Positions 1 through 64,000 of a stretch of DNA of 64,000 nt are shown here, one piece after another. Positions within the stretch are counted from its first letter, which is position 1. Each line of letters begins with the position of its first letter. The translations under genes were made by a program, and so were the position numbers. The stretch comes from Pseudomonas phage BRkr, in the sequence record LC765218.1, one strand, 5' to 3'. The notes under the pieces were generated by a model. It was not told the DNA's origin. It was given only the letters and a program-made list of their open reading frames with translations, and searched no databases.

Positions 1-380
1 TACCTCTTCCAACTACTAATGAAGTCAAATTTTTGTTGACTCCGTTCAACAATTATAAACTGACTGTACCGCCGTCTCGTGGTCACTACTTCATCGGGTT
101 GACTGAAGTCACTGCTTACATTAACCCAGGTAACATGGGTATCATCGTACCCAGTTGCGATCACCTGATGGGTATCTCTCGCACTAGCAATAGTTCAGGC
201 GATTACACTGAAGTTCAATACATGGCAACTGATGAACTTGTTCCGAACGGTGCTCGTGTGTGGGTTGATGGCGGTAGTATCCATTATGAATCTGATGGTG
301 ATGACGCCCGTGCCGAATCTGGTATCATTCTCCAAGTAACTGCAAAGTTCCTAAAGGTAGTTGAAGATGACAATCTCTGA
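1..380 (+). CDS. hypothetical protein, 5' truncated (reading frame open from window start)
   Basis: ORF frame 3 has no stop from nt 3; first listed start is TTG at 33. Confidence 0.45.
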   Translation, partial: PLPTTNEVKFLLTPFNNYKLTVPPSRGHYFIGLTEVTAYINPGNMGIIVPSCDHLMGISRTSNSSGDYTEVQYMATDELVPNGARVWVDGGSIHYESDGDDARAESGIILQVTAKFLKVVEDDNL

Positions 381-705
381 AATCGTAAGTCGTAACCTAC
401 TGCAATCCACTGGTGCTTGGGCAGTCGTCCATAACCGTGCTACCATGAACTTCATTGCTATCGGTCATGACCGTAAGGTTATTAAAGGTATCAGTCTGGG
501 TTATCCGGTGAATGTTGGTGATGTCGATTTCAGTCATGTCGTGGATGTCCCTATGACCTTCGAAATCAGTTATCAAAATGATCCTCATCTGGGTCATCCT
601 ACTGGTAATATGGAAGCTCTTCTGAAAGCTATTGAAGAAACTACCCATAAAACTCTAGGTCTTCCTAGCAAGTTGACCGTAGCTTCTAACGATGGAGGTG
701 TTTAA
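367..705 (+). CDS. hypothetical protein
   Basis: ATG at 367 (track start 361 is TTG); stop overlaps td start (TAATG). Confidence 0.5.
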   Translation: MTISEIVSRNLLQSTGAWAVVHNRATMNFIAIGHDRKVIKGISLGYPVNVGDVDFSHVVDVPMTFEISYQNDPHLGHPTGNMEALLKAIEETTHKTLGLPSKLTVASNDGGV

Positions 706-2048
706 TGCATCAGTATCTACAACTACTTGAAGATACCCAGAAGTACGGTGTATTTAAAGGTGACCGTACTGGTACGGGTACTACCTCTTTGTTCGGTAGA
801 CAGTTCCGCTATGATCTTCGTAACGGTAACCTCCCTGTAGTGACCACCAAGAAGATTCATCTTCCGTCGGTTGAAGAAGAACTCAACTGGATGAAGTCTG
901 GTGACACTCGCCTTGAGTATCTCCTGAGCAAGAACGTTACCATTTGGAATGAATGGGTTAAACCAGGTACTGAAGTATTTGAAATTGTTTCTGATGAGTG
1001 GTTAACCACGGCTGTTCAGAAAAAGTTCAAAAACGTTCCATTTGAAATGCACTTCAGTAATGAGATCGGTGATGTTGATTGGAAGTGGCTTGAACCCGAG
1101 CAGGGTACCCCAGCTAAACTTCTGATTAATCTGAAGACGTGGGCCGATACGGAACGCTTTGGTCCTGGTCCTAGTGCTTATGATTATTACGGCATGGCTC
1201 TACGTGTTTATCGCATCACTATTGGCGATGCAAAGATCGTAGTCAAAGACAAAGATGGTTCTCTTGTTGCTTACCGTTTAATCGGTGGTGACCTTGGTCC
1301 TGTCTACGGCAAGACATGGCGTGATATCGATGACGTTCGAATTGTCCCCAAAGTCGACTGGGTTAACTACGAGAAACGTGGTTTTAAATTCGTGGTAGAC
1401 GTACCTGGTGAAGACTATACTAAAGACGAGTGTGTTATTCGTCGACATGTGGATCAGGTTCAGGAACTCTTGTATCAGTTGGAGCATAATCCGGATAGTC
1501 GTCGTCTGATTATCTGCGCTTGGGATCCTCGGTTGGTTGAAGATCAAGCACTACCTCCATGCCACGCATTTATTCAGTTCTGGACTCGTGAGCTGACTCT
1601 AGAAGAACGTTATGAATGGGCGCAGGAAAATGATCCAGAATCACAGAACATTTATCTAGAGGATCAGCAACCTGAAACTGGACACGAGCTATGGGATAAA
1701 CTCGGGGTTCCGAAACGAGCTATCAGTTGCCAACTCTATCAAAGATCGGCGGACGAATTTTTGGGCGTGCCCTTTAACATCATGTTCTATTCGCTGATGA
1801 CCCATCAATTGGCGAACCAGTTTAACATGGTAGCAGAAGAGTTCATCTGGACTGGTGGTGACTGTCACATCTACAGTAACCATGAGGAACAGGTTACTCT
1901 GCAACGTTCGCGGAATACTTATCCTACTCCTACCATCCGCTTCAAGCCTGAGGCCAAAGGTAAACCTTTCCTTGATATCACTCGGGAAGATTACGAGATT
2001 CTGGATTATCAGTTCCATCCGCACATTGCTGGTAAAGTTGCTGTTTAA
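705..2048 (+). CDS. td: thymidylate synthase with two large insertions (447 aa)
   Basis: Motifs FGRQFRYDL, DLGPVYGKTWR, RRLIICAWDP, PPCHAFIQF, CQLYQRSADEFLGVPFNI; RBS GGAGG; ~110 aa and ~40 aa insertions relative to canonical ThyA. Confidence 0.9.
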   Translation: MHQYLQLLEDTQKYGVFKGDRTGTGTTSLFGRQFRYDLRNGNLPVVTTKKIHLPSVEEELNWMKSGDTRLEYLLSKNVTIWNEWVKPGTEVFEIVSDEWLTTAVQKKFKNVPFEMHFSNEIGDVDWKWLEPEQGTPAKLLINLKTWADTERFGPGPSAYDYYGMALRVYRITIGDAKIVVKDKDGSLVAYRLIGGDLGPVYGKTWRDIDDVRIVPKVDWVNYEKRGFKFVVDVPGEDYTKDECVIRRHVDQVQELLYQLEHNPDSRRLIICAWDPRLVEDQALPPCHAFIQFWTRELTLEERYEWAQENDPESQNIYLEDQQPETGHELWDKLGVPKRAISCQLYQRSADEFLGVPFNIMFYSLMTHQLANQFNMVAEEFIWTGGDCHIYSNHEEQVTLQRSRNTYPTPTIRFKPEAKGKPFLDITREDYEILDYQFHPHIAGKVAV

Positions 2049-2055
2049 CATAAAC

Positions 2056-2081
2056 GCCTCCCTTCGGGGAGGCTTTATTTT
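2056..2081 (+). terminator. rho-independent terminator hairpin GCCTCCC-TTCG-GGGAGGC + T-run
   Basis: perfect 7 bp stem, UUCG loop, TTTATTTT. Confidence 0.7.
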
Positions 2082-2101
2082 CCTTTGGAGGTATACTTCT
2101 T

Positions 2102-2509
2102 ATGAACAATATCGAACTTAAACATCAGCTTGAACTCGCCGTAGAACTGATGGGTGTAGACCCTGCTCCACTTAAAATCGGTATCGCTGGTGATCGAGTT
2201 GATACTGCAACACGATGCGGTATTTTCAATGGGAAAGATCCGGGTAGAGAATTCAGTATCGGTCTTGGAATTGTTAGCCGAAAGCAATGGCTTGAACTCA
2301 CTGATGATTCCCTGATTCTCAATAAACCAAATAAAGATCCGGTTGTCATTCCCTATGACGCTATCTATGAGTTGAACATTCCTCTGGAATATGGCGAACA
2401 AGCAGAAAAAGAAGGTTGGATGTATTACAACCTTCTCGGGGAATCGATGTTCATGTATTTGGATACCGGTAAAGAAGAGAAACTTCAACTAGCTAAGGTA
2501 GAAGCCTGA
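2102..2509 (+). CDS. hypothetical protein
   Basis: ATG with RBS GGAGG; ATGA overlap with next gene. Confidence 0.6.
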   Translation: MNNIELKHQLELAVELMGVDPAPLKIGIAGDRVDTATRCGIFNGKDPGREFSIGLGIVSRKQWLELTDDSLILNKPNKDPVVIPYDAIYELNIPLEYGEQAEKEGWMYYNLLGESMFMYLDTGKEEKLQLAKVEA

Positions 2510-3333
2510 TGGATCCACGACACCCAGTTAGCGATGAAATGCGCGCAACGGTAAACGCTGAACTTGACCGAATTGAGAGGAAGTACGGTGTAAAGATTAT
2601 TTACGCTTGTGAGTCTGGTAGTCGTGGTTGGGGTTTTGCTTCTACTAACAGTGACTATGATGTTCGTTTCATCTACGTTAACCATCCGAGTCATTACGTT
2701 CGTGTAGATAACGAAGGTCGTGACACTATCGAGGAGATGGTATCGAAAGAACTCGATCTAGCTGGTTGGAATATCACCAAGACTCTACAGTTGGCTTATA
2801 AGTCCAACCCAACTCTGTTGGAATGGCTAAACTCTCCGATCGTCTATCGGAAGAATCAATGGGACTACGATCTGATTCGTTCCTATGCCATCAAGCACTT
2901 CATTCCTGAATCGAGCTTCATGCATTATATCTCCATGGCCAAACAAACCAAGATGCGATGGCTGTCGGATGATAAGGTTCGAATGAAGAAATACTTCTAT
3001 GCTTTGCGTCCTCTACTTGCAGCATTGTGGGTAGAGACCAGTCGTGAACATCCACCCATGGTGTTCCATGAACTGTTGCCTATTCTGTCTGATCCTACTC
3101 TGTACAAGCGTATCCAAGAATTGGTTAACGCTAAGGTTGGAGCTACTGAGCAGGATCTCGTTGACCGTTGCCCAGTTCTTGATCGGTTCATTGATTTCCA
3201 TCTGGCTAAAGAGAAACCAAACTTCGGCGAATACGAACGTCCGGATATCTACAGGCTCAGTGAACTCGCTTGGCACTTCGTTGATCAATACAAGTTCGAC
3301 ACGTTCCAGTTACTACATGGTACTGAAAAATGA
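2509..3333 (+). CDS. nucleotidyltransferase-domain protein (Pol-beta superfamily-like)
   Basis: Motif ACESGSRGWGFASTNSDYDVRFIY typical of predicted nucleotidyltransferases (YcgL/COG3541-like). Confidence 0.55.
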   Translation: MDPRHPVSDEMRATVNAELDRIERKYGVKIIYACESGSRGWGFASTNSDYDVRFIYVNHPSHYVRVDNEGRDTIEEMVSKELDLAGWNITKTLQLAYKSNPTLLEWLNSPIVYRKNQWDYDLIRSYAIKHFIPESSFMHYISMAKQTKMRWLSDDKVRMKKYFYALRPLLAALWVETSREHPPMVFHELLPILSDPTLYKRIQELVNAKVGATEQDLVDRCPVLDRFIDFHLAKEKPNFGEYERPDIYRLSELAWHFVDQYKFDTFQLLHGTEK

Positions 3334-3920
3334 ACGGCGGATTAGAGATGGCTATTATAAATGCAGCAGCGGCACGTTCCCCACACGGTTACAGTGAATC
3401 CATCGGCTGTAAGATAACTACCCGTAAGGAACCGTACGTGCCTATTTCCAAATGGGTTAAATTACGGTGTGTCGTATTGTATCTACTCTGTCTGTTATTC
3501 TTGAGTGGCGCAATCTACAACAGCTTGTATTCGGAATACGTAACCAAACGTAAGACGGAGGTGATTCTAACTTGGAAGTGGGAGGAATCTTACAAGTACA
3601 AGAATGGCGTTTATACCGAACTAATGAGTCGTTGGGAAGGGAAGATGAAAGGAAAACCTTTCGTCTATGAAACCAAGCTGGATAATTACACCTATCACCA
3701 TGTTCCCGTAGGTACAAATTATGTCCTCGATATCGCCCCGCGCGATGTTGATGAAAGTAATAGCCTATGGATTATCATGAGCTTGGTATGGGCAGCTTTA
3801 GCTGCCATCTTGGGTGGACCTGCAATGTGGTTCAGTGTGAGACCATGGTTTGTTGATGTAGAACTCCGGAGGAAAGAGAAAGAATGTGCTATGAAAGAAG
3901 AATCATCCCACTCGCAATAA
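3330..3920 (+). CDS. membrane protein (2 predicted TM segments)
   Basis: ATGA overlap; hydrophobic segments VVLYLLCLLFLSGAIY and WIIMSLVWAALAAILGG. Confidence 0.5.
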   Translation: MNGGLEMAIINAAAARSPHGYSESIGCKITTRKEPYVPISKWVKLRCVVLYLLCLLFLSGAIYNSLYSEYVTKRKTEVILTWKWEESYKYKNGVYTELMSRWEGKMKGKPFVYETKLDNYTYHHVPVGTNYVLDIAPRDVDESNSLWIIMSLVWAALAAILGGPAMWFSVRPWFVDVELRRKEKECAMKEESSHSQ

Positions 3921-4270
3921 ACTCTTATCCTCTTCCAGCGTTCTTATGGAATGAGCGGTGCCTTCGGGCACCAAAGCCCTTCATGATCGATGGCTACTAT
4001 CACATACCTCCCTATCGTAGGGTAAGACCGGGATTTATAGTTGTTCCTACTGGCTTCACGACAACGCCTAGTACCGTAAGAGATGTAGTTGAGCCTCTAC
4101 GCGGTCGAGTGCGTAATACCAATAAGGCTATTGACAATTTACTCAAAAGTCTTATCTAATACGGACATGCATGACATTACTCTACATGTCCTTGGAATTC
4201 TGCGATCCCGACCTTGGCACAACGTTAAATCGTTGAATTCCTAAACCTTAAAACATCCGGAGCGTCTACA

Positions 4271-5524
4271 ATGACTACTCAAAATTACGTTATGCTGAAC
4301 GAACAAAATGAATTCCCAATCAAAGGCTGGGTTAAGGGCGTACCGGTTGAAGCCGATGCTAAGCGTCAGCTGAAAAACATTGCGGGACTCCCGTTCATTT
4401 ACAAGCATTTGGCAGTAATGCCTGATGTCCATCTTGGGACCGGTGCTACCATCGGTTCTGTTATCGCTACTCGGGGTGCAATCATTCCGTCTGCGGTAGG
4501 GGTCGATATTGGGTGCGGAATGGCCTGCCAGCTGACTGATCTGACAGCTAACGACATGACTCGTGGCCTACAACATCTTCGATATAGAATCGAGTCCCGT
4601 ATCCCCCATGGTCGTACTGACAATGGCGGACCTAACGACCGTGGTGCATGGAGTGACTTCAACCTCGTTTACAAGAAACTCGAACCAGAACTCCAAGTTC
4701 AGGTTAAGAAGCTTGAAGAGGAACTGAAGCTCATTGTAGCTAAACACCCCAAACTGGGTAAAGCAGCTAACCGTGCGTTCAACCATGCTGGTACCCTCGG
4801 CACTGGTAACCACTTCGTCGAAATCTGTCTGGATGAACAAGATCGAGTTTGGATCATGCTCCATTCGGGTTCTCGTGGGATCGGTAACGCTATTGGTCGG
4901 TACTTCATCGAGAAAGCAAAAGAGGAGATGCGGCTCTACCACATCAACCTGCCTGATCAGGACCTCGCTTATCTGCCGGAAGGTACCAAGTACTACAACG
5001 ATTACATCGAAGCTGTACATTGGGCTCAGCGTTATGCAGCACTCAACCGTACCATCATGATGCGGGCGACCATTGAGGCTGTAGCTGATTACATGGGTCG
5101 TCCAATCAATACCAGTCTCACTGCGGTCAACTGCCACCACAACTACGTGTCGTTCGAGAATCACTTCGGTGCGAAAGTATCCGTTACTCGTAAAGGCGCT
5201 GTACGGGCAGATGAAGGCATGTATGGTATTATCCCTGGATCGATGGGTGCAAAGAGCTTCATCGTGAAAGGTAAAGGGAACCGCGAGTCCTTCTGTTCGT
5301 GTTCGCACGGAGCAGGACGTGTCATGTCCCGAACCCAAGCCGCTAAGACTTTCACTCTTGAAGATCATGCTCGTGATACTGCCGGTATAGAATGCCGGAA
5401 AGACATTGACGTAATCGACGAGACTCCAAAGGCTTATAAGAACATCGAAGACGTAATGGCTGCTCAGGATGACCTCATTGAGATCGTCCACACCCTGCGT
5501 CAAATTGTTTGCGTCAAGGGCTAA
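4271..5524 (+). CDS. rtcB: RtcB RNA-splicing ligase (3'-phosphate/5'-OH RNA ligase)
   Basis: Motifs MPDVHLGTGATIGSV, GVDIGCGM, NHAGTLGTGNHFVEI, SCSHGAGR; RBS GGAG. Confidence 0.9.
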   Translation: MTTQNYVMLNEQNEFPIKGWVKGVPVEADAKRQLKNIAGLPFIYKHLAVMPDVHLGTGATIGSVIATRGAIIPSAVGVDIGCGMACQLTDLTANDMTRGLQHLRYRIESRIPHGRTDNGGPNDRGAWSDFNLVYKKLEPELQVQVKKLEEELKLIVAKHPKLGKAANRAFNHAGTLGTGNHFVEICLDEQDRVWIMLHSGSRGIGNAIGRYFIEKAKEEMRLYHINLPDQDLAYLPEGTKYYNDYIEAVHWAQRYAALNRTIMMRATIEAVADYMGRPINTSLTAVNCHHNYVSFENHFGAKVSVTRKGAVRADEGMYGIIPGSMGAKSFIVKGKGNRESFCSCSHGAGRVMSRTQAAKTFTLEDHARDTAGIECRKDIDVIDETPKAYKNIEDVMAAQDDLIEIVHTLRQIVCVKG

Positions 5525-5531
5525 CCCGAAC

Positions 5532-5547
5532 GGGGACTTCGGTCCCC
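5532..5547 (+). terminator. hairpin GGGGAC-TTCG-GTCCCC
   Basis: 6 bp stem, UUCG loop, weak T tract. Confidence 0.5.
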
Positions 5548-5571
5548 ATAACTTTCCTAAAGGAAAAATAA

Positions 5572-6459
5572 ATGATTCGAATTACTCAGCTTCACGGTAA
5601 CGGCCTGGCAGATCACTACGATTGTCAGCCCTTTAAATTCCCTGGCGGTGAGATCGGTATCAAGATCCCTCTGAAAGATCACAGAAAGAAAGGTGAACAA
5701 TTCATAGTCAATGCTTGGCTTCGTAATAGCGATGACATCATGGAACTGTTCCTGGTGTTCGATGCTATTCGTCGTCAACGTATTCGTCCTGAAATGCACC
5801 TGGTTATTGGTTATCTGCCGTATGCACGACAAGATCGTGTTTGCGATGAAGGTGAACCTTTGTCGATCAGTGTGATGACTAGCTTGATCAACGCATTGGA
5901 TGCTACATCCGTGTGTTTGTACGATCCGCACAGCAATGTGTCGCTACCGCTCATCAACAACTGTCGTGAAATCACCCAAGCTGATATTATCAAGAGCTGG
6001 GTATGTGTAGAAGGACAACTTCTGGAAACTCCACAAGAATGGTGGTTGGTTGCCCCTGATGAAGGTGCACGTAAAAAGATCGAAGCCATTGCAAAAGAGA
6101 TTGGCGCTGCTGGCGTACTCTACGCTTGCAAGAACCGTGAACTGTCGACTGGTAAGATCACCCATACGTCTTTGTTGAATGCCCATGATGTTCCTCGGTT
6201 AGCAAAGCTGTTGGTTATCGATGACATCTGTGATGGTGGCCGCACGTTCATTGAACTTGCTAAGGTTATCCACGAACAGTGCATCGTAGATCAACTGGGT
6301 CTGTTTGTAACCCATGGTATTTTCTCCAAGGGTTTCGACGAGCTGAACGAATACTACGACTATATCCAGACCACTAACACCTATCATCCTAACGCCGTAA
6401 ATGATTATCGGCATGATGGTGTACGTGACCCGAAATTCTTCTCCCATTCTGTTTTCTAA
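5572..6459 (+). CDS. ribose-phosphate pyrophosphokinase (PRPP synthetase) family protein; candidate ADP-ribose pyrophosphokinase
   Basis: Motifs GYLPYARQDR, LYDPHS (DLHA equivalent), LLVIDDICDGGRTF PRTase loop; RBS AAGGA. Confidence 0.85.
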   Translation: MIRITQLHGNGLADHYDCQPFKFPGGEIGIKIPLKDHRKKGEQFIVNAWLRNSDDIMELFLVFDAIRRQRIRPEMHLVIGYLPYARQDRVCDEGEPLSISVMTSLINALDATSVCLYDPHSNVSLPLINNCREITQADIIKSWVCVEGQLLETPQEWWLVAPDEGARKKIEAIAKEIGAAGVLYACKNRELSTGKITHTSLLNAHDVPRLAKLLVIDDICDGGRTFIELAKVIHEQCIVDQLGLFVTHGIFSKGFDELNEYYDYIQTTNTYHPNAVNDYRHDGVRDPKFFSHSVF

Positions 6460-6475
6460 TCCGAGGATCAAAAAT

Positions 6476-8242
6476 ATGTCTAATGCTCTCTATGCTGCAA
6501 CTGCTACTGACTGCTACAAACCCGGTCATGGTGCTCTGTACCCGAAAGGTACTGAACGTAAATATGCTAACTTCACCCCGCGCTCTGCTAAGCAGTTCCT
6601 GCGGTCGAAGTCTTGCTCTGCGTTCTACGATAACAAAGTCGTTAACTTCGGGTTGCAAGGTACCTGGCACGAACTGGTAGAACTGTGGGATCGCACCTTC
6701 TTCAATCTGCCTCGTGAAATTGCCGTCAAACGTGCACAACGTCGTTTCGACAACATGTGCGGTAAAGGCGTAATCAAACATGAGTGTCTGTACAAACTAC
6801 ATGAACTGGGTTATCTGCCTCTGACTGTACTGGCTATTGATGAAGGTGAACGTGTTAACATTGGTGTTCCAACTTTCGTAGTTTACAACAGTCTGGATGA
6901 CGATGATCATTACTGGCTGGTGAACTATCTGGAAACCATCGTTAGTTCGTACAACTGGAAAATGATTTGCAACGCAACCATCGCTGCTGAATACCAACGT
7001 GTATTGAACCATTATGCTGACCGTACTTGCGATAACCGTGAGCACGTTAAGTTCCAAGCACATGATTTCAGCTTCCGTGGTATGAGTGGCCCTGAAGATG
7101 CAATGCGTTCTGGCTCGGCTCACCTGACTAGCTTCGCTGGTACTGATACCATCCCGGCACTTGATTACGCTGAGATGTATTACGGTGCTAATAGCGATAC
7201 TGAACTGTTGGGTGCTTCGGTTACTGCAACCGAACACGCTGTAGCCACTACCAACATCCTGTACCGTTTGCAAATGAAGATCAACTTCCTCAAAGAGGAA
7301 GGTACTGTGATCACGCCGGAACTGCATGACAAACTGCGACTGGAAGCTGAACGTGACTACATTCTGGAGATCATTCTTCAGAAAGTTCCGGAAGGCATCA
7401 TCTCGCTGGTCTGTGATTCCTTCGACTTCTGGGGTGTTATCTCTGATGTTCTCCCGAGCATCCGTGCAGAAATCGAAAGTCGTCTGAAGAATGAACTTGG
7501 CCTTGCCAGGGTTGTTGTTCGTCCTGACTCCGGTGATCCGGTTAAAGTTATTACTGGCTACATGGCTTACCCGACTGAGTTTGCAGATCGCGCTGATTTC
7601 GAGAAGCACATCGGTGAACTGGGGTCCATTGAGTTCAGTGGCTACGAAGTTGTACGTATCGCAGGCGAATACTACGAGATCAATCACATTGCTTCGTTGC
7701 TCTCCGATTTCCTGTCTGAAAAGACTATCCCGGAAGTTGAAGTACGTGGTGCGATTGAAGTCCTGTGGGATTCCTTTGGCGGTACTGTTAACGGTAAAGG
7801 CTTCAAATGCCTGAACGAATATGTTGGCCTGATCTATGGCGATTCGATTACTGTAGAACGTACCGAGCAGATCATGTCTCGCTTGGAACGTAAAGGCTAC
7901 GCCTCTAGTAACGTCGTTCTCGGTATTGGTAGCTACACCTATCAGTACAACACTCGCGATACGTTCGGTATGGCCGTTAAAGCCACTGCTGTTCAGATCG
8001 AAGAGGAATTCGTAGAGCTGTATAAAGATCCAAAAGCTGCATCTAGTAAGAAGTCTGCAAAAGGTTTCCTTCGTGTAATTAAAGATGAAGAAGGTAACTT
8101 CGTTCTTGAACAAGAAGCCGACATGTCTTGGGCGACTCTGGAGACAGAATCCGGCGAATTGAAGCTGTTCTTTAAGAATGGTGAATTCTACAAGAACGAC
8201 ACGATGGCAAAAATCCGGGAACGGATTGCGACCTCTCTGTAA
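6476..8242 (+). CDS. nicotinamide phosphoribosyltransferase (NAMPT/NadV) family protein
   Basis: Motif HDFSFRGMSGPEDAMRSGSAHLTSFAGTDT matches NAMPT active-site region; RBS AGGAT; ATG at 6476 (track start 6401 lies inside previous gene). Confidence 0.9.
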   Translation: MSNALYAATATDCYKPGHGALYPKGTERKYANFTPRSAKQFLRSKSCSAFYDNKVVNFGLQGTWHELVELWDRTFFNLPREIAVKRAQRRFDNMCGKGVIKHECLYKLHELGYLPLTVLAIDEGERVNIGVPTFVVYNSLDDDDHYWLVNYLETIVSSYNWKMICNATIAAEYQRVLNHYADRTCDNREHVKFQAHDFSFRGMSGPEDAMRSGSAHLTSFAGTDTIPALDYAEMYYGANSDTELLGASVTATEHAVATTNILYRLQMKINFLKEEGTVITPELHDKLRLEAERDYILEIILQKVPEGIISLVCDSFDFWGVISDVLPSIRAEIESRLKNELGLARVVVRPDSGDPVKVITGYMAYPTEFADRADFEKHIGELGSIEFSGYEVVRIAGEYYEINHIASLLSDFLSEKTIPEVEVRGAIEVLWDSFGGTVNGKGFKCLNEYVGLIYGDSITVERTEQIMSRLERKGYASSNVVLGIGSYTYQYNTRDTFGMAVKATAVQIEEEFVELYKDPKAASSKKSAKGFLRVIKDEEGNFVLEQEADMSWATLETESGELKLFFKNGEFYKNDTMAKIRERIATSL

Positions 8243-8250
8243 TAGACATG

Positions 8251-8273
8251 GGGAGCTTCGGCTCCCCTTTATG
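8251..8273 (+). terminator. hairpin GGGGAGC-TTCG-GCTCCCC + TTTAT
   Basis: perfect stem, UUCG loop. Confidence 0.7.
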
Positions 8274-8293
8274 TCATAAAAAAGATTTCAAAT

Positions 8294-8302
8294 CTATATT
8301 AC
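8294..8302 (+). promoter_or_regulatory. conserved intergenic motif CTATATTAC (candidate phage promoter), about 30 nt upstream of ATG 8332
   Basis: same 9-mer recurs at 7 intergenic sites, always after a terminator and before a start codon. Confidence 0.45.
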
Positions 8303-8331
8303 TCTCTTGTATCCACAACGAGGTAACTGCA

Positions 8332-8730
8332 ATGTCGAATAAAGACCGTTTAGATGAAAAGAAAGAATGGCAAGAATCGAACCCAGTTCTCAATGAGTTC
8401 TGCTGGACTATAAGTCGTACCATGGGCGACGTAGCACGTACCAGTGACGACCGTACTCCCATTGTCGATATCCCTGCTGGAAAGACTTATGAAATCACTA
8501 CCAACCAGGAGAACGATATTTATAATGTCGGTCTTGAAACTGGTATGGTGAACTTCGTTGATCACCTACGCGAGAATGGTTACAAGATCATCTCGCCGGT
8601 AAGTGGGCATCCTGTCCCATTTGAGCAAGCTGTAACCTTGGTAAATAGCACAGAGCAGGTCGTACAAGAACTACCTGGTAAGTCTTTCGTTGAAACCTTC
8701 TATGATTATAACTGGGGTGTGAATACATGA
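8332..8730 (+). CDS. hypothetical protein (C-terminus ...NWGVNT)
   Basis: ATG with RBS GAGGT; ATGA overlap with next ORF. Confidence 0.6.
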   Translation: MSNKDRLDEKKEWQESNPVLNEFCWTISRTMGDVARTSDDRTPIVDIPAGKTYEITTNQENDIYNVGLETGMVNFVDHLRENGYKIISPVSGHPVPFEQAVTLVNSTEQVVQELPGKSFVETFYDYNWGVNT

Positions 8731-8933
8731 TCGCAGCGCCGCCGACACCGGGTAAAGTAACGATAGATGGTTTACGTCGAACGTTGTCAGATCAGATTGA
8801 AGCTGAAATTTCATTGGCTTGTCGTGAAATTGAACTGACAGACATTCGTTATGTAGATCAAAAAGAAATACTCGAAATAGTGCGGCGGTTCCGTAATGAC
8901 GTTCGCACAACCATCACTGATAAAGGTAAATAA
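8727..8933 (+). CDS. hypothetical small protein
   Basis: ATGA coupling upstream; stop 1 nt before ligase start. Confidence 0.5.
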   Translation: MIAAPPTPGKVTIDGLRRTLSDQIEAEISLACREIELTDIRYVDQKEILEIVRRFRNDVRTTITDKGK

Positions 8934-8934
8934 A

Positions 8935-10290
8935 ATGACGATTGAAATGGATGAATTGAAACCGATCCGCGAAGGTTTTGGTGTAGTAGAAGAAACTCGT
9001 AAGCTTGCACGCATTGTTGAGATCGATGATGTTGTGAAACACCCTAATGCCGATGCTCTGGAATTGGCTATTGTTGGTGGTTGGCAACTTTGTGTAAAGA
9101 TGGGCGAATATAAGAAAGGTGATCGCGCTATTTACTGCGAGATTGATTCTCTTCTTCCTCTGGATAACGTTAAGCTCTTCGGTTTTCTTGAGAGCCGTCG
9201 GTCCGACAATCGACGTGTAGACGGTAAAAACTATCATCGTTTGAAAACTATCAAGCTTCGTAAAGAGCTCTCTCAAGGACTACTGGTTCCGATTCCCGAT
9301 GAGTTCAAAGATGAACCCGTTGATACTAACCTGACCCTGAAGCTGGGTATCCTTAAGTACGAGTCTGCTCCTCCGATGGTATCGAAGGCTCATGCAGCAC
9401 GTAACGCTCCGTGGATCGTTAAGCTTGGTGCCAAGCTGATTGGTAATCTGGGTGGCGCTCTGAAACCGTGGCCTGAGATGCTAACTAAGTCCGATCAAGA
9501 CCGCATTCAGAATAAGACCGTTGCGTTTTATAACCTGAAAGAAGACGGTGATGACATGGAAGTTACCTATAAGCTGGATGGTAGCTCCATGACCGTATTC
9601 TGTGTCGATGACAAAGGTATTCGTACTGGCGTTTGTTCGCGGAACTACGAACTCGGAATGGGTGGTGAGAAGTGGGGATTCATCCAGCAGCTTCGGTATT
9701 GGGTTGGTAACTTCCTTATCCGTAACCGTAATCTGTTCCGTAAGAAGACCTGGGTTACTCCAGAAGGTAAACTTCGTAATGGTATTATTCTGCCCCTTTG
9801 GACGAAAGGTACCGCTATCGAAGACAATAACTTCGTACGTGTAACTAACCAACAACAGATCATCGAACGTCTTCTCAAGTTCCACAAGAACACCGGTCGC
9901 TTCATTTCTGTACAAGGGGAACTGATTGGACCATCTATTCAAGATAACTTTGAAGAAGTGGCTGATTACGATTATTACATCTTCAACGTATATGAGGATG
10001 GTAATCGTGAACTCCTGCCGGCCGAAGCACGAGCTGTTGTAAAAGACCTTGGTCTGAATTATGTTCCCGTACTTGACCCGTGCTGGAAACCTTCTAAGGA
10101 AATGTCTGTTAAAGATGTTCTCGCTATGGCTGAAGGTCCATCTGCATTTAAGAACAAGCGCGGATACCGGGAAGGTCTGGTATTTAAGTCCAACCAACGT
10201 GTTCTGTCGTGGAAAGCCATTTCGACTAATTATCTCTTGAAGAAAGAGAAAGAAGAAGAGAAAGCAGCTGCTAAAGAAGACGCTGTATAA
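8935..10290 (+). CDS. ATP-dependent RNA ligase with N-terminal tRNA-binding-like OB domain
   Basis: Nucleotidyltransferase motif I TYKLDGSS (KxDG); N-terminal VKHPNADALELAIVGGWQLCV resembles the hpnADkL tRNA-binding OB fold; lysine-rich C-terminus. Confidence 0.8.
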   Translation: MTIEMDELKPIREGFGVVEETRKLARIVEIDDVVKHPNADALELAIVGGWQLCVKMGEYKKGDRAIYCEIDSLLPLDNVKLFGFLESRRSDNRRVDGKNYHRLKTIKLRKELSQGLLVPIPDEFKDEPVDTNLTLKLGILKYESAPPMVSKAHAARNAPWIVKLGAKLIGNLGGALKPWPEMLTKSDQDRIQNKTVAFYNLKEDGDDMEVTYKLDGSSMTVFCVDDKGIRTGVCSRNYELGMGGEKWGFIQQLRYWVGNFLIRNRNLFRKKTWVTPEGKLRNGIILPLWTKGTAIEDNNFVRVTNQQQIIERLLKFHKNTGRFISVQGELIGPSIQDNFEEVADYDYYIFNVYEDGNRELLPAEARAVVKDLGLNYVPVLDPCWKPSKEMSVKDVLAMAEGPSAFKNKRGYREGLVFKSNQRVLSWKAISTNYLLKKEKEEEKAAAKEDAV

Positions 10291-10299
10291 CGACATAAA

Positions 10300-10327
10300 G
10301 GGAGCTCTAGCTCCCTTTTTATTTTTG
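10300..10327 (+). terminator. hairpin GGGAGC-TCTA-GCTCCC + T-run
   Basis: stem plus TTTTTATTTTT. Confidence 0.7.
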
Positions 10328-10343
10328 TCAAGAAGGTGAATAT

Positions 10344-10730
10344 ATGTCACAAGCTCTAAAATTCCTGACTCGTAATTTGGATAGTGAAGAACTATACCTG
10401 ATATTGAACTGGAAGACCGATAAGGTTCTCTCTCCTATTCTTCAGACAGTTGGTATCCTATCTGAAGAAATGGGTGAAGAAGGGCGACGCGTCTACTATA
10501 AGTTCGATAACGCCATTTGGAAACTTTGTCGACTTATCCGGGCCGAACATAATCTTCCAGAGTTCCAAGAAGATCTCATCAGTGTTGTTCGCAACTACTT
10601 TAAGTTTATCTGGCGTGACGATGGATTCAATATTGTTATCTTTGAAGAACCTGGATATGCTCGTGTCGAGTATAGTACTACCATTGACGTAATGGACATC
10701 TTCCATGAAGGTAAACCTCGTCGGCTCTAA
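10344..10730 (+). CDS. hypothetical protein
   Basis: ATG with RBS AAGGTG. Confidence 0.6.
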   Translation: MSQALKFLTRNLDSEELYLILNWKTDKVLSPILQTVGILSEEMGEEGRRVYYKFDNAIWKLCRLIRAEHNLPEFQEDLISVVRNYFKFIWRDDGFNIVIFEEPGYARVEYSTTIDVMDIFHEGKPRRL

Positions 10731-10986
10731 GAAAACCATAACTGCATTGCTGTATAACAACAATGTATATTCGTTTGCTTTCTTTGCTGAGACAATCAGG
10801 AAAGCTATTGAAGCGTATGACCCAAATCAGCGCTTCACCATCAGCTATCGTCGTTATATGCCACTATGGCAGAAAATCCGGATGACGATATTCCGCCAAT
10901 ACTCGGATCAGATGTATGTCAATCAAATAAGGATCCAGCTTCAGACGGACAAAACCTGGGAAACTATTCTTGACGTAGAGGGATAA
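10705..10986 (+). CDS. hypothetical protein
   Basis: ATG at 10705, overlaps previous ORF by 26 nt. Confidence 0.4.
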   Translation: MKVNLVGSKKTITALLYNNNVYSFAFFAETIRKAIEAYDPNQRFTISYRRYMPLWQKIRMTIFRQYSDQMYVNQIRIQLQTDKTWETILDVEG

Positions 10987-10988
10987 AC

Positions 10989-11438
10989 ATGTCAATATTT
11001 TACCGTTACGCTAGTCAACCTAAAACAGAAATTGTTTGGTGGAATCCCATTAGTTGGATTAAACGTGGTTGGCAAGAACTCACCACAGCTAATGCATCTG
11101 ATGGACACACGTTCTTTACAGCGTTATATTTCTGTTCTCTCCTTCTGTCAATGTGGTTGATCCATATTCTATTCGTGGGTTGGTTCCGTTGTCTGTTTAT
11201 ACCTCGGTGTTGGATTGGTCGAGTTGATCAGCTGAAGGAAGGTTACATTTATGATTGGGGTACTTACACGAAAGAGGCTAGAGAATGTATTCTAGCTAAT
11301 TCTGATAGCCCTCACGCAATTGTAAAAATCGTTGAACGAGTTAATCCAATCTTCATGGCAGATGAAGGTTTCTGTAGTATATACTCACCTAACTACAAAT
11401 GGAAACGAAGCTGGCGTGAACTTTTTTCTCGGAATTAG
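10989..11438 (+). CDS. hypothetical protein with one TM segment
   Basis: RBS GAGGGA; hydrophobic ALYFCSLLLSMWLIHILFVGWF. Confidence 0.55.
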   Translation: MSIFYRYASQPKTEIVWWNPISWIKRGWQELTTANASDGHTFFTALYFCSLLLSMWLIHILFVGWFRCLFIPRCWIGRVDQLKEGYIYDWGTYTKEARECILANSDSPHAIVKIVERVNPIFMADEGFCSIYSPNYKWKRSWRELFSRN

Positions 11439-11490
11439 AAAATACCGAGTTAACTGATAATGTGTTATTAACTATAAACAGGAAACGAAA

Positions 11491-12048
11491 ATGTCTCAAG
11501 AAATCGATTTGACTGTATCTCCGCTGGAACCTCGTAAAGAGACTCCCCTACAACCGACTGACGTTTTTGACATCGTCCGTAAGTGTGGTCTTACTGAAGA
11601 CTTTAAACGTCTCTGCTATGAAGATGCCACTCCAGAAGAACTCGATTTTAATCCTGACGTAGTTACTGTCTACCGTCATGATCTCGGATTGAAATTCCTT
11701 CGTGGTAAAAATCTGCCGACTACGCTGGAAGATCTGAAGGATCGAACTGAAGTTCTGTTTGAAACCATGACTGCTGGTAAGATTGACTATAAAGCCGGTG
11801 AAATGATTGTTCTTTTCCCTCGCCCTGTTTATAGTGGTAGCGATCTTAAAAATAACATGGTCATTGCCATTGTTAAAGAAGACTTTAAGTTCGAATCTGA
11901 CGTAGATCTTAACTGTGGCGGCGAAGAGAATTTCGAAATTGCGATGCGCCCCTATGTAGAAGGTGGACAACTGGAACTGGTTACTAATCCTGGTCTTCGT
12001 GTGTATAGCGCGTATGAACGTTGGACTTTCCTGGAACGGTTTAAATGA
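11491..12048 (+). CDS. hypothetical protein
   Basis: RBS GGAAA; ATGA overlap with next gene. Confidence 0.6.
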   Translation: MSQEIDLTVSPLEPRKETPLQPTDVFDIVRKCGLTEDFKRLCYEDATPEELDFNPDVVTVYRHDLGLKFLRGKNLPTTLEDLKDRTEVLFETMTAGKIDYKAGEMIVLFPRPVYSGSDLKNNMVIAIVKEDFKFESDVDLNCGGEENFEIAMRPYVEGGQLELVTNPGLRVYSAYERWTFLERFK

Positions 12049-12614
12049 AAATTCTTGAACAACTGACACAAAAAGGTCTGCTTGACGAATTCATTTCTGA
12101 ATTTTGTACGACCTCTGCTCTCGGTCCACAAGTTATTTCAGATCGTCTTCCCGATGCCAAGAAATGGTTGGAAAGTCATTCTATCACATTTGAGTCGAAG
12201 GGGAGCATCGAAAGAACCCCTCGGCTCATTGCAGAATCTGATTTCCGTATTGATCAATGGATGCGTGTTGTAAACAATAAGCTGGACTATCTTGAGACAG
12301 CTTATGATAAAGCAATTGAACAAGGGGTTAGTCTAAATAACAGCTTCTTCAATTACGATATCAGTGTCCTGTATACTCTTGATAAAAAGCGTCTAGATGC
12401 TTACCCAATAACTGTCGCTCGGGTTAGAGCCTTTGCAGAGAAGATCGGTGCGCAACCTTATCGTCTTCTTAATGGCGATATTAATACGAGGATAGCTTAT
12501 GAGGAAGAATACTACGCCGCGTACGTCAAGGAACCATATAAGGCGATCATGGGAAACCCCGACTACTACAAGGAAACCATCGAAGCCGCGAATGAATGCT
12601 ACGGACGTCCGTGA
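12045..12614 (+). CDS. hypothetical protein
   Basis: ATGA-coupled ORF. Confidence 0.6.
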   Translation: MKILEQLTQKGLLDEFISEFCTTSALGPQVISDRLPDAKKWLESHSITFESKGSIERTPRLIAESDFRIDQWMRVVNNKLDYLETAYDKAIEQGVSLNNSFFNYDISVLYTLDKKRLDAYPITVARVRAFAEKIGAQPYRLLNGDINTRIAYEEEYYAAYVKEPYKAIMGNPDYYKETIEAANECYGRP

Positions 12615-12870
12615 TATTTATCGCGACATCGAATCGTTAGTTCCTGTCCCACCTCCATTGAAAGAACCAATTCCAGTGAGTGTCGATCCAGTCTATTCGA
12701 CGATAGACATAGATTGGAATGAGAAGAAATCTGGTGTCAAGTTTGTACCCAGAGAACGATTCAATCTGTTTGACGGTATATCGCCGTGGACATGGTTCTG
12801 CATCGCCTTTCTCTCTGGATGTTGGATTGGTATCGAAATCATTAGCGCTTACTTAACGAGGTCATTATGA
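12592..12870 (+). CDS. hypothetical small protein with C-terminal TM segment
   Basis: ATG at 12592 within alternative-frame ORF 12499..12870; ATGA overlap with next gene. Confidence 0.4.
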   Translation: MNATDVRDIYRDIESLVPVPPPLKEPIPVSVDPVYSTIDIDWNEKKSGVKFVPRERFNLFDGISPWTWFCIAFLSGCWIGIEIISAYLTRSL

Positions 12871-13178
12871 GTCTGCTCCTTTCTGCTTGTCAACGACTGC
12901 ATGCTATCGCCACTGTTGGTTTCCCCAACTATCTAAAAGATCGAGCTACTTTTGTTGGAGATAAGGAGTATATTCTCCAGGTAATTGCACATTTCGAAAA
13001 GTATCACTGGACTGAACAGTTGAGTGAAGCTATCAATGATTATGTACGCAGTCGTAAGAAAGCGCGTACATGGACAGTCACCGTTGTACCTTCGATTCTT
13101 CAACCTGGTACAGCTCTGTTTAAGTTCAAAGGTGACGATGGTAGTACTCTTTCTATTCGCATTAGGAAAGCTCTATGA
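12867..13178 (+). CDS. hypothetical protein
   Basis: RBS GAGGT. Confidence 0.55.
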   Translation: MSLLLSACQRLHAIATVGFPNYLKDRATFVGDKEYILQVIAHFEKYHWTEQLSEAINDYVRSRKKARTWTVTVVPSILQPGTALFKFKGDDGSTLSIRIRKAL

Positions 13179-13238
13179 GAGACGATTATGAAGGTTTCTG
13201 ATTCTTGGGAAGACTACATCTTCTCTTAACGTCATATA

Positions 13239-13258
13239 AGCCCGGCGTTAGCTGGGCT
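13239..13258 (+). terminator. hairpin AGCCCGGC-GTTA-GCTGGGCT + TTTAT
   Basis: 8 bp stem with one G-U pair. Confidence 0.5.
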
Positions 13259-13280
13259 TTATATCGATTAGGGTATTCCG

Positions 13281-13748
13281 ATGTCAGCAAAAAATAAAAT
13301 CAACATAGATCTATACGAAGTGTATCTCCGCTTCATTTATTTGAATCAGGCGATAAAACTTCCACGTACTGAATTCGAGCAATTCAAAAAAGAGTTTGTC
13401 AGAAAGGTACGCTATTTTTATAAAAACGTAACCAGAGCTCCTCTCATCTGGAACAATAGTCATTATCTCGTTCAACTTTACAGAGTAATGGTTGAAGAAG
13501 ATAAAGAAGCTATTCAAAAAGAAATTCAAACCGAACTCGATTGGCTGTTCGATATTTGTCGTATTTGGATCGACTCTCCTAATTGGAATGGAGTCGGTGT
13601 AGATGAGTATGTTTACCGAACAGATCTATTCCATATCGAATCTTATTACAGATGGGTTTGGAATAGAAGGGCAGAAATTGTTTATCCTCCCTTCTCAGAA
13701 ATCAAAGAAATCTACATCGCCATCGAAAAAGAACTTGAAGGAAAATAA
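13281..13748 (+). CDS. hypothetical protein
   Basis: ATG after terminator. Confidence 0.55.
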   Translation: MSAKNKINIDLYEVYLRFIYLNQAIKLPRTEFEQFKKEFVRKVRYFYKNVTRAPLIWNNSHYLVQLYRVMVEEDKEAIQKEIQTELDWLFDICRIWIDSPNWNGVGVDEYVYRTDLFHIESYYRWVWNRRAEIVYPPFSEIKEIYIAIEKELEGK

Positions 13749-13749
13749 A

Positions 13750-14310
13750 ATGCAATCCAACAGTATCCGTAATCAAATCCTCGTTATGACCGATGACCCT
13801 GCTACCAGCCTGGCTATTCGCAATGTGCTTTCTAATGGGTTGACATCTCTTGGTCTTAACCACGAAGTAATGCACACCGGTCGTGAAGACTATGATAATC
13901 TCGATCCCGCTGTAATCTTGGGTAAGTTCAAAGAAGACAAGTATCATCTCACTGTCAGTGAACATGCTATTCATCCATGTGGAACCAAAGTGTCTCCACC
14001 GGTGAATAATGCAATTAACCCACTTTGGAGTAAAGAACTCCGCATTGCTGTTCTTGGTGGTACTCATCGTGGTAAATTAATTCTGTGTAGCGCCATTTAC
14101 CACATTCTGGTAGAACACCTGAAACTGGTTGATGCTAACAAGTTCACTCTACGTGATATCGATGGTCCTCGTTTCGCCATCGAGTGTCCTCTTGGTACAG
14201 AGCATTGGCCTGCTGCGGCTGAAGCCATTAGTCGTTGGGGTATCGATCTGCGTTCGGTGTTCCTGGAATCTACCCAGAGTCTCGATCCGATTCTGCGTCG
14301 CTCCATCTGA
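13750..14310 (+). CDS. hypothetical protein
   Basis: ATG 1 nt after upstream stop (track ORF 13603 starts inside previous gene). Confidence 0.55.
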   Translation: MQSNSIRNQILVMTDDPATSLAIRNVLSNGLTSLGLNHEVMHTGREDYDNLDPAVILGKFKEDKYHLTVSEHAIHPCGTKVSPPVNNAINPLWSKELRIAVLGGTHRGKLILCSAIYHILVEHLKLVDANKFTLRDIDGPRFAIECPLGTEHWPAAAEAISRWGIDLRSVFLESTQSLDPILRRSI

Positions 14311-14315
14311 ATCAC

Positions 14316-14350
14316 GGGGAGCTTCGGCTCCCCTTTGTTCTTTTCTTTTT
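14316..14350 (+). terminator. hairpin GGGGAGC-TTCG-GCTCCCC + T-rich tract
   Basis: identical stem to 8251 hairpin. Confidence 0.7.
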
Positions 14351-14373
14351 TTGCATTTAAATACATTAAAAAC

Positions 14374-14382
14374 CTATATTAC
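14374..14382 (+). promoter_or_regulatory. CTATATTAC motif followed by TTTGATATT (extended -10-like)
   Basis: recurrent intergenic motif. Confidence 0.45.
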
Positions 14383-14454
14383 CAATTTGATATTCGTAAA
14401 GATATCATTCAAATACGTAAAGAAGATCATCGATAGTCCATAGAGGAATGTTCC

Positions 14455-14859
14455 ATGAACACCGAAATCCAAACCAGCGTACATATCACCATTCTGCAAC
14501 GCATTGCAGAAGCTGTATTCGTTTACTATAATAACGCTTTCCGTCGTGAAGCTGCTAATGCCCTCCCCACTGTTGAGGTTGGTGACGCTACTGTTACCTT
14601 CCATCATCGCTCCGTTGATCGTCGCCTGAGCTATGTCGTTGCTGAAGTAAAGGTATCTGATCGTCTGTGGAACGTCGTACAGGAATATAGCTATGGCGTC
14701 CCTGGTGGCATTGACTTCCAACTAGTTGGAGGTACAGTTTCTGATGACATCATTTCGGATATGGAAGAAGTGAACAGTTTGTTTACAGAGGCAGTTGCAT
14801 ACTGTTCCTCTAACTTCGATCAATACGGTAAACCTATCACGGTTAAAACTAAAGTCTAA
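14455..14859 (+). CDS. hypothetical protein
   Basis: RBS AGAGGAA. Confidence 0.6.
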   Translation: MNTEIQTSVHITILQRIAEAVFVYYNNAFRREAANALPTVEVGDATVTFHHRSVDRRLSYVVAEVKVSDRLWNVVQEYSYGVPGGIDFQLVGGTVSDDIISDMEEVNSLFTEAVAYCSSNFDQYGKPITVKTKV

Positions 14860-14895
14860 CTGTTTCTTCTAACCCACATTGCAAGGATTTAATTT

Positions 14896-15234
14896 ATGGA
14901 TACCGATAAGCGTTATCAAGAGCTGTGGAAGAAAACAATAGTCATGGTTGTCACCGATACGGTCATGTCGCATCCAAGTTGCTTGGATAAAGAGCATGTA
15001 CATTTCTGCGATGGGACACAGGTGATAATCGGTGATACCAGTTTTGATCCGGAAGTAAAAACCTGGACAATCGCCGTAGGTACCGGTCCTGGTATCCTTC
15101 ACTTCGATGTGACCGTTCATGACGGTGGCGTAATAATTAATGACTACGCTAGTCGCGGTTGTATCGAATCTGCTGAGCTATACCGTGACTGTGCGCAGGT
15201 TCTTGTGAAATGGGCCGAGTATGTAACTCGATAA
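14896..15234 (+). CDS. hypothetical protein
   Basis: RBS AAGGA. Confidence 0.55.
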   Translation: MDTDKRYQELWKKTIVMVVTDTVMSHPSCLDKEHVHFCDGTQVIIGDTSFDPEVKTWTIAVGTGPGILHFDVTVHDGGVIINDYASRGCIESAELYRDCAQVLVKWAEYVTR

Positions 15235-15244
15235 GGAAAAAGTA

Positions 15245-15637
15245 ATGGATCAAGAATTCCATCGCCTTCGTCGTAATGAACTTTATATCCTTGAACACGA
15301 TGCAATCTCAATGGCATTGTTCAGGTTCATTCTCGATAAAGTTACACCAGAGAAGCTTCCATATATCCTCAACAACATCACTGGTCCAGATAACCACTCG
15401 GTTGATGTGAGGATTGATTGGAAATCTGAAGCACCAGAACGTTTCATCGTTCATATCACGGCAACTCGTGACAAAGAGACATCTTGGATCGAATATGAAT
15501 TCGACATAGACTGCATGAACCATTTGACGATCTTTAAGAAATATCGTCAAGGAAGTCGCTCCGAGGGTTGGATGAGAAGTCTTCTTCATGAAGTGCTTCG
15601 CTACGTAGCCCAGAACTGCGATGCATTAAAAGCTTAA
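15245..15637 (+). CDS. hypothetical protein
   Basis: RBS AAGGAAAAA. Confidence 0.55.
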   Translation: MDQEFHRLRRNELYILEHDAISMALFRFILDKVTPEKLPYILNNITGPDNHSVDVRIDWKSEAPERFIVHITATRDKETSWIEYEFDIDCMNHLTIFKKYRQGSRSEGWMRSLLHEVLRYVAQNCDALKA

Positions 15638-15658
15638 GGTGCATAAAGCCCTCTCCTT

Positions 15659-15678
15659 CGGGAGAGGGTACTCTATCT
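15659..15678 (+). terminator. hairpin CCCTCTCC-TTCG-GGAGAGGG
   Basis: perfect 8 bp stem, UUCG loop. Confidence 0.65.
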
Positions 15679-15752
15679 TTTTCTTTACCGTTAAAGATTA
15701 TCTCAGATCTACATCATGTAGATGATCATGAACTCATTACTAGGAGGTGTCC

Positions 15753-16232
15753 ATGATAGAACTACATCCTATTTTGGAGGCGGTTGTACTTACAGCCATC
15801 CGTTCTTCTACCATGGCATGCGGTAGAGCGGACGAGCTTGAAGAGGAATATAGGGCATTCTTTGCCGAGCCTCAATTTAAGCGCCGGATTCCAATTAAAG
15901 ATAAGAAACATTGGTTCACAGTTGAAAGTGGTCAACAATTCCTTTATCGTGAACACGTGCTTGATTTAATGAGCGGTGTGGACGATGAGGATGATGACGA
16001 CGAAGACCTCGATGATACCCTAGACGAAGAGGATATGTCCAAACTTCGATTCTATCAATTGCAGATTGAAGATGGTCCGATCTATTATGGTTCATTCGAT
16101 CCGCTTGATCTAATCGATCTTGAAGATGCATATGAAACGGGTATTCTCCAAACTAAAACTTGGATGGACGTAATTCTCGTTAATTGTGGATTCTTTGTTG
16201 ATCCTAACGAGAAGATCCTTTTTCCTCAATAG
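15753..16232 (+). CDS. hypothetical acidic protein (DDEDDDDEDLDD tract)
   Basis: ATG at 15753 with RBS AGGAGG (track start 15747 is GTG). Confidence 0.6.
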   Translation: MIELHPILEAVVLTAIRSSTMACGRADELEEEYRAFFAEPQFKRRIPIKDKKHWFTVESGQQFLYREHVLDLMSGVDDEDDDDEDLDDTLDEEDMSKLRFYQLQIEDGPIYYGSFDPLDLIDLEDAYETGILQTKTWMDVILVNCGFFVDPNEKILFPQ

Positions 16233-16255
16233 TACTAACGCTTAACGTGGAGTAA

Positions 16256-16864
16256 ATGATGGATATTGTAGCAGAAGCATATCAGCAAGTTAAAGCTATC
16301 TTGGATACTCGCATCCCGGCGAACGTGCTTCCGCTATGGAAAGGGCATCACACAGTAGAGTTAGCAGCAGCTATTGGTGTAGGTTATACGATCGGTTCTG
16401 GTGAACGACGTAAAGGTTCTGGGCTACCGGTATGGACACATTTGCACAATGCAGCATCCATCGGTAAAATGTTTGGACTTGGTCCTGGCGAACAGGCTGC
16501 CTTGTGGTTACATGACATCGTCGAAGATAGTAGCTGGACTCTCGATGACGTTCTAACTCATTTCACGCCGTATATCACCAAACTTGTACAAGGTTTAACG
16601 CAGCCGAATTTTGATGCTCCTCGGAAAGTTCGAATCGATGCGTATCATCGGCAATTAGAAGAATGTTGTGACGTTACACAGACGTGCAAACTTATTGAAT
16701 CTCTCACCAACGTGTATGTCATCGTTGATGATGCTCCTAAGTTTGCGCCCGTCTTCCTCAAAGAGAAATTGGACCTCTATAATCGAATGACTAAAGCTCA
16801 TCCGGTAGTAAGAGATGTATTCAAGATTTTCTTAGACGAGGCATTTGCTAAACTGGAGGCTTAA
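16256..16864 (+). CDS. HD-domain phosphohydrolase (small alarmone hydrolase-like)
   Basis: His...Asp motifs HTVELAAAIGV and AALWLHDIVEDS resemble the RelA/SpoT/Mesh1 hydrolase HD domain. Confidence 0.65.
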   Translation: MMDIVAEAYQQVKAILDTRIPANVLPLWKGHHTVELAAAIGVGYTIGSGERRKGSGLPVWTHLHNAASIGKMFGLGPGEQAALWLHDIVEDSSWTLDDVLTHFTPYITKLVQGLTQPNFDAPRKVRIDAYHRQLEECCDVTQTCKLIESLTNVYVIVDDAPKFAPVFLKEKLDLYNRMTKAHPVVRDVFKIFLDEAFAKLEA

Positions 16865-17136
16865 TGTCATACTACCTTGCTTTTATAGTTGGTATAGTAA
16901 CCGCCTATATCTCTGCTTATCATGAGAGTGTAGCGATAGTTATGTTCATAGGTACATCCATCTGGTTCTACCTTTATATACAACTGGAAGCACGTGGTAT
17001 TTGGAAAGATATTTTCAAATGGTCACCCGTGTGGTATAAACGTTGGGTAATTGGACATAACTTTTTGATGCCATGCGTATTCGCTATATGGATTGGCTAT
17101 CTGGTCGGTCCAATTGTAGAGTCGTATGCTATCTAA
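16864..17136 (+). CDS. small membrane protein (about 3 TM segments)
   Basis: TAATG coupling; hydrophobic throughout. Confidence 0.55.
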   Translation: MSYYLAFIVGIVTAYISAYHESVAIVMFIGTSIWFYLYIQLEARGIWKDIFKWSPVWYKRWVIGHNFLMPCVFAIWIGYLVGPIVESYAI

Positions 17137-17141
17137 ACATA

Positions 17142-17161
17142 GTCCTCCCTTCGGGGAGGAC
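17142..17161 (+). terminator. hairpin GTCCTCCC-TTCG-GGGAGGAC
   Basis: perfect stem. Confidence 0.65.
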
Positions 17162-17243
17162 TTTATGTTGGATGGATATTACATTTAAAACATTTGAATC
17201 ACTACATAACAAACTTGACATATACTCAAAAGAGGTTAAGGAG

Positions 17244-17600
17244 ATGAAACGCTATATAATCGCTTTTCTGATCATGATGTTTACTGGTTGCCAACCATCG
17301 TTCGCTGAACGTGATCAACAGATAACCGAAAAATCCTGTAAGATCGCTGTATCTATGTCCCGCGATGTTATCAAGATCTTTCGGAATGGCGGTGACCAGT
17401 TCCAAGCAATGTCCTATTTGAATAAGCGCATGGGCGACACTGATAACGATGACATTCGTACTGGTGCCATCTATGCACAAGTTCTTGTAATAGATATTAA
17501 ACGCAACATAACTAAACGTTTTCCTGATAAAGATATTATTCAGGCCGTAATCGAAAGTTGTGAAGCTAACATGGGTTACAAATTCGCAGGGAGTAAATGA
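17244..17600 (+). CDS. lipoprotein (signal peptide with lipobox FTGC)
   Basis: RBS AAGGAG; N-terminus MKRYIIAFLIMMFTGC. Confidence 0.6.
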   Translation: MKRYIIAFLIMMFTGCQPSFAERDQQITEKSCKIAVSMSRDVIKIFRNGGDQFQAMSYLNKRMGDTDNDDIRTGAIYAQVLVIDIKRNITKRFPDKDIIQAVIESCEANMGYKFAGSK

Positions 17601-18052
17601 ATATGTTCGTTCGTCTTATTGTAGGTTTTGTAATGATAGCGGTAATGAGCGTGGCCAATGCAGCGCCGGTACCTAAAGGTTTCATGCGGGATATCCGGAT
17701 GGTTGACACTGAGCTCTGCGAAAAAGTCGAGATTATCGCGACTGCTCTTGCCATCGATAACATGCAGAGTTCTGTGGGTGCACGGGATCTTTCTCAACAA
17801 GTAGTTACTGCTCTTCTTAATAACGAGAGCAAAGACCCAACCAGTTGGGCAACATTCCATTTCATTTCGGTCTATTCGCCAACGTTGCACGGTAACCTCT
17901 ACAGTAAAACCTACCGGCTTAGCTGGCTTAATCTGAAAGGTAATCTCAGCCAATACCCTGATTTTATTGGCGGTGCAGCTTACCTCGATTGCAAAAAAGC
18001 AATCGGCACTAAGTTCGAATACCTTCGTCCTATTGTAGGTCGCGCCCTTTAA
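17597..18052 (+). CDS. secreted protein (signal peptide)
   Basis: ATGA coupling; N-terminus MNMFVRLIVGFVMIAVMSVANA. Confidence 0.55.
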   Translation: MNMFVRLIVGFVMIAVMSVANAAPVPKGFMRDIRMVDTELCEKVEIIATALAIDNMQSSVGARDLSQQVVTALLNNESKDPTSWATFHFISVYSPTLHGNLYSKTYRLSWLNLKGNLSQYPDFIGGAAYLDCKKAIGTKFEYLRPIVGRAL

Positions 18053-18066
18053 ACTGAGGATATTTC

Positions 18067-18516
18067 ATGAAACATGTAGCAGCTCTATTTCTTCTCGTCT
18101 TGTCCTTTGCAGTCAATGCGAATAATTATCTCGTGTTGAACGATGACGTATGTGCGCTGGTTTATCAAACCAGCATCGTTGTCGGTAATCAGATTGAGGA
18201 GAAGAACGCTAATTCTGATCAAGCTTCGATTGCTGTTCAGAATGCGTATTGGACTCTATGGAATAAAGTGAAAGACATGCCGAAATCCATGGAGTACGAA
18301 ATCACTGCAAACCTTACGGCTCTGTGGTATATCAAAGACAAGATCGTTAACTTCCATGTTGACATTACGCGATACAGGAAACAGTTTGGTCCAAATGGTT
18401 TTAATGGGATGACTGCGACCGATCGTGCGGCTGAAAGATTGTTTTCTGCATGTCGGATGAGTAAGAGTTTCGATCCTAAACCTTTTACGGTGCCTAACCC
18501 AGCCGATAAGAAATAA
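18067..18516 (+). CDS. secreted protein (signal peptide)
   Basis: RBS GAGGA; N-terminus MKHVAALFLLVLSFAVNA. Confidence 0.6.
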   Translation: MKHVAALFLLVLSFAVNANNYLVLNDDVCALVYQTSIVVGNQIEEKNANSDQASIAVQNAYWTLWNKVKDMPKSMEYEITANLTALWYIKDKIVNFHVDITRYRKQFGPNGFNGMTATDRAAERLFSACRMSKSFDPKPFTVPNPADKK

Positions 18517-18524
18517 ATGCATAT

Positions 18525-18546
18525 GCCCTCTCCTTCGGGAGAGGGC
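18525..18546 (+). terminator. hairpin GCCCTCTCC-TTCG-GGAGAGGGC
   Basis: perfect 9 bp stem. Confidence 0.65.
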
Positions 18547-18572
18547 TGTATGTACTAAAATTTTTTTCAAAT

Positions 18573-18581
18573 CTATATTAC
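18573..18581 (+). promoter_or_regulatory. CTATATTAC motif about 30 nt upstream of ATG 18612
   Basis: recurrent motif. Confidence 0.45.
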
Positions 18582-18611
18582 GTATTTGCTGAATCCATAA
18601 GGACTTTACAA

Positions 18612-18782
18612 ATGACGTATAAGAGGAAACAGTCTATCTGGTTAATGATAATTGGACTAATCGTCTTTGTCATTATTGCCTGTATCTACACGAAGAAACA
18701 CGCTGAACGTCAAGTTGAGCAATGTAAAAAATATCCCCTTTCTTGTCAAGAGGTAGTTACACATGTCCAGTCGTTCCGCTGA
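18612..18782 (+). CDS. small membrane protein (56 aa, 1 TM)
   Basis: ATG after promoter motif; hydrophobic WLMIIGLIVFVIIACIY. Confidence 0.4.
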   Translation: MTYKRKQSIWLMIIGLIVFVIIACIYTKKHAERQVEQCKKYPLSCQEVVTHVQSFR

Positions 18783-18957
18783 TCGTCTTCAAGTACTTGT
18801 AAATGGTGGTAAATCGGTTATCGCTACAAACCCAGATATCGCAAAACGTATCGCCAGTCTTGAGATAGGTTGGGAAGAACGTTCTGGTGAATTACTTCCC
18901 ACTGTAAAAATTACATTCCGAGATCCAGAACCTTTGAGGGGTGGTGTAATTGGCTAA
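18763..18957 (+). CDS. hypothetical small protein
   Basis: RBS AGAGGT. Confidence 0.45.
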   Translation: MSSRSADRLQVLVNGGKSVIATNPDIAKRIASLEIGWEERSGELLPTVKITFRDPEPLRGGVIG

Positions 18958-19444
18958 CAAGATCGCAATAATCCACGGTACATGGATGCCTGATCCAGAT
19001 AATGAGACCGGCTGGGAACTCGCTGTCGTTCCGCTTGTTCAGACGTATTGCAATTCAAATTGTACTCGTTATATCCCTGGTGGTCAATTCAGTCTGATTA
19101 ATCTGACTGATGATACTGTTCTCGATAAGGCTATTAATAACTCAATGTCATTTACGCATGACATTGAAACTTTTATCAAGGTAACAAATAAACCAGGTAT
19201 TCATCGAATGACACCTGTTCCTAAAACAGGTAGTATCACCATGCATAATCTCGGCCAGTTGGACGATGAAGGTGAAGAGTATGATGTTTACCTGATGATC
19301 CCAAGTAATATTAATGCCGCTCTTAAAGACCGGTGTTTTGAATGGGATGGAATGTACTTACTGAGAGACATCGAGGTTGAAGAAGATGAGCTGTTGGAAT
19401 TGGCTACCTTGGAACTTCTCAAGCAAGTCCGCTTCGGTGAATGA
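18950..19444 (+). CDS. hypothetical protein (TTG start; next ATG at 18986)
   Basis: track start is TTG preceded by GGTGGTG. Confidence 0.5.
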   Translation: MANKIAIIHGTWMPDPDNETGWELAVVPLVQTYCNSNCTRYIPGGQFSLINLTDDTVLDKAINNSMSFTHDIETFIKVTNKPGIHRMTPVPKTGSITMHNLGQLDDEGEEYDVYLMIPSNINAALKDRCFEWDGMYLLRDIEVEEDELLELATLELLKQVRFGE

Positions 19445-19484
19445 CTCAAATGTCACGTCACTAAATAAAAAAGAGTTATCTTTT

Positions 19485-19832
19485 ATGCTTCGAGATAGAA
19501 CCATTGTCATAGATTCTAAAGAAGAGTTCTATGACAAATATGTTCGCTACATGACAACTCAAATTCTTCGGGATATCCGTTCTGAAATGGAATTGGATGA
19601 TTATGGTGGAAATTACGCGAACGTAAAATATGATTCGTCTGGAGCAGCCTGGTTCGAAATACATGTATCCCACATACTCACAAAAGAGTTAAAACTCTCT
19701 CTAAGAGAAGCAATGGGTAAGCATGGTTGGTCAATTGAAATCATTGATGAGGCTAGCCCTACTAATGAAACAGGTGAGTCAATTGTGACCCGTATTAAAA
19801 TCTATCTCACTCATGGAGAGCTTGTCCGATGA
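19485..19832 (+). CDS. hypothetical protein
   Basis: first ATG downstream of previous stop (track ORF 19377 overlaps previous gene). Confidence 0.5.
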   Translation: MLRDRTIVIDSKEEFYDKYVRYMTTQILRDIRSEMELDDYGGNYANVKYDSSGAAWFEIHVSHILTKELKLSLREAMGKHGWSIEIIDEASPTNETGESIVTRIKIYLTHGELVR

Positions 19833-20173
19833 CCCTTGGTATTTCAAAATCGCTTCTGGAAGATGCAATCAAAACTCTCCGGATGGAAACCGACAATTGT
19901 TCTATTCCGACAAAAAGTGAAGTTATTGCGATGCTGGTAGAACGCCAGGCTAATGAAGTCTGTGCAAGCATCCGTAAAAAGATCCTTGAAGATCTACCTG
20001 GTTTCAATAACTTCCATTATGTCAGAAACTATGAGATTGTTGTCGAACATAAAGACGACATTGCTTTGTCTGTAAAGAAAGTTGTTAAAGCGCGGTTGAA
20101 AGAAGCAGGATGGACGAAGGTAGAGTTCTGCGAACATAGTTGCGGTATTACAAAGATCAGGATCAAGCTATGA
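19829..20173 (+). CDS. hypothetical protein
   Basis: ATGA coupling. Confidence 0.55.
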   Translation: MTLGISKSLLEDAIKTLRMETDNCSIPTKSEVIAMLVERQANEVCASIRKKILEDLPGFNNFHYVRNYEIVVEHKDDIALSVKKVVKARLKEAGWTKVEFCEHSCGITKIRIKL

Positions 20174-20592
20174 AAAACACCCGTTTAGTAGAAGTGGCTA
20201 AACATGCCTATTGTTTAATCGGTGGTCTGCCTGAGCCAGAAGACCTTGATGAAAATGAAAAAGAATACTGGGCGACTATACCGAGTGAAGACATCAAACT
20301 TGCTTCGCATTGGAAACTCGTATCTACCGGTCCTCTTTACGACCTCCTGATGAAGTTTAGTAAAATAGACCACGATCGAGTTAACCCTTATCCGGGTGGT
20401 CCCACTCTTAACACCGATGAACTTGAAACATTCAGGATTCCAGGTGAAGATGAGGGTGCTTTGATTTGGCGTGATGTCTGTATCACGTGGTACAAACGAC
20501 CAGGGCGTTGCATGTGTGCTTCAAGGGATCTCACCGATGAAGAACTCGTGCAACTAGAACAAGAACTCAACAAAGCGATCGAAAAACCATGA
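20170..20592 (+). CDS. hypothetical protein
   Basis: ATGA coupling at 20170. Confidence 0.55.
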   Translation: MKNTRLVEVAKHAYCLIGGLPEPEDLDENEKEYWATIPSEDIKLASHWKLVSTGPLYDLLMKFSKIDHDRVNPYPGGPTLNTDELETFRIPGEDEGALIWRDVCITWYKRPGRCMCASRDLTDEELVQLEQELNKAIEKP

Positions 20593-20957
20593 CCGTATAT
20601 TTCGAAGGCACTGGTGAACCGCGCGCAGCCACGTTCAGTGAAGTACGTGATCTGTTTATAGACGCGGTAAATAGTAAACGAGATGAAATTCTCGCTGAAG
20701 CTGAACAAGGTAAGTATGAGGCATATGTCAATCCGAATGCTGCCATGGCGGATGATATTGTCTCTGGTGTACTCGGTGTGATTGAAGGTAACCATCCCGA
20801 CTGTCCCGGTTTTTCACTCATTCCTAAGGTGGGTGAAGAAGAAAAAGCCGAAGCTATTGAAGCAGGTGGAAACTGGATTCCATTCGCATCTGAAGATGTG
20901 GAAGCAATCGATATTTCCGATGGGGTAGTTGATTATTTCAAATTGGTAAACAGCTAA
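20589..20957 (+). CDS. hypothetical acidic protein (C-terminus ...KLVNS)
   Basis: ATGA coupling. Confidence 0.55.
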   Translation: MTVYFEGTGEPRAATFSEVRDLFIDAVNSKRDEILAEAEQGKYEAYVNPNAAMADDIVSGVLGVIEGNHPDCPGFSLIPKVGEEEKAEAIEAGGNWIPFASEDVEAIDISDGVVDYFKLVNS

Positions 20958-21457
20958 TGAACTACAGTATCATCGAAGCTCCCATTCTTGTGAAGATGTC
21001 CCTACGTTCGATCATAGAGAACAAACTTTACGAACAATCCGGTTCACTCTGTCGTTATATCAAAACCATTCTGAAAAATGGTACCGTGAGACGTTACCGT
21101 GTGGTAATGGCGATCGATGATACTGATGGTGCACTGGTTGGTTATATCTTGCACAATACTGGCCGTCGTAATCTCTGTATGTTCTACGTTAAACCCGAAT
21201 TCCGGCGAAAAGGCGTCGGTTCAGGTATGGTGAAAGAACTACGACGATTGACTGGTTCAAAACTTCTACGTGGTTATTATGGTTTCCATGGATACCAACA
21301 TTTCTACGAGAAGCATTACATCTACCAAGTCGATGCTGACTTCACGACTGAAGAAACTAAACGCATTCTGAGGGGTGAAGTTAAAGCATCATCCATTCTG
21401 AAATACCGGCAACACAAACTACGTCTTAAAACCAAACAACTTGTAGGAGAAGCTTAA
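20957..21457 (+). CDS. GNAT-family N-acetyltransferase
   Basis: Acetyl-CoA binding motif FYVKPEFRRKGVGSGMV (R/Q-x-x-G-x-G/A). Confidence 0.65.
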   Translation: MNYSIIEAPILVKMSLRSIIENKLYEQSGSLCRYIKTILKNGTVRRYRVVMAIDDTDGALVGYILHNTGRRNLCMFYVKPEFRRKGVGSGMVKELRRLTGSKLLRGYYGFHGYQHFYEKHYIYQVDADFTTEETKRILRGEVKASSILKYRQHKLRLKTKQLVGEA

Positions 21458-21747
21458 TGGCTACTCAACTGATTGGCGCTGCTGTAGAAGTACGTACTGA
21501 GGCAATTGAACTGTTCAAGAACAAAGTTCGTGAACTCAGTAAAGATGACACCAACGACGGCAATGATGTTCTTTGCGGGGCAGCTGCTGCCGCTATTGAC
21601 TATGCGGTGGGTGGTGTTCTCGACGCTGTTGAAAACCATTACGAGGATATCATCACTGGGTCTACCGACCACGATGAAGACCCTGGTGTGAATCTCACTT
21701 GTGTCTCCGGGCTCTCGGAAACCTACTTCGAGTCCGTGAATACCTGA
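21457..21747 (+). CDS. hypothetical small acidic protein (C-terminus ...FESVNT)
   Basis: RBS AGGAGAAG. Confidence 0.55.
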   Translation: MATQLIGAAVEVRTEAIELFKNKVRELSKDDTNDGNDVLCGAAAAAIDYAVGGVLDAVENHYEDIITGSTDHDEDPGVNLTCVSGLSETYFESVNT

Positions 21748-22088
21748 TGAAGGTTCCTTCGTTAGATTGGAACGATCCAGACCTTGACTCCTTGCTCCGA
21801 GTGAGTGGGGAGTTTTCTGCCGTTGTTATCGACCTTGAGAAATCCATTATCAATGTCGGTGTTGCAATGTTAAATGATCTTCTGGATAAAGCAACGGTTG
21901 ACGTGGTTGACAAGACGGGTATAGCTGAAGGACCTGTCCGTGAATGGCTAACTGACTTTGCTTACAAGCTCGGTGACATTAACCTCTCCGCTGTGAAAAT
22001 GGTGGAGAACCATTCTCTGGATACTTCAGCTGCTAGTCACGTTGTGGGTTCCATCTACTCCTATCACTACGACAGGGTTAACACATGA
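21747..22088 (+). CDS. hypothetical small protein (C-terminus ...DRVNT)
   Basis: TGATGA stop-start overlap. Confidence 0.5.
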   Translation: MKVPSLDWNDPDLDSLLRVSGEFSAVVIDLEKSIINVGVAMLNDLLDKATVDVVDKTGIAEGPVREWLTDFAYKLGDINLSAVKMVENHSLDTSAASHVVGSIYSYHYDRVNT

Positions 22089-22300
22089 GTGATCCGGCTA
22101 ACGCTCTTATCGAGTATTACGCATCTCGTGGTCTTAGTGGCGTAATGGCTACACATGAACTACATACACAGATCAACGGCGATCACATCATCTTCGGTGG
22201 TGGTTGGACCGAGACAACAGAGAAAGCAGCATCATCGCTAAGGCGGCGAATGAAGCGTAGTTCCATAACCGAGGTGAATGTATGGAAGAAGCGAAAGTAG
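22085..22300 (+). CDS. hypothetical small protein
   Basis: ATGA coupling. Confidence 0.45.
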   Translation: MSDPANALIEYYASRGLSGVMATHELHTQINGDHIIFGGGWTETTEKAASSLRRRMKRSSITEVNVWKKRK

Positions 22301-22617
22301 AATACCCCTACCATGATAACGAATTTCAGAGCGGGAAAACAAAATTCCTACAAGATGAAATTCGCGAACGGGTAGATGGCATCATCAATGAAGGTTTCGC
22401 TGATATTTCATATAACGGCGAAGGACGAATGATGTCTAAACTCTTCACTGATACTGCAAGAAAAGCTGCTTTGGCTACTATCGATGCTATTCAGACTCAT
22501 GGTCAAATCATGATCGTCGGTAGTGATGTGTACGATGAAGAGGGTAAAATCCGCCTCACTAGTACGCCGTGGTATCCTGATCTCACGCAATCTCTTTTTG
22601 AGGGAGTTAACACGTGA
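22282..22617 (+). CDS. hypothetical small protein (C-terminus ...EGVNT)
   Basis: RBS GAGGTG. Confidence 0.5.
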   Translation: MEEAKVEYPYHDNEFQSGKTKFLQDEIRERVDGIINEGFADISYNGEGRMMSKLFTDTARKAALATIDAIQTHGQIMIVGSDVYDEEGKIRLTSTPWYPDLTQSLFEGVNT

Positions 22618-22958
22618 CTGATACGAAAGATGATTGTCCCTTTAAACCTACAAAAGAGTGGTTAAGAGCAAATGACTTATTCCTCCAAGAGTTTTCAGAA
22701 ACTCATGAAACGTTCAGCCGAGAAAATGTGCTCCGTTACACGGACGCTGCACAACAAGACGCGTTCGATGAAGGAATTAAAGAAGGTATCCTTCTGGCCC
22801 TTCGGTTCCTGAGTTCAGGTAACTATCGTTGCTCCAGGGATTATGACTCTAAGCTCAAGCGGAGTAAATCTGTAACTGATCGCGCTGTTGGTGTTAGGCT
22901 TATTTCTGATAATAACAATACCTTAGCAGATCAATATTTCAAACACGTTAATCAATGA
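22614..22958 (+). CDS. hypothetical small protein (GTG start; C-terminus ...KHVNQ)
   Basis: GTGA overlap preceded by GAGGGAG. Confidence 0.45.
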   Translation: MTDTKDDCPFKPTKEWLRANDLFLQEFSETHETFSRENVLRYTDAAQQDAFDEGIKEGILLALRFLSSGNYRCSRDYDSKLKRSKSVTDRAVGVRLISDNNNTLADQYFKHVNQ

Positions 22959-22965
22959 GGTAAGT

Positions 22966-23316
22966 ATGCATAATCTAAACATCGTTATTATTGGTAGTCC
23001 ATTCCTCTATGGAATCCTCACACTGATTTCGATTGGTCTGGCGGGATGGATTCTGTTCTCTAAAAAGAACTGGGTAAAACAACTTGGTTTTGCAAAACGC
23101 TTCCTCATCGCTTTGGTCATCGTAATCTTCTTCCAGTTGTCGCTGCTTCAAATTACCACTCCGGTGAAACAATCAGCGGTAACTCGATTCGATGCACCGC
23201 TGGTTGATCAATCAACTATCCCGGAAAAAGTTACCAAACCCCAAGATAATGTGTCGAAAGCTCAATCTTCTTTTGACGAACAACTCAAGAAATCTAAACA
23301 GGAAAACGCGCAATGA
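22966..23316 (+). CDS. membrane protein (2 TM segments)
   Basis: RBS GAGGTAAG; ATGA-coupled to downstream SPFH gene. Confidence 0.55.
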   Translation: MHNLNIVIIGSPFLYGILTLISIGLAGWILFSKKNWVKQLGFAKRFLIALVIVIFFQLSLLQITTPVKQSAVTRFDAPLVDQSTIPEKVTKPQDNVSKAQSSFDEQLKKSKQENAQ

Positions 23317-24179
23317 AAAAGTATATCCAATTTGTTTTTGCAATTCTGATCGCTCTCGCAGTTACCGGTTGTTCGTTTGAGGTTATTCCTCCGGCGCACA
23401 AAGGTAAGCTACTCACTGTTAACGGCTATTCCCCGGAAGTTCTCGAACCCGGTAAACTCACTGTCTATGGACGTGATCAACTCATCCTGCTGGATGGTTC
23501 GGTACAGACCAAAAACGAACAACTGACTGTAAAAATGGCAGATAAACTCGATCTGACTTTTACCGTTAGCTTCCGGACTCGCGTTGCTGGTAACGAACAA
23601 GTTATCAACGCCATGTTCAACTCGATCACCGTTGTTGACAACATCGTTACCCTGGATCAAGTTTACAGTATCTACGGGCGTGATGTAGTTAGCTCGGTTT
23701 CTCGTTCTGTGCTCGGCAAATATAAAGTCGAAGAAGTTCCTGCAAACTTCGATAAGATCACTGCTGATCTTCTGGCCAAACTCCAAGAAGCAATGAAAAA
23801 TTCTCCGCTTGAAGTATCTAACGTTACTCTCGGTAGTCTGAAGTATCCGAGTGTTATTACTGAAGCTATTGAGAAACAAGCTGAGCGTGAACTTGCTATT
23901 CAGACCGAGAATAACCAGCAAGCGATTGAAATGACCAAACGCACTAACGCCTTGAAACTGGCCGAAGCTGATCGTGAGGTTGAGCTGACTAAAGCACGTA
24001 CCCTGCGTGATCAGAACCAAATCGTTGCTGCGGGTATCAGCGAGAAGCTTCTGCAATATCGTGCTCTGGAAGTCCAAGAGAAAATGGCTAACAGTCTGGG
24101 TAACTCCGGCTCGTCCATCTTCGTTCCGTATGAAGCACTGAACAGCACTGGCATGAGCAATCGTGTATTCAGCAAGTAA
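23313..24179 (+). CDS. SPFH/band-7 domain lipoprotein
   Basis: lipobox AVTGC; C-terminal Ala/Glu-rich coiled region EKQAERELAIQTENNQQAIEMTKRTNALKLAEADREVELTKAR typical of HflC/stomatin-like proteins. Confidence 0.6.
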   Translation: MKKYIQFVFAILIALAVTGCSFEVIPPAHKGKLLTVNGYSPEVLEPGKLTVYGRDQLILLDGSVQTKNEQLTVKMADKLDLTFTVSFRTRVAGNEQVINAMFNSITVVDNIVTLDQVYSIYGRDVVSSVSRSVLGKYKVEEVPANFDKITADLLAKLQEAMKNSPLEVSNVTLGSLKYPSVITEAIEKQAERELAIQTENNQQAIEMTKRTNALKLAEADREVELTKARTLRDQNQIVAAGISEKLLQYRALEVQEKMANSLGNSGSSIFVPYEALNSTGMSNRVFSK

Positions 24180-24232
24180 TCTAAGCTGCGCATCTTAGGG
24201 TGCGCAGCTATACCTTCTCTCTAATTAAGGAT

Positions 24233-24550
24233 ATGAAAATGGAACATGTAGAAAACGTAATTGAACAACATGCGTCTCTGACCAATGCTGGTGCTTCTGT
24301 ACTGAAGTATTGCGAGGATCTTAAAGCAGATCTTCTTAAAGGTCTCGATATTGAAGCTGAAGCAGTCAAGGTGCATTCGACGTTTATCGATCGAGCTATC
24401 GCTGGTACCATGGCTGGTATCCAGAATGATTTCCATCTGGTACCAAAGTTCATCGTTAATGAGAGTGGTGAATCTCAGACTGTTGAAGTCGCTCCTAATA
24501 CTCTGGAGATTGATCTGGCAGCATCCTACTGGGCCACTGTCAACAACTGA
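24233..24550 (+). CDS. hypothetical protein
   Basis: ATG after hairpin 24184..24209; RBS AAGGA. Confidence 0.5.
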   Translation: MKMEHVENVIEQHASLTNAGASVLKYCEDLKADLLKGLDIEAEAVKVHSTFIDRAIAGTMAGIQNDFHLVPKFIVNESGESQTVEVAPNTLEIDLAASYWATVNN

Positions 24551-24561
24551 TCTGACATAAG

Positions 24562-24587
24562 GCTGTCCCTACGGGGACAGCTTTTTT
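24562..24587 (+). terminator. hairpin GCTGTCCC-TACG-GGGACAGC + TTTTTT
   Basis: perfect stem plus T-run. Confidence 0.75.
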
Positions 24588-24612
24588 GACGTTTAATTTT
24601 TAGGTGAAAGGT

Positions 24613-25035
24613 ATGCCATTTACTATACCGACATCAGCTATTATTCTTTTAATTCTAGCTGGTTTAATTTGGTTAACATTGCCATCTGAAACAAGTAAGA
24701 AAGAGAAACCAAAAAAGAAAGAAAAGCGACGTGTCATTATTGGTAGTATGACACACTACGTTGGTAGTAATCTTATTGCTTATTCAGACTTCCGTCGAAT
24801 GTATCTAGACTTTCCAGATACCCAAGGCACTGTGTTTCTTTGCTGTCAGGATAGAACAATTGAAGTATACCAATCTCTTGAATCGGCATACCGAATGGCA
24901 GGGGAAGATACGCATTCTATTCTAGAAGTTACTTTGGTTGGCGATCCTGAATGGAGTGTTAAAGTAGAGCAGGTTACAGAGGGGCAAACCGGTGTACGGA
25001 CTGAACTTGGCTTTGGTATTATCGCTATGAAGTGA
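24613..25035 (+). CDS. membrane protein (N-terminal TM, KKEKPKKKEKRR tract)
   Basis: RBS AGGTGAAAGG. Confidence 0.5.
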   Translation: MPFTIPTSAIILLILAGLIWLTLPSETSKKEKPKKKEKRRVIIGSMTHYVGSNLIAYSDFRRMYLDFPDTQGTVFLCCQDRTIEVYQSLESAYRMAGEDTHSILEVTLVGDPEWSVKVEQVTEGQTGVRTELGFGIIAMK

Positions 25036-25086
25036 CCGATGTTATGTACAGCAATACCGCTGTTCATGACTATGGAGAATCACCCA

Positions 25087-25494
25087 ATGGCGATTTATTC
25101 CCTGGACGAAGCCGGCAAGGCTATGTCCGATGCTGAGATTGCTCAGTACGAAGATGCTATCAACGAATATCTGTCTCTTCCTGGGACTGTTGATTTCCTT
25201 AACGATCCGGAACAAGCTGTCCATTTCGTTCACCGTCATTTCCGTAATGTCACCATTGCTGAAACTTCCGTTGCTGCTCTAAAGAAAGCGATTGAAGATG
25301 CCGGTTGGAAATCCGTTTCCGTTGAAATCAAGAATGGAAATGAGATGTTCGTTAGCTTCTATGTTGAAGAACAACCGGAAGCTCCGGTAGAACCTGAACC
25401 TGGTGAAGGCGGCGATAACGAAGGTGAGAATGGTGGCACTGGCGGTACTCCTCCGGAGACTGGCGGCGAAACCGAACCCGACGTTGGTGAGTAA
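25087..25494 (+). CDS. hypothetical protein with Gly/Glu/Thr-rich acidic C-terminal tail
   Basis: ATG with RBS GGAGAA; earlier in-frame ATGs are possible. Confidence 0.5.
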   Translation: MAIYSLDEAGKAMSDAEIAQYEDAINEYLSLPGTVDFLNDPEQAVHFVHRHFRNVTIAETSVAALKKAIEDAGWKSVSVEIKNGNEMFVSFYVEEQPEAPVEPEPGEGGDNEGENGGTGGTPPETGGETEPDVGE

Positions 25495-25502
25495 ACATAA
25501 TT

Positions 25503-25522
25503 GCCTCTCCTTCGGGAGAGGC
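25503..25522 (+). terminator. hairpin GCCTCTCC-TTCG-GGAGAGGC
   Basis: perfect stem; T-rich downstream. Confidence 0.65.
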
Positions 25523-25564
25523 GTTATGTCCTTTTTTTCTTTTATATTTAAACGCATTAAAAGC

Positions 25565-25573
25565 CTATATTAC
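25565..25573 (+). promoter_or_regulatory. CTATATTAC motif followed by TGTGATAAT (extended -10-like), copy 1
   Basis: tandem pair with 25605. Confidence 0.45.
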
Positions 25574-25604
25574 AACTGTGATAATAGAAGGTTATATTTA
25601 AACC

Positions 25605-25613
25605 TTTTAAATC
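25605..25613 (+). promoter_or_regulatory. CTATATTAC motif followed by TGTGATATT, copy 2
   Basis: about 45 nt upstream of ATG 25660. Confidence 0.45.
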
Positions 25614-25659
25614 CCTATATTACAAATGTGATATTCCACCATGTAAAAAGGATAGTACA

Positions 25660-26265
25660 ATGAAACAATTGCGAAAAGAAATTCTGAGTAATACCATCGA
25701 CGGTATTCCGTCTGCATGTGAGCTTCACCTGTACGTTGATTTCATTTTTAACGTACCTGTGTTCATCGTCCATAATCAACTAGCTAAAGATTTCGATGTA
25801 GACGATGTTCGTCGTTACGGTGCTGTGTTCGTGGATTTCTATTCCGCGATGAATTTCATGCAACTCGCTAAAGCTACCTGGTATGGTAACACCGAGATCG
25901 AACTCGGGCGGGTACAAGGGTGCATCAAATACCATGAGCTTTATGAGCTACTGGAAGACAAAAACGGTGATGATGAACTTATCATCGAGATCTCGGCTGG
26001 GAACAAATTTGTGTTTCTCACTGTTGGAGATGATCCCAATTCTCTTCACTTCACATCGGATATCAGCAAGGCATGTAACTTCAATAATCTTGGACATGCT
26101 GACATGATTATCGCTCGCCTTGGACTCGCGTGCGAGATGGCGTCCGTAACCGAAATCATCAAAACTGGAGTTTTCAACGATCATGATGTCGTTAACTTCA
26201 GTGTTCTCCGAAAAACCGCAGAGCGTACACATAGTGTCGTTCGCCACTACACCACTAATATTTAA
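25660..26265 (+). CDS. hypothetical protein
   Basis: RBS AAAGGA. Confidence 0.6.
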   Translation: MKQLRKEILSNTIDGIPSACELHLYVDFIFNVPVFIVHNQLAKDFDVDDVRRYGAVFVDFYSAMNFMQLAKATWYGNTEIELGRVQGCIKYHELYELLEDKNGDDELIIEISAGNKFVFLTVGDDPNSLHFTSDISKACNFNNLGHADMIIARLGLACEMASVTEIIKTGVFNDHDVVNFSVLRKTAERTHSVVRHYTTNI

Positions 26266-26279
26266 AAGGAAAATTCAAA

Positions 26280-26516
26280 ATGCTGACTTACAACATCCTG
26301 AACGATATGGTTACCATCATCCATCTGGATCCGGTTACCATGACTCCCGAGCGCTTCCAGGCTTACAACATGCATGTGGCTGGTAAACTCGGACATGATG
26401 CACGTGCTTTCATGAAGAAAGATGGGCACGGCTACGACGTGATCGAATGCTGGGGTTCCAGCGTAGAAGCCAAAGAAAAACTGATTCAAGCACTGCGCGA
26501 GGTTGATTCCAAATGA
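26280..26516 (+). CDS. hypothetical small protein
   Basis: RBS AAAGGAAAA; ATGA coupling downstream. Confidence 0.55.
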   Translation: MLTYNILNDMVTIIHLDPVTMTPERFQAYNMHVAGKLGHDARAFMKKDGHGYDVIECWGSSVEAKEKLIQALREVDSK

Positions 26517-26905
26517 GTATCGTATCTGTAAAGGTTACTCGTAAGCGTAAAGGCGTTATCCATGTTCCTCGTGGTGTTGGGTGTGCCGTTAATCCCGGTA
26601 CCAATCTGATCAGTATCGAATACAACCGTGCTGATAATTACGGTATCGCTGACGGTGTCAATGTCTTCGAGATTGATGGATTCGATAATCCCATCAATAG
26701 CCGTAATGCAGAGCTCGTCGAATGGGTAAAAGCCTGTAATGGCGAAAATATCGTTGTCCATTGTGAAATGGGCATGAAGCGTTCCAAGCAAGTAGCTCTG
26801 TGGATCATCGAACACTTCGGTTACCACATGATGGATACCATTGAATTCCAGCGGCCGGGTGATGGAAACTGGGTTCGTTACAACCGCTATCGCTCGGGAG
26901 AATAA
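26513..26905 (+). CDS. Cys-based phosphatase (CX5R; dual-specificity/RNA phosphatase-like)
   Basis: P-loop signature VHCEMGMKRS (HCxxGxxRS). Confidence 0.65.
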   Translation: MSIVSVKVTRKRKGVIHVPRGVGCAVNPGTNLISIEYNRADNYGIADGVNVFEIDGFDNPINSRNAELVEWVKACNGENIVVHCEMGMKRSKQVALWIIEHFGYHMMDTIEFQRPGDGNWVRYNRYRSGE

Positions 26906-26906
26906 C

Positions 26907-27437
26907 ATGTTCGAACTCAAATTCGCTGAAAAGGAAAGTTTCCCTGGTCGTGGTCCATGCATTGAACTCTATGGTGACTATGTCACCGAGCGTGTATGGG
27001 AAGCTGTTCATCGGGTTGTTACATGTAACCTGATGTCCTCTCCGTTCTATCAAGCAAAACAAGGTTTCAGTGTATTCTTCCAAGGCGGTCATAATGACCC
27101 ACGTGGAAAATGGATCCTTCTGGAATTCTGGGTTGATGACATCGAGAAAACCAACGAATTCGTCCGACTCTTGTCGATTGAAGTTGATAAGGTTCTGATG
27201 AAGCGTAATACCCAGATCTGCGTTAACCCGTACAAAATGGGTTACGATGATGGCAGTGGTTCTTATACCGCTCTCAGTGAAATCCATAAAGAAACTGGCT
27301 GTCGTGTTGACTGGGGTTGTTCGATGAGCCCCATCACATTCCATCCAGAAAATAACCTGGAACATCGTGCAGTAACTAAACTCTGTGAGATGTTCCAACT
27401 TCCTGTAACTCGCTGGAAAGACACCTGGGAAGTCTAA
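26907..27437 (+). CDS. hypothetical protein
   Basis: ATG 2 nt after previous stop. Confidence 0.55.
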   Translation: MFELKFAEKESFPGRGPCIELYGDYVTERVWEAVHRVVTCNLMSSPFYQAKQGFSVFFQGGHNDPRGKWILLEFWVDDIEKTNEFVRLLSIEVDKVLMKRNTQICVNPYKMGYDDGSGSYTALSEIHKETGCRVDWGCSMSPITFHPENNLEHRAVTKLCEMFQLPVTRWKDTWEV

Positions 27438-27479
27438 CCCGGAATCCCAATCTACTGATTAACTAAAAAGGAAAATGTA

Positions 27480-27953
27480 ATGTTCGGTTCTAATAATACT
27501 GCTGATCGCCGCCTCGCTTCCACTCTGGCTCAAGAAAACAAAATCGAGATCGTGGGTGGTAATATCGTCCTGTCGGATCTGTATCGTGCAACTCCTCTGA
27601 TGGACGACAAGCTGTTGTTCAACGTGGAGGCTCTTCCGGAATTCATGCCCCACCTACTGACCTTCGCTCCGGTGGAAGTCGAACGCAAAAATCTGATCCT
27701 GGGCGATGAGCGGGTGTTCCAGCTGATCGAGAACTACATCGAAAATATGACCGATGAGGAAGCGCTGGTTATTCGTAACCAAATCGATCGCATCAATGTC
27801 GTTTATGGCATTCGTTCCATCGAGTGTTACAAAGACAGCTTCATCGTGCACTTCAACATGGGCAAGAAACCCATGAGCGCGATCATCGCTGTGTTCAACA
27901 TGGTTGATGGTGTCGATACCTTCGAGTACGCTCATCGCACTTCTCTGAACTAA
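27480..27953 (+). CDS. hypothetical protein
   Basis: RBS AAAGGAAAA. Confidence 0.6.
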   Translation: MFGSNNTADRRLASTLAQENKIEIVGGNIVLSDLYRATPLMDDKLLFNVEALPEFMPHLLTFAPVEVERKNLILGDERVFQLIENYIENMTDEEALVIRNQIDRINVVYGIRSIECYKDSFIVHFNMGKKPMSAIIAVFNMVDGVDTFEYAHRTSLN

Positions 27954-27959
27954 TGACAG

Positions 27960-27980
27960 GGGACCTTCGGGTCCCCTTTC
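27960..27980 (+). terminator. hairpin GGGGACC-TTCG-GGTCCCC + TTT
   Basis: perfect stem. Confidence 0.65.
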
Positions 27981-28007
27981 TATACATTTTTCTTTAGGGT
28001 CTTGAAA

Positions 28008-28358
28008 ATGCAAGTTAAACAAGGTTGGGGTTCACTCCCCGAGTCGTTGTCTCTCTTCGACAACACGAGTAAGGCTTCTGAAGCATTCCGTAAGGTACGC
28101 GAAGCTAATCCAGAAATGTTCAATGTTGTTGATCAAACGCGCATTATTATTCGGTCTGGTGTATTGGAACCGGAGAACTGGAAACTCGATGACCACACTA
28201 AAGGTCTGGTCTATCGCGTCAGTATGGGTAGTATGCCGTGGAACATGGCAGACTATCAAGAACTCCGGCAATGGCTTTTCCGTTTGGGTTATGTCAACCC
28301 TTACATCGAATACAACCCTGAAAAATCTATGGTCACCATTCAATTTGAGATGCCATAA
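28008..28358 (+). CDS. hypothetical protein
   Basis: ATG at 28008 with RBS AGGGT (track start is TTG). Confidence 0.55.
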   Translation: MQVKQGWGSLPESLSLFDNTSKASEAFRKVREANPEMFNVVDQTRIIIRSGVLEPENWKLDDHTKGLVYRVSMGSMPWNMADYQELRQWLFRLGYVNPYIEYNPEKSMVTIQFEMP

Positions 28359-28780
28359 TGACTGAACTCGACGAAAAGATAAAGAAGTTATTGGACTGGA
28401 GTTGGCGTGTAGAGATAGAGCCTCGCCATTATAATGGAAAGGCCACTCTGACACAAATGCTATGTGGCCGTAGTTGCTATTATGGATCCTTCATCGATGC
28501 CAATAAACTCTTGGTGTCTGATGAAGACAAGAAGACTATGTTTGAATCCGCTAAGGCTACGAAGCAATTCGTATCACTTAGCATCGAGCTTACCTACAAA
28601 GAACCTAAAAAGTACTCGTGGGAAAAACAAACATATCGAACTAAAACCTTGTGCATCTGGGCCGATACCATTAGCAAAGCTGTGCAGATAGCTTATCTCT
28701 ATTTAGATGAACATACGACTAATGAGACACATGACAATGGTCAGTCTGTTTATAAGGTCGTAAAATTACCCGGAGAATAG
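28358..28780 (+). CDS. hypothetical protein
   Basis: TAATGA coupling. Confidence 0.55.
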   Translation: MTELDEKIKKLLDWSWRVEIEPRHYNGKATLTQMLCGRSCYYGSFIDANKLLVSDEDKKTMFESAKATKQFVSLSIELTYKEPKKYSWEKQTYRTKTLCIWADTISKAVQIAYLYLDEHTTNETHDNGQSVYKVVKLPGE

Positions 28781-28782
28781 AC

Positions 28783-29043
28783 ATGAATTCTAACATCAAA
28801 CTGGTAAAAAACGAAGGCGAATGGCTGGTACAGAAAATGGAAACTCAAAACAAGTTTACGTTTTCGCTGGATGATGATACCAGTTGGGTGTCACTAGGAA
28901 TTCATCCTGACTCGGGTCTTCGTTTCGAATGTAATATGAGTGGTGTTCTAGAACGGGTTTATCGAGTGAAAGACAACATTGATCTTGATGTGGTTGAAAT
29001 CCCATCTAACCATGGTCTTGCACGCCAACTTAATATTCAATGA
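28783..29043 (+). CDS. hypothetical small protein
   Basis: RBS GGAGAA. Confidence 0.5.
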   Translation: MNSNIKLVKNEGEWLVQKMETQNKFTFSLDDDTSWVSLGIHPDSGLRFECNMSGVLERVYRVKDNIDLDVVEIPSNHGLARQLNIQ

Positions 29044-29051
29044 GGTTATCA

Positions 29052-29444
29052 ATGTTTATTGAAACACTGGTTAACTTATGCATCATAGTTGCGGTAATTG
29101 CACTTGCTTATACAGTCGTTCGTTTTGTATTTAGGATCAGGAAACATTTCGTCGTAAATGTACTACATGTCCGAGGTGCAGTGAGTCGCAAAATACCAAT
29201 TAAAAATAAAGGTAATTGCTATGGGCTGCGTGATGGTAGGAACCAGTTCTATGTTGTAGTTAGAAATGGTGAAGTGACCTACCACAAAAACCTTACCAAT
29301 CTGGAGATAGATTTAATCTCCAACGATGCTGATACCCTGTACTTCAAATATCACCAAGTCTGGTTAAGAGGCGGTGGTGCTTATAAATTCGAGGAATTCG
29401 ATTTGAAGGGTAACAATAACGTTATTGATTGGAGGACAATCTAA
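29052..29444 (+). CDS. membrane protein (N-terminal TM)
   Basis: ATG with RBS TGAGGT (alternative ATGA-coupled start at 29040). Confidence 0.5.
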   Translation: MFIETLVNLCIIVAVIALAYTVVRFVFRIRKHFVVNVLHVRGAVSRKIPIKNKGNCYGLRDGRNQFYVVVRNGEVTYHKNLTNLEIDLISNDADTLYFKYHQVWLRGGGAYKFEEFDLKGNNNVIDWRTI

Positions 29445-29458
29445 CACGGAGATTCCGT

Positions 29459-29836
29459 ATGGATAAAACTCTCATTGAGTTATCTTTTCTATTATTCATG
29501 ACTGCATTACTACTAACTTGGGTAATGATTATTATTCATCGTCCTCTTGTAGTGAATAATAAGCGCGTGAATATAGAAGTAGTAGGATACTCACATGACG
29601 GTATAAAAACGACTCCGGTCTGTTCGAATCCTGTTGTGGTCGATAGCTTAGATTCGACATTTTATGTCTATCTTTCTAATGACATGGTTATACTAGATCA
29701 ACGCTATAGGGAAGATTTGATATATCAGTCCTCGTTCTATTATGTCATTGAAACTTCATTGAATGAATTTGTTCGAGTCATTAGAACGCGATCTGATAAA
29801 CCCATTAGCTTCAATTTCAAATTTGGAGAATACTGA
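29459..29836 (+). CDS. membrane protein (N-terminal TM)
   Basis: ATG with RBS GGAG (track start 29429 is TTG). Confidence 0.5.
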   Translation: MDKTLIELSFLLFMTALLLTWVMIIIHRPLVVNNKRVNIEVVGYSHDGIKTTPVCSNPVVVDSLDSTFYVYLSNDMVILDQRYREDLIYQSSFYYVIETSLNEFVRVIRTRSDKPISFNFKFGEY

Positions 29837-30276
29837 TGACTGAGAAAGTCTCTAGTTCTATCCGTGTACCGCTTTACCAAATGGGTAAGAGCGATAAGCA
29901 CTTCGCACAACATCTACGTATGCCTGTTTATCGGGTTGATATAGAAGGTGTTGGTTCGGTTCTGTCTAGTTATGTGAAGGTGGATTCCACGTTCAATATC
30001 TTTGCACTCTGCGGTGGTGATGAAGACATTCGTAAACTGAAGATTGAAGAAGTCGCCTACGTTGATTCGGGTGATAATATTCTATTCCACAAAGTCACCG
30101 AACACGATCCTATCGAAATTCGTCGCGATGGTCTTTTCCGTTTTGGTATGGTATCCAAGATGGATGGACTGCGGTGGGGAACTACCTTCGAAGTCGATGG
30201 TGTTACTGGTCATGCTGTGATCAAGATCGATCGGGAATCTCCGATTATCGGAGTTAAGTTCTCTCTGGTAGCTTAA
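29836..30276 (+). CDS. hypothetical protein
   Basis: ATGA-style coupling; RBS GGAGAA. Confidence 0.55.
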   Translation: MTEKVSSSIRVPLYQMGKSDKHFAQHLRMPVYRVDIEGVGSVLSSYVKVDSTFNIFALCGGDEDIRKLKIEEVAYVDSGDNILFHKVTEHDPIEIRRDGLFRFGMVSKMDGLRWGTTFEVDGVTGHAVIKIDRESPIIGVKFSLVA

Positions 30277-30282
30277 CATAGA

Positions 30283-30302
30283 GCTCTCCCTTCGGGGAGA
30301 GC
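30283..30302 (+). terminator. hairpin GCTCTCCC-TTCG-GGGAGAGC
   Basis: perfect stem. Confidence 0.65.
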
Positions 30303-30334
30303 ATTATGTCGTTACATTCAATTGTTTTAAAAGC

Positions 30335-30343
30335 CTATATTAC
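30335..30343 (+). promoter_or_regulatory. CTATATTAC motif about 27 nt upstream of ATG 30370
   Basis: recurrent motif. Confidence 0.45.
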
Positions 30344-30369
30344 AAGCTTGGTCAACCGGGGAACATGTA

Positions 30370-30726
30370 ATGAAAGATATACTGATCCGTGAATCACGTA
30401 ATGCGGCTGTAACTAGCGTCATGCGTATTTATTACGATCAACAACATAAGGCTGGTGTAACGACTGAAGCTGCAACGAATGCTATCGTTGATGCTTTCAA
30501 CAATCGTTTCGACTTCAAAGCTGAACTGAGGGATAACGCAAACGATGAACGTCTGTTTGTTGTAAACTGTATCTTCGAGGGACGGGATCGCCGTTACCTC
30601 ACTGTTTGGGTTGATCGTTCCACGGGTGAGATCAATGCACATGCAAATCACACTCTGAATTGGCCCGATGCAAATCGTTTCCAACGTGAACTAATCTCTG
30701 TCGCTGTAATTGCTTCAACGGTGTAA
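30370..30726 (+). CDS. hypothetical protein
   Basis: ATG after promoter motif. Confidence 0.55.
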   Translation: MKDILIRESRNAAVTSVMRIYYDQQHKAGVTTEAATNAIVDAFNNRFDFKAELRDNANDERLFVVNCIFEGRDRRYLTVWVDRSTGEINAHANHTLNWPDANRFQRELISVAVIASTV

Positions 30727-30727
30727 A

Positions 30728-30843
30728 ATGCAACAAGTTACAACAAGTAAACAAAAATATATCATCAACACGATACTCGACCAAAAATGGAGAGAGCGTA
30801 AAGATGTAGTGACAGATAAAGCGAAAGGTAAAAAGAAATGAAC
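30728..30843 (+). CDS. hypothetical very small basic protein (38 aa)
   Basis: ATG 2 nt after previous stop; ATGA coupling into next gene; below the 60 aa track cutoff. Confidence 0.3.
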
Positions 30844-31137
30844 TTCAGTACTCTCATTAGTGATACAATGAAACTTAGTGCTAACCTGGCAAAGAACGAT
30901 GTCGTTAAAGGCATGGTATTGCAGGCGGCCAGGGATATCTTTATTACCCGTACTGATAGAGAAAAAGGTTATACCGAAACAAAGTATGCCAATGAAGGTG
31001 ATGACCTTGAAATCATTTGTGAGGATGTAGATAATCCAGCTGGTGGTTTCCGGGTAATCAACCATGATAATTTCAATCAGATTGAAACCATCCCATTTAG
31101 TGAGATGGAAGATACATTCAACGACTATGGTAAATAA
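30838..31137 (+). CDS. hypothetical protein
   Basis: RBS AAAGGTAAAAAG. Confidence 0.55.
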   Translation: MNFSTLISDTMKLSANLAKNDVVKGMVLQAARDIFITRTDREKGYTETKYANEGDDLEIICEDVDNPAGGFRVINHDNFNQIETIPFSEMEDTFNDYGK

Positions 31138-31168
31138 ACATAGTTATCTCGATCAAGAGGAATAAACC

Positions 31169-31366
31169 ATGAGTGTTAAAGCTACTGCTCTGGAAAACAT
31201 CACTGCCAACGTTAGTGATAGTGGGCCTGGTTTAATAATGGCAAATAAAGGTGATGAACTCAAGATCATTCGTAAGGTAAGCGGGGACACTTACGAGGTT
31301 GTTCTATCGAGTGATCCTGAAGCTGTATCGTTCTATGCCTCCCGTAGTCAGATTGTCATTCATTAA
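31169..31366 (+). CDS. hypothetical small protein
   Basis: RBS AAGAGGAA. Confidence 0.5.
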   Translation: MSVKATALENITANVSDSGPGLIMANKGDELKIIRKVSGDTYEVVLSSDPEAVSFYASRSQIVIH

Positions 31367-31380
31367 TAGAGGATTCGAAA

Positions 31381-31905
31381 ATGAAAGTAGGTGATCAGTT
31401 CTATACAACCACCACACTGCGCACGCAGGATAATCCGAATGTAACCTATCATCCTGGCTGGGTACTTACCCTCGAAAAAGAAATGGAAGGCACTACACTG
31501 TTTATCGGTGTAGATAGCTGCGGACGTCGATTCGTGGTCGGACCTCATAATGGGGTAGCCACTGATATCCCAGTCGATCCTGAACTTTTCCGCCGTGCTG
31601 TTGCACGAGGATATGATGGTAGCCCCGAGTTCTTCCGCAAAGGTTACAACCGTATCCTCGAAATGCAATTGAAGGTGGCGATGGAAGGTCGTCAGATCTT
31701 TATGATTTCTGACGAGGCATTGGACAAAGCCATTCAACTCGACTCCGAAATGGAATCTATTGGTGTATTCGATCCTATGTATGAGCAACATAAAGCTAGC
31801 CGAGATGCGTATCTCAACATGGCTGAGATTCTCAGTAAGCTGGAATCGCTTGTTGTTACATATCGAGAAGAATCCCGTCTACTCTTCCCAGAATACCACA
31901 AGTAA
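31381..31905 (+). CDS. hypothetical protein
   Basis: RBS AGAGGA. Confidence 0.6.
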   Translation: MKVGDQFYTTTTLRTQDNPNVTYHPGWVLTLEKEMEGTTLFIGVDSCGRRFVVGPHNGVATDIPVDPELFRRAVARGYDGSPEFFRKGYNRILEMQLKVAMEGRQIFMISDEALDKAIQLDSEMESIGVFDPMYEQHKASRDAYLNMAEILSKLESLVVTYREESRLLFPEYHK

Positions 31906-31949
31906 TACTGGGCTGCTAAATGTAATAGTCATTTAGCAAGGATTTTGAA

Positions 31950-32309
31950 ATGCAACAGGCATTCCATGGTGAAACCCAATACAACAAATGGTCTTCGACT
32001 ATCTGGGGTAGGGGGAAACGTAAAGATGTTGTAACGAATGGGTTGTACTGCATTGTCCATCTTGGGACCGGTAAGTTCGTCATGGGGCGAAGTAAAACAG
32101 TCTCTAAAGATGTAGACCAATTGATCGCACGCATTAAAGGACAAGCTAGCCCTTGGCCTAAGATGAATCGATTGATGGAAGGTGATCCAGAAAACAGTGA
32201 TCTGGAATTGTTGGAGTTTCCTGCAAGTCAAGCAGAAGCCAAACAAATCGAAGGTCGCATTCGGATCGCCCTAAAAGAAACGCAGTATAGCTATCTGTTA
32301 CTCAATTGA
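31950..32309 (+). CDS. hypothetical protein, possibly a GIY-YIG-like fold
   Basis: segment GLYCIVHLGTGKFVMGRSKT loosely resembles GIY...GK.YIGSS; weak. Confidence 0.5.
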   Translation: MQQAFHGETQYNKWSSTIWGRGKRKDVVTNGLYCIVHLGTGKFVMGRSKTVSKDVDQLIARIKGQASPWPKMNRLMEGDPENSDLELLEFPASQAEAKQIEGRIRIALKETQYSYLLLN

Positions 32310-32328
32310 GGACCTTCGGGTCCTCTTT
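32308..32328 (+). terminator. hairpin GAGGACC-TTCG-GGTCCTC + TTTAT
   Basis: perfect stem. Confidence 0.6.
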
Positions 32329-32346
32329 ATTCCCTTAGGAGCGAAC

Positions 32347-32991
32347 ATGTCTAATGTAGTTGATGTTGCAGGAACTGTATCTGGTATGGCCATTCAACCG
32401 AACAACCCTGTATTCGAGATGTCGCATGTACTCGAACAAAAGGTAGCAGATATCCAGAAGGCGATTGTTAATCAATTCGAAGGTAATGACTACGTTATTT
32501 ATACGCGTCGTGCTGACGAACTGCCGCAAGCACGTTTCACCATTGGTCTTGGTCGAACCGGGTTACCTGAATTTGTTACCATGGGTCTTACTGAAAAAGA
32601 TTACGTGCGTGACATTTTCCGTGCAGCTGCTGTAGCCGCAGATACTGTTGATATTGAGGAACGGGATCTGTACAACGCTGGAGACTGGGCAGACTATCTG
32701 AACGAAAAGCTGTTGTCGACCAAAAATCTTCGCTACTACTATCGGTTCATTCCTATTGACTCCGAACAGTTCATGCATGGAGTTGGTTTGAACTGCGGCC
32801 GTTTTTATGGACAGAACTCCGACCGTGTACGTGTAGTGCAATTGATTTACTCCCTGGATGGGTATTTCCCTGATGAAGAAGGTTATCCTTCTAATCTCAT
32901 CGATCAACCTATCCTCCCGCAAATCCCTTACGGTTACCCGCATCGTGCATCTACACGTTTCGCTGGTACCGATAACCGTTGGTTGAATTGA
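32347..32991 (+). CDS. hypothetical protein
   Basis: RBS TAGGAG. Confidence 0.6.
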   Translation: MSNVVDVAGTVSGMAIQPNNPVFEMSHVLEQKVADIQKAIVNQFEGNDYVIYTRRADELPQARFTIGLGRTGLPEFVTMGLTEKDYVRDIFRAAAVAADTVDIEERDLYNAGDWADYLNEKLLSTKNLRYYYRFIPIDSEQFMHGVGLNCGRFYGQNSDRVRVVQLIYSLDGYFPDEEGYPSNLIDQPILPQIPYGYPHRASTRFAGTDNRWLN

Positions 32992-32998
32992 GGTAAAC

Positions 32999-33229
32999 AT
33001 GGAAAAGAAATTCAAATGTGGTACGTTCATTCTCACCAATAATCAGGTAAAGAATGCCAAAGGTGAGATCTATATGGAAGCAGATCAACCGGGTCGAATC
33101 ATGGTAGTCGATCCGGCAAAAGCTCCATTGATGTATGGTATTCGTCGAGATGAAACCACCATCAATTACGTGTATGTCACTGAAACTGATATCCGTGTAA
33201 ATCCGGCGTTCCCTCTACCAAGTCTGTGA
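32999..33229 (+). CDS. hypothetical small protein
   Basis: RBS TGAGGTAAAC. Confidence 0.5.
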   Translation: MEKKFKCGTFILTNNQVKNAKGEIYMEADQPGRIMVVDPAKAPLMYGIRRDETTINYVYVTETDIRVNPAFPLPSL

Positions 33230-33236
33230 GGTAAGC

Positions 33237-33596
33237 ATGGTATTTAACTGGGATACATCGGGAGCGAATAATATTCGTAACCTGATGCTCCCCGTTCAAT
33301 CGCCGTACTACATGAAGGTCTCGACCGAAGATGGTCGGGATCTTTTGTGGTTCGTTCGAAAGCGCGGTGAGAAGATTGCTGAATGGATCACTTCTTATGT
33401 TAATGAGGAGTTGGTCCGGTGGAAAGACTTCAAAACAGCTCAGCTTATGCTGGCACATGTAACCACTCAACCTGACCTACCTAAGTTGATCCTGGCAATG
33501 GGTGAAACTCCGGGTAATTACAAAGTTAAACTTGTGTATCTCCGCGATCATGAGATTGCGGCAAGTACAACTATCTCAATCGCTAAAGAGGAATAA
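33237..33596 (+). CDS. hypothetical protein
   Basis: RBS TGAGGTAAGC (same upstream context as 32999). Confidence 0.55.
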   Translation: MVFNWDTSGANNIRNLMLPVQSPYYMKVSTEDGRDLLWFVRKRGEKIAEWITSYVNEELVRWKDFKTAQLMLAHVTTQPDLPKLILAMGETPGNYKVKLVYLRDHEIAASTTISIAKEE

Positions 33597-33599
33597 GTC

Positions 33600-34079
33600 A
33601 TGGCCTATAGCCTGGGTATCGCTGTACGTGATAGTTCGGTATTGATCGTCACCAACGATTTCAAATACGAGAACATTGTTCTGTTTAAACCTATCAATGG
33701 CATGAAGATCGAAGGTGCTTCTGTTCATCTGGTATGCATCTGCTTCGGTGACAAAGAGAAGCGTTCTCTGGTTCACGAGATCATGACCAACAACGAACGG
33801 ACCGACTACAGTCGTGAAGACATTCTGGCCATGATGACCGAGCATGGTGTGGAACTTCGCGTTATCGCCGACAAAGTGGTCCATGTATTCCAGAACATCC
33901 GGGATGTGGCTACACACGGGATCATCGATTCCAATACCACTACCTTCTGGTTTGGCGATACGGAGCATCGTAAACTGTTCTTCCCGTATTGTGGTAAAGA
34001 AGGTAAACCTTTCCGTCAAGCTTATCGTGACGAAGAACTCTGTCGTGTATTCGAGTTCGTAACCGTTATCAACCTGTAA
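33600..34079 (+). CDS. hypothetical protein
   Basis: RBS AAGAGGAA. Confidence 0.6.
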   Translation: MAYSLGIAVRDSSVLIVTNDFKYENIVLFKPINGMKIEGASVHLVCICFGDKEKRSLVHEIMTNNERTDYSREDILAMMTEHGVELRVIADKVVHVFQNIRDVATHGIIDSNTTTFWFGDTEHRKLFFPYCGKEGKPFRQAYRDEELCRVFEFVTVINL

Positions 34080-34089
34080 CAACATAATT

Positions 34090-34107
34090 GCCCTCCTTCG
34101 GGAGGGC
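34090..34107 (+). terminator. hairpin GCCCTCC-TTCG-GGAGGGC
   Basis: perfect stem. Confidence 0.6.
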
Positions 34108-34135
34108 TTCTATTTCGTAAAGAGGAAAATCAAAA

Positions 34136-34516
34136 ATGAAACGTAAACTCGTAGATGTACAAGGTCTTCCCCGGCTTATCGTCGAACGTATCTCCAAACA
34201 TCGCATGCATCACCATAAGGATCGTGGTTGCAGTCCGCTGATTGTATTCGAACTGAATACCGCCCTCACTCGCATGGAAGTTCTTCTAGAGGCATTGTCT
34301 AAGATTGATTTCTATGACATGTCTCTTGTTCATGATCAGATCTTGTTTGACACAGAAGATGGCGATAACATCATCGCTATCTTCACTTCTTTCCAACGTC
34401 AGTTCATTGGACGCAATCCAACGACTGTTCTGCTTTTCGATGCAATTATCGACCTGTGCACTACTCTCCACATTCGCGACGAAGAATGGTGGGTTGAATA
34501 TAGCCGTTTCAATTAA
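34136..34516 (+). CDS. hypothetical protein
   Basis: RBS AGAGGAAAA. Confidence 0.55.
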   Translation: MKRKLVDVQGLPRLIVERISKHRMHHHKDRGCSPLIVFELNTALTRMEVLLEALSKIDFYDMSLVHDQILFDTEDGDNIIAIFTSFQRQFIGRNPTTVLLFDAIIDLCTTLHIRDEEWWVEYSRFN

Positions 34517-34533
34517 CCAAAAGGAATATACAA

Positions 34534-35049
34534 ATGAAACATATCGTAGTTTATGGTAAGCAGGGTGTAATCATCGCACGTGATAAAGCCAATGAAGATA
34601 CGGACATCCGTTTCGATTGGGGTATGCGGCGAGAAGGCGAGGAAGATCTTGTAACCTATCGCGGTGAAACCGCGAAGCTTTTGGTTATCCAGTCTGGCGA
34701 TTGGGCAGCAAATGAACTTGTCCGTAATCGTCTAAAAATTCTTGACTTTGGTGGAAATATCATCGATGTCGATATCATCGATGCTCTTACCGATGAACTG
34801 GGGAATCATAAAGGCGATATCTGTGTCGCTCTTTTTACTGACCATTCGGTAACCACATTCACCCGAGATTACTCTGACAACAGTACTAGGGTCATCACAG
34901 ATATCTATCCCGAAACTGGTATGAGTTTCGTTAAGTCTCCTGACGTTGATCTCGATGGACTGGAGGACGCCGATACCCTCGATGAATTCTCCCAGTTGTT
35001 CTGGAAGGATCTTGATCTGATCATTAACGGATGGTACGAATTCAAATGA
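34534..35049 (+). CDS. hypothetical acidic protein
   Basis: RBS AAGGAA. Confidence 0.6.
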   Translation: MKHIVVYGKQGVIIARDKANEDTDIRFDWGMRREGEEDLVTYRGETAKLLVIQSGDWAANELVRNRLKILDFGGNIIDVDIIDALTDELGNHKGDICVALFTDHSVTTFTRDYSDNSTRVITDIYPETGMSFVKSPDVDLDGLEDADTLDEFSQLFWKDLDLIINGWYEFK

Positions 35050-35489
35050 GTGCTTTCATTCCTCAATGGCGTCGTGACACCAATAACATCGACCATAAAT
35101 ACGGCTTCGAACTGGCTGCATACGGTAACACCAACGGTTCCGGTATCTATGCTTTCATCGAACGTCACGTCAAATACGTAAACAAGAAAAAGAAACAGGA
35201 ACATGATGAAGTTATTCAAGTAATTCATCTTGGTAAACCGTATATCCGTAACTGGGTACATTACCCGGTAATCAATTCTACTGATCTCGGTTTGTTGTTC
35301 GGTCATGATGATGACATGCTTGACGATGCTTACAACCGTATTCAAACTGCGGAGTACGTATCGGTAGAGTTGATGGAATCTATTTCAAAAGAATATCAGG
35401 TCTATATCACAGCTGTGATTGACGATATCAAATACGTGTTCAGTCCTGAACGCACATTCAAGTCTGATGAGGGTTATGAAAATGGCTAA
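35046..35489 (+). CDS. hypothetical protein
   Basis: ATGA-coupled ATG at 35046 (alternative ATG at 35031). Confidence 0.5.
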   Translation: MSAFIPQWRRDTNNIDHKYGFELAAYGNTNGSGIYAFIERHVKYVNKKKKQEHDEVIQVIHLGKPYIRNWVHYPVINSTDLGLLFGHDDDMLDDAYNRIQTAEYVSVELMESISKEYQVYITAVIDDIKYVFSPERTFKSDEGYENG

Positions 35490-36000
35490 GTCTAAGGAAC
35501 AGAAGAAAGCAGAAGCATTGGAACGTGCTCGTCATGCGTATCTGCGTGACAATCTTTACACCTTCTGCGGTTATATGCCTGGCGGTTCTCACTGGATTAT
35601 TGACGGTGATCCGAACGAACAACTTGAAGGGATGTTGGTCCAATGCAAATTGGTGATGGATAAGGTGAAAGAGCTCAAGCTCGAAAATCTGACTGCCAAC
35701 AAATCCATGTGGACCACCATGACAAGTTGGGATCCGCTGCATGTATTTACGTTCCTGATTGGACGTAAAGAAAATTTGTTGGAGTTGATCCGACAAATGC
35801 ATGATGCCCACTGCGCTGAAATGCCCGAGGGTGATCCGTGCCGCCGTGATCTTTACGGTAATGGTTTCGTTCGGGAAGAAGAACTGAATAAGTTCGTTAA
35901 ATGGTTGAAAGTAAGTCATCCGAAGTTCTTCACCACCTACAACTGGATGTCCTATAACGAAATTATCAAACCCGTCCAACCTAAAGTTACAACTGCTTAA
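35482..36000 (+). CDS. hypothetical protein (N-terminus MAKSKEQKKAEALE)
   Basis: RBS GAGGGT. Confidence 0.55.
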   Translation: MAKSKEQKKAEALERARHAYLRDNLYTFCGYMPGGSHWIIDGDPNEQLEGMLVQCKLVMDKVKELKLENLTANKSMWTTMTSWDPLHVFTFLIGRKENLLELIRQMHDAHCAEMPEGDPCRRDLYGNGFVREEELNKFVKWLKVSHPKFFTTYNWMSYNEIIKPVQPKVTTA

Positions 36001-36026
36001 TTCCATCAAGCCCTGAGGAAATAGAA

Positions 36027-36482
36027 ATGCCTAAAGTTAATTCCATGCTCGAAAACAAACTCCGTGATCTGGCCAAGGACGAGCGTTACTACGCTGTGCT
36101 GACCGAACTGTTCCCGGCCATGATGCGTACCATGCCGTCTGGTCTGAACTACAAACCTGGTCGTGAAGGTGTTGTCGAGTTCCATCATCGCCTGGCTGAA
36201 CTGAATGACATCGTTCGTGAGATTGATGTCAGTTGGGGTGGTATGCCGATTGAAGACGAACCTTTCGTTAAATTGGCTACCATCGATTCTCTGGTGGTTC
36301 TTTCCACTCCGGCTGGTGTCCGTAAGTATGTTCACCAATGGCGTGATATCTGTAAAGCGCTGGAACTACCGGCAGACTCCGATGTATGGCGTGCACGTCA
36401 ACCTGAAGGGGTTGATATGAAATCTGTCTGGGCTGAGTTCCAGGAGGAACTCATTGCTTATCTACGCGAGGTAGTAGTCTAA
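36027..36482 (+). CDS. hypothetical protein, tandem paralog A
   Basis: RBS TGAGGAAA; similar to the next ORF. Confidence 0.55.
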   Translation: MPKVNSMLENKLRDLAKDERYYAVLTELFPAMMRTMPSGLNYKPGREGVVEFHHRLAELNDIVREIDVSWGGMPIEDEPFVKLATIDSLVVLSTPAGVRKYVHQWRDICKALELPADSDVWRARQPEGVDMKSVWAEFQEELIAYLREVVV

Positions 36483-36943
36483 TGGCTAAAGCAACCACCA
36501 ACCCCATTATCCAGGAAAAACTGAACGAACTGCGATACGATAGCGACTGGCTTTACTACATGTCTATCCAATTTCCGAGTTGGATGTCCATGACGCCCGG
36601 AGCATCGAACTATAAAAACAGCATGACTCCAGATGAGTATTACGCACATATCCAAGCCTGGCGTTCGATGACGGATGATCTGATTCGTGTTCGTGAGGTT
36701 CTTGGTATCAGCATGAGCGGAATGACCAGTGAAACTCTGGTTCATTTGGATGTTAATGAAGTTATGCGTGAGTTCAGTCTGTCGGCTACACTGCGTAACC
36801 ATCGGAACCAATGGAAAGCTAATATGCTTTACCTAGGTCTTGATTGCGGCGACCACCTCTGGCGTCCAAAAGAAAGAGAGCTGGTAGTTGGTCAAACTGA
36901 GTGGGCTCGTTTCCGCGAGGCCATCATCAATGGCGTTTACTAA
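36482..36943 (+). CDS. hypothetical protein, tandem paralog B
   Basis: TAATG coupling; shares the pattern NKLRDLAKDERYYAVLTELFPAMMRTMPSGLNYK vs EKLNELRYDSDWLYYMSIQFPSWMSMTPGASNYK. Confidence 0.55.
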   Translation: MAKATTNPIIQEKLNELRYDSDWLYYMSIQFPSWMSMTPGASNYKNSMTPDEYYAHIQAWRSMTDDLIRVREVLGISMSGMTSETLVHLDVNEVMREFSLSATLRNHRNQWKANMLYLGLDCGDHLWRPKERELVVGQTEWARFREAIINGVY

Positions 36944-36952
36944 GGAACTAAA

Positions 36953-37546
36953 ATGAAAAAGCTTACTCTGGAAGCCCTCCGAGGCAAACTACATGCAATG
37001 GCTTTTCTGCGGGTCAACTATCATGGTTGGATCATTCAACGTAATCGTGCAGCTGGCTACGATTTGATTAATATCGTTTATGACGATACCACTATCCTGG
37101 TAGGTACAGACGATCCCAAGCGGATTGGTTCTTTCAACAAATGGATGTCGGGTGTAGAGAAAGGTTATCTCGAACCGGTTAATGCCACCATTCGAAAGAT
37201 GTATTTGTCTCCTGAAGCTTTAGTCATGAATGGTGATTCCGAGGGTATGGATCTGGATGATCACCTCGGTTTCATCGGAGACGTACTTGGTAAGAATATC
37301 CAGGTCATAAAAGATGCTCGTCGTGAAAACAGTTTTGGTCATTATGTTCTAAAAGATGACAAGCTGTGGTACGTACACTACATGCCAAGTATCTACAAAG
37401 TCAATACGGGTGAAATGTTGTTCACCTGTTTTGAAGGTGAATACAAAAGTATTCCAGAATATCCGCAAACTTACGCTCCGGTAAGAATGCAGTTCAAGGT
37501 CGAATATAACCTTTCTGGTCGAGTGGAGCATCATGATGGAGACTAA
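36953..37546 (+). CDS. hypothetical protein
   Basis: RBS TAAGGAA. Confidence 0.6.
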   Translation: MKKLTLEALRGKLHAMAFLRVNYHGWIIQRNRAAGYDLINIVYDDTTILVGTDDPKRIGSFNKWMSGVEKGYLEPVNATIRKMYLSPEALVMNGDSEGMDLDDHLGFIGDVLGKNIQVIKDARRENSFGHYVLKDDKLWYVHYMPSIYKVNTGEMLFTCFEGEYKSIPEYPQTYAPVRMQFKVEYNLSGRVEHHDGD

Positions 37547-38042
37547 AAAATCGACAAAGACACGTCGTCAAATCGCTGCATTTAAAAGAGCATTCGAATC
37601 ATGGATGGTGACGATTCGTAAGTTTCATTCTTACTCTGGTAAAGGTACACCAGATGTCAGTGTGATGACCGATCTCCTTCATTGCCATAGGAATCTTCTA
37701 TGTGTAGCGAAAGAAAACGGTATCTACATGGACGTGATGGGAGTAGATCCTGCTAACCACACTGTCTATGAACATGCGAGTTGGTTGCTTTCGTATTCCT
37801 ATTGGGACACGATCGTACATCTGAACTTTCAACTACCAAAGAACAAGTTTAAAATCTGGTCAGAACATCCCGTTAGCGAGAGACGTGCTTTCGGGAAAGC
37901 ACTTAATGTTCTTGCACTGGCTTTCAAACATTACGATGAACACAAAGAACTCCTCCGTGAGTTTAGGGATATTGAAAATGGCAAAAACGCAAAAGCAGAA
38001 AGCGCTGGAAGCAGCAACCCGGAAGCTGATCAAGTTCTATAG
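37533..38042 (+). CDS. hypothetical protein
   Basis: RBS GGAG; overlaps previous gene by 14 nt. Confidence 0.5.
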   Translation: MMETKKSTKTRRQIAAFKRAFESWMVTIRKFHSYSGKGTPDVSVMTDLLHCHRNLLCVAKENGIYMDVMGVDPANHTVYEHASWLLSYSYWDTIVHLNFQLPKNKFKIWSEHPVSERRAFGKALNVLALAFKHYDEHKELLREFRDIENGKNAKAESAGSSNPEADQVL

Positions 38043-38424
38043 TGATACGTTTCCGATGTTGATCGTAGCTATCGAAATGTGCGAGGGTGATGGTTCCGAC
38101 CATCGCCTTCGTGCGGTATTCGATGCCTATAAAAAGACCTGTAAGATGGCAGAAGAGGCAGGAGTTGATCTTAGCCTCTATGGGGTCAAGCTAACTGACG
38201 TTGATACATTCACTAGTTTCCGCTGGTTCATCGAAGGTGACTATATTTGGGACATGATCAAGAAGCTCAATAAGGCGAAATATGATCAGGTTTCAGATCT
38301 TCCTCGCCTGACCGAATGGAGTGAGTTAGACGGCCATCAAAAACTTCAGTTCGCTCAAGGTCGTAATTACATCATCGATCGGCTTAAAGAAAAAGCCACT
38401 TGCGACCGATTCAAAAACTATTAA
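37978..38424 (+). CDS. hypothetical protein (N-terminus MAKTQKQKALEAA)
   Basis: RBS AGGGA; overlaps previous ORF by 65 nt. Confidence 0.5.
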   Translation: MAKTQKQKALEAATRKLIKFYSDTFPMLIVAIEMCEGDGSDHRLRAVFDAYKKTCKMAEEAGVDLSLYGVKLTDVDTFTSFRWFIEGDYIWDMIKKLNKAKYDQVSDLPRLTEWSELDGHQKLQFAQGRNYIIDRLKEKATCDRFKNY

Positions 38425-38437
38425 AAGGAGATTGAAA

Positions 38438-38953
38438 ATGACTAAGACTCTTCATGTCGTACGTGTCCGGGACGGTATCGTCGATAGCCTCAATAACGAG
38501 GGTTTGTGGATCGACAAACATGTAAACTGTCTTGAAGACAAATGGGAAGCTTACAAGCAGACCGTTCAGTTTCAAAACATGAACTGGGGTACTCTGTACT
38601 TCGTTAGCGAGGTCGATCCGAGCACTGGTGGTGACCTTACTCCTTATCGTTATCATGAGGTATGGATCTGTCAGCGAGGTGTTGTACAGAAGCTGGATCT
38701 GGTCGGTGATCTCGAAACTGGTATGATTGGTCCTGACCATGTCGTTGCGATTGTAACCACAAACGACGGTATAGAATATGGTTTCGTAAACAGTGTCTGG
38801 GGTGATCGTCTGGATCACAGCCATTACTACGGAGATGCTATTATGCTCCCGTGTGAAAATGCACAAGAGGCAGCAGCAGTAAATCGTATTCTGGAGAAAC
38901 TCTCGAATGGGATTACTCTGTCGGTTCCTCTTGTAATGAAACGGATTAAATAA
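38438..38953 (+). CDS. hypothetical protein
   Basis: ATG with RBS AAGGAG (track start is TTG). Confidence 0.55.
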   Translation: MTKTLHVVRVRDGIVDSLNNEGLWIDKHVNCLEDKWEAYKQTVQFQNMNWGTLYFVSEVDPSTGGDLTPYRYHEVWICQRGVVQKLDLVGDLETGMIGPDHVVAIVTTNDGIEYGFVNSVWGDRLDHSHYYGDAIMLPCENAQEAAAVNRILEKLSNGITLSVPLVMKRIK

Positions 38954-38966
38954 CGGAGTACTTCCC

Positions 38967-39326
38967 ATGGACTACAAATGGCACGGTAAGATCGTTGTAG
39001 AGATTCACGGTAGTGGTTGCAGCAATGGATCCGGTGTAAGTTATCTGGTACGGGAGGGTTCCAAAAAGCATGATCAACGAGACTATGCTATTATTTCCCG
39101 TATCGGATTCCAAGATACCTTGTTACTCGATGAGCATGAGGTCGAAGACTATCTGAATAACGTAGCTCCTTCGATCGCTCATGCCATTTGGGAGTCCGAA
39201 GGGCGGCCGAGTGATAATCGCATGAATATCCGTGCTCTACGTGTAGACATGGACAGTCTGTTCAATAGGTTCCAGATTTATTCTGGAAGTCCTATCGATA
39301 TGGACGATAGCTACAAGGCCGTGTAA
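38967..39326 (+). CDS. hypothetical protein
   Basis: RBS CGGAG. Confidence 0.55.
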   Translation: MDYKWHGKIVVEIHGSGCSNGSGVSYLVREGSKKHDQRDYAIISRIGFQDTLLLDEHEVEDYLNNVAPSIAHAIWESEGRPSDNRMNIRALRVDMDSLFNRFQIYSGSPIDMDDSYKAV

Positions 39327-39335
39327 GGCTCATAG

Positions 39336-39370
39336 ACGATGGATGTTGTAAAAGGCATCCATCGTATGAG
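39336..39370 (+). terminator. hairpin ACGATGGATG...CATCCATCGT
   Basis: 10 bp inverted repeat after the gene. Confidence 0.45.
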
Positions 39371-39390
39371 TTTATCAAGAGAAACGCATC

Positions 39391-39906
39391 ATGGACAAAC
39401 CAGAGCTGTTGTATCATGGCTCTCTCTACAAACAGAAGGAACTCATGCCAGGCTTTAAAAGGTCCGGTAAGTTAACAGTGTGGGATGGGGTTGAGTCTAA
39501 CCTAAATCTTTACGCTACCTCTGTCAAACGAGAAGCTGAACTACTTGGAATAGGTAGCGCTGTAGAAAAAGAGTTTAACTCTGATCGCTTCGTTGAGATC
39601 AATGGCGACATATGGATCTTCTCCGATCGATTAATCACACTTGAAGAATTCCTCAAGTTGACGATCTATGTTTACACTATTCCCTTCCGCGATTCAGATG
39701 GATGGCAGAAGAATAATAATCCGTATAACAACATTGATACTGAATGGACTACTCGGAAGACTATCCACAATGTCACAGTTGAAGAGGTAGACCTTCGTGA
39801 AGTTATGAAGGGTAAAGTTGTTACTTCGACTACTGCGCCCATGGATACAGATTTCAAGGTTCTTCTGCGTCGATATCCGAAAGACGTATTGATGTATAAA
39901 TTCTGA
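39391..39906 (+). CDS. hypothetical protein
   Basis: ATG after hairpin. Confidence 0.55.
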   Translation: MDKPELLYHGSLYKQKELMPGFKRSGKLTVWDGVESNLNLYATSVKREAELLGIGSAVEKEFNSDRFVEINGDIWIFSDRLITLEEFLKLTIYVYTIPFRDSDGWQKNNNPYNNIDTEWTTRKTIHNVTVEEVDLREVMKGKVVTSTTAPMDTDFKVLLRRYPKDVLMYKF

Positions 39907-39930
39907 GAGCTCTTCGGAGCTCTCTTTATT
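39906..39930 (+). terminator. hairpin GAGAGCTC-TTCG-GAGCTCTC + TTTATTT
   Basis: perfect stem. Confidence 0.65.
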
Positions 39931-39947
39931 TCCTCACGAGGTTTGAT

Positions 39948-40184
39948 ATGCTGACAGTTATCTTTAAGAGACATGACAAGCGTCATGAGCTCTGTATTGG
40001 CAATCCTGAAGATCTTATCGCTCTGTTGATTGTATTGCAGAATAGCGATGAGGTCAGTGAATATAAAGTTATTAACTCCGATTCAGGTGTAGTTAAAGAC
40101 TTTAAGATTTCTTTTGGTTGGGGTAATGAGTTCTTTAGTAAGAATGCTCCTGATGGTTTCACCTGGAGCAATAACCTTATCTAA
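39948..40184 (+). CDS. hypothetical small protein
   Basis: RBS CGAGGT. Confidence 0.5.
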   Translation: MLTVIFKRHDKRHELCIGNPEDLIALLIVLQNSDEVSEYKVINSDSGVVKDFKISFGWGNEFFSKNAPDGFTWSNNLI

Positions 40185-40225
40185 AAAAAGTTAAGGAATT
40201 TTATACTGGATCACCTTGATCTAAT

Positions 40226-40258
40226 GAGGGGGAGATTACCCCTCTTTATTCTTCTTTT
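40226..40258 (+). terminator. hairpin GAGGGG-GAGATTA-CCCCTC + T-rich tract
   Basis: stem plus TTTATTCTTCTTTT. Confidence 0.6.
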
Positions 40259-40426
40259 AATATACACTACCTTTAGGTACATCCGAAATGAGTATTAAAC
40301 TCCCAATACAATCCAGCATAATAGTTCCTCGGATAGCAGCTACCTCAAGAGTAGCTGTACCGAGTAAGAATACACTCCCCACCCCCGTTGTATGTAATTA
40401 CTTTAACCAAAAGAGGAAAATGCGAC

Positions 40427-41224
40427 ATGGCTAAATTCATTGGTATCTACGACCGTTTCGATATGGAGAAGGTCAAACAGGTTTTCAAGCTAACTGAACT
40501 TGACGATCTGGAAATCATTCCCTGTAATGGAGAGAACTTGCTGACTGGTGTAGTCGCTTACACTGGTGGTAACATCAGTCGTTATATGGAAGAGCAGCTT
40601 CATCAGGCTAAACTGATTCTGAATGGCCTCGGTATCTATTGCGAACACAATGAAGTCGACGTAGAAGATTCCAGCGCCACTAAGGTATACCTTGGACCGC
40701 ATGGTGATCTGTATCTGCTTTGTAAGAGCCATGTAGACTTCTTCGGAATGTCCCGTGAAGAAACCTGTTCACTGGGTATTGGTGATGGGTTCGCTCGTCC
40801 TGTTCAAATCCGTACCGACAACAACGAACACCTGTTCATTCGTGAGTTCTACTTCATGGGTGAACATAACGCACTGCGAAATGCGCGCCGCTATTTGCAG
40901 CACATCGTTCGCCGGAGTCGTCTCCTGAAAGAATCGGATATGGAGGAGATTTCTCGTCGAGCTGCTGGTAAGGTTACCATCATCGGAATTACTAGCCACG
41001 GTGTTGTCTACGATCTGGTTTCTCCGAAAGCGATCAAACAAATCCACAACATTCAATGGCGTCTGGATCCGATTGCTGAGCGTGTGGCTGGTTACACGAT
41101 CTATCAGGTTACCAGTAAATGCCGTGAACTTCCAGTAGCAACTAAATGGTCTCTGTTGGCTCTGGCTGATCGTGACTATCGTGATGCTATTAACCAATTC
41201 CTCCCGGAACAAGGTACCGAATAA
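40427..41224 (+). CDS. hypothetical protein
   Basis: ATG with RBS AAGAGGAAAA (track start is TTG). Confidence 0.6.
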   Translation: MAKFIGIYDRFDMEKVKQVFKLTELDDLEIIPCNGENLLTGVVAYTGGNISRYMEEQLHQAKLILNGLGIYCEHNEVDVEDSSATKVYLGPHGDLYLLCKSHVDFFGMSREETCSLGIGDGFARPVQIRTDNNEHLFIREFYFMGEHNALRNARRYLQHIVRRSRLLKESDMEEISRRAAGKVTIIGITSHGVVYDLVSPKAIKQIHNIQWRLDPIAERVAGYTIYQVTSKCRELPVATKWSLLALADRDYRDAINQFLPEQGTE

Positions 41225-41433
41225 TGTACTCTATCGCCTGGAATCAACTCGTTGACGATATTCTCAGTAAAGGCGTACTGCCTGTAACCATGAAAGCTAA
41301 AGCTGAGATGCCTACTCGGGCAAGACCACAGGTGATAACTGCATACGCGGACGGGATCTTCCCCGTCCGTGATATGTCGTGTCTTCCACATTCTCGTAAA
41401 TCGGTTTATTACAAACAAGGAAATGAAGTATGA
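41224..41433 (+). CDS. hypothetical small protein
   Basis: TAATG coupling. Confidence 0.45.
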   Translation: MYSIAWNQLVDDILSKGVLPVTMKAKAEMPTRARPQVITAYADGIFPVRDMSCLPHSRKSVYYKQGNEV

Positions 41434-41771
41434 ACGCTATCGAACAAGTAAACGCTGTTGAACATGATGAGTACGTCGATCTGGTTTTCCCGTACATGAT
41501 CGAAGATTTGGCTAACGCTGTCGATGGTGTTAACATCGCTGCATTGGAAGGTTTGGATTATCACATCGATAAGGCCCGCCAATACAAGGAAGAATGGGAG
41601 CAGGCTGGTCTGAGTTTCAACCGTGCCTCTCTGATCTACCTTCTCACCTTCATGCGTGTATTCATTCAGGATACCCCGAAGCACGAATCCTGTCAGTGGG
41701 TCATCAACAACTACAAGACTTATCTGCCGTTCTTGGAACGCGGTGAAGCCATCCATATTTTGGAGGAGTGA
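41430..41771 (+). CDS. hypothetical protein
   Basis: ATGA coupling; RBS AAGGAAA. Confidence 0.55.
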   Translation: MNAIEQVNAVEHDEYVDLVFPYMIEDLANAVDGVNIAALEGLDYHIDKARQYKEEWEQAGLSFNRASLIYLLTFMRVFIQDTPKHESCQWVINNYKTYLPFLERGEAIHILEE

Positions 41772-41773
41772 AT

Positions 41774-42334
41774 ATGAAAGGACAAATGCATTTCGCCCAG
41801 GCAGTTTTTGCCGATCAGGTTGTTTTCTTCGGTCGTAAGGATTGCGGTTTCAATACCCATGTCGTTCGCTTCCATGAAAATAACGACAACACTTACCATC
41901 CCCCGCAGGAAGAACGCAAACAGAAAATCAAGTGTATCATCATTGGTGGTGAAGATACTCTGGTTCGTCGTATTCGTGATCTGCTTTGGGATGATGATGT
42001 TGGCCGGTTTTACGATAGCTTTACTTCCGGCCATCTGAGTGAGATCCGCGCGTTGATCCAAGAAACCCATCACGATAACGGCGCTCAAGGTAACTGTCTG
42101 TTCATTAATGAACATCATCACGTTTATGATGTGTTCTGCGGTTATACCTATAATACTTCGATTCCGTTGACGCAGTGGTATCCGGACACTGCTATTGCGA
42201 AATCGTTGTATCATGGGATGGAAACCGGAGAATTGAAGACCGTCAAACTGTCGGGCTATGTGCTTGCAATGGAGCGTGTCGGTTTGCTCGCTGCGTGCGG
42301 GTATGATCGTTGGCGTGTAATTGACTTTGAGTGA
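41774..42334 (+). CDS. hypothetical protein
   Basis: ATG with RBS GGAGGAG (track start is GTG). Confidence 0.55.
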   Translation: MKGQMHFAQAVFADQVVFFGRKDCGFNTHVVRFHENNDNTYHPPQEERKQKIKCIIIGGEDTLVRRIRDLLWDDDVGRFYDSFTSGHLSEIRALIQETHHDNGAQGNCLFINEHHHVYDVFCGYTYNTSIPLTQWYPDTAIAKSLYHGMETGELKTVKLSGYVLAMERVGLLAACGYDRWRVIDFE

Positions 42335-42339
42335 ATGAA

Positions 42340-42543
42340 ATGACTTATCGTGTTACTGTTCGTGCTAGTGAACGAATTGAAGCTTCAGCCTTGAAAGGGC
42401 GGACTTCTTATCTCTGTGCAGAAAAGGATGAACCCCTAACTCTGCTCGGTCAGATTCCTGGGACTGATCAATTTGTGGTCAGTGTTCAGGATCGTGCACG
42501 TCCTCTGGTATTCAAAGCCAGGGAACATGAACTGAAGTTCTAG
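42340..42543 (+). CDS. hypothetical small protein
   Basis: first ATG in ORF (track start is GTG). Confidence 0.4.
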   Translation: MTYRVTVRASERIEASALKGRTSYLCAEKDEPLTLLGQIPGTDQFVVSVQDRARPLVFKAREHELKF

Positions 42544-42550
42544 AAAAAGT

Positions 42551-42580
42551 AGACCTCTATTCTAACCGTTTAGAGGTCTA
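42551..42580 (+). terminator. hairpin AGACCTCTA...TAGAGGTCT overlapping a promoter motif
   Basis: 9 bp inverted repeat. Confidence 0.45.
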
Positions 42581-42586
42581 TATTAC
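42578..42586 (+). promoter_or_regulatory. CTATATTAC motif about 37 nt upstream of ATG 42623
   Basis: recurrent motif. Confidence 0.45.
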
Positions 42587-42622
42587 TTTTATGCCGTTAA
42601 GCTTAACCAAAAGGAAAATGCA

Positions 42623-43450
42623 ATGAACTTCAATGAAAGTGTCACAGCTGTCATGAACATTTACGTTGATGATCGTGAAAATAAATATGCGAAATATGTA
42701 GCGCGAGCTGCGCGTGAGGAAATTAAGTCATTCAATCTGAGTGAACTCACCAAGAACCATCGGATGCGTATTTCCGATAACGTGGAACCACATCTTCTTC
42801 GTTTTCATTTGCCGGGAGAACAAACGCAAAAGCTTTACCCGTATCATCAACTGATGCGTCGTCTGGCATATATCGAAGATTTCACCCTTAATGGCGACGT
42901 TAAGGTGGATGTAAAAATCGCACGTAATGTGTATCGTCCACCACACGTCGTAAACTTCACTGAAGGATTCTGGTTCGGTCCTGAAGTTCAGTCGTACAAA
43001 ATTTACAAGAATGCCCGAGGGAGAAAGGCTGAGTTCCGTCCCGGTTACGACGATTTGATCGAAGAAATCTATGTCGTCGGTGAAGGATCCTGGGCACAGA
43101 AATGTGCAGGTGAGCTTCGTCGTATTTCCCGTGAAGGTGGTAAAGAATACCGGTTCCCTATTGAGAAAATTAAAAAGCAGCAATGGCGTTATAAGTTCCT
43201 CCGCGGACAATGCTTTATCATCTTCAAGTGTTATACTGGTCTATTCATTGTGACCTATGAGCAACCTTTGTATCAACGTCACATTGGCGATGAAGAAAGG
43301 AAGAACCACGGTTACATGATCGGTGGGGAATATATTCCCGCACTCACTGAAAACATGCTTTCGATGGCCAACCATGAGATTATCGAGAAGCATCCGATCC
43401 AAAATACATACACTCGTGGAAACTTCAGCTACGTGAGGGAAAAGAAATGA
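42623..43450 (+). CDS. hypothetical protein, translationally coupled to the downstream AAA ATPase
   Basis: RBS AAAGGAAAA; ATGA overlap with 43447. Confidence 0.6.
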   Translation: MNFNESVTAVMNIYVDDRENKYAKYVARAAREEIKSFNLSELTKNHRMRISDNVEPHLLRFHLPGEQTQKLYPYHQLMRRLAYIEDFTLNGDVKVDVKIARNVYRPPHVVNFTEGFWFGPEVQSYKIYKNARGRKAEFRPGYDDLIEEIYVVGEGSWAQKCAGELRRISREGGKEYRFPIEKIKKQQWRYKFLRGQCFIIFKCYTGLFIVTYEQPLYQRHIGDEERKNHGYMIGGEYIPALTENMLSMANHEIIEKHPIQNTYTRGNFSYVREKK

Positions 43451-44961
43451 TTCAGGAGTTTATGTCCTGGTACAAAGAGATCATGTCGATCAATCCGACA
43501 TTCGCATCTTTAGTCGGTGTTGGTTTGGGTGGCTGGGTGCTTATGATGGCGCGAAGTTTACCTAAGAAAATGTTCAACGCAATTCGGAATCAGGTTGTCA
43601 CATCCCTGATAATGAACAATGGTGGACATGGCCCTAATGAAGAACAGTGTATCGCCTTCATGAAGTGGTTCAAACAACAACCTATTGCCAGGTTCAGTCG
43701 GAAGCTATCGTTGAACTCTATGTGGAATGGTAGTCCCTCTCCTAGCACTGATATCGGTGCTGGTTTTGGTACCCATTTCTTCTTCTACAAAGGGCGCTTC
43801 TTCTGGTTCAATCGCTCTAAGCTGGATAGCTCTGGTACTCATATGGAAAAATTCCAGATTGAGATCCACGGCTTGACTAGGAACACTCAACTACTGTTAG
43901 ATCTTGTAGAGGAATTCCGTGTTAAGGGAGATGATAAAGAAGTCTGCGTCATTCCATGGGAAGGCTTGCGTTGGGGTGATTCTATCCCGATTACTAAACG
44001 CGCGCTGAACACAGTTATCATGAACCGCAAACAAAAAGCGGAGATCATTGGTAAGATTGAAGAGTTCTTCTCTGGACGGGAGTGGTATGAGTCCCGTGGC
44101 ATGCCGTACAAAATGTGCGCTATGCTTTCAGGTCCCCCTGGCACTGGTAAGACATCTATCGGTAAGGCAATCGCTTCGGCGTTTAATAAGAATATTTATT
44201 GGTTGTCTTTAGCCAGTATCTCAGATGAACTGCTTCGTAAAGCTGTTACGTCTATGCCTTCTGGTAGTGTTCTGATGATCGAGGACTTCGATACCAATAA
44301 GGCAGTCCAGAATCGTTCGCTTAAGAAACTGACAGCTGGCGAGGAAGATGAGTTGGATAGCCTTATCACTCAGATGGGGTTGACTAACTATCGAGTGATA
44401 GATAATGGCGGCGGACCCATGTGTATATGGGATATACCCGGTGAAGATTTCAGTGTTGGGTATCAGCAACACAACCCAACTGAATCGCGTCAATACCGAG
44501 ATGTCATTGGAAACAGCTTTGATGCACCGGTGCCGGAAGAACCCCTTTCTAAATACATTGCCGATGACCCAATTATGCTTCGCATATGGGAACTTCATAA
44601 CCGTCGTGCGAATGGAGGTGAAGAAGATACTCGCATGGGTGGCCTAACACTCTCTGGCCTGTTGAATGCCCTTGATGGGGTTGTTCCGTTGGATGGATCG
44701 CTGATTCTTCTAACTACCAACCATCCAGAGCACCTTGATCCAGCATTGGTTCGTAAGGGCCGTGTTGATCATCAATGGGAGATCGGTCTGCTGGAGGATG
44801 CAGAAGTTCGTGATTATATCGAGCTGATGTTCCCGTCTACTCAAGTGGATAAAGGCATTGTGTTCCGTTCAATTGCCGGTTGTGATCTGCAAGCTCTGTT
44901 TGCAGAAAACCGCAATGACGTTAAAGCCTTCATCGAGTCTATCCCGAAAGATATCGTTTGA
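43447..44961 (+). CDS. BCS1-like AAA+ ATPase with N-terminal membrane anchor
   Basis: Walker A LSGPPGTGKTS, Walker B VLMIEDFD, TLSGLLNALDGVV...LILLTTNHPEHLDPALVRKGRVD matches BCS1 family; N-terminal TM; about 115 aa insertion after Walker B. Confidence 0.8.
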   Translation: MIQEFMSWYKEIMSINPTFASLVGVGLGGWVLMMARSLPKKMFNAIRNQVVTSLIMNNGGHGPNEEQCIAFMKWFKQQPIARFSRKLSLNSMWNGSPSPSTDIGAGFGTHFFFYKGRFFWFNRSKLDSSGTHMEKFQIEIHGLTRNTQLLLDLVEEFRVKGDDKEVCVIPWEGLRWGDSIPITKRALNTVIMNRKQKAEIIGKIEEFFSGREWYESRGMPYKMCAMLSGPPGTGKTSIGKAIASAFNKNIYWLSLASISDELLRKAVTSMPSGSVLMIEDFDTNKAVQNRSLKKLTAGEEDELDSLITQMGLTNYRVIDNGGGPMCIWDIPGEDFSVGYQQHNPTESRQYRDVIGNSFDAPVPEEPLSKYIADDPIMLRIWELHNRRANGGEEDTRMGGLTLSGLLNALDGVVPLDGSLILLTTNHPEHLDPALVRKGRVDHQWEIGLLEDAEVRDYIELMFPSTQVDKGIVFRSIAGCDLQALFAENRNDVKAFIESIPKDIV

Positions 44962-45036
44962 CGATATATTGCGGTGGGGAAAACCCACCGCTTTTCTCAA
45001 TTAAATAGAAAATACAAATTCTAAGAGGAGTACCTG

Positions 45037-45726
45037 ATGTACACTAATGATTCCAAGACCGCAGCGTACGAGAATACTCGCCACCTGATCATGAAATACA
45101 TGGCCGACTTCACCAATACCTCAACCCCACCTAAAGTTAAAAAGGGTTGGTATGCTTTGGTCACCCGCGATACTGGGGACGTATGGCTTGCGGAGTCTCC
45201 GTCATTTTCTGCTGTAATGCAACGCTTCCGTTCTGGAAGTATGGCAAACATGCCGGTTGCTATTGATGAAGCAGTAAAGGCTGGTCAAAAACTGGATCTT
45301 TGGTTCTGTACTAAACCGGAGATCAATGTGGAACAACTGCGAGAAGAGTTGGATCAAAGGGATCAACTTCTGCAACGAACTGCGCCACGTAAATCTTCCA
45401 ATGGTAGGGTGTTCGTCATCCGCCATGATAAGTCGGCGGATTATTTCCTGACGAAAACCCGTAATAATAATACCACGGAATATGAAGTACTGACCAAGTT
45501 CATGTACTACATTGGTAAGATCGAACACTCTCACCATTTCCGTTCGAACAAGCTTCTTCAGAGCTTCGTTACTGAACAAGCTGAAGATATCCTGAAATGT
45601 CGGGGTTTCACTATCACCGAGGTAGCTGAGTTCAAGTCGATTGATGAAGCAATCGAGATCATGGAAAACTTCACCATCGATTCCCCTATGGGTCGATGCT
45701 TGAATCAAAGCTTCACTCGTCATTAA
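45037..45726 (+). CDS. hypothetical protein
   Basis: RBS AAGAGGAG. Confidence 0.6.
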   Translation: MYTNDSKTAAYENTRHLIMKYMADFTNTSTPPKVKKGWYALVTRDTGDVWLAESPSFSAVMQRFRSGSMANMPVAIDEAVKAGQKLDLWFCTKPEINVEQLREELDQRDQLLQRTAPRKSSNGRVFVIRHDKSADYFLTKTRNNNTTEYEVLTKFMYYIGKIEHSHHFRSNKLLQSFVTEQAEDILKCRGFTITEVAEFKSIDEAIEIMENFTIDSPMGRCLNQSFTRH

Positions 45727-45734
45727 AATGTACT

Positions 45735-45770
45735 GAGGCTACATAATCTAGTGAGTGCTTATGTAGCCTC
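45735..45770 (+). terminator. long hairpin GAGGCTACAT...ATGTAGCCTC
   Basis: 10 bp+ inverted repeat after the gene. Confidence 0.5.
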
Positions 45771-45803
45771 TAATCTCTTTTAAGAATTAATAGGAATAGC
45801 TCC

Positions 45804-46505
45804 ATGTCGACAAAGATCATCAATCTTCCCTTCGTACAACTGGTCCTGAAACGCATCAGTGATTATACGTTGAATCATCAGTCTGGTTTGGATGATGTAC
45901 CGCATCTGTGCGTAAAGGTAAAACATAACAACGGTTATGCCTGGTTTGGCGTTAACATTCTCAACCACGAAACTCGGGCATGGTCCAGTTTCGAGGTCGA
46001 TGAAATGAAAGCTCGTTTCCTCGAAGCAATCAACAAACTGTGCGATGTAATCGAGATCGTTACAGATGTATCACGACTGATGGAATCTATCCAAGATGTT
46101 GTAACTGGTCGTAAGCGTCCCACCTTCTTTGGTGGTCATGGAAACGACATGATCCAAATGCACACGATCAATAACGTGCAGTTGGATGTATATCGCGAAG
46201 ACATCAATTCAGACACCATGTCTTACGGAGGCTTTGCAGCTGAAGTTCGAATCAATGGTCAGGACTATCCTCTGTTCCTGTATCATCGTGGCGTTATTCT
46301 CTATCACTACATCAATGAGGTAGATGCCAAACGACTGATCGTAGATTCGTTGACCAACAACTTTGGTGAATTGTTTGAGAATTATGAAGTTGATGAACAA
46401 CATGTAAATGTATTCCGTGTAGTTGAACGCACGCGGAATAAAAATCGTAATGAGGCGGACAGTAGAACCATCCGTTCTCTGACCGATAGCCGACGGAGCG
46501 CATAA
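45804..46505 (+). CDS. hypothetical protein
   Basis: RBS TAGGAATAG. Confidence 0.6.
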   Translation: MSTKIINLPFVQLVLKRISDYTLNHQSGLDDVPHLCVKVKHNNGYAWFGVNILNHETRAWSSFEVDEMKARFLEAINKLCDVIEIVTDVSRLMESIQDVVTGRKRPTFFGGHGNDMIQMHTINNVQLDVYREDINSDTMSYGGFAAEVRINGQDYPLFLYHRGVILYHYINEVDAKRLIVDSLTNNFGELFENYEVDEQHVNVFRVVERTRNKNRNEADSRTIRSLTDSRRSA

Positions 46506-46927
46506 TGGCTTCTCAACTCATTGTTGTCGATCTCACTAAAGGTGGGCAAAAAGTCGACTTCAGTGAGTTGACTAGAGAGCCCACTGATAGTCTAATGTTC
46601 TATGTTGGAGAGGAACATGAGGCGGCCCATCTACATCAATTCTCCTATAACCCAGAATTCAGTAACTGGCAGAAACTAGAGTTCTGTATTTTCTGGGATC
46701 GTCAACATCGTCCTACAGCGGAAGATCCTCGTGTTGAAACTGACACTGAGTTATACATCCGTAAATTATGTAGACAATACGAAGTTGCCATCGATGGGTA
46801 CATGTTAGGTGTTAAGCACTTTGGACAACGTACTATCGTTGAGTTCAAAATGAAGGAAGAGATAGCTACTCCTCTAACTTTAGATTGGACAAAGGTCGAA
46901 CCTCCACCTAGGGAGGTAATCGTTTAG
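46505..46927 (+). CDS. hypothetical protein
   Basis: TAATG coupling. Confidence 0.55.
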   Translation: MASQLIVVDLTKGGQKVDFSELTREPTDSLMFYVGEEHEAAHLHQFSYNPEFSNWQKLEFCIFWDRQHRPTAEDPRVETDTELYIRKLCRQYEVAIDGYMLGVKHFGQRTIVEFKMKEEIATPLTLDWTKVEPPPREVIV

Positions 46928-47099
46928 TTAAAGGTTACGCACTATCATATGCGTTTCCTGATCCTTTACGATAGCTCTTTTACAATTTGGTTAAGCTGGG
47001 CTGAAATCCAGCGATCGACACGATGGGTTAGAGTCCCATCACCTTTAGGGGTCTTCCATCGGCTGATCCCTGTGACTAGTGTCACAACCAACCTTGAGC

Positions 47100-47131
47100 T
47101 CCCTCCCCTTGATCGGGGGAGGGGTTTATTT
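47100..47131 (+). terminator. hairpin CCCTCCCC-TTGATC-GGGGGAGGG + TTTATTTT
   Basis: GC-rich stem and T-run. Confidence 0.65.
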
Positions 47132-47157
47132 TGTCTCTCGTCAATAGGAACCTTCAA

Positions 47158-47625
47158 ATGGCAGTAACTCTTAAATTCCCTTTTATGCCGTCTCTTGAGC
47201 CAGCTGAGCTTACGGCTGTCATTCGCGATATCTATCTTGATCAATGCGCGGAGAAAGGCACGACTCCTCATCCCGAAGCATTTGAGCATCAGCCGGTTGT
47301 CCATGTAACGAATATGGTACATGGCGAGGGAGAAGATGTTCACTGGGCAGAAGATAGCGATAGTGAGAATCTACATATCTGCTTTACCTGCCCGCTGACT
47401 GGCGCACTTGCTAAGGTCGTCCAGCCTCTCAATTACACTGCCCCTATGAACAAGGTGTGTGTACGTCTCTGGATTGAGCATATGCTGCTCACCATGTTGG
47501 AACTTTTGCTGTTTACTCAAATGCAAGAACAAATTACAATAATGTCCAATGCAGCAAGCGAACGACGTACTATCATAACCAAATCCATCCATGCAAAGAA
47601 GGAGCAACTCGATGCAGCTCAGTGA
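47158..47625 (+). CDS. hypothetical protein
   Basis: ATG with RBS TAGGAA (track start is TTG). Confidence 0.55.
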   Translation: MAVTLKFPFMPSLEPAELTAVIRDIYLDQCAEKGTTPHPEAFEHQPVVHVTNMVHGEGEDVHWAEDSDSENLHICFTCPLTGALAKVVQPLNYTAPMNKVCVRLWIEHMLLTMLELLLFTQMQEQITIMSNAASERRTIITKSIHAKKEQLDAAQ

Positions 47626-48142
47626 TCTACGTATCCCCACTGAGATCATTCCTATTGGTCTGTGCTGTCTTTGGGCGCGCGAACAATACGTTGATCCAAA
47701 TGGCAATTATCTATTCACTACCAAAGAGGTTATTAGAGGTATCCATCTGGATAAGATGGTGGAAGAGTTTAATAAAGCTATGCGTGAACATTTCTATCAT
47801 AGCAACCACATCGAGATCACTCTCCATGGTATCGAAATCAAAGATAACAAAGTCCATTACTTTCATCAAGAACCTGCTGTTGAGTTCTATGATAAAGTGA
47901 AAGCACAGTATTGCAACGTTGAGCTGGCTCGTTATGATGCTGACGTAATGGACAAAGACCTGTTCTTTGATATGGTGTCGAAAGAAATCGCTGACCTGAG
48001 TAAGATGATCATGCAGCATATCTACTTTAAGTTTGACCGAGTACAAGCGGAGACCTGGTCTCGTTACCTGCTAGCACGTGGATCTAATAAAAGAAACGGG
48101 GCTGGTCTTGAGTCAGTTGACGTAGAAGTTAAACTCTCGTAA
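47612..48142 (+). CDS. hypothetical protein
   Basis: ATG with RBS AAGGAG; overlaps previous gene by 14 nt. Confidence 0.55.
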   Translation: MQLSDLRIPTEIIPIGLCCLWAREQYVDPNGNYLFTTKEVIRGIHLDKMVEEFNKAMREHFYHSNHIEITLHGIEIKDNKVHYFHQEPAVEFYDKVKAQYCNVELARYDADVMDKDLFFDMVSKEIADLSKMIMQHIYFKFDRVQAETWSRYLLARGSNKRNGAGLESVDVEVKLS

Positions 48143-48510
48143 AAGAATACTTGAGTTGTAATGATATACGAGGACTAATGTCCCAACAGAACAGAGGTCA
48201 CCCGGATCATCTCCCCTAAGGCTCCCCGTCGCCATATTAGGGTGCCGCAGTGACCTCACCTTATTCCCACTAGCTTTCGGTGTAAGTGGGCTCTCTCCGC
48301 ATAAGATCGGAGAGACTAACAGCGATCCATGCCAAAGGATCAAGCCGAAGCAGGTATATTGACTTGGCCGTCTTTATATCTGAAGTTACGACGGTTACTA
48401 CCTCCAGTTGAGAGGGGTATCCCCGAGTGGCGTTACCTAACCAGATGGGTGCCGACCCGTAATCGGTGCCTTAGCTGGCCAGCTTTCTGGTAAGGTAATC
48501 TAACGAATAG
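48143..48510 (+). ncRNA. candidate structured non-coding RNA (GC-rich, no ORF, ends in a terminator)
   Basis: about 370 nt without an ORF of 60 aa or more on either strand in a densely coded genome; GC-rich helical segments; followed by terminator 48511..48538. Confidence 0.35.
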
Positions 48511-48538
48511 CCCGCTCCGTTGAGGAGCGGGTTTTATT
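48511..48538 (+). terminator. hairpin CCCGCTCC-GTTGAG-GAGCGGG + TTTTATT
   Basis: perfect stem plus T-run. Confidence 0.7.
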
Positions 48539-48571
48539 CCGTCTCAGCTTGTAAACAGGAGAATATAAAGA

Positions 48572-49249
48572 ATGACTATTGTCATATGGGATGGTAAGGA
48601 TCTTTTGGTTGATCGAGTTACTACGATCACCCAGAGCGATATCACTGGAGAGGATGGTACACCACAACCATACTACGTGGAACTGGACAAGTCCAAGATC
48701 TATCTTGCTTCTGAGAACAAATGGGAAGCTAAAGTCTGGGGTCGAGCTATAAAAGCATTTACAATGGTTGGTGATACGGAACATCGTCATTGCTGGCTGA
48801 ATTTCTTGGAGACAGGAGATGATGTACATAGTCTAGCAGAGACCGCAAAGAATTTCCAACACCTGCTTACGCCTAATGCCGAATACATCCTCATCGATGA
48901 AGATAATGTTCTTCATGTGTTCGAATCAACCCATGACATGTTTAGGAGCAATTATTATTCCACGCCTGCACGTAAACCAATCATCTTTGGATGCGCTGTA
49001 GCAGTTGAACTGCTGAATAATGTATTCACTTCATCTGAGAACAAACTGAGTCCGTTGGAATGTATGGTTCTAGCGCAAGCGCATTATCCCGTTTTGGGTA
49101 GGCGGTTTGACCACTGGAATGCTGAATCTAATATACTCACACGTGACAACGACCTTAGTGATCGTGCACGTCATTGGGTTGCTAGTCGTGCGGTGAAAAA
49201 GATTTCGGTTAACTCTAAACCACGCCCAGTTAATATCGTAAATAGGTAA
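48572..49249 (+). CDS. hypothetical protein
   Basis: RBS CAGGAGAA. Confidence 0.6.
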   Translation: MTIVIWDGKDLLVDRVTTITQSDITGEDGTPQPYYVELDKSKIYLASENKWEAKVWGRAIKAFTMVGDTEHRHCWLNFLETGDDVHSLAETAKNFQHLLTPNAEYILIDEDNVLHVFESTHDMFRSNYYSTPARKPIIFGCAVAVELLNNVFTSSENKLSPLECMVLAQAHYPVLGRRFDHWNAESNILTRDNDLSDRARHWVASRAVKKISVNSKPRPVNIVNR

Positions 49250-49254
49250 ATATA

Positions 49255-49383
49255 ATGCGCAACCTCCCTGAAGAACGGCTTAAACGTCGTCAACGTGATA
49301 TGCGTAAAGATAAGCTACAACGTGGATTGATGTGGTCGTTCATCAGTGTCGTTGTCGTTGTATCTATTATCCAACTCTTTTAA
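49255..49383 (+). CDS. hypothetical small basic protein with C-terminal TM (42 aa)
   Basis: RBS ATAGGTAAA; below the 60 aa track cutoff. Confidence 0.35.
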   Translation: MRNLPEERLKRRQRDMRKDKLQRGLMWSFISVVVVVSIIQLF

Positions 49384-49396
49384 AAGGTAATTGAAA

Positions 49397-49930
49397 ATGT
49401 CCCAACATGAAATCGCTATTGCAAAAGAACTCTTCACCTTCAAAACTTTCGTTGAACGTATGGTCCACGCCGCAAAGCTTCTTGGTATGACCTGGCAGGT
49501 TAAAAGACGTAATGCTACCGGTGATATCGTTCACACTGAAGTAACTGGTAACGAAGGTGGTCTTGCTATCGTAGCTGACCATGAAATCGCAATACCGATC
49601 TACGGCGAACAACTCCTTCTAAATGAAGGTGAAACGCCATGGCTGATCGATGAAAAAGATCCTGCATTCATTGAGGTCAATCGCATACTGACTGAATACA
49701 ACCGTGTCATCACTGCGCCGCTGTATAAGTCGATGCGGGATATCCTCCCATTCTCCAAGCTTCTTGTTGATCGTTTTCCAATCTACAATGACCATCCCCA
49801 ATTTGCTACTTACCTGGCGGTAAATCCTCTCAATGAGACCGACGGTTATCGTATCAATAAAGATGGTAAATTCGCTTGGTGGACTGGTAGCGGTAAACAT
49901 CGTATTTACGATGTGATTGAATTCAATTAA
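49397..49930 (+). CDS. hypothetical protein
   Basis: ATG with RBS AAAAGGTAA (track start is TTG). Confidence 0.6.
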   Translation: MSQHEIAIAKELFTFKTFVERMVHAAKLLGMTWQVKRRNATGDIVHTEVTGNEGGLAIVADHEIAIPIYGEQLLLNEGETPWLIDEKDPAFIEVNRILTEYNRVITAPLYKSMRDILPFSKLLVDRFPIYNDHPQFATYLAVNPLNETDGYRINKDGKFAWWTGSGKHRIYDVIEFN

Positions 49931-49939
49931 CAGCATAAT

Positions 49940-49982
49940 GTCCTCTCCTTCGGGAGAGGACTTATGTCTTATTTTTTTTTAT
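49940..49982. terminator. bidirectional terminator at the strand switch: hairpin GTCCTCTCC-TTCG-GGAGAGGAC + T-run
   Basis: lies between the convergent + gene (ends 49930) and - gene (ends 49979). Confidence 0.7.
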
Positions 49983-51139
49983 TCCATCAGCTTCCAGCAG
50001 ATATCGATATTAGATAGTAACCAGTGGTCATACCAAAGAATAGTAGCTCCAGTGGTATTCTGCCTAACGTACTTAGATGCTTTGTTATTAGATAGTGCCA
50101 CAGCTGTATACGCATCTTTCTTATTTATCATGTCGTATTTAACTTGTAAGTTAGATGCCGTACGTAAAAGTTTATTGTTGTTCATAGGTGTAAATAAGTT
50201 ATCAAACATCCATTGATCCATAATGAATGGTCGATAGGTATGCCCTTGATAAACAATATCACGACCTTGTTCAACTAAGCCTTTAAACCTACTATCACTT
50301 TTAATTTGCGGTGTTATATAAGTACCATCGAGCGTACCTGTAACAGCTGAAAAACCTGGATCAAAATCATTATTACCGAGAACGGTTACATACTCTTCAC
50401 TAGATAAGTTATTCTCATCGAGAGCACTTGCAAATAAACGGCGATATAAGTAATTATATTCACTGTCTGTAATTACGCGTACTACATACTCGTAACCATC
50501 TTTTGTTAATCGTGCTTTCCCTTGTGGGTATTCACCTAGATGGCTCGCTGTCTCTGGTGTATTTGTATTAACTAAGTCGTTAGCATACGCAGCACCTGCT
50601 ATGTAGAGATCTCTAAAGGATGCCCGTACAAGAGGTCTAGTTGGAACAAGTAGTACTTTGTTATTGTAGATACATTTCTCTAAGCGACCATTTGTTTTAT
50701 CACTTGGCACTATTCCATTATCCGCTCCACCCATAGCACTGACAATTTCATCAGTCCAGAAAGGTGGTGTATCAAATGTACCGTAGCGTCCTTGTAGAGA
50801 GTCTCCACGAATAACAAAATCAGGGAAACCTGGTTTAATTTCTAGACCAGTATTCCTTCGAGCTGATGTGGGGTATAGGGAACTGTATCTTGTTGTTCCA
50901 CGATACTCTAAACCAACCATGTAATACACTAGTCGATCATCATCTACTGTATCATCTCTGAAAGATAATGTGCCACGAAATACAGTAATCAAAGGTTCAG
51001 GTAAATTGTATTCTGTGAACCTATTATAACTTCGATAAATATTGATCGTATAATTTTCACCCATCGGGAGATTATTATAGTCAGCTAGATTGATAATAAT
51101 CATTGTGTGTCTAAGCCACCGTAAGTTAAGATTGGCCAA
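49979..51139 (-). CDS. hypothetical structural-region protein (paralog-like N-terminus NLNLRW; TTG start at 51139, ATG at 51103)
   Basis: N-terminal M-x-N-L-N-L-R-W mirrors the upstream gene's M-I-N-I-N-L-R-W only if the TTG start is used. Confidence 0.6.
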   Translation of the reverse strand: MANLNLRWLRHTMIIINLADYNNLPMGENYTINIYRSYNRFTEYNLPEPLITVFRGTLSFRDDTVDDDRLVYYMVGLEYRGTTRYSSLYPTSARRNTGLEIKPGFPDFVIRGDSLQGRYGTFDTPPFWTDEIVSAMGGADNGIVPSDKTNGRLEKCIYNNKVLLVPTRPLVRASFRDLYIAGAAYANDLVNTNTPETASHLGEYPQGKARLTKDGYEYVVRVITDSEYNYLYRRLFASALDENNLSSEEYVTVLGNNDFDPGFSAVTGTLDGTYITPQIKSDSRFKGLVEQGRDIVYQGHTYRPFIMDQWMFDNLFTPMNNNKLLRTASNLQVKYDMINKKDAYTAVALSNNKASKYVRQNTTGATILWYDHWLLSNIDICWKLME

Positions 51140-52080
51140 ATCAAAGCATGATTAACAGCTGTCTCTAATTCAGGTTCTTCCGATCTGTACGTTACCGGCA
51201 TTATTAAGTTAGCCGGATCAGTCGGGGAATCAGGAATATTTTTCGTCCAGTGTAATAGAGTTCTATCACTGTATTGTTGACCAGGACCAATTGATGGGAT
51301 GGATGTAAGTATAGTCCCGCTCAGTTCCCCTTGTGTGAAATGTGCAACGTTGCTATAGAAAGAGAACTTACCCGTTTTATTCGGGTTTATTTTCTGCCCT
51401 GTTACGTTACCATAAACCGTATCGATAACTCGACCGTACATTTCAGAAATAACATCGATCATATTTGCCAATGGAATAAATGTTCCATCTTTCATGTCAA
51501 GGGCTTGAGGGAATTGAACAATCCATCTATGACCACCTTTATTAACAGCTATCCAGCCTCCGTCTAGTAATGTCTTATAATTTTCATTCTCTTTATCAAC
51601 TTCATTATTATACGCTATCGGATATTCTAAGATATATTTAGATATACCGCGAATTCTATATTTATGCAAGTTGATGTTAGGCGGTGTTACTGGTGCAGGA
51701 ACAGTTATTCCGATCGCACTCCGAAGATCATCCAACGTAGGAATAATAGTCGATGAAATTTCATTGTGAGTACAATAGCCAAAATGTGCGTCACCAAACA
51801 CAGTTCTACCTAGACCAGGACCTGTGTCATTTTCACCTGAGAAACTAAATATCTTTGACCATGCTTCTTTATGATTATCCAAGGTAGTTTTAAGTCTATA
51901 TGTGTAAGTAGTAGACTCATCTAGCCCTTGATCTTGATAGCGTTCATCCGATGTTGGAACGGTAGCAATTAGAATACCTTCCCATTCGGCTAATGGTGCA
52001 TTACCTTCCGCTCTGTAGATACTTGTAAACGTTGGTTTATCCGGTAATGGATCCACCCAACGTAAATTGATGTTAATCAT
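51100..52080 (-). CDS. hypothetical structural-region protein (N-terminus MININLRW)
   Basis: ATGA coupling at both ends. Confidence 0.65.
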   Translation of the reverse strand: MININLRWVDPLPDKPTFTSIYRAEGNAPLAEWEGILIATVPTSDERYQDQGLDESTTYTYRLKTTLDNHKEAWSKIFSFSGENDTGPGLGRTVFGDAHFGYCTHNEISSTIIPTLDDLRSAIGITVPAPVTPPNINLHKYRIRGISKYILEYPIAYNNEVDKENENYKTLLDGGWIAVNKGGHRWIVQFPQALDMKDGTFIPLANMIDVISEMYGRVIDTVYGNVTGQKINPNKTGKFSFYSNVAHFTQGELSGTILTSIPSIGPGQQYSDRTLLHWTKNIPDSPTDPANLIMPVTYRSEEPELETAVNHALIWPILTYGGLDTQ

Positions 52081-52226
52081 TGCTCTTCCTCAACGTCTGC
52101 TCGGTCAGCAGGTAATACGGTTGTAAAAGATAAGGCAATTGGGATAATACCATCTGTCTCATTAAACAGATCAGTTATCGGAAGTAGTATTTCTCTACCG
52201 TCGATTGTTAATAATGCTTCAAACAT
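52077..52226 (-). CDS. small 49-aa protein carrying only the MFEALL N-terminal motif shared with the Kelch proteins
   Basis: ATG...ATGA coupled to the downstream gene; below the track cutoff; MFEALLTIDGREILLP... Confidence 0.45.
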   Translation of the reverse strand: MFEALLTIDGREILLPITDLFNETDGIIPIALSFTTVLPADRADVEEEQ

Positions 52227-52333
52227 AAATATCTCACTATAGTTGACGGCATACACGAAGCCATTAAAATGACTCCGCGCATGCGTACTACATATCTACT
52301 GAGAAGATACACCTTCATATCATACCGGCATAA

Positions 52334-52356
52334 AGCCTTCCCCAACGGGAAGGCTT
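52334..52356 (-). terminator. hairpin AAGCCTTCCC-CAAC-GGGAAGGCTT
   Basis: lies after the end of the - strand gene 52362. Confidence 0.55.
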
Positions 52357-52361
52357 TTATG

Positions 52362-52538
52362 TTATTTATTTCTACGGGTTATCCGATAACCAAGTGCACC
52401 GAGATCAACTCTGAAAAACCCTTTACCTTTATTGAAACCACCACCAACTCTAACCATACGATCGCCTTTCGGCATCTCTATTTCAGTTAGTTTAAATGTA
52501 CGAGTGAAAGCTACATACTTGTGAACCAGTGTACTCAT
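52362..52538 (-). CDS. hypothetical small basic protein (58 aa)
   Basis: ATG at 52538 with RBS GAGGTG; avoids overlap with the upstream gene. Confidence 0.45.
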   Translation of the reverse strand: MSTLVHKYVAFTRTFKLTEIEMPKGDRMVRVGGGFNKGKGFFRVDLGALGYRITRRNK

Positions 52539-52545
52539 AATCACC

Positions 52546-52806
52546 TCAATGTAAAACGTTCGAACCGTCATGCTTATGGCAATCGCAGGTACAGAGTTCT
52601 TGCTCAATTCCACCTATGATTACAAACGTAGCCTTAGCTACAGGTACATCATGTTTCTTAGCATGCCATACAGCTAACTCATCTGTACGTTCTTTCTGAA
52701 CGATATCGTCTACAACGCCAAATATCTTTCTTAATACATCGATGTTAAAACTACCATCACGATTGATGTAGTTCATATAGACGGCATTACAACATGCGAA
52801 AGCCAT
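52546..52806 (-). CDS. hypothetical Cys-rich small protein
   Basis: TAATG coupling to the upstream gene. Confidence 0.5.
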   Translation of the reverse strand: MAFACCNAVYMNYINRDGSFNIDVLRKIFGVVDDIVQKERTDELAVWHAKKHDVPVAKATFVIIGGIEQELCTCDCHKHDGSNVLH

Positions 52807-53105
52807 TACTGTTTACTCCCTGTATAGAACAATGGACGCAAATCAGTTTGATAATACTCGTCCTTCACGTGTGTAAAGTTCTTATCAAAGCTTTCTGTTT
52901 TATAGGAAGTTCTCAATCCGTTAGGCCATACAACGAGCATATCACCAACTTCAAAGTCAGTGATCAGAGACTCGAATTCATTAGGGGTAATGGTATCACC
53001 GCCCGTCTTAACGAACCGACTAGCTATAAATCCACTCCCCCAATCAGAAGACATCCAGGCACCAGCTTCTGTGATAAGTTTTGCACGAACTAGAGTTTTA
53101 GTCAT
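52806..53105 (-). CDS. hypothetical protein
   Basis: coupled ORF. Confidence 0.5.
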   Translation of the reverse strand: MTKTLVRAKLITEAGAWMSSDWGSGFIASRFVKTGGDTITPNEFESLITDFEVGDMLVVWPNGLRTSYKTESFDKNFTHVKDEYYQTDLRPLFYTGSKQ

Positions 53106-53283
53106 ATTTGTTTCCCCAGTTTACTGTTTTGTTGAGAAGAGTAGCACTTGGCTTTCTATTCCGAATTTGTCTTTTAATAGATTCGTTTAGCTCTTCCATT
53201 GTTTCTCGAACTTTAGCCAATCGTTCCTTTTGTTCATTTGTAGGAACACTACTAGCTATACCCTGCAAAGCTTTTAGTGACAC
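53098..53283 (-). CDS. hypothetical small protein
   Basis: 8 nt overlap with the downstream gene. Confidence 0.45.
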   Translation of the reverse strand: MSLKALQGIASSVPTNEQKERLAKVRETMEELNESIKRQIRNRKPSATLLNKTVNWGNKYD

Positions 53284-53336
53284 GTCTTTACCCTAGATAA
53301 TGTTTAACCATAGGATCTGGTCTTTCAGTATATTCA

Positions 53337-53900
53337 TCATTGTATTTGGATTGAAGTCTCATAACCGCCAGACGTCTTGTACGACCTGAATCTTTTTGGA
53401 ACTGGTATATCGTAACGACGGCACCATTTTCTAACAGCGTTATCTGATACGCCGTATTTCTTCCCAATTTTAGTTAATGGTAAAATATGTAGATCGGCAA
53501 TGAGCTGATCTTTATCGGGTCGCTCCACTTTACGATTACCTTTACCCGTGCATTCAAGGCTACAATAATATTCTTGCTCTGTACTAAGTACAGAACCACA
53601 ACATCTACAAAGTTTAGTGGGGTACTTAGTTGGATCTATACCCATCCTCCGCATCCATGCATGTAATTTAACATGCATTGCATCGGGAAGGATTAGTAGA
53701 TTTTCTGGGTGATTATTGGACCTGTTCTCATCCAAGTGATGTACAACTTCATCGTCATATAAAGGACGACCCAATACTTCCTCGGCTACGACTCGATGTT
53801 CATAAACCCACCCCCACATATTCTTATTCTTCTTAGCTTCTGGGTGATCCGGCCTATAAAGCAAAATATATCCGTTCAGTTCTCTCGAACGCTCTTCCAT
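53337..53900 (-). CDS. HNH homing endonuclease (paralog 1)
   Basis: HNH motif HHLDENRSNNHPENL; C-terminal Cys4 plus HTH-like KYGVSDNAVRKWCRRY; closely related to 61604..62161. Confidence 0.85.
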   Translation of the reverse strand: MEERSRELNGYILLYRPDHPEAKKNKNMWGWVYEHRVVAEEVLGRPLYDDEVVHHLDENRSNNHPENLLILPDAMHVKLHAWMRRMGIDPTKYPTKLCRCCGSVLSTEQEYYCSLECTGKGNRKVERPDKDQLIADLHILPLTKIGKKYGVSDNAVRKWCRRYDIPVPKRFRSYKTSGGYETSIQIQ

Positions 53901-53975
53901 AATTCATTGCTCCAGGTTCAATCAATTATACAGCATATTGCAACTGGACCCAACCAGTTGCAATACATTAGAGAC

Positions 53976-54056
<81 letters not shown>

Positions 54057-54119
54057 ATTTGAATTGAGTACTGGAATCTACATCACTGAATACTCTCGTA
54101 TACTATTAGACACGAAGTA

Positions 54120-55700
54120 TTATTTTATTTCGTATTCGACTACGGGTGTTGTTTTAGATACATCACCACCAAATCGATAGACTCCATCGGATACAACTAA
54201 CATCTCTTCATACGAAGAAATAGCTGGGAAGGTATCTCCGATTAGTTCTGGCTCTTTATTAAGTTGCACCAAAGCTAATCGTGTTCCGGAGTTATTCGTC
54301 ACATAGATGTTATTACCGAATATGATTCCTCTATACGTCGAATATTTGTTGGCAGGCGCATTCAAAGGAATGACTTCAGTTGTACTAAAATCAGAACTAA
54401 TCTTTACGTAGTCCGTTGGCGAGATGTTTGTCCCACCTATTGTTAATCTACCTTGAGATGCAACGATAACTAATTCACCATTATCGTTAAATCCTAAATT
54501 ATGATGCCATAATTCAATTGGTAGAACATCAGCAATCATGCCGATTTCATATGTCGTAAGGTTAACTGTTATAATGTTCTTATGGATTTTATCACTGCGT
54601 CCAGAGAAACCACCAACAATGTACAGTATATCGTCTTTAACTATACTAGCTGTACGTTCGATGTAATATGCATCGACTAAACCTGGAATAGCAGCTAGCT
54701 TTTTAGTTTCCCATGTGTCGGTAGCTATCGTGTAAATATAAATAGTCGGACCAGTAGACAATGGGTTACCATGCAAAATCAACTTACCATTATTGTAAAC
54801 CATATTGGTTGTAGTTGTCTCGCCTTGGAACGGAACTGTAGATGGTAACTTGGTCCATGTTTTAGTATCTCGGTCTAACCGATGTAAGTCGGACATGAAC
54901 GTAGTAGGTCCTGTTGTATATCCACAGGCCATGTAAATATCGTTGTTATCCGAATCATACGCGAGTACTGGCATCCCACGTTGCGGCGGTGGATTTACAG
55001 TCGACAATACAGAGGTAATACCTTTAAGTTCCTTTGGCGGAATATATTCAAGTACCGGTCGCCATCCACGATAACTAGTAGCTTCTGTTGGCGGATGACC
55101 ATCGTAAATATAAAGGCCATTCTTTGCCTGAGGATGAGTTGTCGATGGTGAAAACTGTAGGTAATTACCATTGGTATTTCTATTAGCCGCCCAGTTATAA
55201 CTTCCGTTTCCGGCGCCTATAAGTTGTTCATCTGTGTACTTTGCCCAACTTCCTTTAGTTGTAACATTGCCAAAAATATCCCACAATTCAGAACCTTCAT
55301 TACCTTGAGTAGCGATATCCGAATAAGGATTTACTCCAGCATTCATTAGACGAACTTTAAACATGTTCCCATCGATTACAATAACTTTACTACCATCTAT
55401 TAAACCAGCCTCGTCAAGTTGGTTTGGACTAATGGAATGGAGAATAGCTGTCTTCGAATAATAAAGAATAACATTATTTCTAGATACTTTAATCCAACCA
55501 GCATCTGTATTTATAGTACCAATGGAGTCAAGCTCAACAAGTGTTCTTAACTGAGGGTAAGTTATAAACTTGTCGCTTGTCAACTCACCATACAGACCAA
55601 GTGTCGAATCACCTTGTTCAAAGGTAGATGGACCCGGTAGTTTATTTCCTGTAGCCTTAATGAGTGCAGACAATAATGATTCGAACATAATTTTATCCAT
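54120..55700 (-). CDS. Kelch-repeat beta-propeller protein 1 (candidate tail fibre/receptor-binding protein); N-terminus MDKIMFESLLSAL
   Basis: repeated hydrophobic-GG Kelch blades; MFExLL motif 4 codons after the first ATG. Confidence 0.75.
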   Translation of the reverse strand: MDKIMFESLLSALIKATGNKLPGPSTFEQGDSTLGLYGELTSDKFITYPQLRTLVELDSIGTINTDAGWIKVSRNNVILYYSKTAILHSISPNQLDEAGLIDGSKVIVIDGNMFKVRLMNAGVNPYSDIATQGNEGSELWDIFGNVTTKGSWAKYTDEQLIGAGNGSYNWAANRNTNGNYLQFSPSTTHPQAKNGLYIYDGHPPTEATSYRGWRPVLEYIPPKELKGITSVLSTVNPPPQRGMPVLAYDSDNNDIYMACGYTTGPTTFMSDLHRLDRDTKTWTKLPSTVPFQGETTTTNMVYNNGKLILHGNPLSTGPTIYIYTIATDTWETKKLAAIPGLVDAYYIERTASIVKDDILYIVGGFSGRSDKIHKNIITVNLTTYEIGMIADVLPIELWHHNLGFNDNGELVIVASQGRLTIGGTNISPTDYVKISSDFSTTEVIPLNAPANKYSTYRGIIFGNNIYVTNNSGTRLALVQLNKEPELIGDTFPAISSYEEMLVVSDGVYRFGGDVSKTTPVVEYEIK

Positions 55701-55823
55701 TGAAAAGTGACTGTTTACAGAGGGGTGGCTGTATAGAACTTCACGTTCCTACTCCCTTTCCGTCTAAGGCCTCCCCATTATAGGTACTTACCAAAAGACT
55801 AAATCATACAATTTGCAACATAA

Positions 55824-55844
55824 AGCCCGCCTTTCGGCAGGCCT
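55824..55844 (-). terminator. hairpin after tRNA-Leu
   Basis: AGCCCGCC-TTTC-GGCAGGCCT; one wobble/mismatch. Confidence 0.4.
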
Positions 55845-55852
55845 TATTAAAA

Positions 55853-55938
55853 TGGTAGGAGCAGAGGGACTCGAACCCACAGTGCCTTACGACGGCTGGA
55901 CCTAAACCAGCTGGCTATACCAATTCGCCTATGCTCCC
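55853..55938 (-). tRNA. tRNA-Leu (anticodon UAG), type II
   Basis: acceptor GGGAGCA/TGCTCCT with G1-U72, anticodon stem GCTGG/CCAGC, loop TTTAGGT, long variable arm, T-loop TTCGAGT, CCA encoded. Confidence 0.7.
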
Positions 55939-55996
55939 ATGTAAAATAGCGCTTAACGCTAATTCTTACATATAATCACTATACCAGTATTTCTTT

Positions 55997-56935
55997 TCAC
56001 GGGTTTTCTGGATCGTAAACCCACAGGTCATTATGATAGACACCATTTGTATAACCACCAGATAAATAAATCTTACCGTTATAAACTTCCATATTGGCGT
56101 AGAACCGAGTAGGCGGCATCTTACCAGGAGGAAGAATTATATTTGACCATGTGTCAGTTTCAATATCGTAAACACTGAAAATATGATCGTTATTAATAGT
56201 GTTAGGAGTAGAACTTGTACCAGATTGACCACCGAATACATAGATCTTATTGTTAAGAGCTACGGCAGAATGTCTGTTCCTATTTACAAGACCATTCTTG
56301 TGGGGTGTCCATGTATTGTTGTCGACATTATAACTTCTGAATGTGGCAACTGACGTATTAGCTGTTTCATAGCCACCTAACGTGTAGAGGCGTCGACCAT
56401 GACTTGTTAAAGTCGCATAACGAATTTGATAAGGTGGTGTCAAGTTAGCTACTGTGAAGTTATCGGTATTATAGCTCTTAAATTCATACATAATACCTTG
56501 TGCACCGTTACCACCAAATAGGTACACCTTATTATCAATAGCTGACATGCAATGACTGTTACGTACGGCCAATCCACCATTAGAGCGTGTTACAGGTGTA
56601 ATTGTCTCACCATCAATCGTAAACTCAATCATCGTGTTTGTATCAGCAGAACCAGTGTATCCACCGAATACATAAAACTTGTTATCAACTAAACCACCAG
56701 CTGCACGTAAATTAACGTTTGCTCCTGCCGGTAGTTCTTTCCATTCGTCTGTTAAGAAATCATAGACGGATACAGTATTGAACGCGTTAGTGGTAGCACG
56801 TCTACCACCGAAGATATAAAGTTTGTCTCCTACGACAACAGAGGTTGACTGGTTTCTTCCGACGTCGGGTCCCTGTAGCTGAACCCAACCTTGCTTACTT
56901 TTATATTCCCCAATTCCTAACAATGCTTCAAACAT
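55997..56935 (-). CDS. Kelch-repeat beta-propeller protein 2; N-terminus MFEALLGIGEY
   Basis: blades LYIFGG, FYVFGGYTG, VYLFGGNG, LYTLGGYE, IYVFGGQSG, IYLSGGYTNG. Confidence 0.8.
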   Translation of the reverse strand: MFEALLGIGEYKSKQGWVQLQGPDVGRNQSTSVVVGDKLYIFGGRRATTNAFNTVSVYDFLTDEWKELPAGANVNLRAAGGLVDNKFYVFGGYTGSADTNTMIEFTIDGETITPVTRSNGGLAVRNSHCMSAIDNKVYLFGGNGAQGIMYEFKSYNTDNFTVANLTPPYQIRYATLTSHGRRLYTLGGYETANTSVATFRSYNVDNNTWTPHKNGLVNRNRHSAVALNNKIYVFGGQSGTSSTPNTINNDHIFSVYDIETDTWSNIILPPGKMPPTRFYANMEVYNGKIYLSGGYTNGVYHNDLWVYDPENP

Positions 56936-56969
56936 AACGATTACCTTTCGTCAAAATCATAACATATAA

Positions 56970-56985
56970 CCTCCCCGAAGGGAGG
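56970..56985 (-). terminator. hairpin CCTCCC-TTCG-GGGAGG (minus-strand reading)
   Basis: embedded in ACATAA...TTATGT. Confidence 0.55.
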
Positions 56986-56995
56986 CTTTATGTTT

Positions 56996-57211
56996 TTAAT
57001 CTTGATTAGCTAACCATTCTTTAAGAAGAGCAACGAAATTGACAGGCTCTTTTACAATTTGACCATTTCGACAAACTGGTACTTTTTCAATATTCGGGTC
57101 ATCCATAATTGGTCGATACCATTCCTGGAATTTCTTATTCAGGTCCCGACTAAAAATTTCCGTAATGAGTGCGCCAAGTCCATCGTCTTGGAACGGAGCG
57201 GTTTCGTACAT
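56996..57211 (-). CDS. hypothetical small protein (start MYETAPFQ)
   Basis: ATG at 57211 with RBS AGAGGAA; overlaps the 3' end of the upstream ORF by 72 nt. Confidence 0.35.
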   Translation of the reverse strand: MYETAPFQDDGLGALITEIFSRDLNKKFQEWYRPIMDDPNIEKVPVCRNGQIVKEPVNFVALLKEWLANQD

Positions 57212-57498
57212 TTTTGTTCCTCTGTAGTTATAGCAAGTTTTACAAGGGCTAGCCGGTGGGTTACCCAAGCTGTAATGAAATCTCCACGTGTAGTACAATC
57301 GTAGCTTACATGTGCTTGATATTCAGGATGGTTAATATTGAATTTATCTATGACCTTAGACCGTAGATAGTCTTCGGCTGCTTTTGTTGACATCCCTTCT
57401 ATATTTGGGAATTCTTCAATAAGTAGCTCTGACAACATTTTATTTCTTGAAGCTAGGTCTATATCAGCCTCAGTATGACATGGCATGAAAGCTGTCAT
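57139..57498 (-). CDS. hypothetical protein
   Basis: strong RBS AAAGAGGTAACC before the ATG. Confidence 0.55.
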   Translation of the reverse strand: MTAFMPCHTEADIDLASRNKMLSELLIEEFPNIEGMSTKAAEDYLRSKVIDKFNINHPEYQAHVSYDCTTRGDFITAWVTHRLALVKLAITTEEQKCTKPLRSKTMDLAHSLRKFLVGT

Positions 57499-57500
57499 GG

Positions 57501-57692
57501 TTACCTCTTTACATCCTTTGACATACTGTTATATAGCCCAGTATAAAACGACATAAAACTCTCCTTATCGGAGAGTCGTATATCGGATATCAAAACCAGT
57601 CTCTTTTTGATCATGACATCCATCGTGAGGTGACAGTTAGTGGAACTGAAGAGACACCTTTCCGTATGGTCGGCCCAATCGACTTCCCTCAA
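57501..57692 (-). CDS. hypothetical small protein
   Basis: ORF ends 2 nt before the next start. Confidence 0.35.
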   Translation of the reverse strand: MREVDWADHTERCLFSSTNCHLTMDVMIKKRLVLISDIRLSDKESFMSFYTGLYNSMSKDVKR

Positions 57693-57849
57693 TCATCGGC
57701 TTACCACTATTAGCCTTTGGTTTCCAGGTGCTATAAATGGTCACATCGAAATACTACAGTCTACTGGGCCTAATGTGAGATGTTTCTACAGGCAGCTTTC
57801 GATGAAGTAACTTTGTTCGTTACATACTGTAACCAACAGAGTATTTTTT

Positions 57850-57996
57850 TTAATCTAACGTACAGAGTACACCGATTAAACGGAACGGGCAGGTCAAGAC
57901 CCACCAAATAGCTTCAAATACTGCACCAATTATTTCACCAACTACATTGAGGGCTTGTCGCCCTTTATGCTGTTTTTCTTTTTTGACATCGGTCAT
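57850..57996 (-). CDS. very small membrane protein (48 aa, 1 TM)
   Basis: TAATGA-coupled to the upstream small ORF; hydrophobic VVGEIIGAVFEAIWWVLTCPF; below track cutoff. Confidence 0.3.
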   Translation of the reverse strand: MTDVKKEKQHKGRQALNVVGEIIGAVFEAIWWVLTCPFRLIGVLCTLD

Positions 57997-57998
57997 TA

Positions 57999-58169
57999 TT
58001 AACAAACCATAATTGGTACTTCAAGACCATTGCGTTCACAATGTTCTTCAAGTTTACGTTGAGCTTGGTTGAACTTAGCTAGTTCTTCAAGAGTTTTCTT
58101 TTGGTTATCAGCAAGTTGTTCTGGACTCTGACAATCGCGAATTGCTTTTATAGAAAGATTAGGAATCAT
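57999..58169 (-). CDS. very small protein (56 aa)
   Basis: ATG with RBS GGGTGA 3 nt after the upstream gene's stop; below track cutoff. Confidence 0.3.
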   Translation of the reverse strand: MIPNLSIKAIRDCQSPEQLADNQKKTLEELAKFNQAQRKLEEHCERNGLEVPIMVC

Positions 58170-58172
58170 AGG

Positions 58173-58707
58173 TCACCCGAAAGATTTACGTGCATCTGCT
58201 TCATTATCAAACAAACGACAACCCCAGATATAAGCTGCATCCAGTTCACCCCGGAAACAGTCTTTAACTTCTTTACTAGCTGTCTTCATGTAGTTATCTA
58301 CTGCATCTAAGAAAGAGTAACCTTCAGCTTTACCTACAAAGCTAGCTATACTGGATTCACCAGTAGCTCGATGACCTTCTTGCCAAATCTCATACTCTTT
58401 CTTCTTAAGTACAGTACCACGTTGTTCTTCTAAGACTTTCATTACTTGATCAAAGTCTTCATAACCCATGCGACTGAGACGAGCAATGAGACTTTGCTGT
58501 GCTTTACCATCTAACAACGTCTCATGCATCTCTTTGGTGGCTTCTAGGTACACGCCGTTTTGGAGGAGGATCAAGAAGTCATTAAACTTCATATATTCAC
58601 CACCCTCGTTATCTAAGACCATCTTAGTCTCATTGACAGTGTCCTGTGGACTCAATAGAATCTTAGGCACTGCGGGCGACCAACGTTTAATCAAACTTAA
58701 TGCTGAC
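58173..58707 (-). CDS. hypothetical protein
   Basis: ATG at 58707 with RBS AAAGGAAA (the track's first ATG at 58736 abuts the terminator hairpin). Confidence 0.55.
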
Positions 58708-58739
58708 ATGTTATTTCCTTTTGTAATAGTTGACATAAA

Positions 58740-58759
58740 GCTCTCCCCGAAGGGAGAGC
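58740..58759 (-). terminator. hairpin GCTCTCCC-TTCG-GGGAGAGC (minus-strand reading) + TTTATGT
   Basis: just downstream of tRNA-Tyr. Confidence 0.6.
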
Positions 58760-58772
58760 ACTATGACGCATT

Positions 58773-58860
58773 GGTGGAGAGGACTGGACTCGAACCAGTA
58801 ATGCCCGATACGGACGGCTGATTTACAGTCAGCTGGGGTTACCAATTTTCCTATCTCTCC
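58773..58860 (-). tRNA. tRNA-Tyr (anticodon GUA), type II
   Basis: acceptor GGAGAGA/CCTCTCC (A7-C66 mismatch), anticodon stem GCTGA/TCAGC, loop CTGTAAA, long variable arm, T-stem ACTGG/CCAGT, CCA encoded. Confidence 0.75.
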
Positions 58861-58904
58861 GAAATCTGGTATAGTCTTACATAGTATTACTATACCAGTA
58901 TTTA

Positions 58905-60752
58905 TTAAATTCCAAGACGATAGAACTTGTCTGTAATTGTATTATTACTGGCTCCAGTTAGACCACCGCCAACATATGCTGTGCCATTAATAAATCCACC
59001 ATAGCCATCATTCACACCGTTTGGTAGTTCTGGTAGTTTACGCCAAGTTCTCGATTGGATATTATACGCATTGGCTTTTCTACGTTTGTCTTCGTCAACA
59101 CCGCCAATGTATATAATTTCTTCATCGTTAGTCAGCATTACACCGTAACTGTTAACACCTGGCCCATCGGTAGTCGGTAGAGACTCCCATGCAAATGTAT
59201 TCATATTCATTCGATCAAATCGACCGGATTGCGAACCATTTACAAATCCACCATAGACATACATGTACTCGCCGACAACAACCGCTCTATGTGAAGATCG
59301 TTGGATACCACCTTGCGCGACTCGTTTTGACCACATGTTAGATGCAATATCGTAGACGAACAACGCGTCAGATTCATTATTCCCGCCAAGCAAATAGAGC
59401 TTACCATTATAATGAACCATCGTAGCTTGTGTTCTAAATACTGGATTAGATGAACCCGGAGAAGCGGGTGTAATAGCCGTCCAATCATTGGTCGCTACGT
59501 TATAACGCCAGAAATCCGCTGATTGGTTAGATCCACTGAATAGGTACATATGTGTATCATTTGCAGCTGCACACATATTGGCACGTGCACTCGGACTTAA
59601 ACCAGATCCAGTGAATAGACCGTTCCATGTATTAGTCTCAGGATTATATTTATTAAACGCGCCTCTATATGCACCTGTACTTGTATACCCGCCGAACATA
59701 TACAGTTCATCATCTATTACAACCGCAGTGGAACCTCGACTATCATAAGGTGCGTTTGCCATTACTTCCCATTCAGTTTTACTTGGAGGGATAGGAATAG
59801 TGAATTTATAGATAGCTGCTTTCGTTCTTTCAGGGGTGTTAAAAAGGGCATCATCGATAACAATGTCCGAACCACCGATCAGATACAGATCGCCATTCGA
59901 TGGATTTAATGCGACTGATGTCCCATGGACCTCACCAATATTCGTCTCAGTAACAACAAATTGTTTTTCGGCGATATAATAACGAACACAATGAATCTTA
60001 CCATCTTTAACGATAGTGTAGTTAAAAGTCCCGTTCCAGTACTTACCACCTTGATGACCACCGTGGTAGTCTGTAGAGTATGAATGGTACAATGTCCATG
60101 TATTAATAGCACCGGTGTATTTATAAACATCTTGGTTAACAACCCAACTGCCAGAGATGTTCTTCCATCCACCCATCACATAGAAATTCCCTTTATGGCA
60201 GAATGCATACGCTCCAGATAGAATAACAGGGCACCGGGCACTCATTACTTCTCGAACGTTATTCGATAGTCTATAGCGAATCAAAAGATCTGTTGCATGT
60301 TCCAGTACCCAAATAAATTCACCGCCATCCCAATCGCCGATACTGTTATAAGTGGATGTATTCATCAACTGATTACTAATAAGATTATCATTAGGTACAG
60401 TTGGATTGATCATCGTGATGACGTTTTGTGTCCAAGAAGCGCCACGACGCCCACCGAACATGTAAAGTCTATCGGATGTTGGAACAAATACACCCGCCGT
60501 ATGACAAAGTGAATAACTATTTTGGACAGCTGTTTTACTGATTTGAGTACCAGTGCTATCAAAAATTCTGATGTTATTATCAGTTGTACTTCTTGATGGG
60601 GCACCACTATTAATATTTAATAAACCATTTCTGAAATAGGGTACCGATCCAACCAATCCAACATCCAGTTGTCCAAACAATGTTGGTTGGTTATACGGTA
60701 TCATTTCCACTGGCTTAGCTTGCCCAGCAGCTGATAACAATAATTCAAACAT
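58905..60752 (-). CDS. Kelch-repeat beta-propeller protein 3 (615 aa); N-terminus MFELLLSAAGQ
   Basis: at least 9 Kelch-like blades (LYMFGGRRG, FYVMGGW, LYLIGGSD, LYMFGGYTS, MYLFSGSN, LYLLGGNN, MYVYGGF, IYIGGVDED, AYVGGGLTG). Confidence 0.8.
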   Translation of the reverse strand: MFELLLSAAGQAKPVEMIPYNQPTLFGQLDVGLVGSVPYFRNGLLNINSGAPSRSTTDNNIRIFDSTGTQISKTAVQNSYSLCHTAGVFVPTSDRLYMFGGRRGASWTQNVITMINPTVPNDNLISNQLMNTSTYNSIGDWDGGEFIWVLEHATDLLIRYRLSNNVREVMSARCPVILSGAYAFCHKGNFYVMGGWKNISGSWVVNQDVYKYTGAINTWTLYHSYSTDYHGGHQGGKYWNGTFNYTIVKDGKIHCVRYYIAEKQFVVTETNIGEVHGTSVALNPSNGDLYLIGGSDIVIDDALFNTPERTKAAIYKFTIPIPPSKTEWEVMANAPYDSRGSTAVVIDDELYMFGGYTSTGAYRGAFNKYNPETNTWNGLFTGSGLSPSARANMCAAANDTHMYLFSGSNQSADFWRYNVATNDWTAITPASPGSSNPVFRTQATMVHYNGKLYLLGGNNESDALFVYDIASNMWSKRVAQGGIQRSSHRAVVVGEYMYVYGGFVNGSQSGRFDRMNMNTFAWESLPTTDGPGVNSYGVMLTNDEEIIYIGGVDEDKRRKANAYNIQSRTWRKLPELPNGVNDGYGGFINGTAYVGGGLTGASNNTITDKFYRLGI

Positions 60753-60820
60753 GAGTATGCTCTCAAGTAAACCATTTAGTTCATAAGATAATCAGTTTGA
60801 ATAAGTTGTAGGATGTATTG

Positions 60821-61477
60821 CTATTTCGTTATGGTTAACTCAACTTTTAAATACGCTCCGGGACTTGGAGGGTCATTAGGTTCAATAACCCGGAACGTTA
60901 TCGTATCCCCATATTTTTCTTTAATAGCCGATTCGAACGCATATATCGAAACATATTTATTATCTACAAAAATGTCGAAGGTTAGAACTGGTGGAATTGT
61001 CCTATATTCAGGGCTGGCCGGTGCCATATTTTCAGTTAAATAGATTAATGCTTCAGTTACACGTGTATCAATTTGGTATAGTAAATCATCTAACATTTCT
61101 ATATTGGTTAATCGTCCAACATTTCTATCATCCTTAATTATTTTATCGGCCAACTGTTTAGGTACAGGTGATAAAATAACATGTTTTCCTTTATATGCTT
61201 CAGCATGAGGTAATGGATCTTCTATTAAAAATACATTAATAAATCCAAATCCATCATACTCAATATCGTGTGTAGATGTATTTATGCCTAGTGACAGTAC
61301 TCCCTCACGTAACATATAGCCTTTAGCTAACACCTCATATGAATCAAGTGTTCTATGATATTTTGATCCATCTTCTATATGAGGACCACCATGGGTTCTA
61401 TGTCCTACAGCATTTATAACCTTAACTTCCATAAGGTTACTGTCATCTAAAAACAGGCCTTTTGATCTATTCAACAT
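60821..61477 (-). CDS. hypothetical protein
   Basis: RBS TAGGAGAT. Confidence 0.6.
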   Translation of the reverse strand: MLNRSKGLFLDDSNLMEVKVINAVGHRTHGGPHIEDGSKYHRTLDSYEVLAKGYMLREGVLSLGINTSTHDIEYDGFGFINVFLIEDPLPHAEAYKGKHVILSPVPKQLADKIIKDDRNVGRLTNIEMLDDLLYQIDTRVTEALIYLTENMAPASPEYRTIPPVLTFDIFVDNKYVSIYAFESAIKEKYGDTITFRVIEPNDPPSPGAYLKVELTITK

Positions 61478-61526
61478 TTTCAGTATCTCCTATAACTCCG
61501 ATATTGGAGTATAACATCACGGCATA

Positions 61527-61552
61527 AAAGAGTAGCCAATGGCTACTCTTTT
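61527..61552 (-). terminator. hairpin AAAAGAGTAGCC-AAT-GGCTACTCTTTT immediately 3' of the tRNA 3' fragment
   Basis: same repeat family as 62214..62237. Confidence 0.5.
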
Positions 61553-61557
61553 GAATT

Positions 61558-61590
61558 TGGCTCCGCGACCTGGACTCGAACCAGGGACCC
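61558..61590 (-). pseudogene. tRNA 3' half (T-arm CCTGG-TTCGAGT-CCAGG + acceptor 3' strand TCGCGGA-G-CCA)
   Basis: canonical T-arm and CCA end; acceptor strand is the exact complement of the 5' fragment at 62341..62374. Confidence 0.6.
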
Positions 61591-61603
61591 AGTATATTTT
61601 TTT

Positions 61604-62161
61604 TTATTGTGTGGGGACCAAGGTGCTAATACCCCCATTAGCACCGACCCTAATAAACCTAGCCGGAATATTGATCTTGTATGCTCGGCACCATTTACGA
61701 ATAGCGTTATCGGATACTCCATACTTCTCTCCTATTTTTACAAGTGATAGCAATGTAACATCGAGGGCAAGTTGTTCTTTGGATGGTCGATCCACCTTAC
61801 GACGACCTTTGGCTGAACACTCGGGGCTACAGAATGTTATCAGTCGGTGACTAATGACAATACCACAGCCAGCACAAAGCTTAGTTGGATAGTTCCTAGG
61901 ATCAATACCGAGCCGTTTCATCCAACCATGTAACTTCATGTGTTGTGACTGAGGGAGAATCAATAAGTTCTCTGGATGGTTGTTAAGCTTATTCTCATCC
62001 AGATGATGAACTTCCTCGTCATCGTAAAGTGGTCTACCTAATGTGTCTTCTCCAACCACTCGATGTTCGTAAACCCATCCAAACATTTTAGGGTTAGCTA
62101 TGGCTTGACGATGTTCGGGTAAATATAATGCCCTATAGCCGTTAATTATTTTCTCTTTCAT
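61604..62161 (-). CDS. HNH homing endonuclease (paralog 2)
   Basis: VHHLDENKLNNHPENL; about 70% identical to paralog 1 over the conserved core. Confidence 0.85.
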   Translation of the reverse strand: MKEKIINGYRALYLPEHRQAIANPKMFGWVYEHRVVGEDTLGRPLYDDEEVHHLDENKLNNHPENLLILPQSQHMKLHGWMKRLGIDPRNYPTKLCAGCGIVISHRLITFCSPECSAKGRRKVDRPSKEQLALDVTLLSLVKIGEKYGVSDNAIRKWCRAYKINIPARFIRVGANGGISTLVPTQ

Positions 62162-62213
62162 ATCGAACCTAGGATATATAAATAGATCGCTAGTTCGATC
62201 TATGTGACGGAAT

Positions 62214-62237
62214 AAAGAGTAGCCGGAGCTACTCTTT
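62214..62237 (-). terminator. hairpin AAAGAGTAGC-TCCG-GCTACTCTTT 3' of the nested tRNA
   Basis: repeat of the 61527 hairpin. Confidence 0.5.
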
Positions 62238-62242
62238 GAAAT

Positions 62243-62329
62243 TGGCTGGTAAGGTAGGATTCGAACCTACGATGGGCTTTCGCCAACGGATTAACAGTCC
62301 GCCCCCTGCTACCGCTCGGGTACTTACCA
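62243..62329 (-). tRNA. unusual tRNA: anticodon GUU (Asn-type anticodon arm identical to E. coli tRNA-Asn) with a long type-II-like variable arm
   Basis: perfect acceptor TGGTAAG/CTTACCA, D-arm CCC-GAGCGGTAGCA-GGG, anticodon stem GCGGA/TCCGT, loop CTGTTAA, 15-nt variable arm with GGC-GAAA-GCC hairpin, T-arm GTAGG-TTCGAAT-CCTAC, CCA encoded. Confidence 0.6.
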
Positions 62330-62340
62330 AGAAAACTATC

Positions 62341-62374
62341 CAGTCGCTTGCTCTACCGACTGAGCTATCGCGGA
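62341..62374 (-). pseudogene. tRNA 5' half (acceptor TCCGCGA + D-arm GCTCAGTCGGTAGAGC)
   Basis: canonical 5' tRNA half with no matching 3' partner nearby; complements the 3' fragment 760 nt downstream. Confidence 0.6.
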
Positions 62375-62470
62375 AGAATTATTAACAACTTCTTTCTTGT
62401 AGAAAAATCACAAGTAACTGAATTACAGTATTTCACTACATATTATTACAATCTGAGTTAGATAGTTATT

Positions 62471-63478
62471 TTAATCAATGGCTAATGGTGCTAGTTTTAC
62501 CTGATAGATACCTGATAACAATTGGCTTTTTAACATATATGCTCCACCACCAACTGGCATTTTAGATCCACCTGCAATGATCATGCTATTATCTGGTCCT
62601 TTGGCTATAGATGAAATATTAAGGAATCCAATACCTAGTTCAAATGGTTCAGCCCATTTCCGGCGCCTAATATTAAAACGCTGTGCAAACATTTTAGTTA
62701 CACCGCCGACATCAACTGCATTAAGGTAATTAAAATATTCCCCATCTACATAACCATTACCTTGCCATATTGTTGCTTTGTCAGCAGGTATTATTAGCCA
62801 TGGTGTTAGTTCCCATACAAGTGTAGTAACATTGTATCTATAGACTTCTAAGTTTGGTATGTTCTTAGTATTATCCCAGCCACCAAAATGGTAGAAATAA
62901 CCATTATAATAAAATAATTGTTGACCTGACCTAGGTCCACCGCTATAGTCTTGACCGCCGAGCCAGTTCTTAGTCGATGGTTTTAATCGCATGGCGTTTG
63001 TACCAACTGGATTAACACACATAATAAGATCATTGCCATCAGACGCTGACGCAGTTCCCCATAATGCACCAGGACCACTATAACGCTCAACGCGACTACC
63101 TGTGCTTATATCAAAATGTTGTATAAAGTTAGAAGTACCTGTACCCCCATCACCTGCTGCGTTCCATCCAGTAATACCACCATAAACAATAAAGTTATTT
63201 TTATGTAATGTACCAAATCCAAGTGATACACCCGGTAAAAATGTACCAGATGCTGTTGCGCTTATCTCTGTAAATGGGTTTATAGTGAACCGTCTGAAAA
63301 CAGTTGCTGCTGATTGTCCTTCCGTATGATGTCCGGATCCAACATATAACGTATTTCCATCTACGTACGACATCGTACCTGCCAATGCTACCGGTAGGTC
63401 ACCTAATTTTATAATTTCACTAAATCCAACCAAGGGTGTTTCATCGCCTAAACCTGATGATAATAGTAATTCAAACAT
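62471..63478 (-). CDS. Kelch-repeat beta-propeller protein 4; N-terminus MFELLLSSGLG
   Basis: blades LYVGSG, FIVYGG, YFYHFGGW; 5' UTR nearly identical to that of protein 3. Confidence 0.75.
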   Translation of the reverse strand: MFELLLSSGLGDETPLVGFSEIIKLGDLPVALAGTMSYVDGNTLYVGSGHHTEGQSAATVFRRFTINPFTEISATASGTFLPGVSLGFGTLHKNNFIVYGGITGWNAAGDGGTGTSNFIQHFDISTGSRVERYSGPGALWGTASASDGNDLIMCVNPVGTNAMRLKPSTKNWLGGQDYSGGPRSGQQLFYYNGYFYHFGGWDNTKNIPNLEVYRYNVTTLVWELTPWLIIPADKATIWQGNGYVDGEYFNYLNAVDVGGVTKMFAQRFNIRRRKWAEPFELGIGFLNISSIAKGPDNSMIIAGGSKMPVGGGAYMLKSQLLSGIYQVKLAPLAID

Positions 63479-63556
63479 GAGTGTGCTCTCAAGTAAATCA
63501 TTTTAGATCATAGGATAACCTTTGCGGCTCAGATATTTATTTTATTATAATAGACA

Positions 63557-63592
63557 GCATAATGCCTCCCTTAAATAGGGGAGGCATTATGC
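63557..63592 (-). terminator. long hairpin GCATAATGCCTCCC-TTAAATA-GGGGAGGCATTATGC 3' of the CAU tRNA
   Basis: 14 bp inverted repeat. Confidence 0.5.
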
Positions 63593-63602
63593 TTTATTAA
63601 TT

Positions 63603-63679
63603 TGGTGGGTCCAGCAGGACTTGAACCTGCGACCAAGCGATTATGAGTCGCCTGCTCTAACCAACTGAGCTATAGACCC
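63603..63679 (-). tRNA. tRNA with anticodon CAU; anticodon and T arms match the tRNA-Ile2 (lysidine) type
   Basis: 77 nt cloverleaf; GGCGA-CTCATAA-TCGCT-TGGTC-GCAGG-TTCAAGT-CCTGC nearly identical to E. coli ileX; CCA encoded. Confidence 0.8.
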
Positions 63680-63722
63680 TAATTCATTATCTACATATTA
63701 GTATACATAGGGCTCTTATGAC

Positions 63723-64000
63723 ATCATGGACGGTCAGTCCAGTGCTTGAAATAGTTACCATCATTAGGGCGGCCATGTTTGGTAAGAATATTTTTAAGTT
63801 CTTCGCCAGACAACTTAATTCTATCGCCTACTGGACTATCCAGTTCAGGACAGGGTTCAGTCTTACGTGTGATGATTAGATTGTCAGTTCCATCTTTGAA
63901 GATAAAGATAAACTGAGTTTCATTATCACTAATCTTTTTCTTAACGCAATGTTTTACTTCTGGATGTTTCTTGTGGATAGCTACAAAAGATTCAACAAGA
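63723..64000 (-). CDS. hypothetical protein, 5' truncated at window end (C-terminus ...NYFKHWTDRP)
   Basis: ORF open to the window edge; stop TGA at 63723-63725. Confidence 0.45.

Follow-up and report, generated by a model that had tools for sequence, protein, structure and literature searches.

A damage-reversal cluster is plausible in BRkr, a nucleus-forming jumbo phage of Pseudomonas aeruginosa (genus Pawinskivirus, family Chimalliviridae), a group 1 phage in which RtcB, an ATP-dependent RNA ligase (Rnl5), RlaP and NAD genes were found inside 8 kb. The window, i.e. the whole 64-kb stretch of record LC765218.1 that was analyzed, shares 99.7% nucleotide identity with phiLBG22, and the cluster occupies its variable arm 3' of thyA, with RlaP, RtcB, the NARP1 pair and Rnl5 all encoded on the + strand (Table 1). 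With moderate confidence, we read the cluster as a set of auxiliary genes that undo damage rather than block the damaging enzymes. An earlier note on this DNA had proposed a counter-defence island, and the genes it named (RtcB, the NAD pair, the RNA ligase, an upstream nucleotidyltransferase and two small ORFs) were all confirmed in place. The island itself gained from two intact ligases, RlaP, NARP1 and a conserved arrangement, but its ligase chemistry had to be revised and co-conservation was only partial. Jumbo-phage RNA repair and NAD synthesis were previously proposed as conflict adaptations (PMC7824862), and every family in the cluster, as well as the counter-defence concept, is published. 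As all parts belong to known families, the cluster would be a well-equipped tool-kit against bacterial suicide defences, of a kind that is not new. A literature search returned no experiment with a phage RtcB, RlaP or Rnl5 countering a defence system.

Table 1. Features of the BRkr cluster, in window coordinates.
Feature	Position	Strand	Evidence
phiKZ-type intrinsic terminator, 3' of thyA	2056..2073	+	GCCTCCC-TTCG-GGGAGGC + TTTATTTT; terminator scan
ORF135, orphan, PHIKZ236 family	2102..2509	+	phrog_30953 at 5e-68
RlaP, Pol-beta-family nucleotidyltransferase	2509..3333	+	PF10127 at 3e-89, 299 bits; motif GSRGWG...SDYDV
ORF196, predicted two-pass membrane protein	3330..3920	+	two hydrophobic segments in translation
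RtcB, GTP/Mn-dependent RNA ligase	4271..5524	+	PF01139 at 6e-130; PDB RtcBs at 2e-35
GC hairpin between rtcB and adps	5532..5547	+	GGGGAC-TTCG-GTCCCC, sequence reading
Adps, Prs-like ADP-ribose pyrophosphate synthetase, NARP1 step 1	5572..6459	+	phrog_619 at 2e-80
Namat, nicotinamide ADP-ribose transferase, NARP1 step 2	6476..8242	+	phrog_448 at 1e-175
phiKZ-type terminator right after namat	8250..8267	+	GGGGAGC-TTCG-GCTCCCC + TTTATG; kept in PS119XW
Candidate virion-RNA-polymerase (early) promoter motif	8286..8309	+	TTTCAAATC-TATATTAC-TCTC-TTG
ORF132, orphan, first in ligase operon	8332..8730	+	just 3 real relatives in 1.84e9 representatives
ORF68, orphan	8727..8933	+	start overlaps ORF132 stop (ATGA)
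Rnl5-family (NgrRnl/DraRnl-type) ATP-dependent RNA ligase	8935..10290	+	PF21189 OB domain + PF09414 NTase
Terminator after ligase gene	10297..10318	+	AAAGGGAGC-TCTA-GCTCCCTTT + TTATTTTT; kept in PS119XW; terminator scan

RtcB is present and intact, as had been claimed, with a complete set of catalytic motifs (MPDVH, DIGCG, GNHF, HSGSRG, CHHN and SHGAGR). It is intein-free, while in the PS119XW copy the DIGCG cysteine is the site of a 948-bp intein. Going by its characterized homologues, the enzyme should ligate RNA 5'-OH ends to ends with a 3'-P or a 2',3'-cyclic-P, and would reseal 2',3'-cyclic-P/5'-OH breaks, for which metal-independent RNases (PrrC, RloC, HEPN enzymes and colicin-type nucleases) would be the source. 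The upstream nucleotidyltransferase-domain gene was identified as RlaP. This enzyme extends RNA 3' ends and is associated with RNA ligases; its family adds 1-2 NMP to RNA 3'-OH ends and leaves a 3'-OH product that suits 5'-P ligases and not RtcB (PMC12776372). In BRkr, RlaP would extend RNA 3'-OH ends that lost bases by one or two nucleotides, and its product would be a substrate for Rnl5, not RtcB. Directly 5' of RlaP in every case are genes of the ORF135 family, whose relatives form only five clusters among 5.8e9 proteins, every one from phiKZ-like phages; the BRkr protein has 98% amino acid identity to that of PhiPizzaParty. Membership of ORF196 in the module is doubtful: it had no family matches in Pfam, PHROG or NCBIfam, and only 71% amino acid identity to PS119XW, compared with 97-100% for the neighboring genes.

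The NAD-reconstitution pair seen between the ligases proved to be NARP1, whose function has been described (bioRxiv 10.1101/2024.02.11.579819; PMC12774641). Adps scores under the curated cut-offs of every NCBIfam Prs model, and 97% of Adps-clade genes adjoin Namat, as in BRkr (bioRxiv 10.1101/2024.02.11.579819). The best solved relative of Namat is SpbetaL1 Namat (9w5w, 1e-103), with human NAMPT at 1e-44. Together, Adps and Namat would rebuild NAD+ from ADP-ribose and nicotinamide once NADase effectors had cut it. While the phage nucleus would protect phage DNA, cytoplasmic tRNA, mRNA and NAD+ would be open to abortive-infection effectors, and the RNA-repair and NARP1 genes may be clustered because all of them meet this same need.

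The ligase carries the expected KxDG motif (TYKLDGSS, 9565-9588), in which the motif I lysine is K213 (KLDG, 9571-9582), and matches the Naegleria RNA ligase 5cot at 4e-46 across both domains, i.e. an N-terminal Trbp111-like OB domain (about 8995-9363, with HPNADAL at 9040-9060) and a C-terminal NTase domain. Its score against TIGR02306, 141 bits, is just below the cut-off of 151. Between motifs Ia and III it has an extra stretch of about 55-75 aa, which only jumbo-phage copies share. The more likely start is ATG 8935 rather than 8896, as it has an AGGT Shine-Dalgarno 8 nt 5', lies 1 nt past the ORF68 stop and agrees with homologue starts. Of the idea that the N-domain resembles tRNA-binding domains, the fold stood, being that of tRNA-binding OB domains; however, the PF01588 (tRNA_bind) profile did not match the Rnl5 sequence, and the demonstrated role of the NgrRnl OB domain is contact with the ATP gamma-phosphate, not tRNA (PMC7261155). 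The domain may still aid in engaging tRNA-like substrates.

NgrRnl and DraRnl act on duplexes, in which they seal nicks with 3'-OH/5'-PO4 ends, and the physiological role of characterized Rnl5 enzymes has been termed 'uncharted' (PMC5397189, PMC7261155). By analogy, BRkr Rnl5 would close 3'-OH/5'-P breaks using ATP. That both ligases heal tRNA cut by anticodon nucleases thus agrees with RtcB end chemistry, but not with an Rnl5-type enzyme, for which the 2',3'-cyclic-P/5'-OH ends produced by PrrC, RloC or HEPN nucleases are not substrates. The reported lack of a polynucleotide kinase-phosphatase held, with PNK, HAD, 2H and metallophosphatase domains absent among the 79 proteins of the window. 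Given the duplex-nick specificity and this absence, Rnl5 therefore probably acts on breaks other than those of RtcB. The two ligases would be complementary in end chemistry and non-redundant, which would explain the absent kinase/phosphatase. Rnl5 could instead be an ATP-dependent 'ribo-patch' sealer of 3'-ribonucleotide nicks in phage DNA or RNA:DNA hybrids, as proposed for DraRnl, and not serve RNA repair. We regard this as improbable, although it fits the DraRnl/NgrRnl substrate specificity (PMC5397189, PMC7261155), Rnl5 genetics, which are limited to DNA repair (an irradiation-sensitive Deinococcus knockout, PMC5397189), and the frequent location of Rnl5 near thyA and DNA-metabolism genes, e.g. 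in Aeromonas T4-like loci (L065, L087) and by topoisomerase genes in BcepSaruman. Against it are the N-domain fold, the adjacency of Rnl5 to RtcB in several phages, namely Erwinia pEa_SNUABM_48, L020 and L100, and the fact that phiKZ replicates without Rnl5.

The cluster comprises at least two transcription units, ORF135-RlaP-ORF196-RtcB-Adps-Namat followed by ORF132-ORF68-Rnl5. The terminator behind thyA marks the upstream limit of the first and agrees with the phiKZ motif, in which TTAT comes after a GC hairpin (PMC10914365). The hairpin behind rtcB is probably not a full terminator; it has no T-run and is absent from the output of the terminator scan, which gave no consensus terminator in the RtcB-NARP1 interval. 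The ligase operon is set apart as its own unit by terminators and a promoter-like motif. All seven TATATTAC sites in the window lie on the + strand, intergenic and just 5' of genes; the extended motif also occurs in the phiPA3, phiKZ-like, D6, Viktualia and RP12 loci, and the AR9 early consensus resembles it (PMC5312081). From this pattern we infer that it acts as a promoter and that the operon is probably early-expressed. The suggestion that the two small ORFs belong to the same function was supported by their translational coupling to the ligase gene. Both are real ORFs, kept at 99% amino acid identity in PS119XW, and a relative of ORF132, phiPA3 gp288, lies directly 5' of phiPA3 Rnl5. The AlphaFold model of ORF132 was unusable (pLDDT 42), and family searches with ORF68, including NCBIfam, gave no matches. 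A 160-aa ORF at 8248-8730 was rejected because the terminator hairpin fills 8250-8267.

An identical block was found in all six Pawinskivirus records, and Ralstonia phage RP12 has the same order, ThyA-x-RtcB-Adps-Namat-x-Rnl5, which other Chimalliviridae show in rearranged form. Pawinskivirus and Ripduovirus both belong to Chimalliviridae, where gene order could be inherited synteny. Possibly, then, the genes are neighbors merely through an inherited auxiliary-metabolism arm of the family (thyA, NAD, ligases, HD hydrolase), act independently, some as housekeeping genes, and NARP1 mainly maintains NAD+ for the phage NAD+-dependent DNA ligase, an enzyme present in most Group 1 (phiKZ-like) jumbo phages (PMC7824862). 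We give this a minor though appreciable probability. It is in line with the separate transcription units of RtcB and Rnl5, with thyA sharing the conserved neighborhood in nearly all relatives, and with a backbone collinear with phiPA3 from Rnl5 onward. In addition, thyA and an HD-domain gene turn up near NARP1 about as often as Rnl5 does, pointing to a general 'auxiliary gene arm'. The synteny check recommended earlier was likewise divided: outside Pawinskivirus and RP12, RtcB lies 37-43 kb off NARP1-Rnl5 in D6/Psa21/RVTF4-like phages, with RlaP more than 200 kb away in the D6/Psa21-like ones, while phiPA3 has the ligase alone near the cluster position and phiKZ RlaP alone. Pakpunaviruses have NARP1 and Rnl5 about 49 kb apart, and of 80 viral RtcB loci just 3-4 had NARP1 or Rnl5 in the vicinity, all from jumbo phages except for Rnl5 at L166. 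On the other side, Pawinskivirus and RP12 have entirely different small ORFs around the enzymes but the same enzyme order; RtcB, Adps and Namat adjoin one another in two genera, with just 5 nt separating them in RP12; and Viktualia, L023/L092 and L016/L093 have rearranged clusters still inside 11 kb. Ligase-NARP1 adjacency also recurs among contigs unrelated at the nucleotide level. Beyond jumbo phages, five NARP1 loci have Rnl5 within 10 kb and two further distinct ones have other PF09414 ligases within the same distance, in neighborhoods where PNK-type kinases, metallophosphatases and one RlaP occur as well. Moreover, NARP1 defeats NADase defences experimentally (bioRxiv 10.1101/2024.02.11.579819).

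RtcB might also serve the phage's own RNA processing, e.g. tRNA maturation or repair of self-inflicted nuclease cuts, since it is a tRNA-splicing ligase of archaea and eukaryotes and the phage has genes for five tRNAs and for two HNH endonucleases. This seems very unlikely, as the tRNAs are ordinary and intron-free (ARAGORN, Rfam), and the related phages phiKZ and phiPA3 show no RtcB near the locus or among close database matches.

The damage-reversal reading has parallels in several known systems. T4 Pnkp and Rnl1 against PrrC share the proposed logic, i.e. host-cut tRNA is religated to escape abortive infection; BRkr differs in having neither a polynucleotide kinase-phosphatase nor Rnl1. RtcB would be a one-step solution, and the ATP-dependent ligase of BRkr is of another family, with predicted duplex-nick specificity. 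In bacterial rtcB-rlaP-rtcA operons, such as those of P. aeruginosa and P. fluorescens (PMC12776372), RtcB is near RlaP, as in BRkr, and the same chemistry is expected. Unlike these operons, BRkr lacks the RtcA cyclase and RtcR regulator, has a gap of 350 nt as well as a membrane-protein ORF between RlaP and RtcB, and adds a 5'-P ligase (Rnl5) that would take the RlaP 3'-OH product. With DraRnl/NgrRnl (5cot; TIGR02306 DRB0094 family), BRkr Rnl5 shares the domain order, motifs I (KxDG), III, IV and V, and the residues by which the N-domain contacts ATP (equivalents of Arg4, Asp53, Lys121 and Arg149), but it differs in the insertion and in its apparent operon with two orphan ORFs. Adps adjoins Namat also in NARP1 of SpbetaL1, Bas63 and FADO (Osterman et al. 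2024), while BRkr Namat, at 588 aa, exceeds the usual length of about 495 aa by some 90 aa. The BRkr NARP1 also belongs to a nucleus-forming jumbo phage and sits 3' of RtcB, the interval between them being free of consensus terminators. Finally, Iyer et al. 2021 (PMC7824862) catalogued RtcB, ATP-dependent RNA ligases, RlaP and NAD synthesis as jumbo-phage conflict adaptations, as found in BRkr, but handled the systems separately, named Rnl1 and Rnl2, not Rnl5, and preceded NARP1; RNA repair was uncommon in their group 1 (nucleus-forming), whereas BRkr, of that group, carries the whole set.

Nucleotide comparison of window 2000-10500 gave 99.7% identity to Pseudomonas phage vB_PaeM_phiLBG22, with values of 90-96% for PS119XW, HHBS36_1, phiHQ and PA1C and of 86% for HPP-Temi. 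These are all P. aeruginosa phages of about 300 kb. The genus Pawinskivirus, with PS119XW as type species, belongs under current NCBI taxonomy to Chimalliviridae, the family of nucleus-forming jumbo phages. All genes named in an earlier note on this DNA, i.e. those for RtcB, an NAD pair, an RNA ligase and an upstream nucleotidyltransferase, were found intact on the plus strand.

The RtcB protein reaches 434.7 bits against PF01139 (cut-off 27), covering model positions 1-426, and retains all of the expected motifs, namely MPDVH (Asp/His), DIGCG (Cys), GNHF, HSGSRG, HHN and SHGAGR (His), the last of which includes the GMP-accepting histidine. Neither alignment A3 nor that to TTHA1785 shows any variation in them. 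By analogy the enzyme is predicted to be a GTP/Mn-dependent joiner of 2',3'-cyclic-P or 3'-P ends to 5'-OH ends. At 49.8%, the GC content of rtcB exceeds that of the other genes (mean 43.8%, sd 2.6), a deviation too weak to claim recent acquisition. In PS119XW, RtcB is interrupted in frame by a 948-bp insertion (8517-9465 of locus L001), which sits exactly at the DIGCG catalytic cysteine and corresponds to window 4514-4517. The best NCBIfam model for this protein is 'intein-containing RtcB', and the insertion is presumably an intein, found in PS119XW alone and missing from the window copy and other relatives.

The NAD pair between the two ligases matches NARP1, a two-enzyme NAD-rebuilding pathway, with the Prs-like gene 16 nt upstream of the Namat-like gene. 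The Nampt-like protein aligns at 1e-103 to the SpbetaL1 Namat crystal structures 9w5w/9w5x versus 1e-44 to human and rodent NAMPT, and would by this measure belong to the Namat clade, not to Nampt. Its partner stays below the curated threshold in each of the 11 NCBIfam Prs models, matches solved Prs structures weakly (1e-14) and is regarded here as a divergent, putative Adps; adjacency to Namat is a hallmark of the Adps clade (bioRxiv 10.1101/2024.02.11.579819). Judged by sequence, the pair is NARP1, predicted to make NAD+ from ADPR and nicotinamide, a pathway whose role in counter-defence is established (bioRxiv 10.1101/2024.02.11.579819).

The upstream nucleotidyltransferase proved to be RlaP, whose Pol-beta motif is made up of GSRGWG (residue 37) and SDYDV (residue 48); a comparison with PDB sequences gave no match. 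RtcB starts 938 nt and Rnl5 5.6 kb downstream of it, and phiKZ-like phages carry the same RlaP with no ligase nearby. ORF135 has homologues in the phiKZ group only and no match in Pfam or NCBIfam. The two genes form a cassette (window 2016-3302) with ~90% nucleotide identity to Phikzvirus phages (98% and 89% in amino acids for ORF135 and RlaP, respectively), but the adjoining ThyA is only 47% identical in amino acids, which suggests that the cassette was recently exchanged between genera. Just the C-terminal half of RlaP is left in KTN4-type phiKZ phages. ThyA itself (window 705-2048) has 447 aa against a 266-position Pfam model, and so holds ~170 aa of insertions. The phiKZ, phiPA3, D6 and Viktualia proteins are of similar length, that of RP12 has just 300 aa, and relative to PS119XW there is an indel at 1609-1709.

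In the ligase, the TYKLDGSS stretch put forward earlier as the KxDG motif is indeed motif I (9565-9588). In the 464-aa reading from 8896, the more likely start being the ATG at 8935, an N-terminal OB domain (PF21189, residues 37-133) precedes a C-terminal nucleotidyltransferase (NTase) domain (PF09414, 312-435), an order opposite to that of DNA ligases. Each domain aligns to 5cot, and the sole significant solved relatives are structures of the Naegleria gruberi RNA ligase, NgrRnl (4e-46 over both domains). This combination of domains and relatives assigns the protein, at the sequence level, to the Rnl5 family (NgrRnl/DraRnl family, TIGR02306 'DRB0094'), although it scores 141.1 bits against TIGR02306, whose equivalog cut-off is 151.15, the match being broken in two by a jumbo-phage insertion. 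Common to jumbo-phage Rnl5 copies, the insertion comprises ~55-75 aa between NTase motifs Ia and III (window 9700-9930, residues ~256-332 of the 464-aa reading) and includes a conserved W-G-x-L-RNR-x-F stretch; it is missing from NgrRnl and BcepSaruman and much shortened in PaP1.

The NgrRnl active-site residues include Arg4, Asp53, Lys121, Arg149, Lys170, Asp172, Glu227, Glu312 and Lys326 (PMC7261155), and each of these has an invariant counterpart in alignment A2 of six phage homologues, where R22, D71, K141, R190, K213/D215/G216, E329, E413 and K427 of the ligase are invariant and line up with NgrRnl. Also present are the lysine of motif I (KxDG), a Glu each in motifs III and IV, and the Lys of motif V. 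The ligase is accordingly placed among predicted sealers of 3'-OH/5'-PO4 nicks with RNA as the 3'-OH strand, by analogy with its family; as a rival possibility, it may seal DNA or RNA:DNA 'ribo-nicks', an activity proposed for the Deinococcus enzyme (PMC5397189). The earlier note also likened the N-terminal domain to a tRNA-binding OB fold. This holds at the level of fold, with a match to solved tRNA-binding OB domains (Trbp111/CsaA/EMAPII), but not of sequence models: PF01588 gave no match in the ligase, even at E<=10, and a profile from 36 N-domains reached only E=0.58 against MetRS-C 1mkh. In NgrRnl the OB domain contacts the ATP gamma-phosphate, and Arg4, Asp53, Lys121 and Arg149 make ATP contacts across the N-domain and NTase (PMC7261155).

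Table. Features of the putative RNA-repair and NAD locus and other elements in the window
Feature	Position	Strand	Remark
Terminator hairpin, phiKZ type	2056-2073		after thyA
ORF135	2102-2509	+	small orphan ORF
RlaP	2509-3333	+	PF10127 at 3e-89, 299.3 bits (cut-off 23)
ORF196	3330-3920	+	small orphan ORF
RtcB	4271-5524	+	PF01139 end to end, 6e-130
Adps, Prs-like	5572-6459	+	phrog_619 at 2e-80
Namat, Nampt-like	6476-8242	+	best solved relative SpbetaL1 Namat
Terminator hairpin, phiKZ type	8250-8267		after namat
ORF132	8332-8730	+	small orphan ORF
ORF68	8727-8933	+	small orphan ORF
Rnl5 ligase	8935-10290	+	464-aa reading starts 8896
Terminator hairpin, phiKZ type	10297-10318		after ligase
C-TATATTAC-N4-TG copies	8295, 14375, 18574, 25566, 25616, 30336, 42579	+	A/T-rich stretch 5'
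HD-domain protein	16256-16864		HD_4, RelA/SpoT-like
Kelch-repeat protein genes	54120-55700, 55997-56935, 58905-60752, 62471-63478	-	

In terminators of the phiKZ type, TTAT follows a GC stem with a tetraloop (PMC10914365). Between the first two of them are ORF135-RlaP-ORF196, a gap of 350 nt and RtcB-Adps-Namat, with only a GC hairpin lacking a T-run at the rtcB/adps boundary. Downstream of the namat hairpin we found TTTCAAATC-TATATTAC-TCTC-TTG at 8286-8309. All seven copies of TATATTAC in the window are intergenic, on the plus strand, just 5' of genes and share an extended consensus; the same motif was found in the phiPA3, phiKZ-like, D6, Viktualia and RP12 loci, and it resembles the early virion-RNA-polymerase consensus of AR9 (PMC5312081). 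From its placement, its recurrence in relatives and the likeness to AR9 we infer an early promoter at 8286-8309, and the motif is a candidate for a family-wide early (virion RNA polymerase) promoter. A sigma-70 promoter scan was uninformative; these phages rely on their own RNA polymerases.

ORF132 and ORF68 overlap by ATGA and the ligase ATG lies one base past the ORF68 stop, which, together with the flanking terminators and motif, argues for ORF132-ORF68-Rnl5 as a self-contained operon. To this extent the idea that the small ORFs belong to the function of their neighbours holds, namely for the ligase. For ORF132, a word-indexed search returned the PA1C copy only, and an exhaustive HMMER search of 1.84 billion representative proteins three real, small relatives and one repeat-protein false positive. 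One relative is phiPA3 gp288, directly 5' of the phiPA3 Rnl5, while the neighbour of another, in locus L170, is not an Rnl5. An AlphaFold model of ORF132 from 5 sequences was unusable (pLDDT 42). ORF196, ORF68 and the downstream ORFs at 10344-15637 had no informative family match. ORF196, a predicted two-pass membrane protein, is 71% identical in amino acids to its PS119XW counterpart versus 97-100% for its neighbours. The gap 5' of rtcB (3921-4270) holds no convincing gene and matches no Rfam family, five tRNAs being the only Rfam matches in the whole window, and contains a GGTGCC-TTCG-GGCACC hairpin; a 91-aa ORF there was rejected as a gene, being of unnatural composition and unannotated in PS119XW.

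Six Pawinskivirus records share one and the same organisation of the block, PS119XW differing by the RtcB insertion. Ralstonia phage RP12 (Ripduovirus, Chimalliviridae) has ThyA-x-RtcB (67%)-Adps (41%)-Namat (49%)-gp211-Rnl5 (35%), i.e. the enzyme order of the window with none of the surrounding small ORFs in common; its RtcB-Adps gap is 5 nt, and no terminator was found within its RtcB-to-Rnl5 run. Synteny is kept in part only: D6/Psa21/RVTF4-like phages retain Adps-Namat-x-ThyA-x-Rnl5 with RtcB 37-43 kb off and RlaP elsewhere. Viktualia-like phages have RtcB..Adps-Namat..ThyA..Rnl5 in <=11 kb, one metagenomic jumbo phage Adps-Namat..RtcB-Rnl5, and in Erwinia pEa_SNUABM_48 and two further loci (L020 and L100) Rnl5 adjoins RtcB without NARP1. 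In phiKZ-like phages, thyA, ORF135 and RlaP are shared, followed by complete divergence up to the HD gene, with no RtcB, NARP1 or Rnl5 in the thyA-to-HD region. phiPA3 has thyA ... ORF132-homologue-Rnl5 (75%) ... HD, RtcB and NARP1 being absent nearby. In the thyA/NARP1 neighbourhood of relatives, i.e. at 888-2753 of L168 (phiPA3) and 5968-6915 of L004 (Viktualia), record annotation gives an SspB-like protein and, in phiPA3, also a macro-domain protein (ADP-ribose-related). Pakpunaviruses carry NARP1 and Rnl5 ~49 kb apart in a 93-kb genome.

A rival reading takes the auxiliary-gene arm as inherited synteny without functional coupling, NARP1 mainly feeding the NAD+-dependent DNA ligase that is typical of group 1 jumbo phages (PMC7824862). 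Wider scans covered IMG/VR, +/-10 kb around each gene, as raw counts with relatedness ignored. Rnl5 was near 4 of 80 RtcB loci and NARP1 near 3 of 80, all of jumbo phages save one Rnl5 locus (L166), and Rnl5 loci had Adps and Namat nearby in 10 of 80 cases and RtcB in 3 of 80. Adps occurred in 76 of the 80 Namat loci and a true Rnl5, i.e. a ligase with N-terminal OB domain, in 15 (10 jumbo phages and 5 contigs unrelated at the nucleotide level); at two more distinct Namat loci the ligase was of another PF09414 type, and Rnl2 C-domains were detected in that set. Set against the RtcB counts, these make the association of NARP1 with ATP-dependent RNA ligases, not with RtcB, the tightest general one. 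By raw counts, the neighbourhood of NARP1 holds thyA and HD genes about as often as it holds Rnl5. The ligase-NARP1 pairing recurs in several Chimalliviridae arrangements and in at least 6-7 phage contigs that are unrelated in nucleotide sequence, some of which have ligase, Adps and Namat in an uninterrupted row. A Pfam census of the non-jumbo neighbourhoods revealed metallophosphatases (5), AAA_33 kinases (2), a PNKP HAD domain and one RlaP. That Rnl5-type (sometimes Rnl2-type) ligases are functionally coupled to NARP1, beyond being neighbours, strikes us as rather improbable. On one reading of such coupling, NADase-armed abortive-infection systems would also make 3'-OH/5'-P nucleic-acid breaks; on another, an ATP-dependent nick sealer would back up the phage NAD+-dependent DNA ligase during NAD+ depletion. 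If true, either would be the first physiological role for the 'uncharted' Rnl5 family.

Enzyme chemistries were assigned from characterised family members. RtcB would join 3'-P or 2',3'-cyclic-P to 5'-OH in one step, such ends coming from metal-independent RNases, and Rnl5 would join 3'-OH to 5'-P, ends that come from metal-dependent nucleases or after end-healing. RlaP would add one or two nucleotides onto RNA 3'-OH ends, giving a product that is unusable by RtcB and suits 5'-P ligases (PMC12776372). On the most economical reading, each of the two ligases would handle its own type of ends and RlaP would feed Rnl5; this would explain the missing kinase/phosphatase. As the earlier note had remarked, no polynucleotide kinase-phosphatase is evident: Pfam scans of the 79 proteins of the 64-kb window detected no polynucleotide kinase, HAD, 2H or metallophosphatase domain. 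The single phosphohydrolase is the HD-domain protein, a homologue of phiKZ gp246 and possibly an alarmone hydrolase; as a backbone gene common to phiKZ and phiPA3, independent of ligase presence and resembling RelA/SpoT hydrolases, it was rejected as the missing RNA 3'-phosphatase. The same arm encodes an SPFH/Band-7 protein and a BCS1-like AAA ATPase (23313-24179; 43447-44961), and elsewhere in the window are a GNAT acetyltransferase and two HNH_3 endonucleases.

That RtcB instead works on the phage's own RNAs is improbable, given how ordinary the five phage tRNAs look. Their genes (Thr, Leu, Tyr, Asn and Met) alternate with four Kelch-repeat genes on the minus strand at 53976-63679, each Kelch gene being followed by a tRNA gene after ~45-140 nt, a pattern suggestive of a recurring 'Kelch gene + tRNA' unit. 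A counter-defence role for RtcB, RlaP and Rnl5 may be proposed; our literature search found no experimental paper on any of the three as phage counter-defence. Their clustering with NARP1 makes sense in a phage that shields its DNA in a proteinaceous nucleus and leaves tRNA, mRNA and NAD+ exposed to the cytoplasm.

Every component family is already described and GenBank relatives carry these annotations. Jumbo-phage RNA repair, RlaP and NAD synthesis have been surveyed (PMC7824862, PMC9503650), RNA repair being reportedly uncommon in the nucleus-forming group (Iyer et al., PMC7824862). Four points go unstated in the literature surveyed: that two genera of Chimalliviridae keep the order RtcB-Adps-Namat-x-Rnl5; that elsewhere, too, ligase and NARP1 repeatedly adjoin; how the operons of the locus are built; and, the NgrRnl structure paper aside, that the N-domain of Rnl5 resembles tRNA-binding OB domains in fold. 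Nucleus-forming jumbo phages are phage-therapy candidates and largely evade DNA-targeting immunity, so that the remaining limit is cytoplasmic defence of the abortive-infection type, i.e. tRNA/mRNA cleavage and NAD+ depletion. From the compact cluster of RtcB, RlaP, Rnl5 and NARP1 one would read off the kinds of attack that the Pawinskivirus lineage can presumably undo; only parts of the cluster are present in the related phiKZ and phiPA3. Component families and general idea alike having been published before, the practical gain stays modest, and the locus has some value as a test bed for the physiological role of Rnl5. It offers a natural genetic system for the in vivo role of these ligases, and also for how the 3'-OH product of RlaP is ligated, as RtcB cannot use it. 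Compared with tRNA repair of the T4 Pnkp-Rnl1 type, no 5'-kinase/3'-phosphatase was found among the 79 window proteins, and the ligase is of the Rnl5 type, not Rnl1.

Follow-up and report, generated by a model that had tools for sequence, protein, structure and literature searches.

A Prs-like and NAMPT-like gene pair as a probable NARP1 operon

A gene for a PRPP-synthetase-like (Prs-like) protein lies next to one for a NAMPT-like protein in Pseudomonas phage BRkr. Does this pair form an NAD+ reconstitution pathway of the NARP1 type, as the original prediction proposed, or are the two products what their GenBank names, 'ribose-phosphate pyrophosphokinase' and 'nicotinamide phosphoribosyltransferase', suggest? 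The window that we analysed (64,000 nucleotides, record LC765218.1) comes from a Pawinskivirus, a nucleus-forming jumbo phage of P. aeruginosa with a genome of about 300 kb. We are confident that the pair constitutes a canonical adps-namat operon of the NARP1 type, a reading supported by the published listing of the proteins, the Namat signature, the Adps traits and the lack of an NMNAT. The locus is a re-identification of a published NARP1, since near-identical sister-phage proteins are already found in Tables S1 and S2 of Osterman et al. 2024.

In the proposed mechanism, a SIR2-, TIR- or SEFIR-type defence effector of the host would split NAD+ into ADP-ribose and nicotinamide. The Adps would then move the beta-gamma pyrophosphate of ATP onto the distal ribose of ADP-ribose, giving ADPR-PP and AMP, and the Namat would exchange the pyrophosphate of ADPR-PP for nicotinamide, yielding NAD+ directly with neither an NMN intermediate nor an NMNAT. 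The infected cell would retain NAD+ sufficient for phage replication. We infer both enzymatic reactions and the counter-defence phenotype from the homologues of SPbetaL1, Bas63, FADO and ICP1, which are 32-47% identical.

Gene structure and operon boundaries

The two genes and the signals around them are as follows.

5532..5547, plus strand: RNA hairpin GGGGAC-UUCG-GUCCCC upstream of adps, after the RtcB stop codon
5561..5564, plus strand: adps ribosome-binding site AGGA, 7 nt 5′ of the adps ATG (from sequence)
5572..6459, plus strand: adps, predicted ADP-ribose pyrophosphate synthetase, Prs-like, 295 aa
6463..6467, plus strand: namat ribosome-binding site GAGGA, 8 nt 5′ of the ATG, within the spacer (from sequence)
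6476..8242, plus strand: namat, predicted nicotinamide ADP-ribose transferase, NAMPT-like, 588 aa
8250..8270, plus strand: downstream terminator-like hairpin GGGGAGC-UUCG-GCUCCCC followed by UUU (terminator scan; stem-loop 8250..8267, next letters UUUAU)

The mechanical ORF of namat begins at 6401, but the best start is 6476, backed by the GAGGA upstream, the PS119XW annotation and the N-terminal alignment with homologues. The genes had been described as an operon, the second one starting 16 nt after the first with its own ribosome-binding site, and this description holds. The stop of adps (6459) and the ATG of namat (6476) are separated by 16 nt on the same strand, the GAGGA lies inside this spacer, no RNA structure was predicted in the spacer by folding, and the pair is bracketed by two UUCG-loop hairpins. 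The upstream hairpin (fold of 5522-5571: -15.7 kcal/mol, z = -2.3) delimits the two-gene unit at its 5′ end; its role as a terminator is uncertain because no T-run follows it. The downstream hairpin begins 8 nt past the namat stop codon and is more stable (-19.7 kcal/mol, z = -4.5), none of 200 shuffles being as stable.

The Prs-like protein carries Adps traits

All the Prs motifs named in the original prediction were located in the first protein: PYARQDR at aa 83-89, DPHS at 118-121 and DDICDGGRT at 217-225. Its family matches are far above chance (Pfam Pribosyltran_N 2e-10, TIGR01251 1.2e-29, PHROG 619 1.9e-80), while Pfam Pribosyltran reached 17 bits, under the gathering score. The protein is 100% identical to entry LC765218_00151 / MN103543_00276 (BRkr/PS119XW) in Table S1 of Osterman 2024, which is flagged 'Namat within 10 genes: Yes'. 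That table covers the Prs family, and a listing there does not by itself prove placement in the Adps clade.

The names assigned by Pfam, NCBIfam and GenBank annotators would point instead to classical salvage, in which a true PRPP synthetase and a true Nampt (NadV) would turn ribose-5-phosphate and nicotinamide into NMN, and PncC/NadD/NadE or an NMNAT of the host would complete NAD+. We regard this as very unlikely, and the Prs-like protein provides a first set of arguments. Canonical Prs/PRPS and NAMPT have folds homologous to those of the window proteins and share their catalytic chemistry, that of pyrophosphoryl transfer and of nicotinamide displacing pyrophosphate, yet the Prs-like protein falls under the curated cutoff in all 11 matching NCBIfam Prs models. 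TIGR01251 gave 103.2 bits where the cutoff is 113, and the Prs equivalog and subfamily models, with cutoffs of 296-536, gave 40-90 bits. The original prediction had proposed a profile-HMM and structure comparison of both proteins; this placed the first in PHROG 619, the family also of the biochemically verified ICP1 Adps (271 bits, compared with 285 for ICP1 Adps and 193 for E. coli Prs), and gave the SPbetaL1 Namat as the top PDB match of the second. Canonical Prs has an N-terminal helix and a C-terminal regulatory/filament module, both of which the Prs-like protein lacks. At the C-terminus it is the alpha11-alpha12 module of PRPS that is missing: about the last 40 residues of E. coli Prs are unmatched in the alignment, the TIGR01251 match ends at model position 273 of 309, and Pfam gave no PF14572 match, for which E. 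coli Prs scores 110 bits.

Two features bear on catalysis.

6130..6132, plus strand: codon of Adps Lys187, aligned with catalytic Lys185 of ICP1 Adps (MAFFT)
6220..6249, plus strand: Adps PP loop D217-F226, DDICDGGRTF, aligned to ICP1 DDICDGAASF, the stretch containing the PP loop

In ICP1 Adps, the K185A mutation abolished ADPR-PP formation (PMC13586617). The stretch DDICDGGRTF is also found in Felix O1, phi92 and RP12, whereas E. coli Prs has DDMIDTGGTL at this place in the alignment; the loop is thus of the Adps type and remodelled relative to canonical Prs. When we aligned the ICP1 and window proteins with MAFFT, F18, R87, H121, D161 and K185 of ICP1 corresponded to F23, R86, H120, D163 and K187, and D212/D213, C215 and D216 to D217/D218, C220 and D221. 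The window protein therefore shares with known NARP1 the catalytic Lys, the acceptor Asp/His/Arg and a C-D-G-type PP loop, as well as the missing Prs C-terminal module. The catalytic and acceptor residues show competence and not specificity, because canonical PRPS largely has them too. As for the three ADPR-adenine contacts of ICP1 (F18′, R87 and F92), F23 and R86 are kept while Phe92 is replaced by Cys91, at a position that is variable among the eight aligned Adps-type proteins. Inspection of the residues for ribose-5-P versus ADPR binding, another check put forward beforehand, found the catalytic, acceptor and PP-loop traits of the ICP1 Adps structure to be present, together with two of its three adenine contacts.

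Observations on relatives also speak against classical salvage. The SPbetaL1 homologue had no detectable PRPP-synthetase activity (Osterman et al.), Bas63 beat defence even in a pncC nadR double mutant, and 97% of Adps-clade genes adjoin a Namat gene, an arrangement that is rare for bacterial prs genes.

The NAMPT-like protein has the Namat clamp motif

The following features were mapped on the second protein.

6584..6637, plus strand: Namat selectivity-clamp loop (SCL), about aa 37-54 (alignments)
7235..7237, plus strand: codon of Namat His254 (ATEH motif), the catalytic His that Nampt/Namat cores conserve (alignment)
7259..7363, plus strand: first Namat insertion (insertion 1), spanning about aa 262-296 (9W5X domain breaks in HMMER, MAFFT)
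7562..7732, plus strand: Namat insertion 2, about aa 363-419, directly after RPDSGDPVKVITGY (HMMER breaks against 9W5X, MAFFT)
7928..7960, plus strand: Namat selectivity-clamp helix motif (SCH) GSYTYQYNTRD, aa 485-495 (regex)

The NAMPT active-site motifs reported earlier lie at aa 197-205 (DFSFRGMSG) and aa 214-225 (SAHLTSFAGTDT). Family matches are again far above chance (Pfam NAPRTase 6.5e-34, PHROG 448 3.8e-175); NCBIfam NF006629 was matched at 5.4e-133 with 444 bits, over its cutoff of 405, and Pfam NAMPT_N at 22.8 bits, under its gathering score. Among solved structures the SPbetaL1 Namat, 9W5W/9W5X, matched best (1e-102, 348 bits), and human NAMPT scored 155 bits. The protein is 99.2% identical to PS119XW MN103543_00277 and 93% identical to the PA1C protein, and the PS119XW and PA1C partner proteins are both labelled 'Adps-associated' (Osterman et al. 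2024, Table S2).

In the alignment the Nampt-like catalytic core is conserved, both in the residues that bind nicotinamide and ribose phosphate and in the catalytic His. SPbetaL1 residues D13, Y15, F189, S190, R192 and D215 correspond to D12, Y14, F198, S199, R201 and D224 in the window protein, and A242, R306, D308, G360 and D361 to A251, R349, D351, G455 and D456. The catalytic histidine has been described as conserved (PMC12774641).

The family profile leaves room for classical salvage, as PHROG 448 cannot separate Namat from Nampt: a KVP40-like Nampt, that of R10Z, scores 548 bits. The SPbetaL1 Namat moreover retains PRPP-dependent synthesis of NMN in vitro, and some NMN synthesis in vivo is therefore possible. 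What sets the window protein apart from canonical NAMPT is the predicted adenine clamp. The published SCH consensus is GS-X-phi1-X-phi2-X-phi3-TRD, where X is usually aromatic (PMC12774641), and GSYTYQYNTRD matches it. In a panel of nine proteins, an SCH-type motif was found in all six Adps-linked proteins and in none of the three NARP2 or no-Adps Nampt proteins, where GGGLLQxxxRD stands in its place (3/3). A neighbour-joining tree of the same small size (n=9) put the window protein beside K5, inside the Adps-linked group. In Namats the SCL provides a residue that stacks on the adenine. A published rule puts Arg, Lys or Tyr at the third position of the SCL (PMC12774641); by alignment this is Lys39 here, within the allowed class, in a loop about 9 aa longer than that of SPbetaL1.

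The length of about 590 aa that had been remarked on is 588 aa, and is no anomaly because the excess consists of insertions that recur in validated Namats, including that of Bas63. Insertion 1 is missing in short-form Namats (SPbetaL1, ICP1, Staphylococcus phage) and partly common to K5 and Felix O1-like phages. Insertion 2 is common to the K5, fBSPA4 and Bas63 Namats (Bas63 sequence from Osterman Table S2), so that the window protein resembles the Bas63 Namat in being long-form, with an insertion after RPDSGD. No other protein of the comparison panel has so long an SCL or so long an insertion 1, and these lineage-specific elements could conceivably change the donor specificity of the Namat.

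Partner genes and related pathways

The original prediction had noted that no NMNAT is visible in the window, and had named an NMNAT elsewhere in the genome as a finding that would speak against NARP1. The only nucleotidyltransferase in the window (2509..3333) is RlaP (PF10127 at 3e-89). Beyond the window, no NMNAT, NadR, PnuC or Nudix is annotated among the 396 features of the 301.5-kb genome of the sister phage PS119XW. A motif scan of ORFs of at least 80 aa in the window and the PS119XW genome gave no HxGH or Nudix motif, although it picked up every positive control (NadD, NadR and Moby NMNAT), and tblastn with these three proteins against the window and the sister genome gave E values of at least 1.9.

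As these searches turned up neither an NMNAT nor a NadR or Nudix gene in the window or the sister genome, NARP2 and NARP3 are excluded. NARP2 (a Nampt/NadV with a bifunctional NMNAT/NatV, as in KVP40) has a NAMPT-family enzyme and the restoration of NAD+ in common with the window pair. However, its Nampt has GGGLLQxxxRD instead of the Namat clamp motif, is about 30% identical to the window Namat and is paired with an NMNAT, which lies directly upstream in phage Moby; we rejected it as no NMNAT of NatV type or other was found in the window or PS119XW. NARP3, which relies on a PnuC-like transporter and a NadR-like enzyme, was rejected since tblastn found no NadR and neither gene is annotated in PS119XW.

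A third variant, NARP1-AP, consists of Adps, the Macro-domain phosphatase Adpp and Namat in Vibrio phage Gary (Osterman et al. 2026 preprint). It shares the core Adps and Namat genes with the window, but we rejected it because there is no Adpp Macro gene within two genes on either side of the window operon. The ORFs at 3330..3920, 8332..8730 and 8727..8933 gave no Macro match (Pfam E <= 1) and no PHROG match, and neither RtcB nor the downstream ORF, when read as 8248..8727, matched Macro (Pfam E <= 0.01), in a search by hmmscan, which is less sensitive than the HHpred used in the NARP1-AP paper. In the sister genome, gp112 was the one Macro protein detected; it lies about 140 kb from the operon and is possibly AdfM, the anti-DarT factor of chimalliviruses, and not Adpp. 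In Pakpunavirus K5, a Macro protein lies two genes 3′ of the Namat.

The closest likeness is to the NARP1 of Bas63, SPbetaL1, FADO and ICP1, which have the same two families in the same order as a tight bicistron. As in NARP1, the window combines the SCH motif with a catalytic core, no NMNAT was found in the window or the sister genome, and the sister-phage proteins are already in the original NARP1 tables. In contrast to the characterised and compared NARP1 enzymes, sequence identity is only 32-40% for the Adps and 43-46% for the Namat, and the phage is a nucleus-forming jumbo phage with the operon inside an RNA-repair cluster.

Supply of NAD+ and the RNA-repair neighbourhood

LigA converts NAD+ to NMN and AMP. 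The PS119XW sister genome has an NAD+-dependent DNA ligase (gp253), and the operon lies among nucleotide-metabolism genes, such as ThyA, with ribonucleotide reductase farther along; NARP2 also lifts NAD+ even without a defence system. The operon could on these grounds serve mainly to supply NAD+ to phage NAD+-dependent enzymes, whether or not a defence is present. We consider this highly improbable, because ADP-ribose is the required substrate of NARP1, ADPR-PP was seen in Bas63 infection only with an NADase defence, and the LigA products are not recyclable by NARP1. A probable counter-defence role for adps-namat is the reading that we retain.

Two neighbouring genes belong to the context and not to NARP1.

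4271..5524, plus strand: RtcB RNA 3′-phosphate ligase, 417 aa, directly upstream (Pfam RtcB 6e-130)
8935..10290, plus strand: RNA ligase with PHA02142 OB-fold and RNA_ligase domains (PF21189 1.1e-24, PF09414 5.5e-18)

The RNA ligase follows namat after two small ORFs, and its start was taken from PS119XW gp284. With RlaP, also upstream of RtcB-Adps-Namat in the window, these genes place the operon inside an RNA-repair cluster. The module is kept in the related jumbo phages Psa21, D6, RVTF4, Viktualia, Phabio and Ralstonia RP12/RP31, and the order RtcB - Adps - Namat - x - RNA ligase is common to Pseudomonas Pawinskivirus and Ralstonia phage RP12. It is rather unlikely that this order is more than a chance accessory cluster, that is, a counter-defence island and/or a link between RNA repair and NAD+. 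The shell of nucleus-forming phages guards their DNA, but not the cytoplasmic NAD+ pool or the tRNAs; on this reading, the cluster would be co-regulated and serve these phages as a counter-defence island directed at the cytoplasm. It is also possible that RNA repair is tied biochemically to ADP-ribose/NAD+ metabolism, for example by recycling the ADP-ribose-phosphate by-products that RNA repair of the 2′-phosphotransferase type leaves. In the literature searched, we found no paper on NARP1 beside RNA repair as a cytoplasmic countermeasure of nucleus-forming phages.

A genuine, recently described counter-defence pathway was thus recovered by reading the sequence alone, as a confirmation rather than a discovery, behind GenBank names that mask its role. 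The prediction that follows is that Pawinskivirus phages, which are P. aeruginosa phage-therapy candidates, would resist NAD+-depleting abortive infection by type I Thoeris, DSR, SIR2-HerA, SEFIR and SIR2-pAgo. That NARP1 is kept beside RNA repair in a nucleus-forming jumbo sub-lineage fits separate countermeasures for cytoplasmic metabolites and RNA. In Pakpunavirus K5, NARP1 adjoins an RNA ligase and a kinase-like ATPase.

NARP1, in the definition of Osterman et al. 2024 (bioRxiv 10.1101/2024.02.11.579819), is an operon that pairs Adps with Namat; in it Adps, a Prs-like enzyme, converts ADPR and ATP to ADPR-PP, and Namat, a NAMPT-like enzyme, forms NAD+ from ADPR-PP and nicotinamide, thereby overcoming type I Thoeris, DSR1, DSR2, SIR2-HerA and SEFIR. 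Established for the BRkr window are the operon anatomy, the placement of the two proteins in specialised subfamilies, the intact catalytic residues and clamp motif, and the lack of an NMNAT partner. With enzyme functions predicted from homologues that are 32-47% identical, we consider it very probable that this operon is NARP1 (adps-namat), as originally predicted; the published listing, the Namat clamp motif, the Adps-type features and the missing NMNAT all support this reading.

The feature is already known. In Table S1 of Osterman et al. 2024, entries LC765218_00151 (BRkr) and MN103543_00276 (sister phage PS119XW) are the same in every residue as the 295-aa protein of the window, and this sequence is flagged there as having a Namat within 10 genes ("Yes"); MK599315_00291 of PA1C, in the same table, differs from it at 10 of 295 residues. 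Table S2 labels MN103543_00277 and MK599315_00292 as "Adps-associated", and the 588-aa protein of the window is 99.2% and 93% identical to them, respectively. Our finding is therefore the re-identification of a listed NARP1 instance.

Operon anatomy

The pair and its flanking structures are arranged as follows.

5532..5547: stable UUCG-loop hairpin upstream, flanking the adps-namat pair
5572..6459, plus strand: adps, a 295-aa ORF
6476..8242, plus strand: namat, 588 aa (best start 6476)
8250..8267: stable UUCG-loop hairpin downstream, followed by UUUAU (z = -4.5)

The namat ORF of the mechanical list begins further 5′, at 6401; we preferred the ATG at 6476 because GAGGA lies 8 nt upstream of it, because it is the start annotated in PS119XW, and because the resulting N-terminus, MSNALYAATATDCYK, lines up with the N-termini of homologues. 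From this start, the coordinates give the predicted gap of 16 nt between the genes, and every motif by which they had been recognised was found again: PYARQDR (aa 83-89), DPHS (118-121) and DDICDGGRT (217-225) in Adps, DFSFRGMSG (aa 197-205) and SAHLTSFAGTDT (aa 214-225) in Namat. The two genes look like a single unit of transcription and translation, since a hairpin stands on each side and fold prediction gives no RNA structure in the spacer; together with the short gap and the GAGGA ahead of namat, this bears out the claim of an operon. A scan for sigma-70 promoters showed no enrichment (10 found versus 9.4 expected); it was probably unsuited to a phiKZ-like phage, since such phages use their own RNA polymerases.

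Two long antisense ORFs, 6797..8113 on the minus strand (438 aa) over namat and 4568..5503 on the minus strand (311 aa) over rtcB, were rejected as codon-bias artefacts, because both genes avoid the codons TTA, CTA and TCA almost completely and each antisense ORF stops precisely where the gene it overlies has its only CTA codon.

The NAMPT-like protein

There is no doubt about the superfamilies of the two products: the namat product matches NAPRTase (6.5e-34), NF006629 (5.4e-133) and PHROG 448 (3.8e-175), and the adps product matches Pribosyltran_N (2e-10), TIGR01251 (1.2e-29) and PHROG 619 (1.9e-80). The main rival to NARP1 is a classical Prs and NadV pair, salvaging to NMN, against which stand the clamp motif of the Namat, the Adps-type features of the Prs-like protein and the published biochemistry of homologues. 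The Namat clamp consists of a conserved helix motif, GS-X-phi1-X-phi2-X-phi3-TRD with X aromatic, and of a variable selectivity-clamp loop (SCL) with Arg, Lys or Tyr in third position (PMC12774641). In the window protein the helix motif reads GSYTYQYNTRD (aa 485-495), and the third loop residue is Lys39 by alignment.

We compared nine Namat and Nampt proteins, one of them the 9W5X sequence and the others from fetched loci. All six proteins with an adjacent Adps gene (the window, Pakpunavirus K5, Felix O1-like fBSPA4, Staphylococcus Kayvirus SDQ, ICP1 and SPbetaL1) carry GS[YF][TS]YQ[YFC]xTRD, while GGGLLQxxxRD is found in the three that lack one (the KVP40-like R10Z Nampt, the T4-like Toast_ER48 protein and the Moby Nampt, which has an NMNAT gene directly upstream). 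A neighbour-joining tree of this panel places the window Namat beside that of K5, within the Adps-linked group. A sequence search against solved structures gave SPbetaL1 Namat (9W5W/9W5X) as the best match (1e-102, 348 bits, versus 155 bits for human NAMPT), and the residues of the catalytic core are all conserved in the alignment. PHROG 448 was useless for telling Namat from Nampt (584 bits for the window, 548 for R10Z). Bit scores against PDB entries were likewise rejected as a criterion by themselves, 9KE8/9KEO, a solved "nicotinamide phosphoribosyltransferase" with the intermediate clamp motif GAQTYQRNTRD, nearly equalling SPbetaL1 Namat (321 versus 348 bits). We found no paper citing 9KE8/9KEO in the literature searched, and for this reason relied on motif and gene adjacency instead.

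The unusual length noted for this protein, about 590 aa, holds at 588 aa, and the excess over the 491 aa of SPbetaL1 Namat lies in an SCL about 9 aa longer and in two insertions, at about aa 262-296 and, right after RPDSGDPVKVITGY, at about aa 363-419. Such long forms are normal, since the second insertion is shared by the Namats of K5 (562 aa), fBSPA4 (593 aa) and Bas63, the last being the genetically validated founding member (Osterman et al. 2024). Within this small panel, both the SCL and the first insertion are longest in the window protein.

In ICP1 isolate 2019_Mat_C, the Namat homologue (2501..3964 of fetched locus L001) has its annotated start at 2645. Similarity by tblastn nevertheless extends back to 2501, across a stop codon in the frame at about 2582, so that this isolate may carry a nonsense mutation near the N-terminus or be mis-annotated.

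The Prs-like protein

In the structure of ICP1 Adps, the catalytic residue is Lys185 and the acceptor residues are Arg87, His121, Asp161, Asp212, Asp213 and Asp216; Adps proteins keep a remodelled PP loop and have lost the C-terminal alpha11-alpha12 module of PRPS, a signature of the family (PMC13586617). This structure did not come up among the sequence matches in the PDB copy searched; we transferred its residues by alignment with the ICP1 gene from GenBank, and the counterparts of the catalytic lysine and the acceptor residues in the window Adps are K187, R86, H120, D163, D217, D218 and D221. One adenine contact of ICP1, Phe92, corresponds to Cys91 in the window, at a position that varies among all Adps-type proteins aligned. 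The PP loop, DDICDGGRTF, is the same as in Felix O1, phi92 and RP12, its counterparts being DDICDGAASF in ICP1 and DDMIDTGGTL in E. coli Prs.

The alignment leaves roughly the last 40 residues of E. coli Prs without an equivalent in the window Adps, and PF14572, which gives 110 bits with E. coli Prs, does not match the window protein; with PF13793 the latter scores only 41 bits, versus 179 for E. coli Prs. In profile searches the window protein falls below the curated cutoff of every one of the 11 matching NCBIfam Prs models and scores with PHROG 619 (271 bits) in the range of Adps proteins (ICP1 285, K5 320). PHROG 619 separates the families only partly, E. coli Prs reaching 193 bits as against 271-320 for Adps-type proteins.

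Other NAD+ pathways

The absence of an NMNAT gene, first remarked for the window, extends to the sister genome. No NMNAT, NadR, PnuC or Nudix gene is annotated among all 396 features of PS119XW, and a six-frame scan for HxGH and Nudix motifs in the window and the 301.5-kb PS119XW genome gave nothing, although the same patterns pick up E. coli NadD, E. coli NadR and Moby NMNAT; tblastn with these three proteins gave no match better than E = 1.9. The annotated "nucleotidyltransferase (YcgL)" at 2509..3333, considered as an NMNAT, is RlaP (PF10127, 3e-89), an RNA-repair protein of the Pol-beta family and the sole nucleotidyltransferase of the window. These negative results exclude NARP2 (Nampt and NMNAT) and NARP3 (PnuC and NadR).

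By homology to characterised enzymes (32-47% identical), Adps would pyrophosphorylate the ADP-ribose released by host NADases, and Namat would couple the ADPR-PP to nicotinamide to give NAD+, whereby abortive infection through NAD+ depletion would be defeated. PS119XW encodes an NAD+-dependent DNA ligase outside the window (25277..27319 of fetched locus L010, NC_070882 225277..227319), which implies that its replication draws directly on NAD+.

In the NARP1-AP form, a Macro-domain phosphatase lies within two genes of the operon (Osterman et al. 2026 preprint). This form is absent here, since Pfam and PHROG searches find no Macro or other informative domain in the neighbouring ORFs. The small ORFs between namat and the RNA ligase, 8332..8730 (132 aa) and 8727..8933 (68 aa), have no Pfam or PHROG match and lie beyond the terminator-like hairpin; the first was rejected as an accessory phosphatase on these grounds and because it is unlike the K5 Macro protein. 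In K5 (1342..4853 of fetched locus L003) the order is Adps, a 72-aa ORF, a 562-aa Namat, a 65-aa ORF and a Macro protein annotated "phosphatase" (PF01661, 22.3 bits versus a cutoff of 22), which looks like a NARP1-AP operon. In Phabio (5390..6456 of fetched locus L019), three small ORFs separate Adps and Namat, one encoding a glycine-zipper membrane protein and one with a weak 2OG-Fe(II) oxygenase match; none of the three has a Macro or RyR domain.

PS119XW gp112 (1270..1743 of fetched locus L008, NC_070882 101270..101743), outside the window and about 140 kb from NARP1, is a Macro-domain protein (PF01661, 29.9 bits; PHROG 335 "phosphatase", 5e-38). It may act on ADPR-1''-P, as an Adpp phosphatase not linked to the operon. 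No less likely is that it is AdfM, the anti-DarT factor with a Macro domain that about half of chimalliviruses encode (PMC13309987).

Relatives and gene neighbourhood

At the DNA level the NARP1 locus is 99.7% identical to that of phiLBG22, 99.3% to HHBS36_1, 98.5% to PS119XW and 89% to PA1C. These four jumbo phages infect P. aeruginosa, have genomes of about 300 kb and belong to the genus Pawinskivirus. The PS119XW record encodes a PhuZ tubulin and a nuclear-shell protein, and published work uses PA1C as a nucleus-forming phage. The nearest relatives of the Namat are all in jumbo phages of 280-320 kb (Psa21, D6 and RVTF4, 61-62%; Viktualia, 51%; Phabio, 49%; Ralstonia RP12/RP31, 49%), among which Psa21 and Phabio figure in the phage-nucleus literature.

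The operon is preceded by RlaP (2509..3333) and RtcB (4271..5524) and followed by an RNA ligase (8935..10290). Ralstonia RP12 (4250..10722 of fetched locus L020) shares with the window the order RtcB, Adps, Namat, one further ORF and RNA ligase. In Psa21 and Phabio, Adps and Namat lie near ThyA, with the RNA ligase also nearby in Psa21. In K5, an RNA ligase and an AAA_33 kinase-like ATPase are found just upstream of Adps. The cluster of RNA repair and NARP1 may be a counter-defence island against tRNA-cleaving and NAD+-depleting systems. We infer that this would be a sensible arrangement for a nucleus-forming phage, since the nuclear shell guards phage DNA and not cytoplasmic NAD+ or tRNAs; no paper with this argument was found in the literature searched.

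The PS119XW RtcB (3560..5764 of fetched locus L004) is 734 aa long and has a 317-aa in-frame insertion that is absent from the window, the two proteins being 98% identical outside it. The insertion begins with Cys and ends with Asn, followed by the active-site Cys of DIGCGM (Cys82 in window numbering), an intein-like signature; Pfam reports no intein domain in it.

Other observations in the window

53976..63679, minus strand: cluster of five tRNAs (Thr-TGT, Leu-TAG, Tyr-GTA, Asn-GTT, Met-CAT)

The tRNA-Asn call is unusually long for its type (87 nt) and sits in a stretch, at about 58.9-63.4 kb, without a good match in PS119XW; 50.3-52.3 kb has no good match there either. The thymidylate synthase of the window (705..2048, 447 aa) must hold large insertions, since a Pfam profile of 266 positions spans its residues 2-447; the ThyA genes of Psa21 and Phabio are also long, about 1.4 kb.

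Follow-up and report, generated by a model that had tools for sequence, protein, structure and literature searches.

A conserved structured RNA gene, with a family-wide core hairpin and a long-form extension, in Pseudomonas phage BRkr and other phiKZ-like jumbo phages

The window analysed here is a stretch of 64,000 nt from Pseudomonas phage BRkr (LC765218.1), and the region of interest is the gap at 48143-48571, flanked by two plus-strand ORFs (47591-48142 and 48572-49249). A megablast search with 47591-49249 as query returned seven records of Pseudomonas aeruginosa jumbo phages of about 300 kb with identities of 79-99% (phiHQ, PS119XW, HHBS36_1, PA1C, phiLBG22 and HPP-Temi, PS119XW being present twice). 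The genus is Pawinskivirus wherever these relatives have an assignment, and the window belongs to a phage of the PS119XW/PA1C type. The stretch 48143-48571 is intergenic in the annotations of PS119XW and PA1C, and CDSs are annotated over it in the GenBank records of HHBS36_1 and HPP-Temi. No function could be assigned to the neighbouring proteins from Pfam or PHROG. At the gathering threshold, Rfam 15 recognised only five tRNAs in the whole window, all of them outside the gap; the nearest tRNA gene is 5.4 kb off, on the opposite strand.

A preliminary description of the locus had called the gap a GC-rich island, and this holds, the G+C content being 0.499 against a window mean of 0.431 (98th percentile among 429-nt windows) and 0.526 for the RNA proper. 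Its statement that neither strand contains an ORF of at least 60 aa has to be corrected: with alternative start codons, a 76-aa ORF with a TTG start lies on the minus strand (48113-48343), and a 109-aa minus-strand ORF (48500-48829) extends across the 3' edge. ORFs of 41, 54 and 76 aa were found in the gap, and as none of the gap ORFs has a counterpart in PhiPA3 we take them to be spurious. The plus strand of the gap folds with -146.7 kcal/mol (z = -4.5 against dinucleotide shuffles), and the minus strand gives z = -2.7 on the same test. This stronger plus-strand fold, together with the G-U pairs found in the helices, fixes the transcribed strand.

At the 5' edge of the gap, alignment to the phiKZ promoter P130 predicts a phiKZ-type middle promoter on the plus strand (48141..48169), made of an A-rich run with TACT (48141-48151) and of GTAATGATATAC (48158-48169). 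The block reads AAAAGAATACTTGAGTTGTAATGATATAC in the window and aligns with ...AACAAATACTTGCAGTAATACCATATGT of P130, and a promoter block of this kind was found upstream of every family member. It agrees with the published description of the phiKZ middle promoter, in which TACT is centred about 22 nt upstream of the TSS and an A-rich run precedes it (PMC8244752). At the 3' end, a terminator scan recovered the strong terminator that had been noticed by eye, on the plus strand at 48511..48538, with the RNA form CCCGCUCC-GUUGA-GGAGCGGG followed by UUUUAUU; in the DNA the hairpin CCCGCTCC-GTTGA-GGAGCGGG occupies 48511-48531 and TTTTATT follows. The terminator stem covaries in PhiPA3, where it is CCCCGCCC/GGGCGGGG, and in other relatives. 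By homology to the mapped phiKZ ends, the primary transcript of the window would run on the plus strand from about 48170 to about 48538, each end being placed within 2 nt, and would be about 369 nt long. The Shine-Dalgarno sequence AGGAG and the ATG of the downstream gp289-like gene (48558..48574, plus strand) are reachable only through terminator read-through.

The transcript ends on which this prediction relies were mapped in phiKZ. P130 is a promoter of the middle class with its TSS at 263172, the last base of ...AACAAATACTTGCAGTAATACCATATGT (10.1101/2023.10.13.562163 supplement / PMC10914365). T119 is an intrinsic terminator with a mapped 3' end (TTS 263292), and the transcription unit TU198, 120 nt long (263172-263292), contains no CDS (10.1101/2023.10.13.562163 / PMC10914365). 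The longest P130 read continues across PHIKZ289, and the 120-nt sequence is tabulated as a '5'UTR-derived ncRNA candidate' of that gene (Putzeys et al. 2024; 10.1101/2023.10.13.562163 / PMC10914365). T119 also ends the transcripts TU195 and TU197 of the upstream operon (10.1101/2023.10.13.562163 supplement). The TU198 sequence is the phiKZ member of the RNA family described here and the orthologue of the window RNA, with which it has in common the core hairpin, the invariant loops, the middle-promoter motif and the type of terminator. Its position is shared too, between the gp287 homologue and the gp289-like gene. It is however a short form only, its terminator lying 13 nt past the core, whereas the window RNA adds an extension of 270 nt. 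Beyond the phiKZ table rows, our literature searches turned up nothing on this RNA's structure, family or function.

The predicted RNA begins with a small hairpin, H1 (GGAC-UAAU-GUCC, 48172..48183, plus strand), which is GGAA-ACAU-UUCC in PhiPA3, with C-G replaced by A-U in a compensatory manner. The core hairpin of 64 nt follows on the same strand (48194..48257; 104.8 bits with R1, a covariance model built on this hairpin). Its outer helix P1 pairs 48194-48201 with 48250-48257, and P1b pairs 48203-48205 with 48245-48247. An internal loop, AUCAUCUC (48206-48213), faces UG (48243-48244); above it, P2 (48214-48219 with 48237-48242) and P3 (48220-48222 with 48231-48233) lead to the apical loop UCCCCGUC (48223-48230). 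The core is followed by a conserved single-stranded tail, ACCUUAUUC (48258..48266), for which the alignments give the family consensus NCCUAU/A. When members were folded singly, nearly all gave the same core shape, with P1 of 7-8 bp, P1b of 3-5 bp, P2 of 5-7 bp, P3 of 3-5 bp, an asymmetric internal loop NNNAUCUC facing UG and an apical loop YNCCCGUC. Strictly invariant in the core are AUCUC of the internal loop, CCCGUC of the apical loop and the UG.

For the pair counts, helix positions beside the invariant anchors were joined to strings of equal length, which MAFFT aligned gap-free. Standard pairs are formed in 96.6% of the cells, against 68.3% in shuffles, of which 0 of 500 were as high. The observed figure leans slightly towards structure, since for P2 and P1b the 3' strand was picked, next to the invariant UG, as the one that paired best. 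When the partners were slid by 1-3 columns as a control, only 38-50% of the cells were paired. Changes on both sides were found in 15 of the 18 pairs, in 94 cells. A pseudoknot between CCCGUC of the apical loop and CGACG (48390-48394) was also considered; it is possible in the window and in PhiPA3 and is not kept in the 201phi2-1 clade, and it was therefore dropped from the model.

Between the tail and the terminator, all on the plus strand, lies the extension that defines the long form. Its first domain (48273..48351) is enclosed by the long-range helix P5, in which GCUUUCGG (48273-48280) pairs with CCGAAGC (48345-48351) around H5 (48292-48299 with 48308-48315) and H6 (48324-48328 with 48337-48341, loop AUGCCAAA). 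A long hairpin, H7 (48352..48381), with the apical loop UUGGCC comes next, followed by P6 (48385..48431), in which GUUAC (48385-48389) pairs with GUGGC (48427-48431) around small hairpins (H8). The last domain (48433..48498) is closed by P7 (48433-48445 with 48486-48498) around H9 (48447-48455 with 48463-48471) and H10 (AGCU-GGCC-AGCU, 48473-48484). H9 accounts for the complementary segments GGGTGCCG...CGGTGCC that had been picked out in the preliminary description, which correspond to the predicted hairpin at 48447-48471.

Most of these helices change in a compensatory way among the long forms. The H6 stem is GAUCC, GCAGC, GGAGA, AGGGG or GACCA depending on the lineage and is always paired, its loop NCCAA being kept. 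H7 has another stem sequence in PhiPA3 and in the 201phi2-1/Viktualia clade, again with a UGG-containing loop. P6 is GUUAU/AUAGC in Viktualia and in loci L198 and L194, and GUUAC/GUAGC in PhiPA3 and L206. In P7, CCAGA/UCUGG becomes CUGGA/UCCAG in HPP-Temi, and CUGAC/GUCAG of Viktualia becomes CUGGU/ACCAG in L198. H9 carries compensatory changes in HPP-Temi, and the H10 stem is CACU/AGUG in PhiPA3. The strands of P5 are invariant in all long forms, so that this helix draws its support from conservation and energy and not from covariation. Invariant strands common to the long forms are CUUUCGG, CCGAAGC, GAAGUUA, AGUGGCG and CUGGCCAG. In the joined alignment of P5, H6, P6 and H10, 97.5% of the cells are paired and 8 pairs are changed on both sides; 0 of 500 shuffles matched the cells paired, the pairs or cells changed on both sides, or the covariation score, and the count of further pair types was matched by 20 of 500. 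Separate RNAalifold runs on the window clade with PhiPA3 and on the 201phi2-1/Viktualia clade gave an identical layout, P5 around two hairpins and then H7. A second model, R2, built from three Pawinskivirus sequences alone, matched PhiPA3 (58 bits, E = 4e-13), 201phi2-1 (29 bits, E = 2e-5), L195 (29 bits, E = 2e-5), L198 (27.5 bits, E = 6e-5) and L194 (20.7 bits, E = 0.004). These matches in other clades always begin at the end of the core, and no R2 match was obtained in the short-form loci.

The RNA is better conserved than the genes around it. Against HPP-Temi it is 93.0% identical, compared with 73.9% for the upstream gene and 74.2% for the downstream gene. In PhiPA3, which belongs to a different genus, a sensitive blastn search located the first 160 nt between gp354 and gp355; the PhiPA3 RNA is about 70-78% identical, and the protein encoded downstream is 32.5% identical (nucleotide identities of the PhiPA3 flanking genes were left out of the comparison as a free-end-gap artefact). 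The full-length alignment with PhiPA3 consists of long invariant blocks between helices with compensatory changes, the terminator stem included, a pattern indicating that an RNA, rather than a protein, is what selection preserves. An nhmmer profile made from the window clade and PhiPA3, from which phiKZ had been left out, matched phiKZ (L055:2182-2285, E = 7e-8) in the 166-nt gap between PHIKZ288 and PHIKZ289, and matched the equivalent gap of Psa21 more weakly. The gaps of phiKZ, Psa21, RVTF4 and D6 have a common plan, namely a promoter-like block, a hairpin of about 75 nt, the tail ACCUAUU and a terminator.

With R1, one copy was found in the window, and further copies were found in phiKZ, PhiPA3, RVTF4, Psa21, Viktualia, D6, Phabio, 201phi2-1 and several IMG/VR contigs. 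Additional loci were fetched through the conserved gp287-like protein; R1 matched 17 of the 20 IMG/VR loci with a gp287 homologue as well as 5 metagenome loci, the match in L194 being weaker and consistent in position. All R1 matches at gp287-homologue loci are on the plus strand, 1.2-3.3 kb downstream of that gene. Some 20 distinct phiKZ-like phages and contigs carry the core hairpin at the same place in the genome. The short form, with the terminator about 13 nt past the core, was found in phiKZ, Psa21, RVTF4, D6, Phabio and several contigs. The long form, with about 250-290 nt from core to terminator, was found in the window clade, PhiPA3, 201phi2-1, Viktualia, L195, L198, L206 and L194, and L184 carries a divergent version of it. 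The RNAs of 201phi2-1 and Viktualia have in addition about 100 extra nt between the start site and the core. The next gene is gp289-like in the window, PhiPA3 and phiKZ; over the whole family, the gene after the terminator varies by phage and may be gp289-like, a small ORF, gp425-like or another gene. As sampled, the family is restricted to Pseudomonas phiKZ-like phages. When 185,579 genomes of bacteria and archaea were scanned with GCTTTCGGTGT...AAGCCGAAGC, this pattern found no host-derived copy; its 44 matches, which we regard as chance, all fall in unrelated and for the most part coding surroundings, and none of them shows similarity to the profile. In IMG/VR, the long invariant blocks retrieved PhiPA3 only, and a loose three-block core pattern gave, among the matches listed, mostly random ones, which R1 removed. 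A supposed gene shuffling, by which two upstream genes of the window would be the downstream genes of Viktualia, was discarded when the proteins showed no similarity.

The gap corresponds to no catalogued RNA class. An Rfam 15 scan, which the preliminary description had proposed as a check, gave no family at the gathering threshold or with E up to 10, and returned only weak, terminator-driven matches, the best being Thr_leader with 21.8 bits against a threshold of 55. The copies of PhiPA3, 201phi2-1, Viktualia, L184 (IMG/VR) and phiKZ likewise matched no Rfam family. The preliminary description had recognised neither a tRNA cloverleaf nor an obvious group I core by eye; ARAGORN found no tRNA and no tmRNA in 48143-48571, and no group I or group II intron model scored in the gap or in the relatives tested. 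Resemblances seen by eye to helix P4 of RNase P, to SRP RNA and to the 3' end of 16S rRNA found no support from Rfam scores or from the family invariants. Another check that had been suggested, covariation across related phages, revealed compensatory changes in most helices. Conservation above that of the flanks, these compensatory changes, the phage-type promoter and the mapped transcript of the phiKZ orthologue together bear out the original suspicion of a structured non-coding RNA ending in a terminator. The gap carries a gene for a structured non-coding RNA, the predicted length of which is about 369 nt. This RNA is the long form of a family that the nucleus-forming, phiKZ-like Pseudomonas jumbo phages retain at a constant place in the genome, 1-3 kb past the gp287 homologue. 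The family is built of two modules, the 64-nt hairpin, which is present in every member, and the 270-nt multi-helix extension (P5-P7, H5-H10), which is present in some lineages.

Taking identity and mode of action together, we lean, with modest confidence, towards a structured RNA gene whose product acts in trans by presenting its loops to a conserved partner. Extrapolating from the phiKZ orthologue, the phage non-virion RNA polymerase would start at the middle promoter near 48170, and most transcripts would stop at the intrinsic terminator near 48538, giving a discrete RNA of about 370 nt, while a minority of read-through transcripts would carry the message of the next gene. The covarying scaffold would then present AUCUC and CCCGUC in trans to the conserved partner, which would more probably be a protein than another RNA, and the extension may serve as a second folded domain for further contact or stability. 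Such a role is favoured because the invariant nucleotides are the unpaired ones, because the distance between core and terminator varies freely, from 13 to about 270 nt, and because the gene after the terminator differs between phages. We think it possible, but not probable, that the RNA is instead a cis-acting leader whose fold sets read-through into the downstream gene, either as an attenuator dependent on a factor or ligand or, like put, as an RNA that remains on the phage polymerase for processive antitermination. The layout is one that a leader or attenuator would also have, and to that extent it speaks against a trans role, as promoter, structured RNA, strong terminator, RBS (about 10-25 nt later) and gene follow one another in this order in all members. 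In phiKZ both the terminated 120-nt species and read-through reads exist, the phiKZ mapping study suggests that regulation occurs through premature termination (PMC10914365), and a put-like action at a distance would tolerate an insert of 270 nt. Of the traits of a riboswitch or attenuator, a conserved structured sensor domain is seen in the core hairpin with its covarying stems and invariant loops; a consistent class of regulated gene is not, the regulated gene differing among phages and no downstream gene having a Pfam or PHROG function. Moreover, inspection of six members revealed no antiterminator pairing that would link the sensor to the terminator or exclude it, the terminator sequences vary freely with no matching changes in the core, the range of spacings argues against a direct coupling, and in phiKZ the upstream operon transcripts TU195 and TU197 end at the same terminator.

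A base-pairing sRNA or a mimic of the 16S rRNA 3' end, in which AUCUCC would pair with RBS of the GGAGAU type or the loops with other mRNAs, seems improbable to us. The loops are invariant and single-stranded as such a role would have it, and GGAUCAUCUCC of the window is one base off the 16S 3' end, which we take to be GGAUCACCUCC; yet the family invariant is AUCUC and not CCUCC, other members are farther from the 16S sequence (GGAACAUCUCC, GGGGCUAUCUCUC), the seeds would be just 5-6 nt, and an elaborate folded extension of 270 nt is unusual for RNAs of this kind. The degenerate intron of the preliminary description, or more generally the remnant of a mobile element, has to be rejected as highly improbable. 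The occurrence of long and short forms in different lineages and of homing-endonuclease genes nearby in relatives (phiKZ gp296, Psa21_392) could be read in its favour, but no group I or group II model scores, the flanking ORFs are complete with their own stop and start, promoter and terminator are conserved, and the element is under a purifying selection stronger than that on the neighbours. That the flanks are separate genes follows from the gp289-like gene, which stands alone and intact in phages that have only the 150-nt short form ahead of it or no element there at all. Hardly any credence can be given either to small protein-coding genes, as in the HHBS36_1 and HPP-Temi annotation, or to a site acting at the DNA level such as an origin or an array of protein-binding sites. 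ORFs of 41, 54 and 76 aa exist, and CDSs are annotated here in two GenBank records, but the ORFs are not kept in PhiPA3, and the substitutions in the stems are compensatory and not codon-periodic. As for a DNA site, the G-U pairs make the helices strand-specific, which indicates RNA, and no origin-type repeats were seen in the sequence.

The put RNAs of phage HK022 act in processive antitermination and are folded RNAs located between a promoter and the first terminator, with covarying stems and conserved loops. They resemble the window RNA in this placement, in their covarying stems and in their conserved loops, but they work on the host polymerase, consist of two short stem-loops and have no homology to it. 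Stable phage RNAs of unknown function are found in T4, where RNAs C and D are processed from the transcript of a tRNA cluster. The analogy to them drawn in the preliminary description stands only loosely, as the window RNA has a predicted promoter and terminator of its own and lies far (the 5.4 kb given above) from a tRNA gene on the other strand. Of like kind is the sRNA of the phiKZ gp182 5'UTR, sRNA005 in 201phi2-1, which is promoter-proximal, bounded by a terminator and conserved in position in phiKZ-like jumbo phages (PMC11512511); it is likened here by description, measures less than 250 nt and comes from another locus, where it precedes a tail gene. As the 201phi2-1 study kept only units below 250 bp (PMC11512511), the 201phi2-1 long form of about 470 nt at gp424/gp425 (about 287057-287527) would have been filtered out by this limit.

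GOLLD, ROOL, HEARO and OLE are like the window RNA in being several hundred nt long, with many covarying helices, and in being often phage-borne, but their models match no long or short member. RNAs as large and complex as the long form often prove to be RNP cores or ribozymes. It is conceivable, although we consider it unlikely, that the long form (370-480 nt) represents a new large multi-domain RNA class of nucleus-forming jumbo phages, as the core of a phage RNP or as a self-assembling or catalytic RNA ranking with GOLLD, ROOL and OLE, in which the conserved hairpin would be a module docking to a protein or polymerase.

The family is uncatalogued in Rfam, and its phiKZ member had been seen just as a line in a table; the literature that we searched describes neither the structure common to the family nor the invariant loops nor the conserved 270-nt extension. 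To our knowledge, phage non-coding RNAs with a defined structure are few, and almost none is conserved across genera. In the phiKZ-like phages, which build a protein 'nucleus' and use their own RNA polymerases, no other feature of the neighbourhood is conserved as well as this RNA. The two invariant loops on a covarying scaffold offer precise sites for mutation, and the phiKZ short form, the ends of which are mapped, opens the RNA to study in a model system. The hypothetical CDSs annotated over the RNA in several GenBank records can now be corrected.

The terminator of the predicted RNA has the loop GTTGA in the window (48519-48523) and TCAAC, its reverse complement, in the closely similar phage PS119XW (locus L001:3929-3933). 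The stems are identical, and the loop difference between these near-identical phages is a hairpin-loop inversion. The sequence UUUAU(U/G)(C/U)CG lies 3' of the terminator stem (window 48532-48546 and equivalent sites in relatives) and is repeated across the family members, in which it is often followed by UCUCAAGGAG. The same post-stem sequence is present at phiKZ T120, an unrelated terminator. UUUAU(U/G)(C/U)CG seems to be a general terminator signature in these phages.

The RNAs of 201phi2-1 and Viktualia are longer, around 470-480 nt, because an additional 5' domain of about 100 nt, with conserved hairpins of its own, lies between the promoter and the core (L177:1558-1666 and L008:1537-1633, respectively). 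Hypothetical CDSs are annotated over the RNA in HHBS36_1 (L006:1644-1769), HPP-Temi (L002:3696-3913), and Viktualia (L008:1586-2036), and the annotated start of 201phi2-1 gp425 (L177:1977) is upstream of the terminator of the RNA. The hypothetical CDSs over the RNA in these records are probably spurious; for gp425, a start right after the terminator and its ribosome-binding site fits better. Directly upstream of the RNA in PhiPA3, gp354 (L003:3600-4004) is annotated as a "putative phage integrase", a label despite which it had no Pfam match at E values up to 0.01.

A second non-coding gap was found on the + strand (window 46928-47135), matching phiKZ TU196 in its 5' part, UCCUUUACGAUAGCUCUUUU, and in its terminator (window 47100-47124). 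In phiKZ, TU196 is a CDS-less unit of 89 nt that runs from the early promoter P129 to T118 (10.1101/2023.10.13.562163); the copy in the window spans about 180 nt. The middle of this copy looks like the anticodon arm (GCUGG-GCUGAAAU-CCAGC) and the T arm (GAUGGG-UUAGAGU-CCCAUC) of a tRNA; neither ARAGORN nor Rfam called a tRNA at 46928-47135. Rfam and ARAGORN did identify five tRNA genes in the window (Thr, Leu, Tyr, Asn, and Met; 53976-63679, - strand), dispersed 5-15 kb downstream of the RNA and on the opposite strand.
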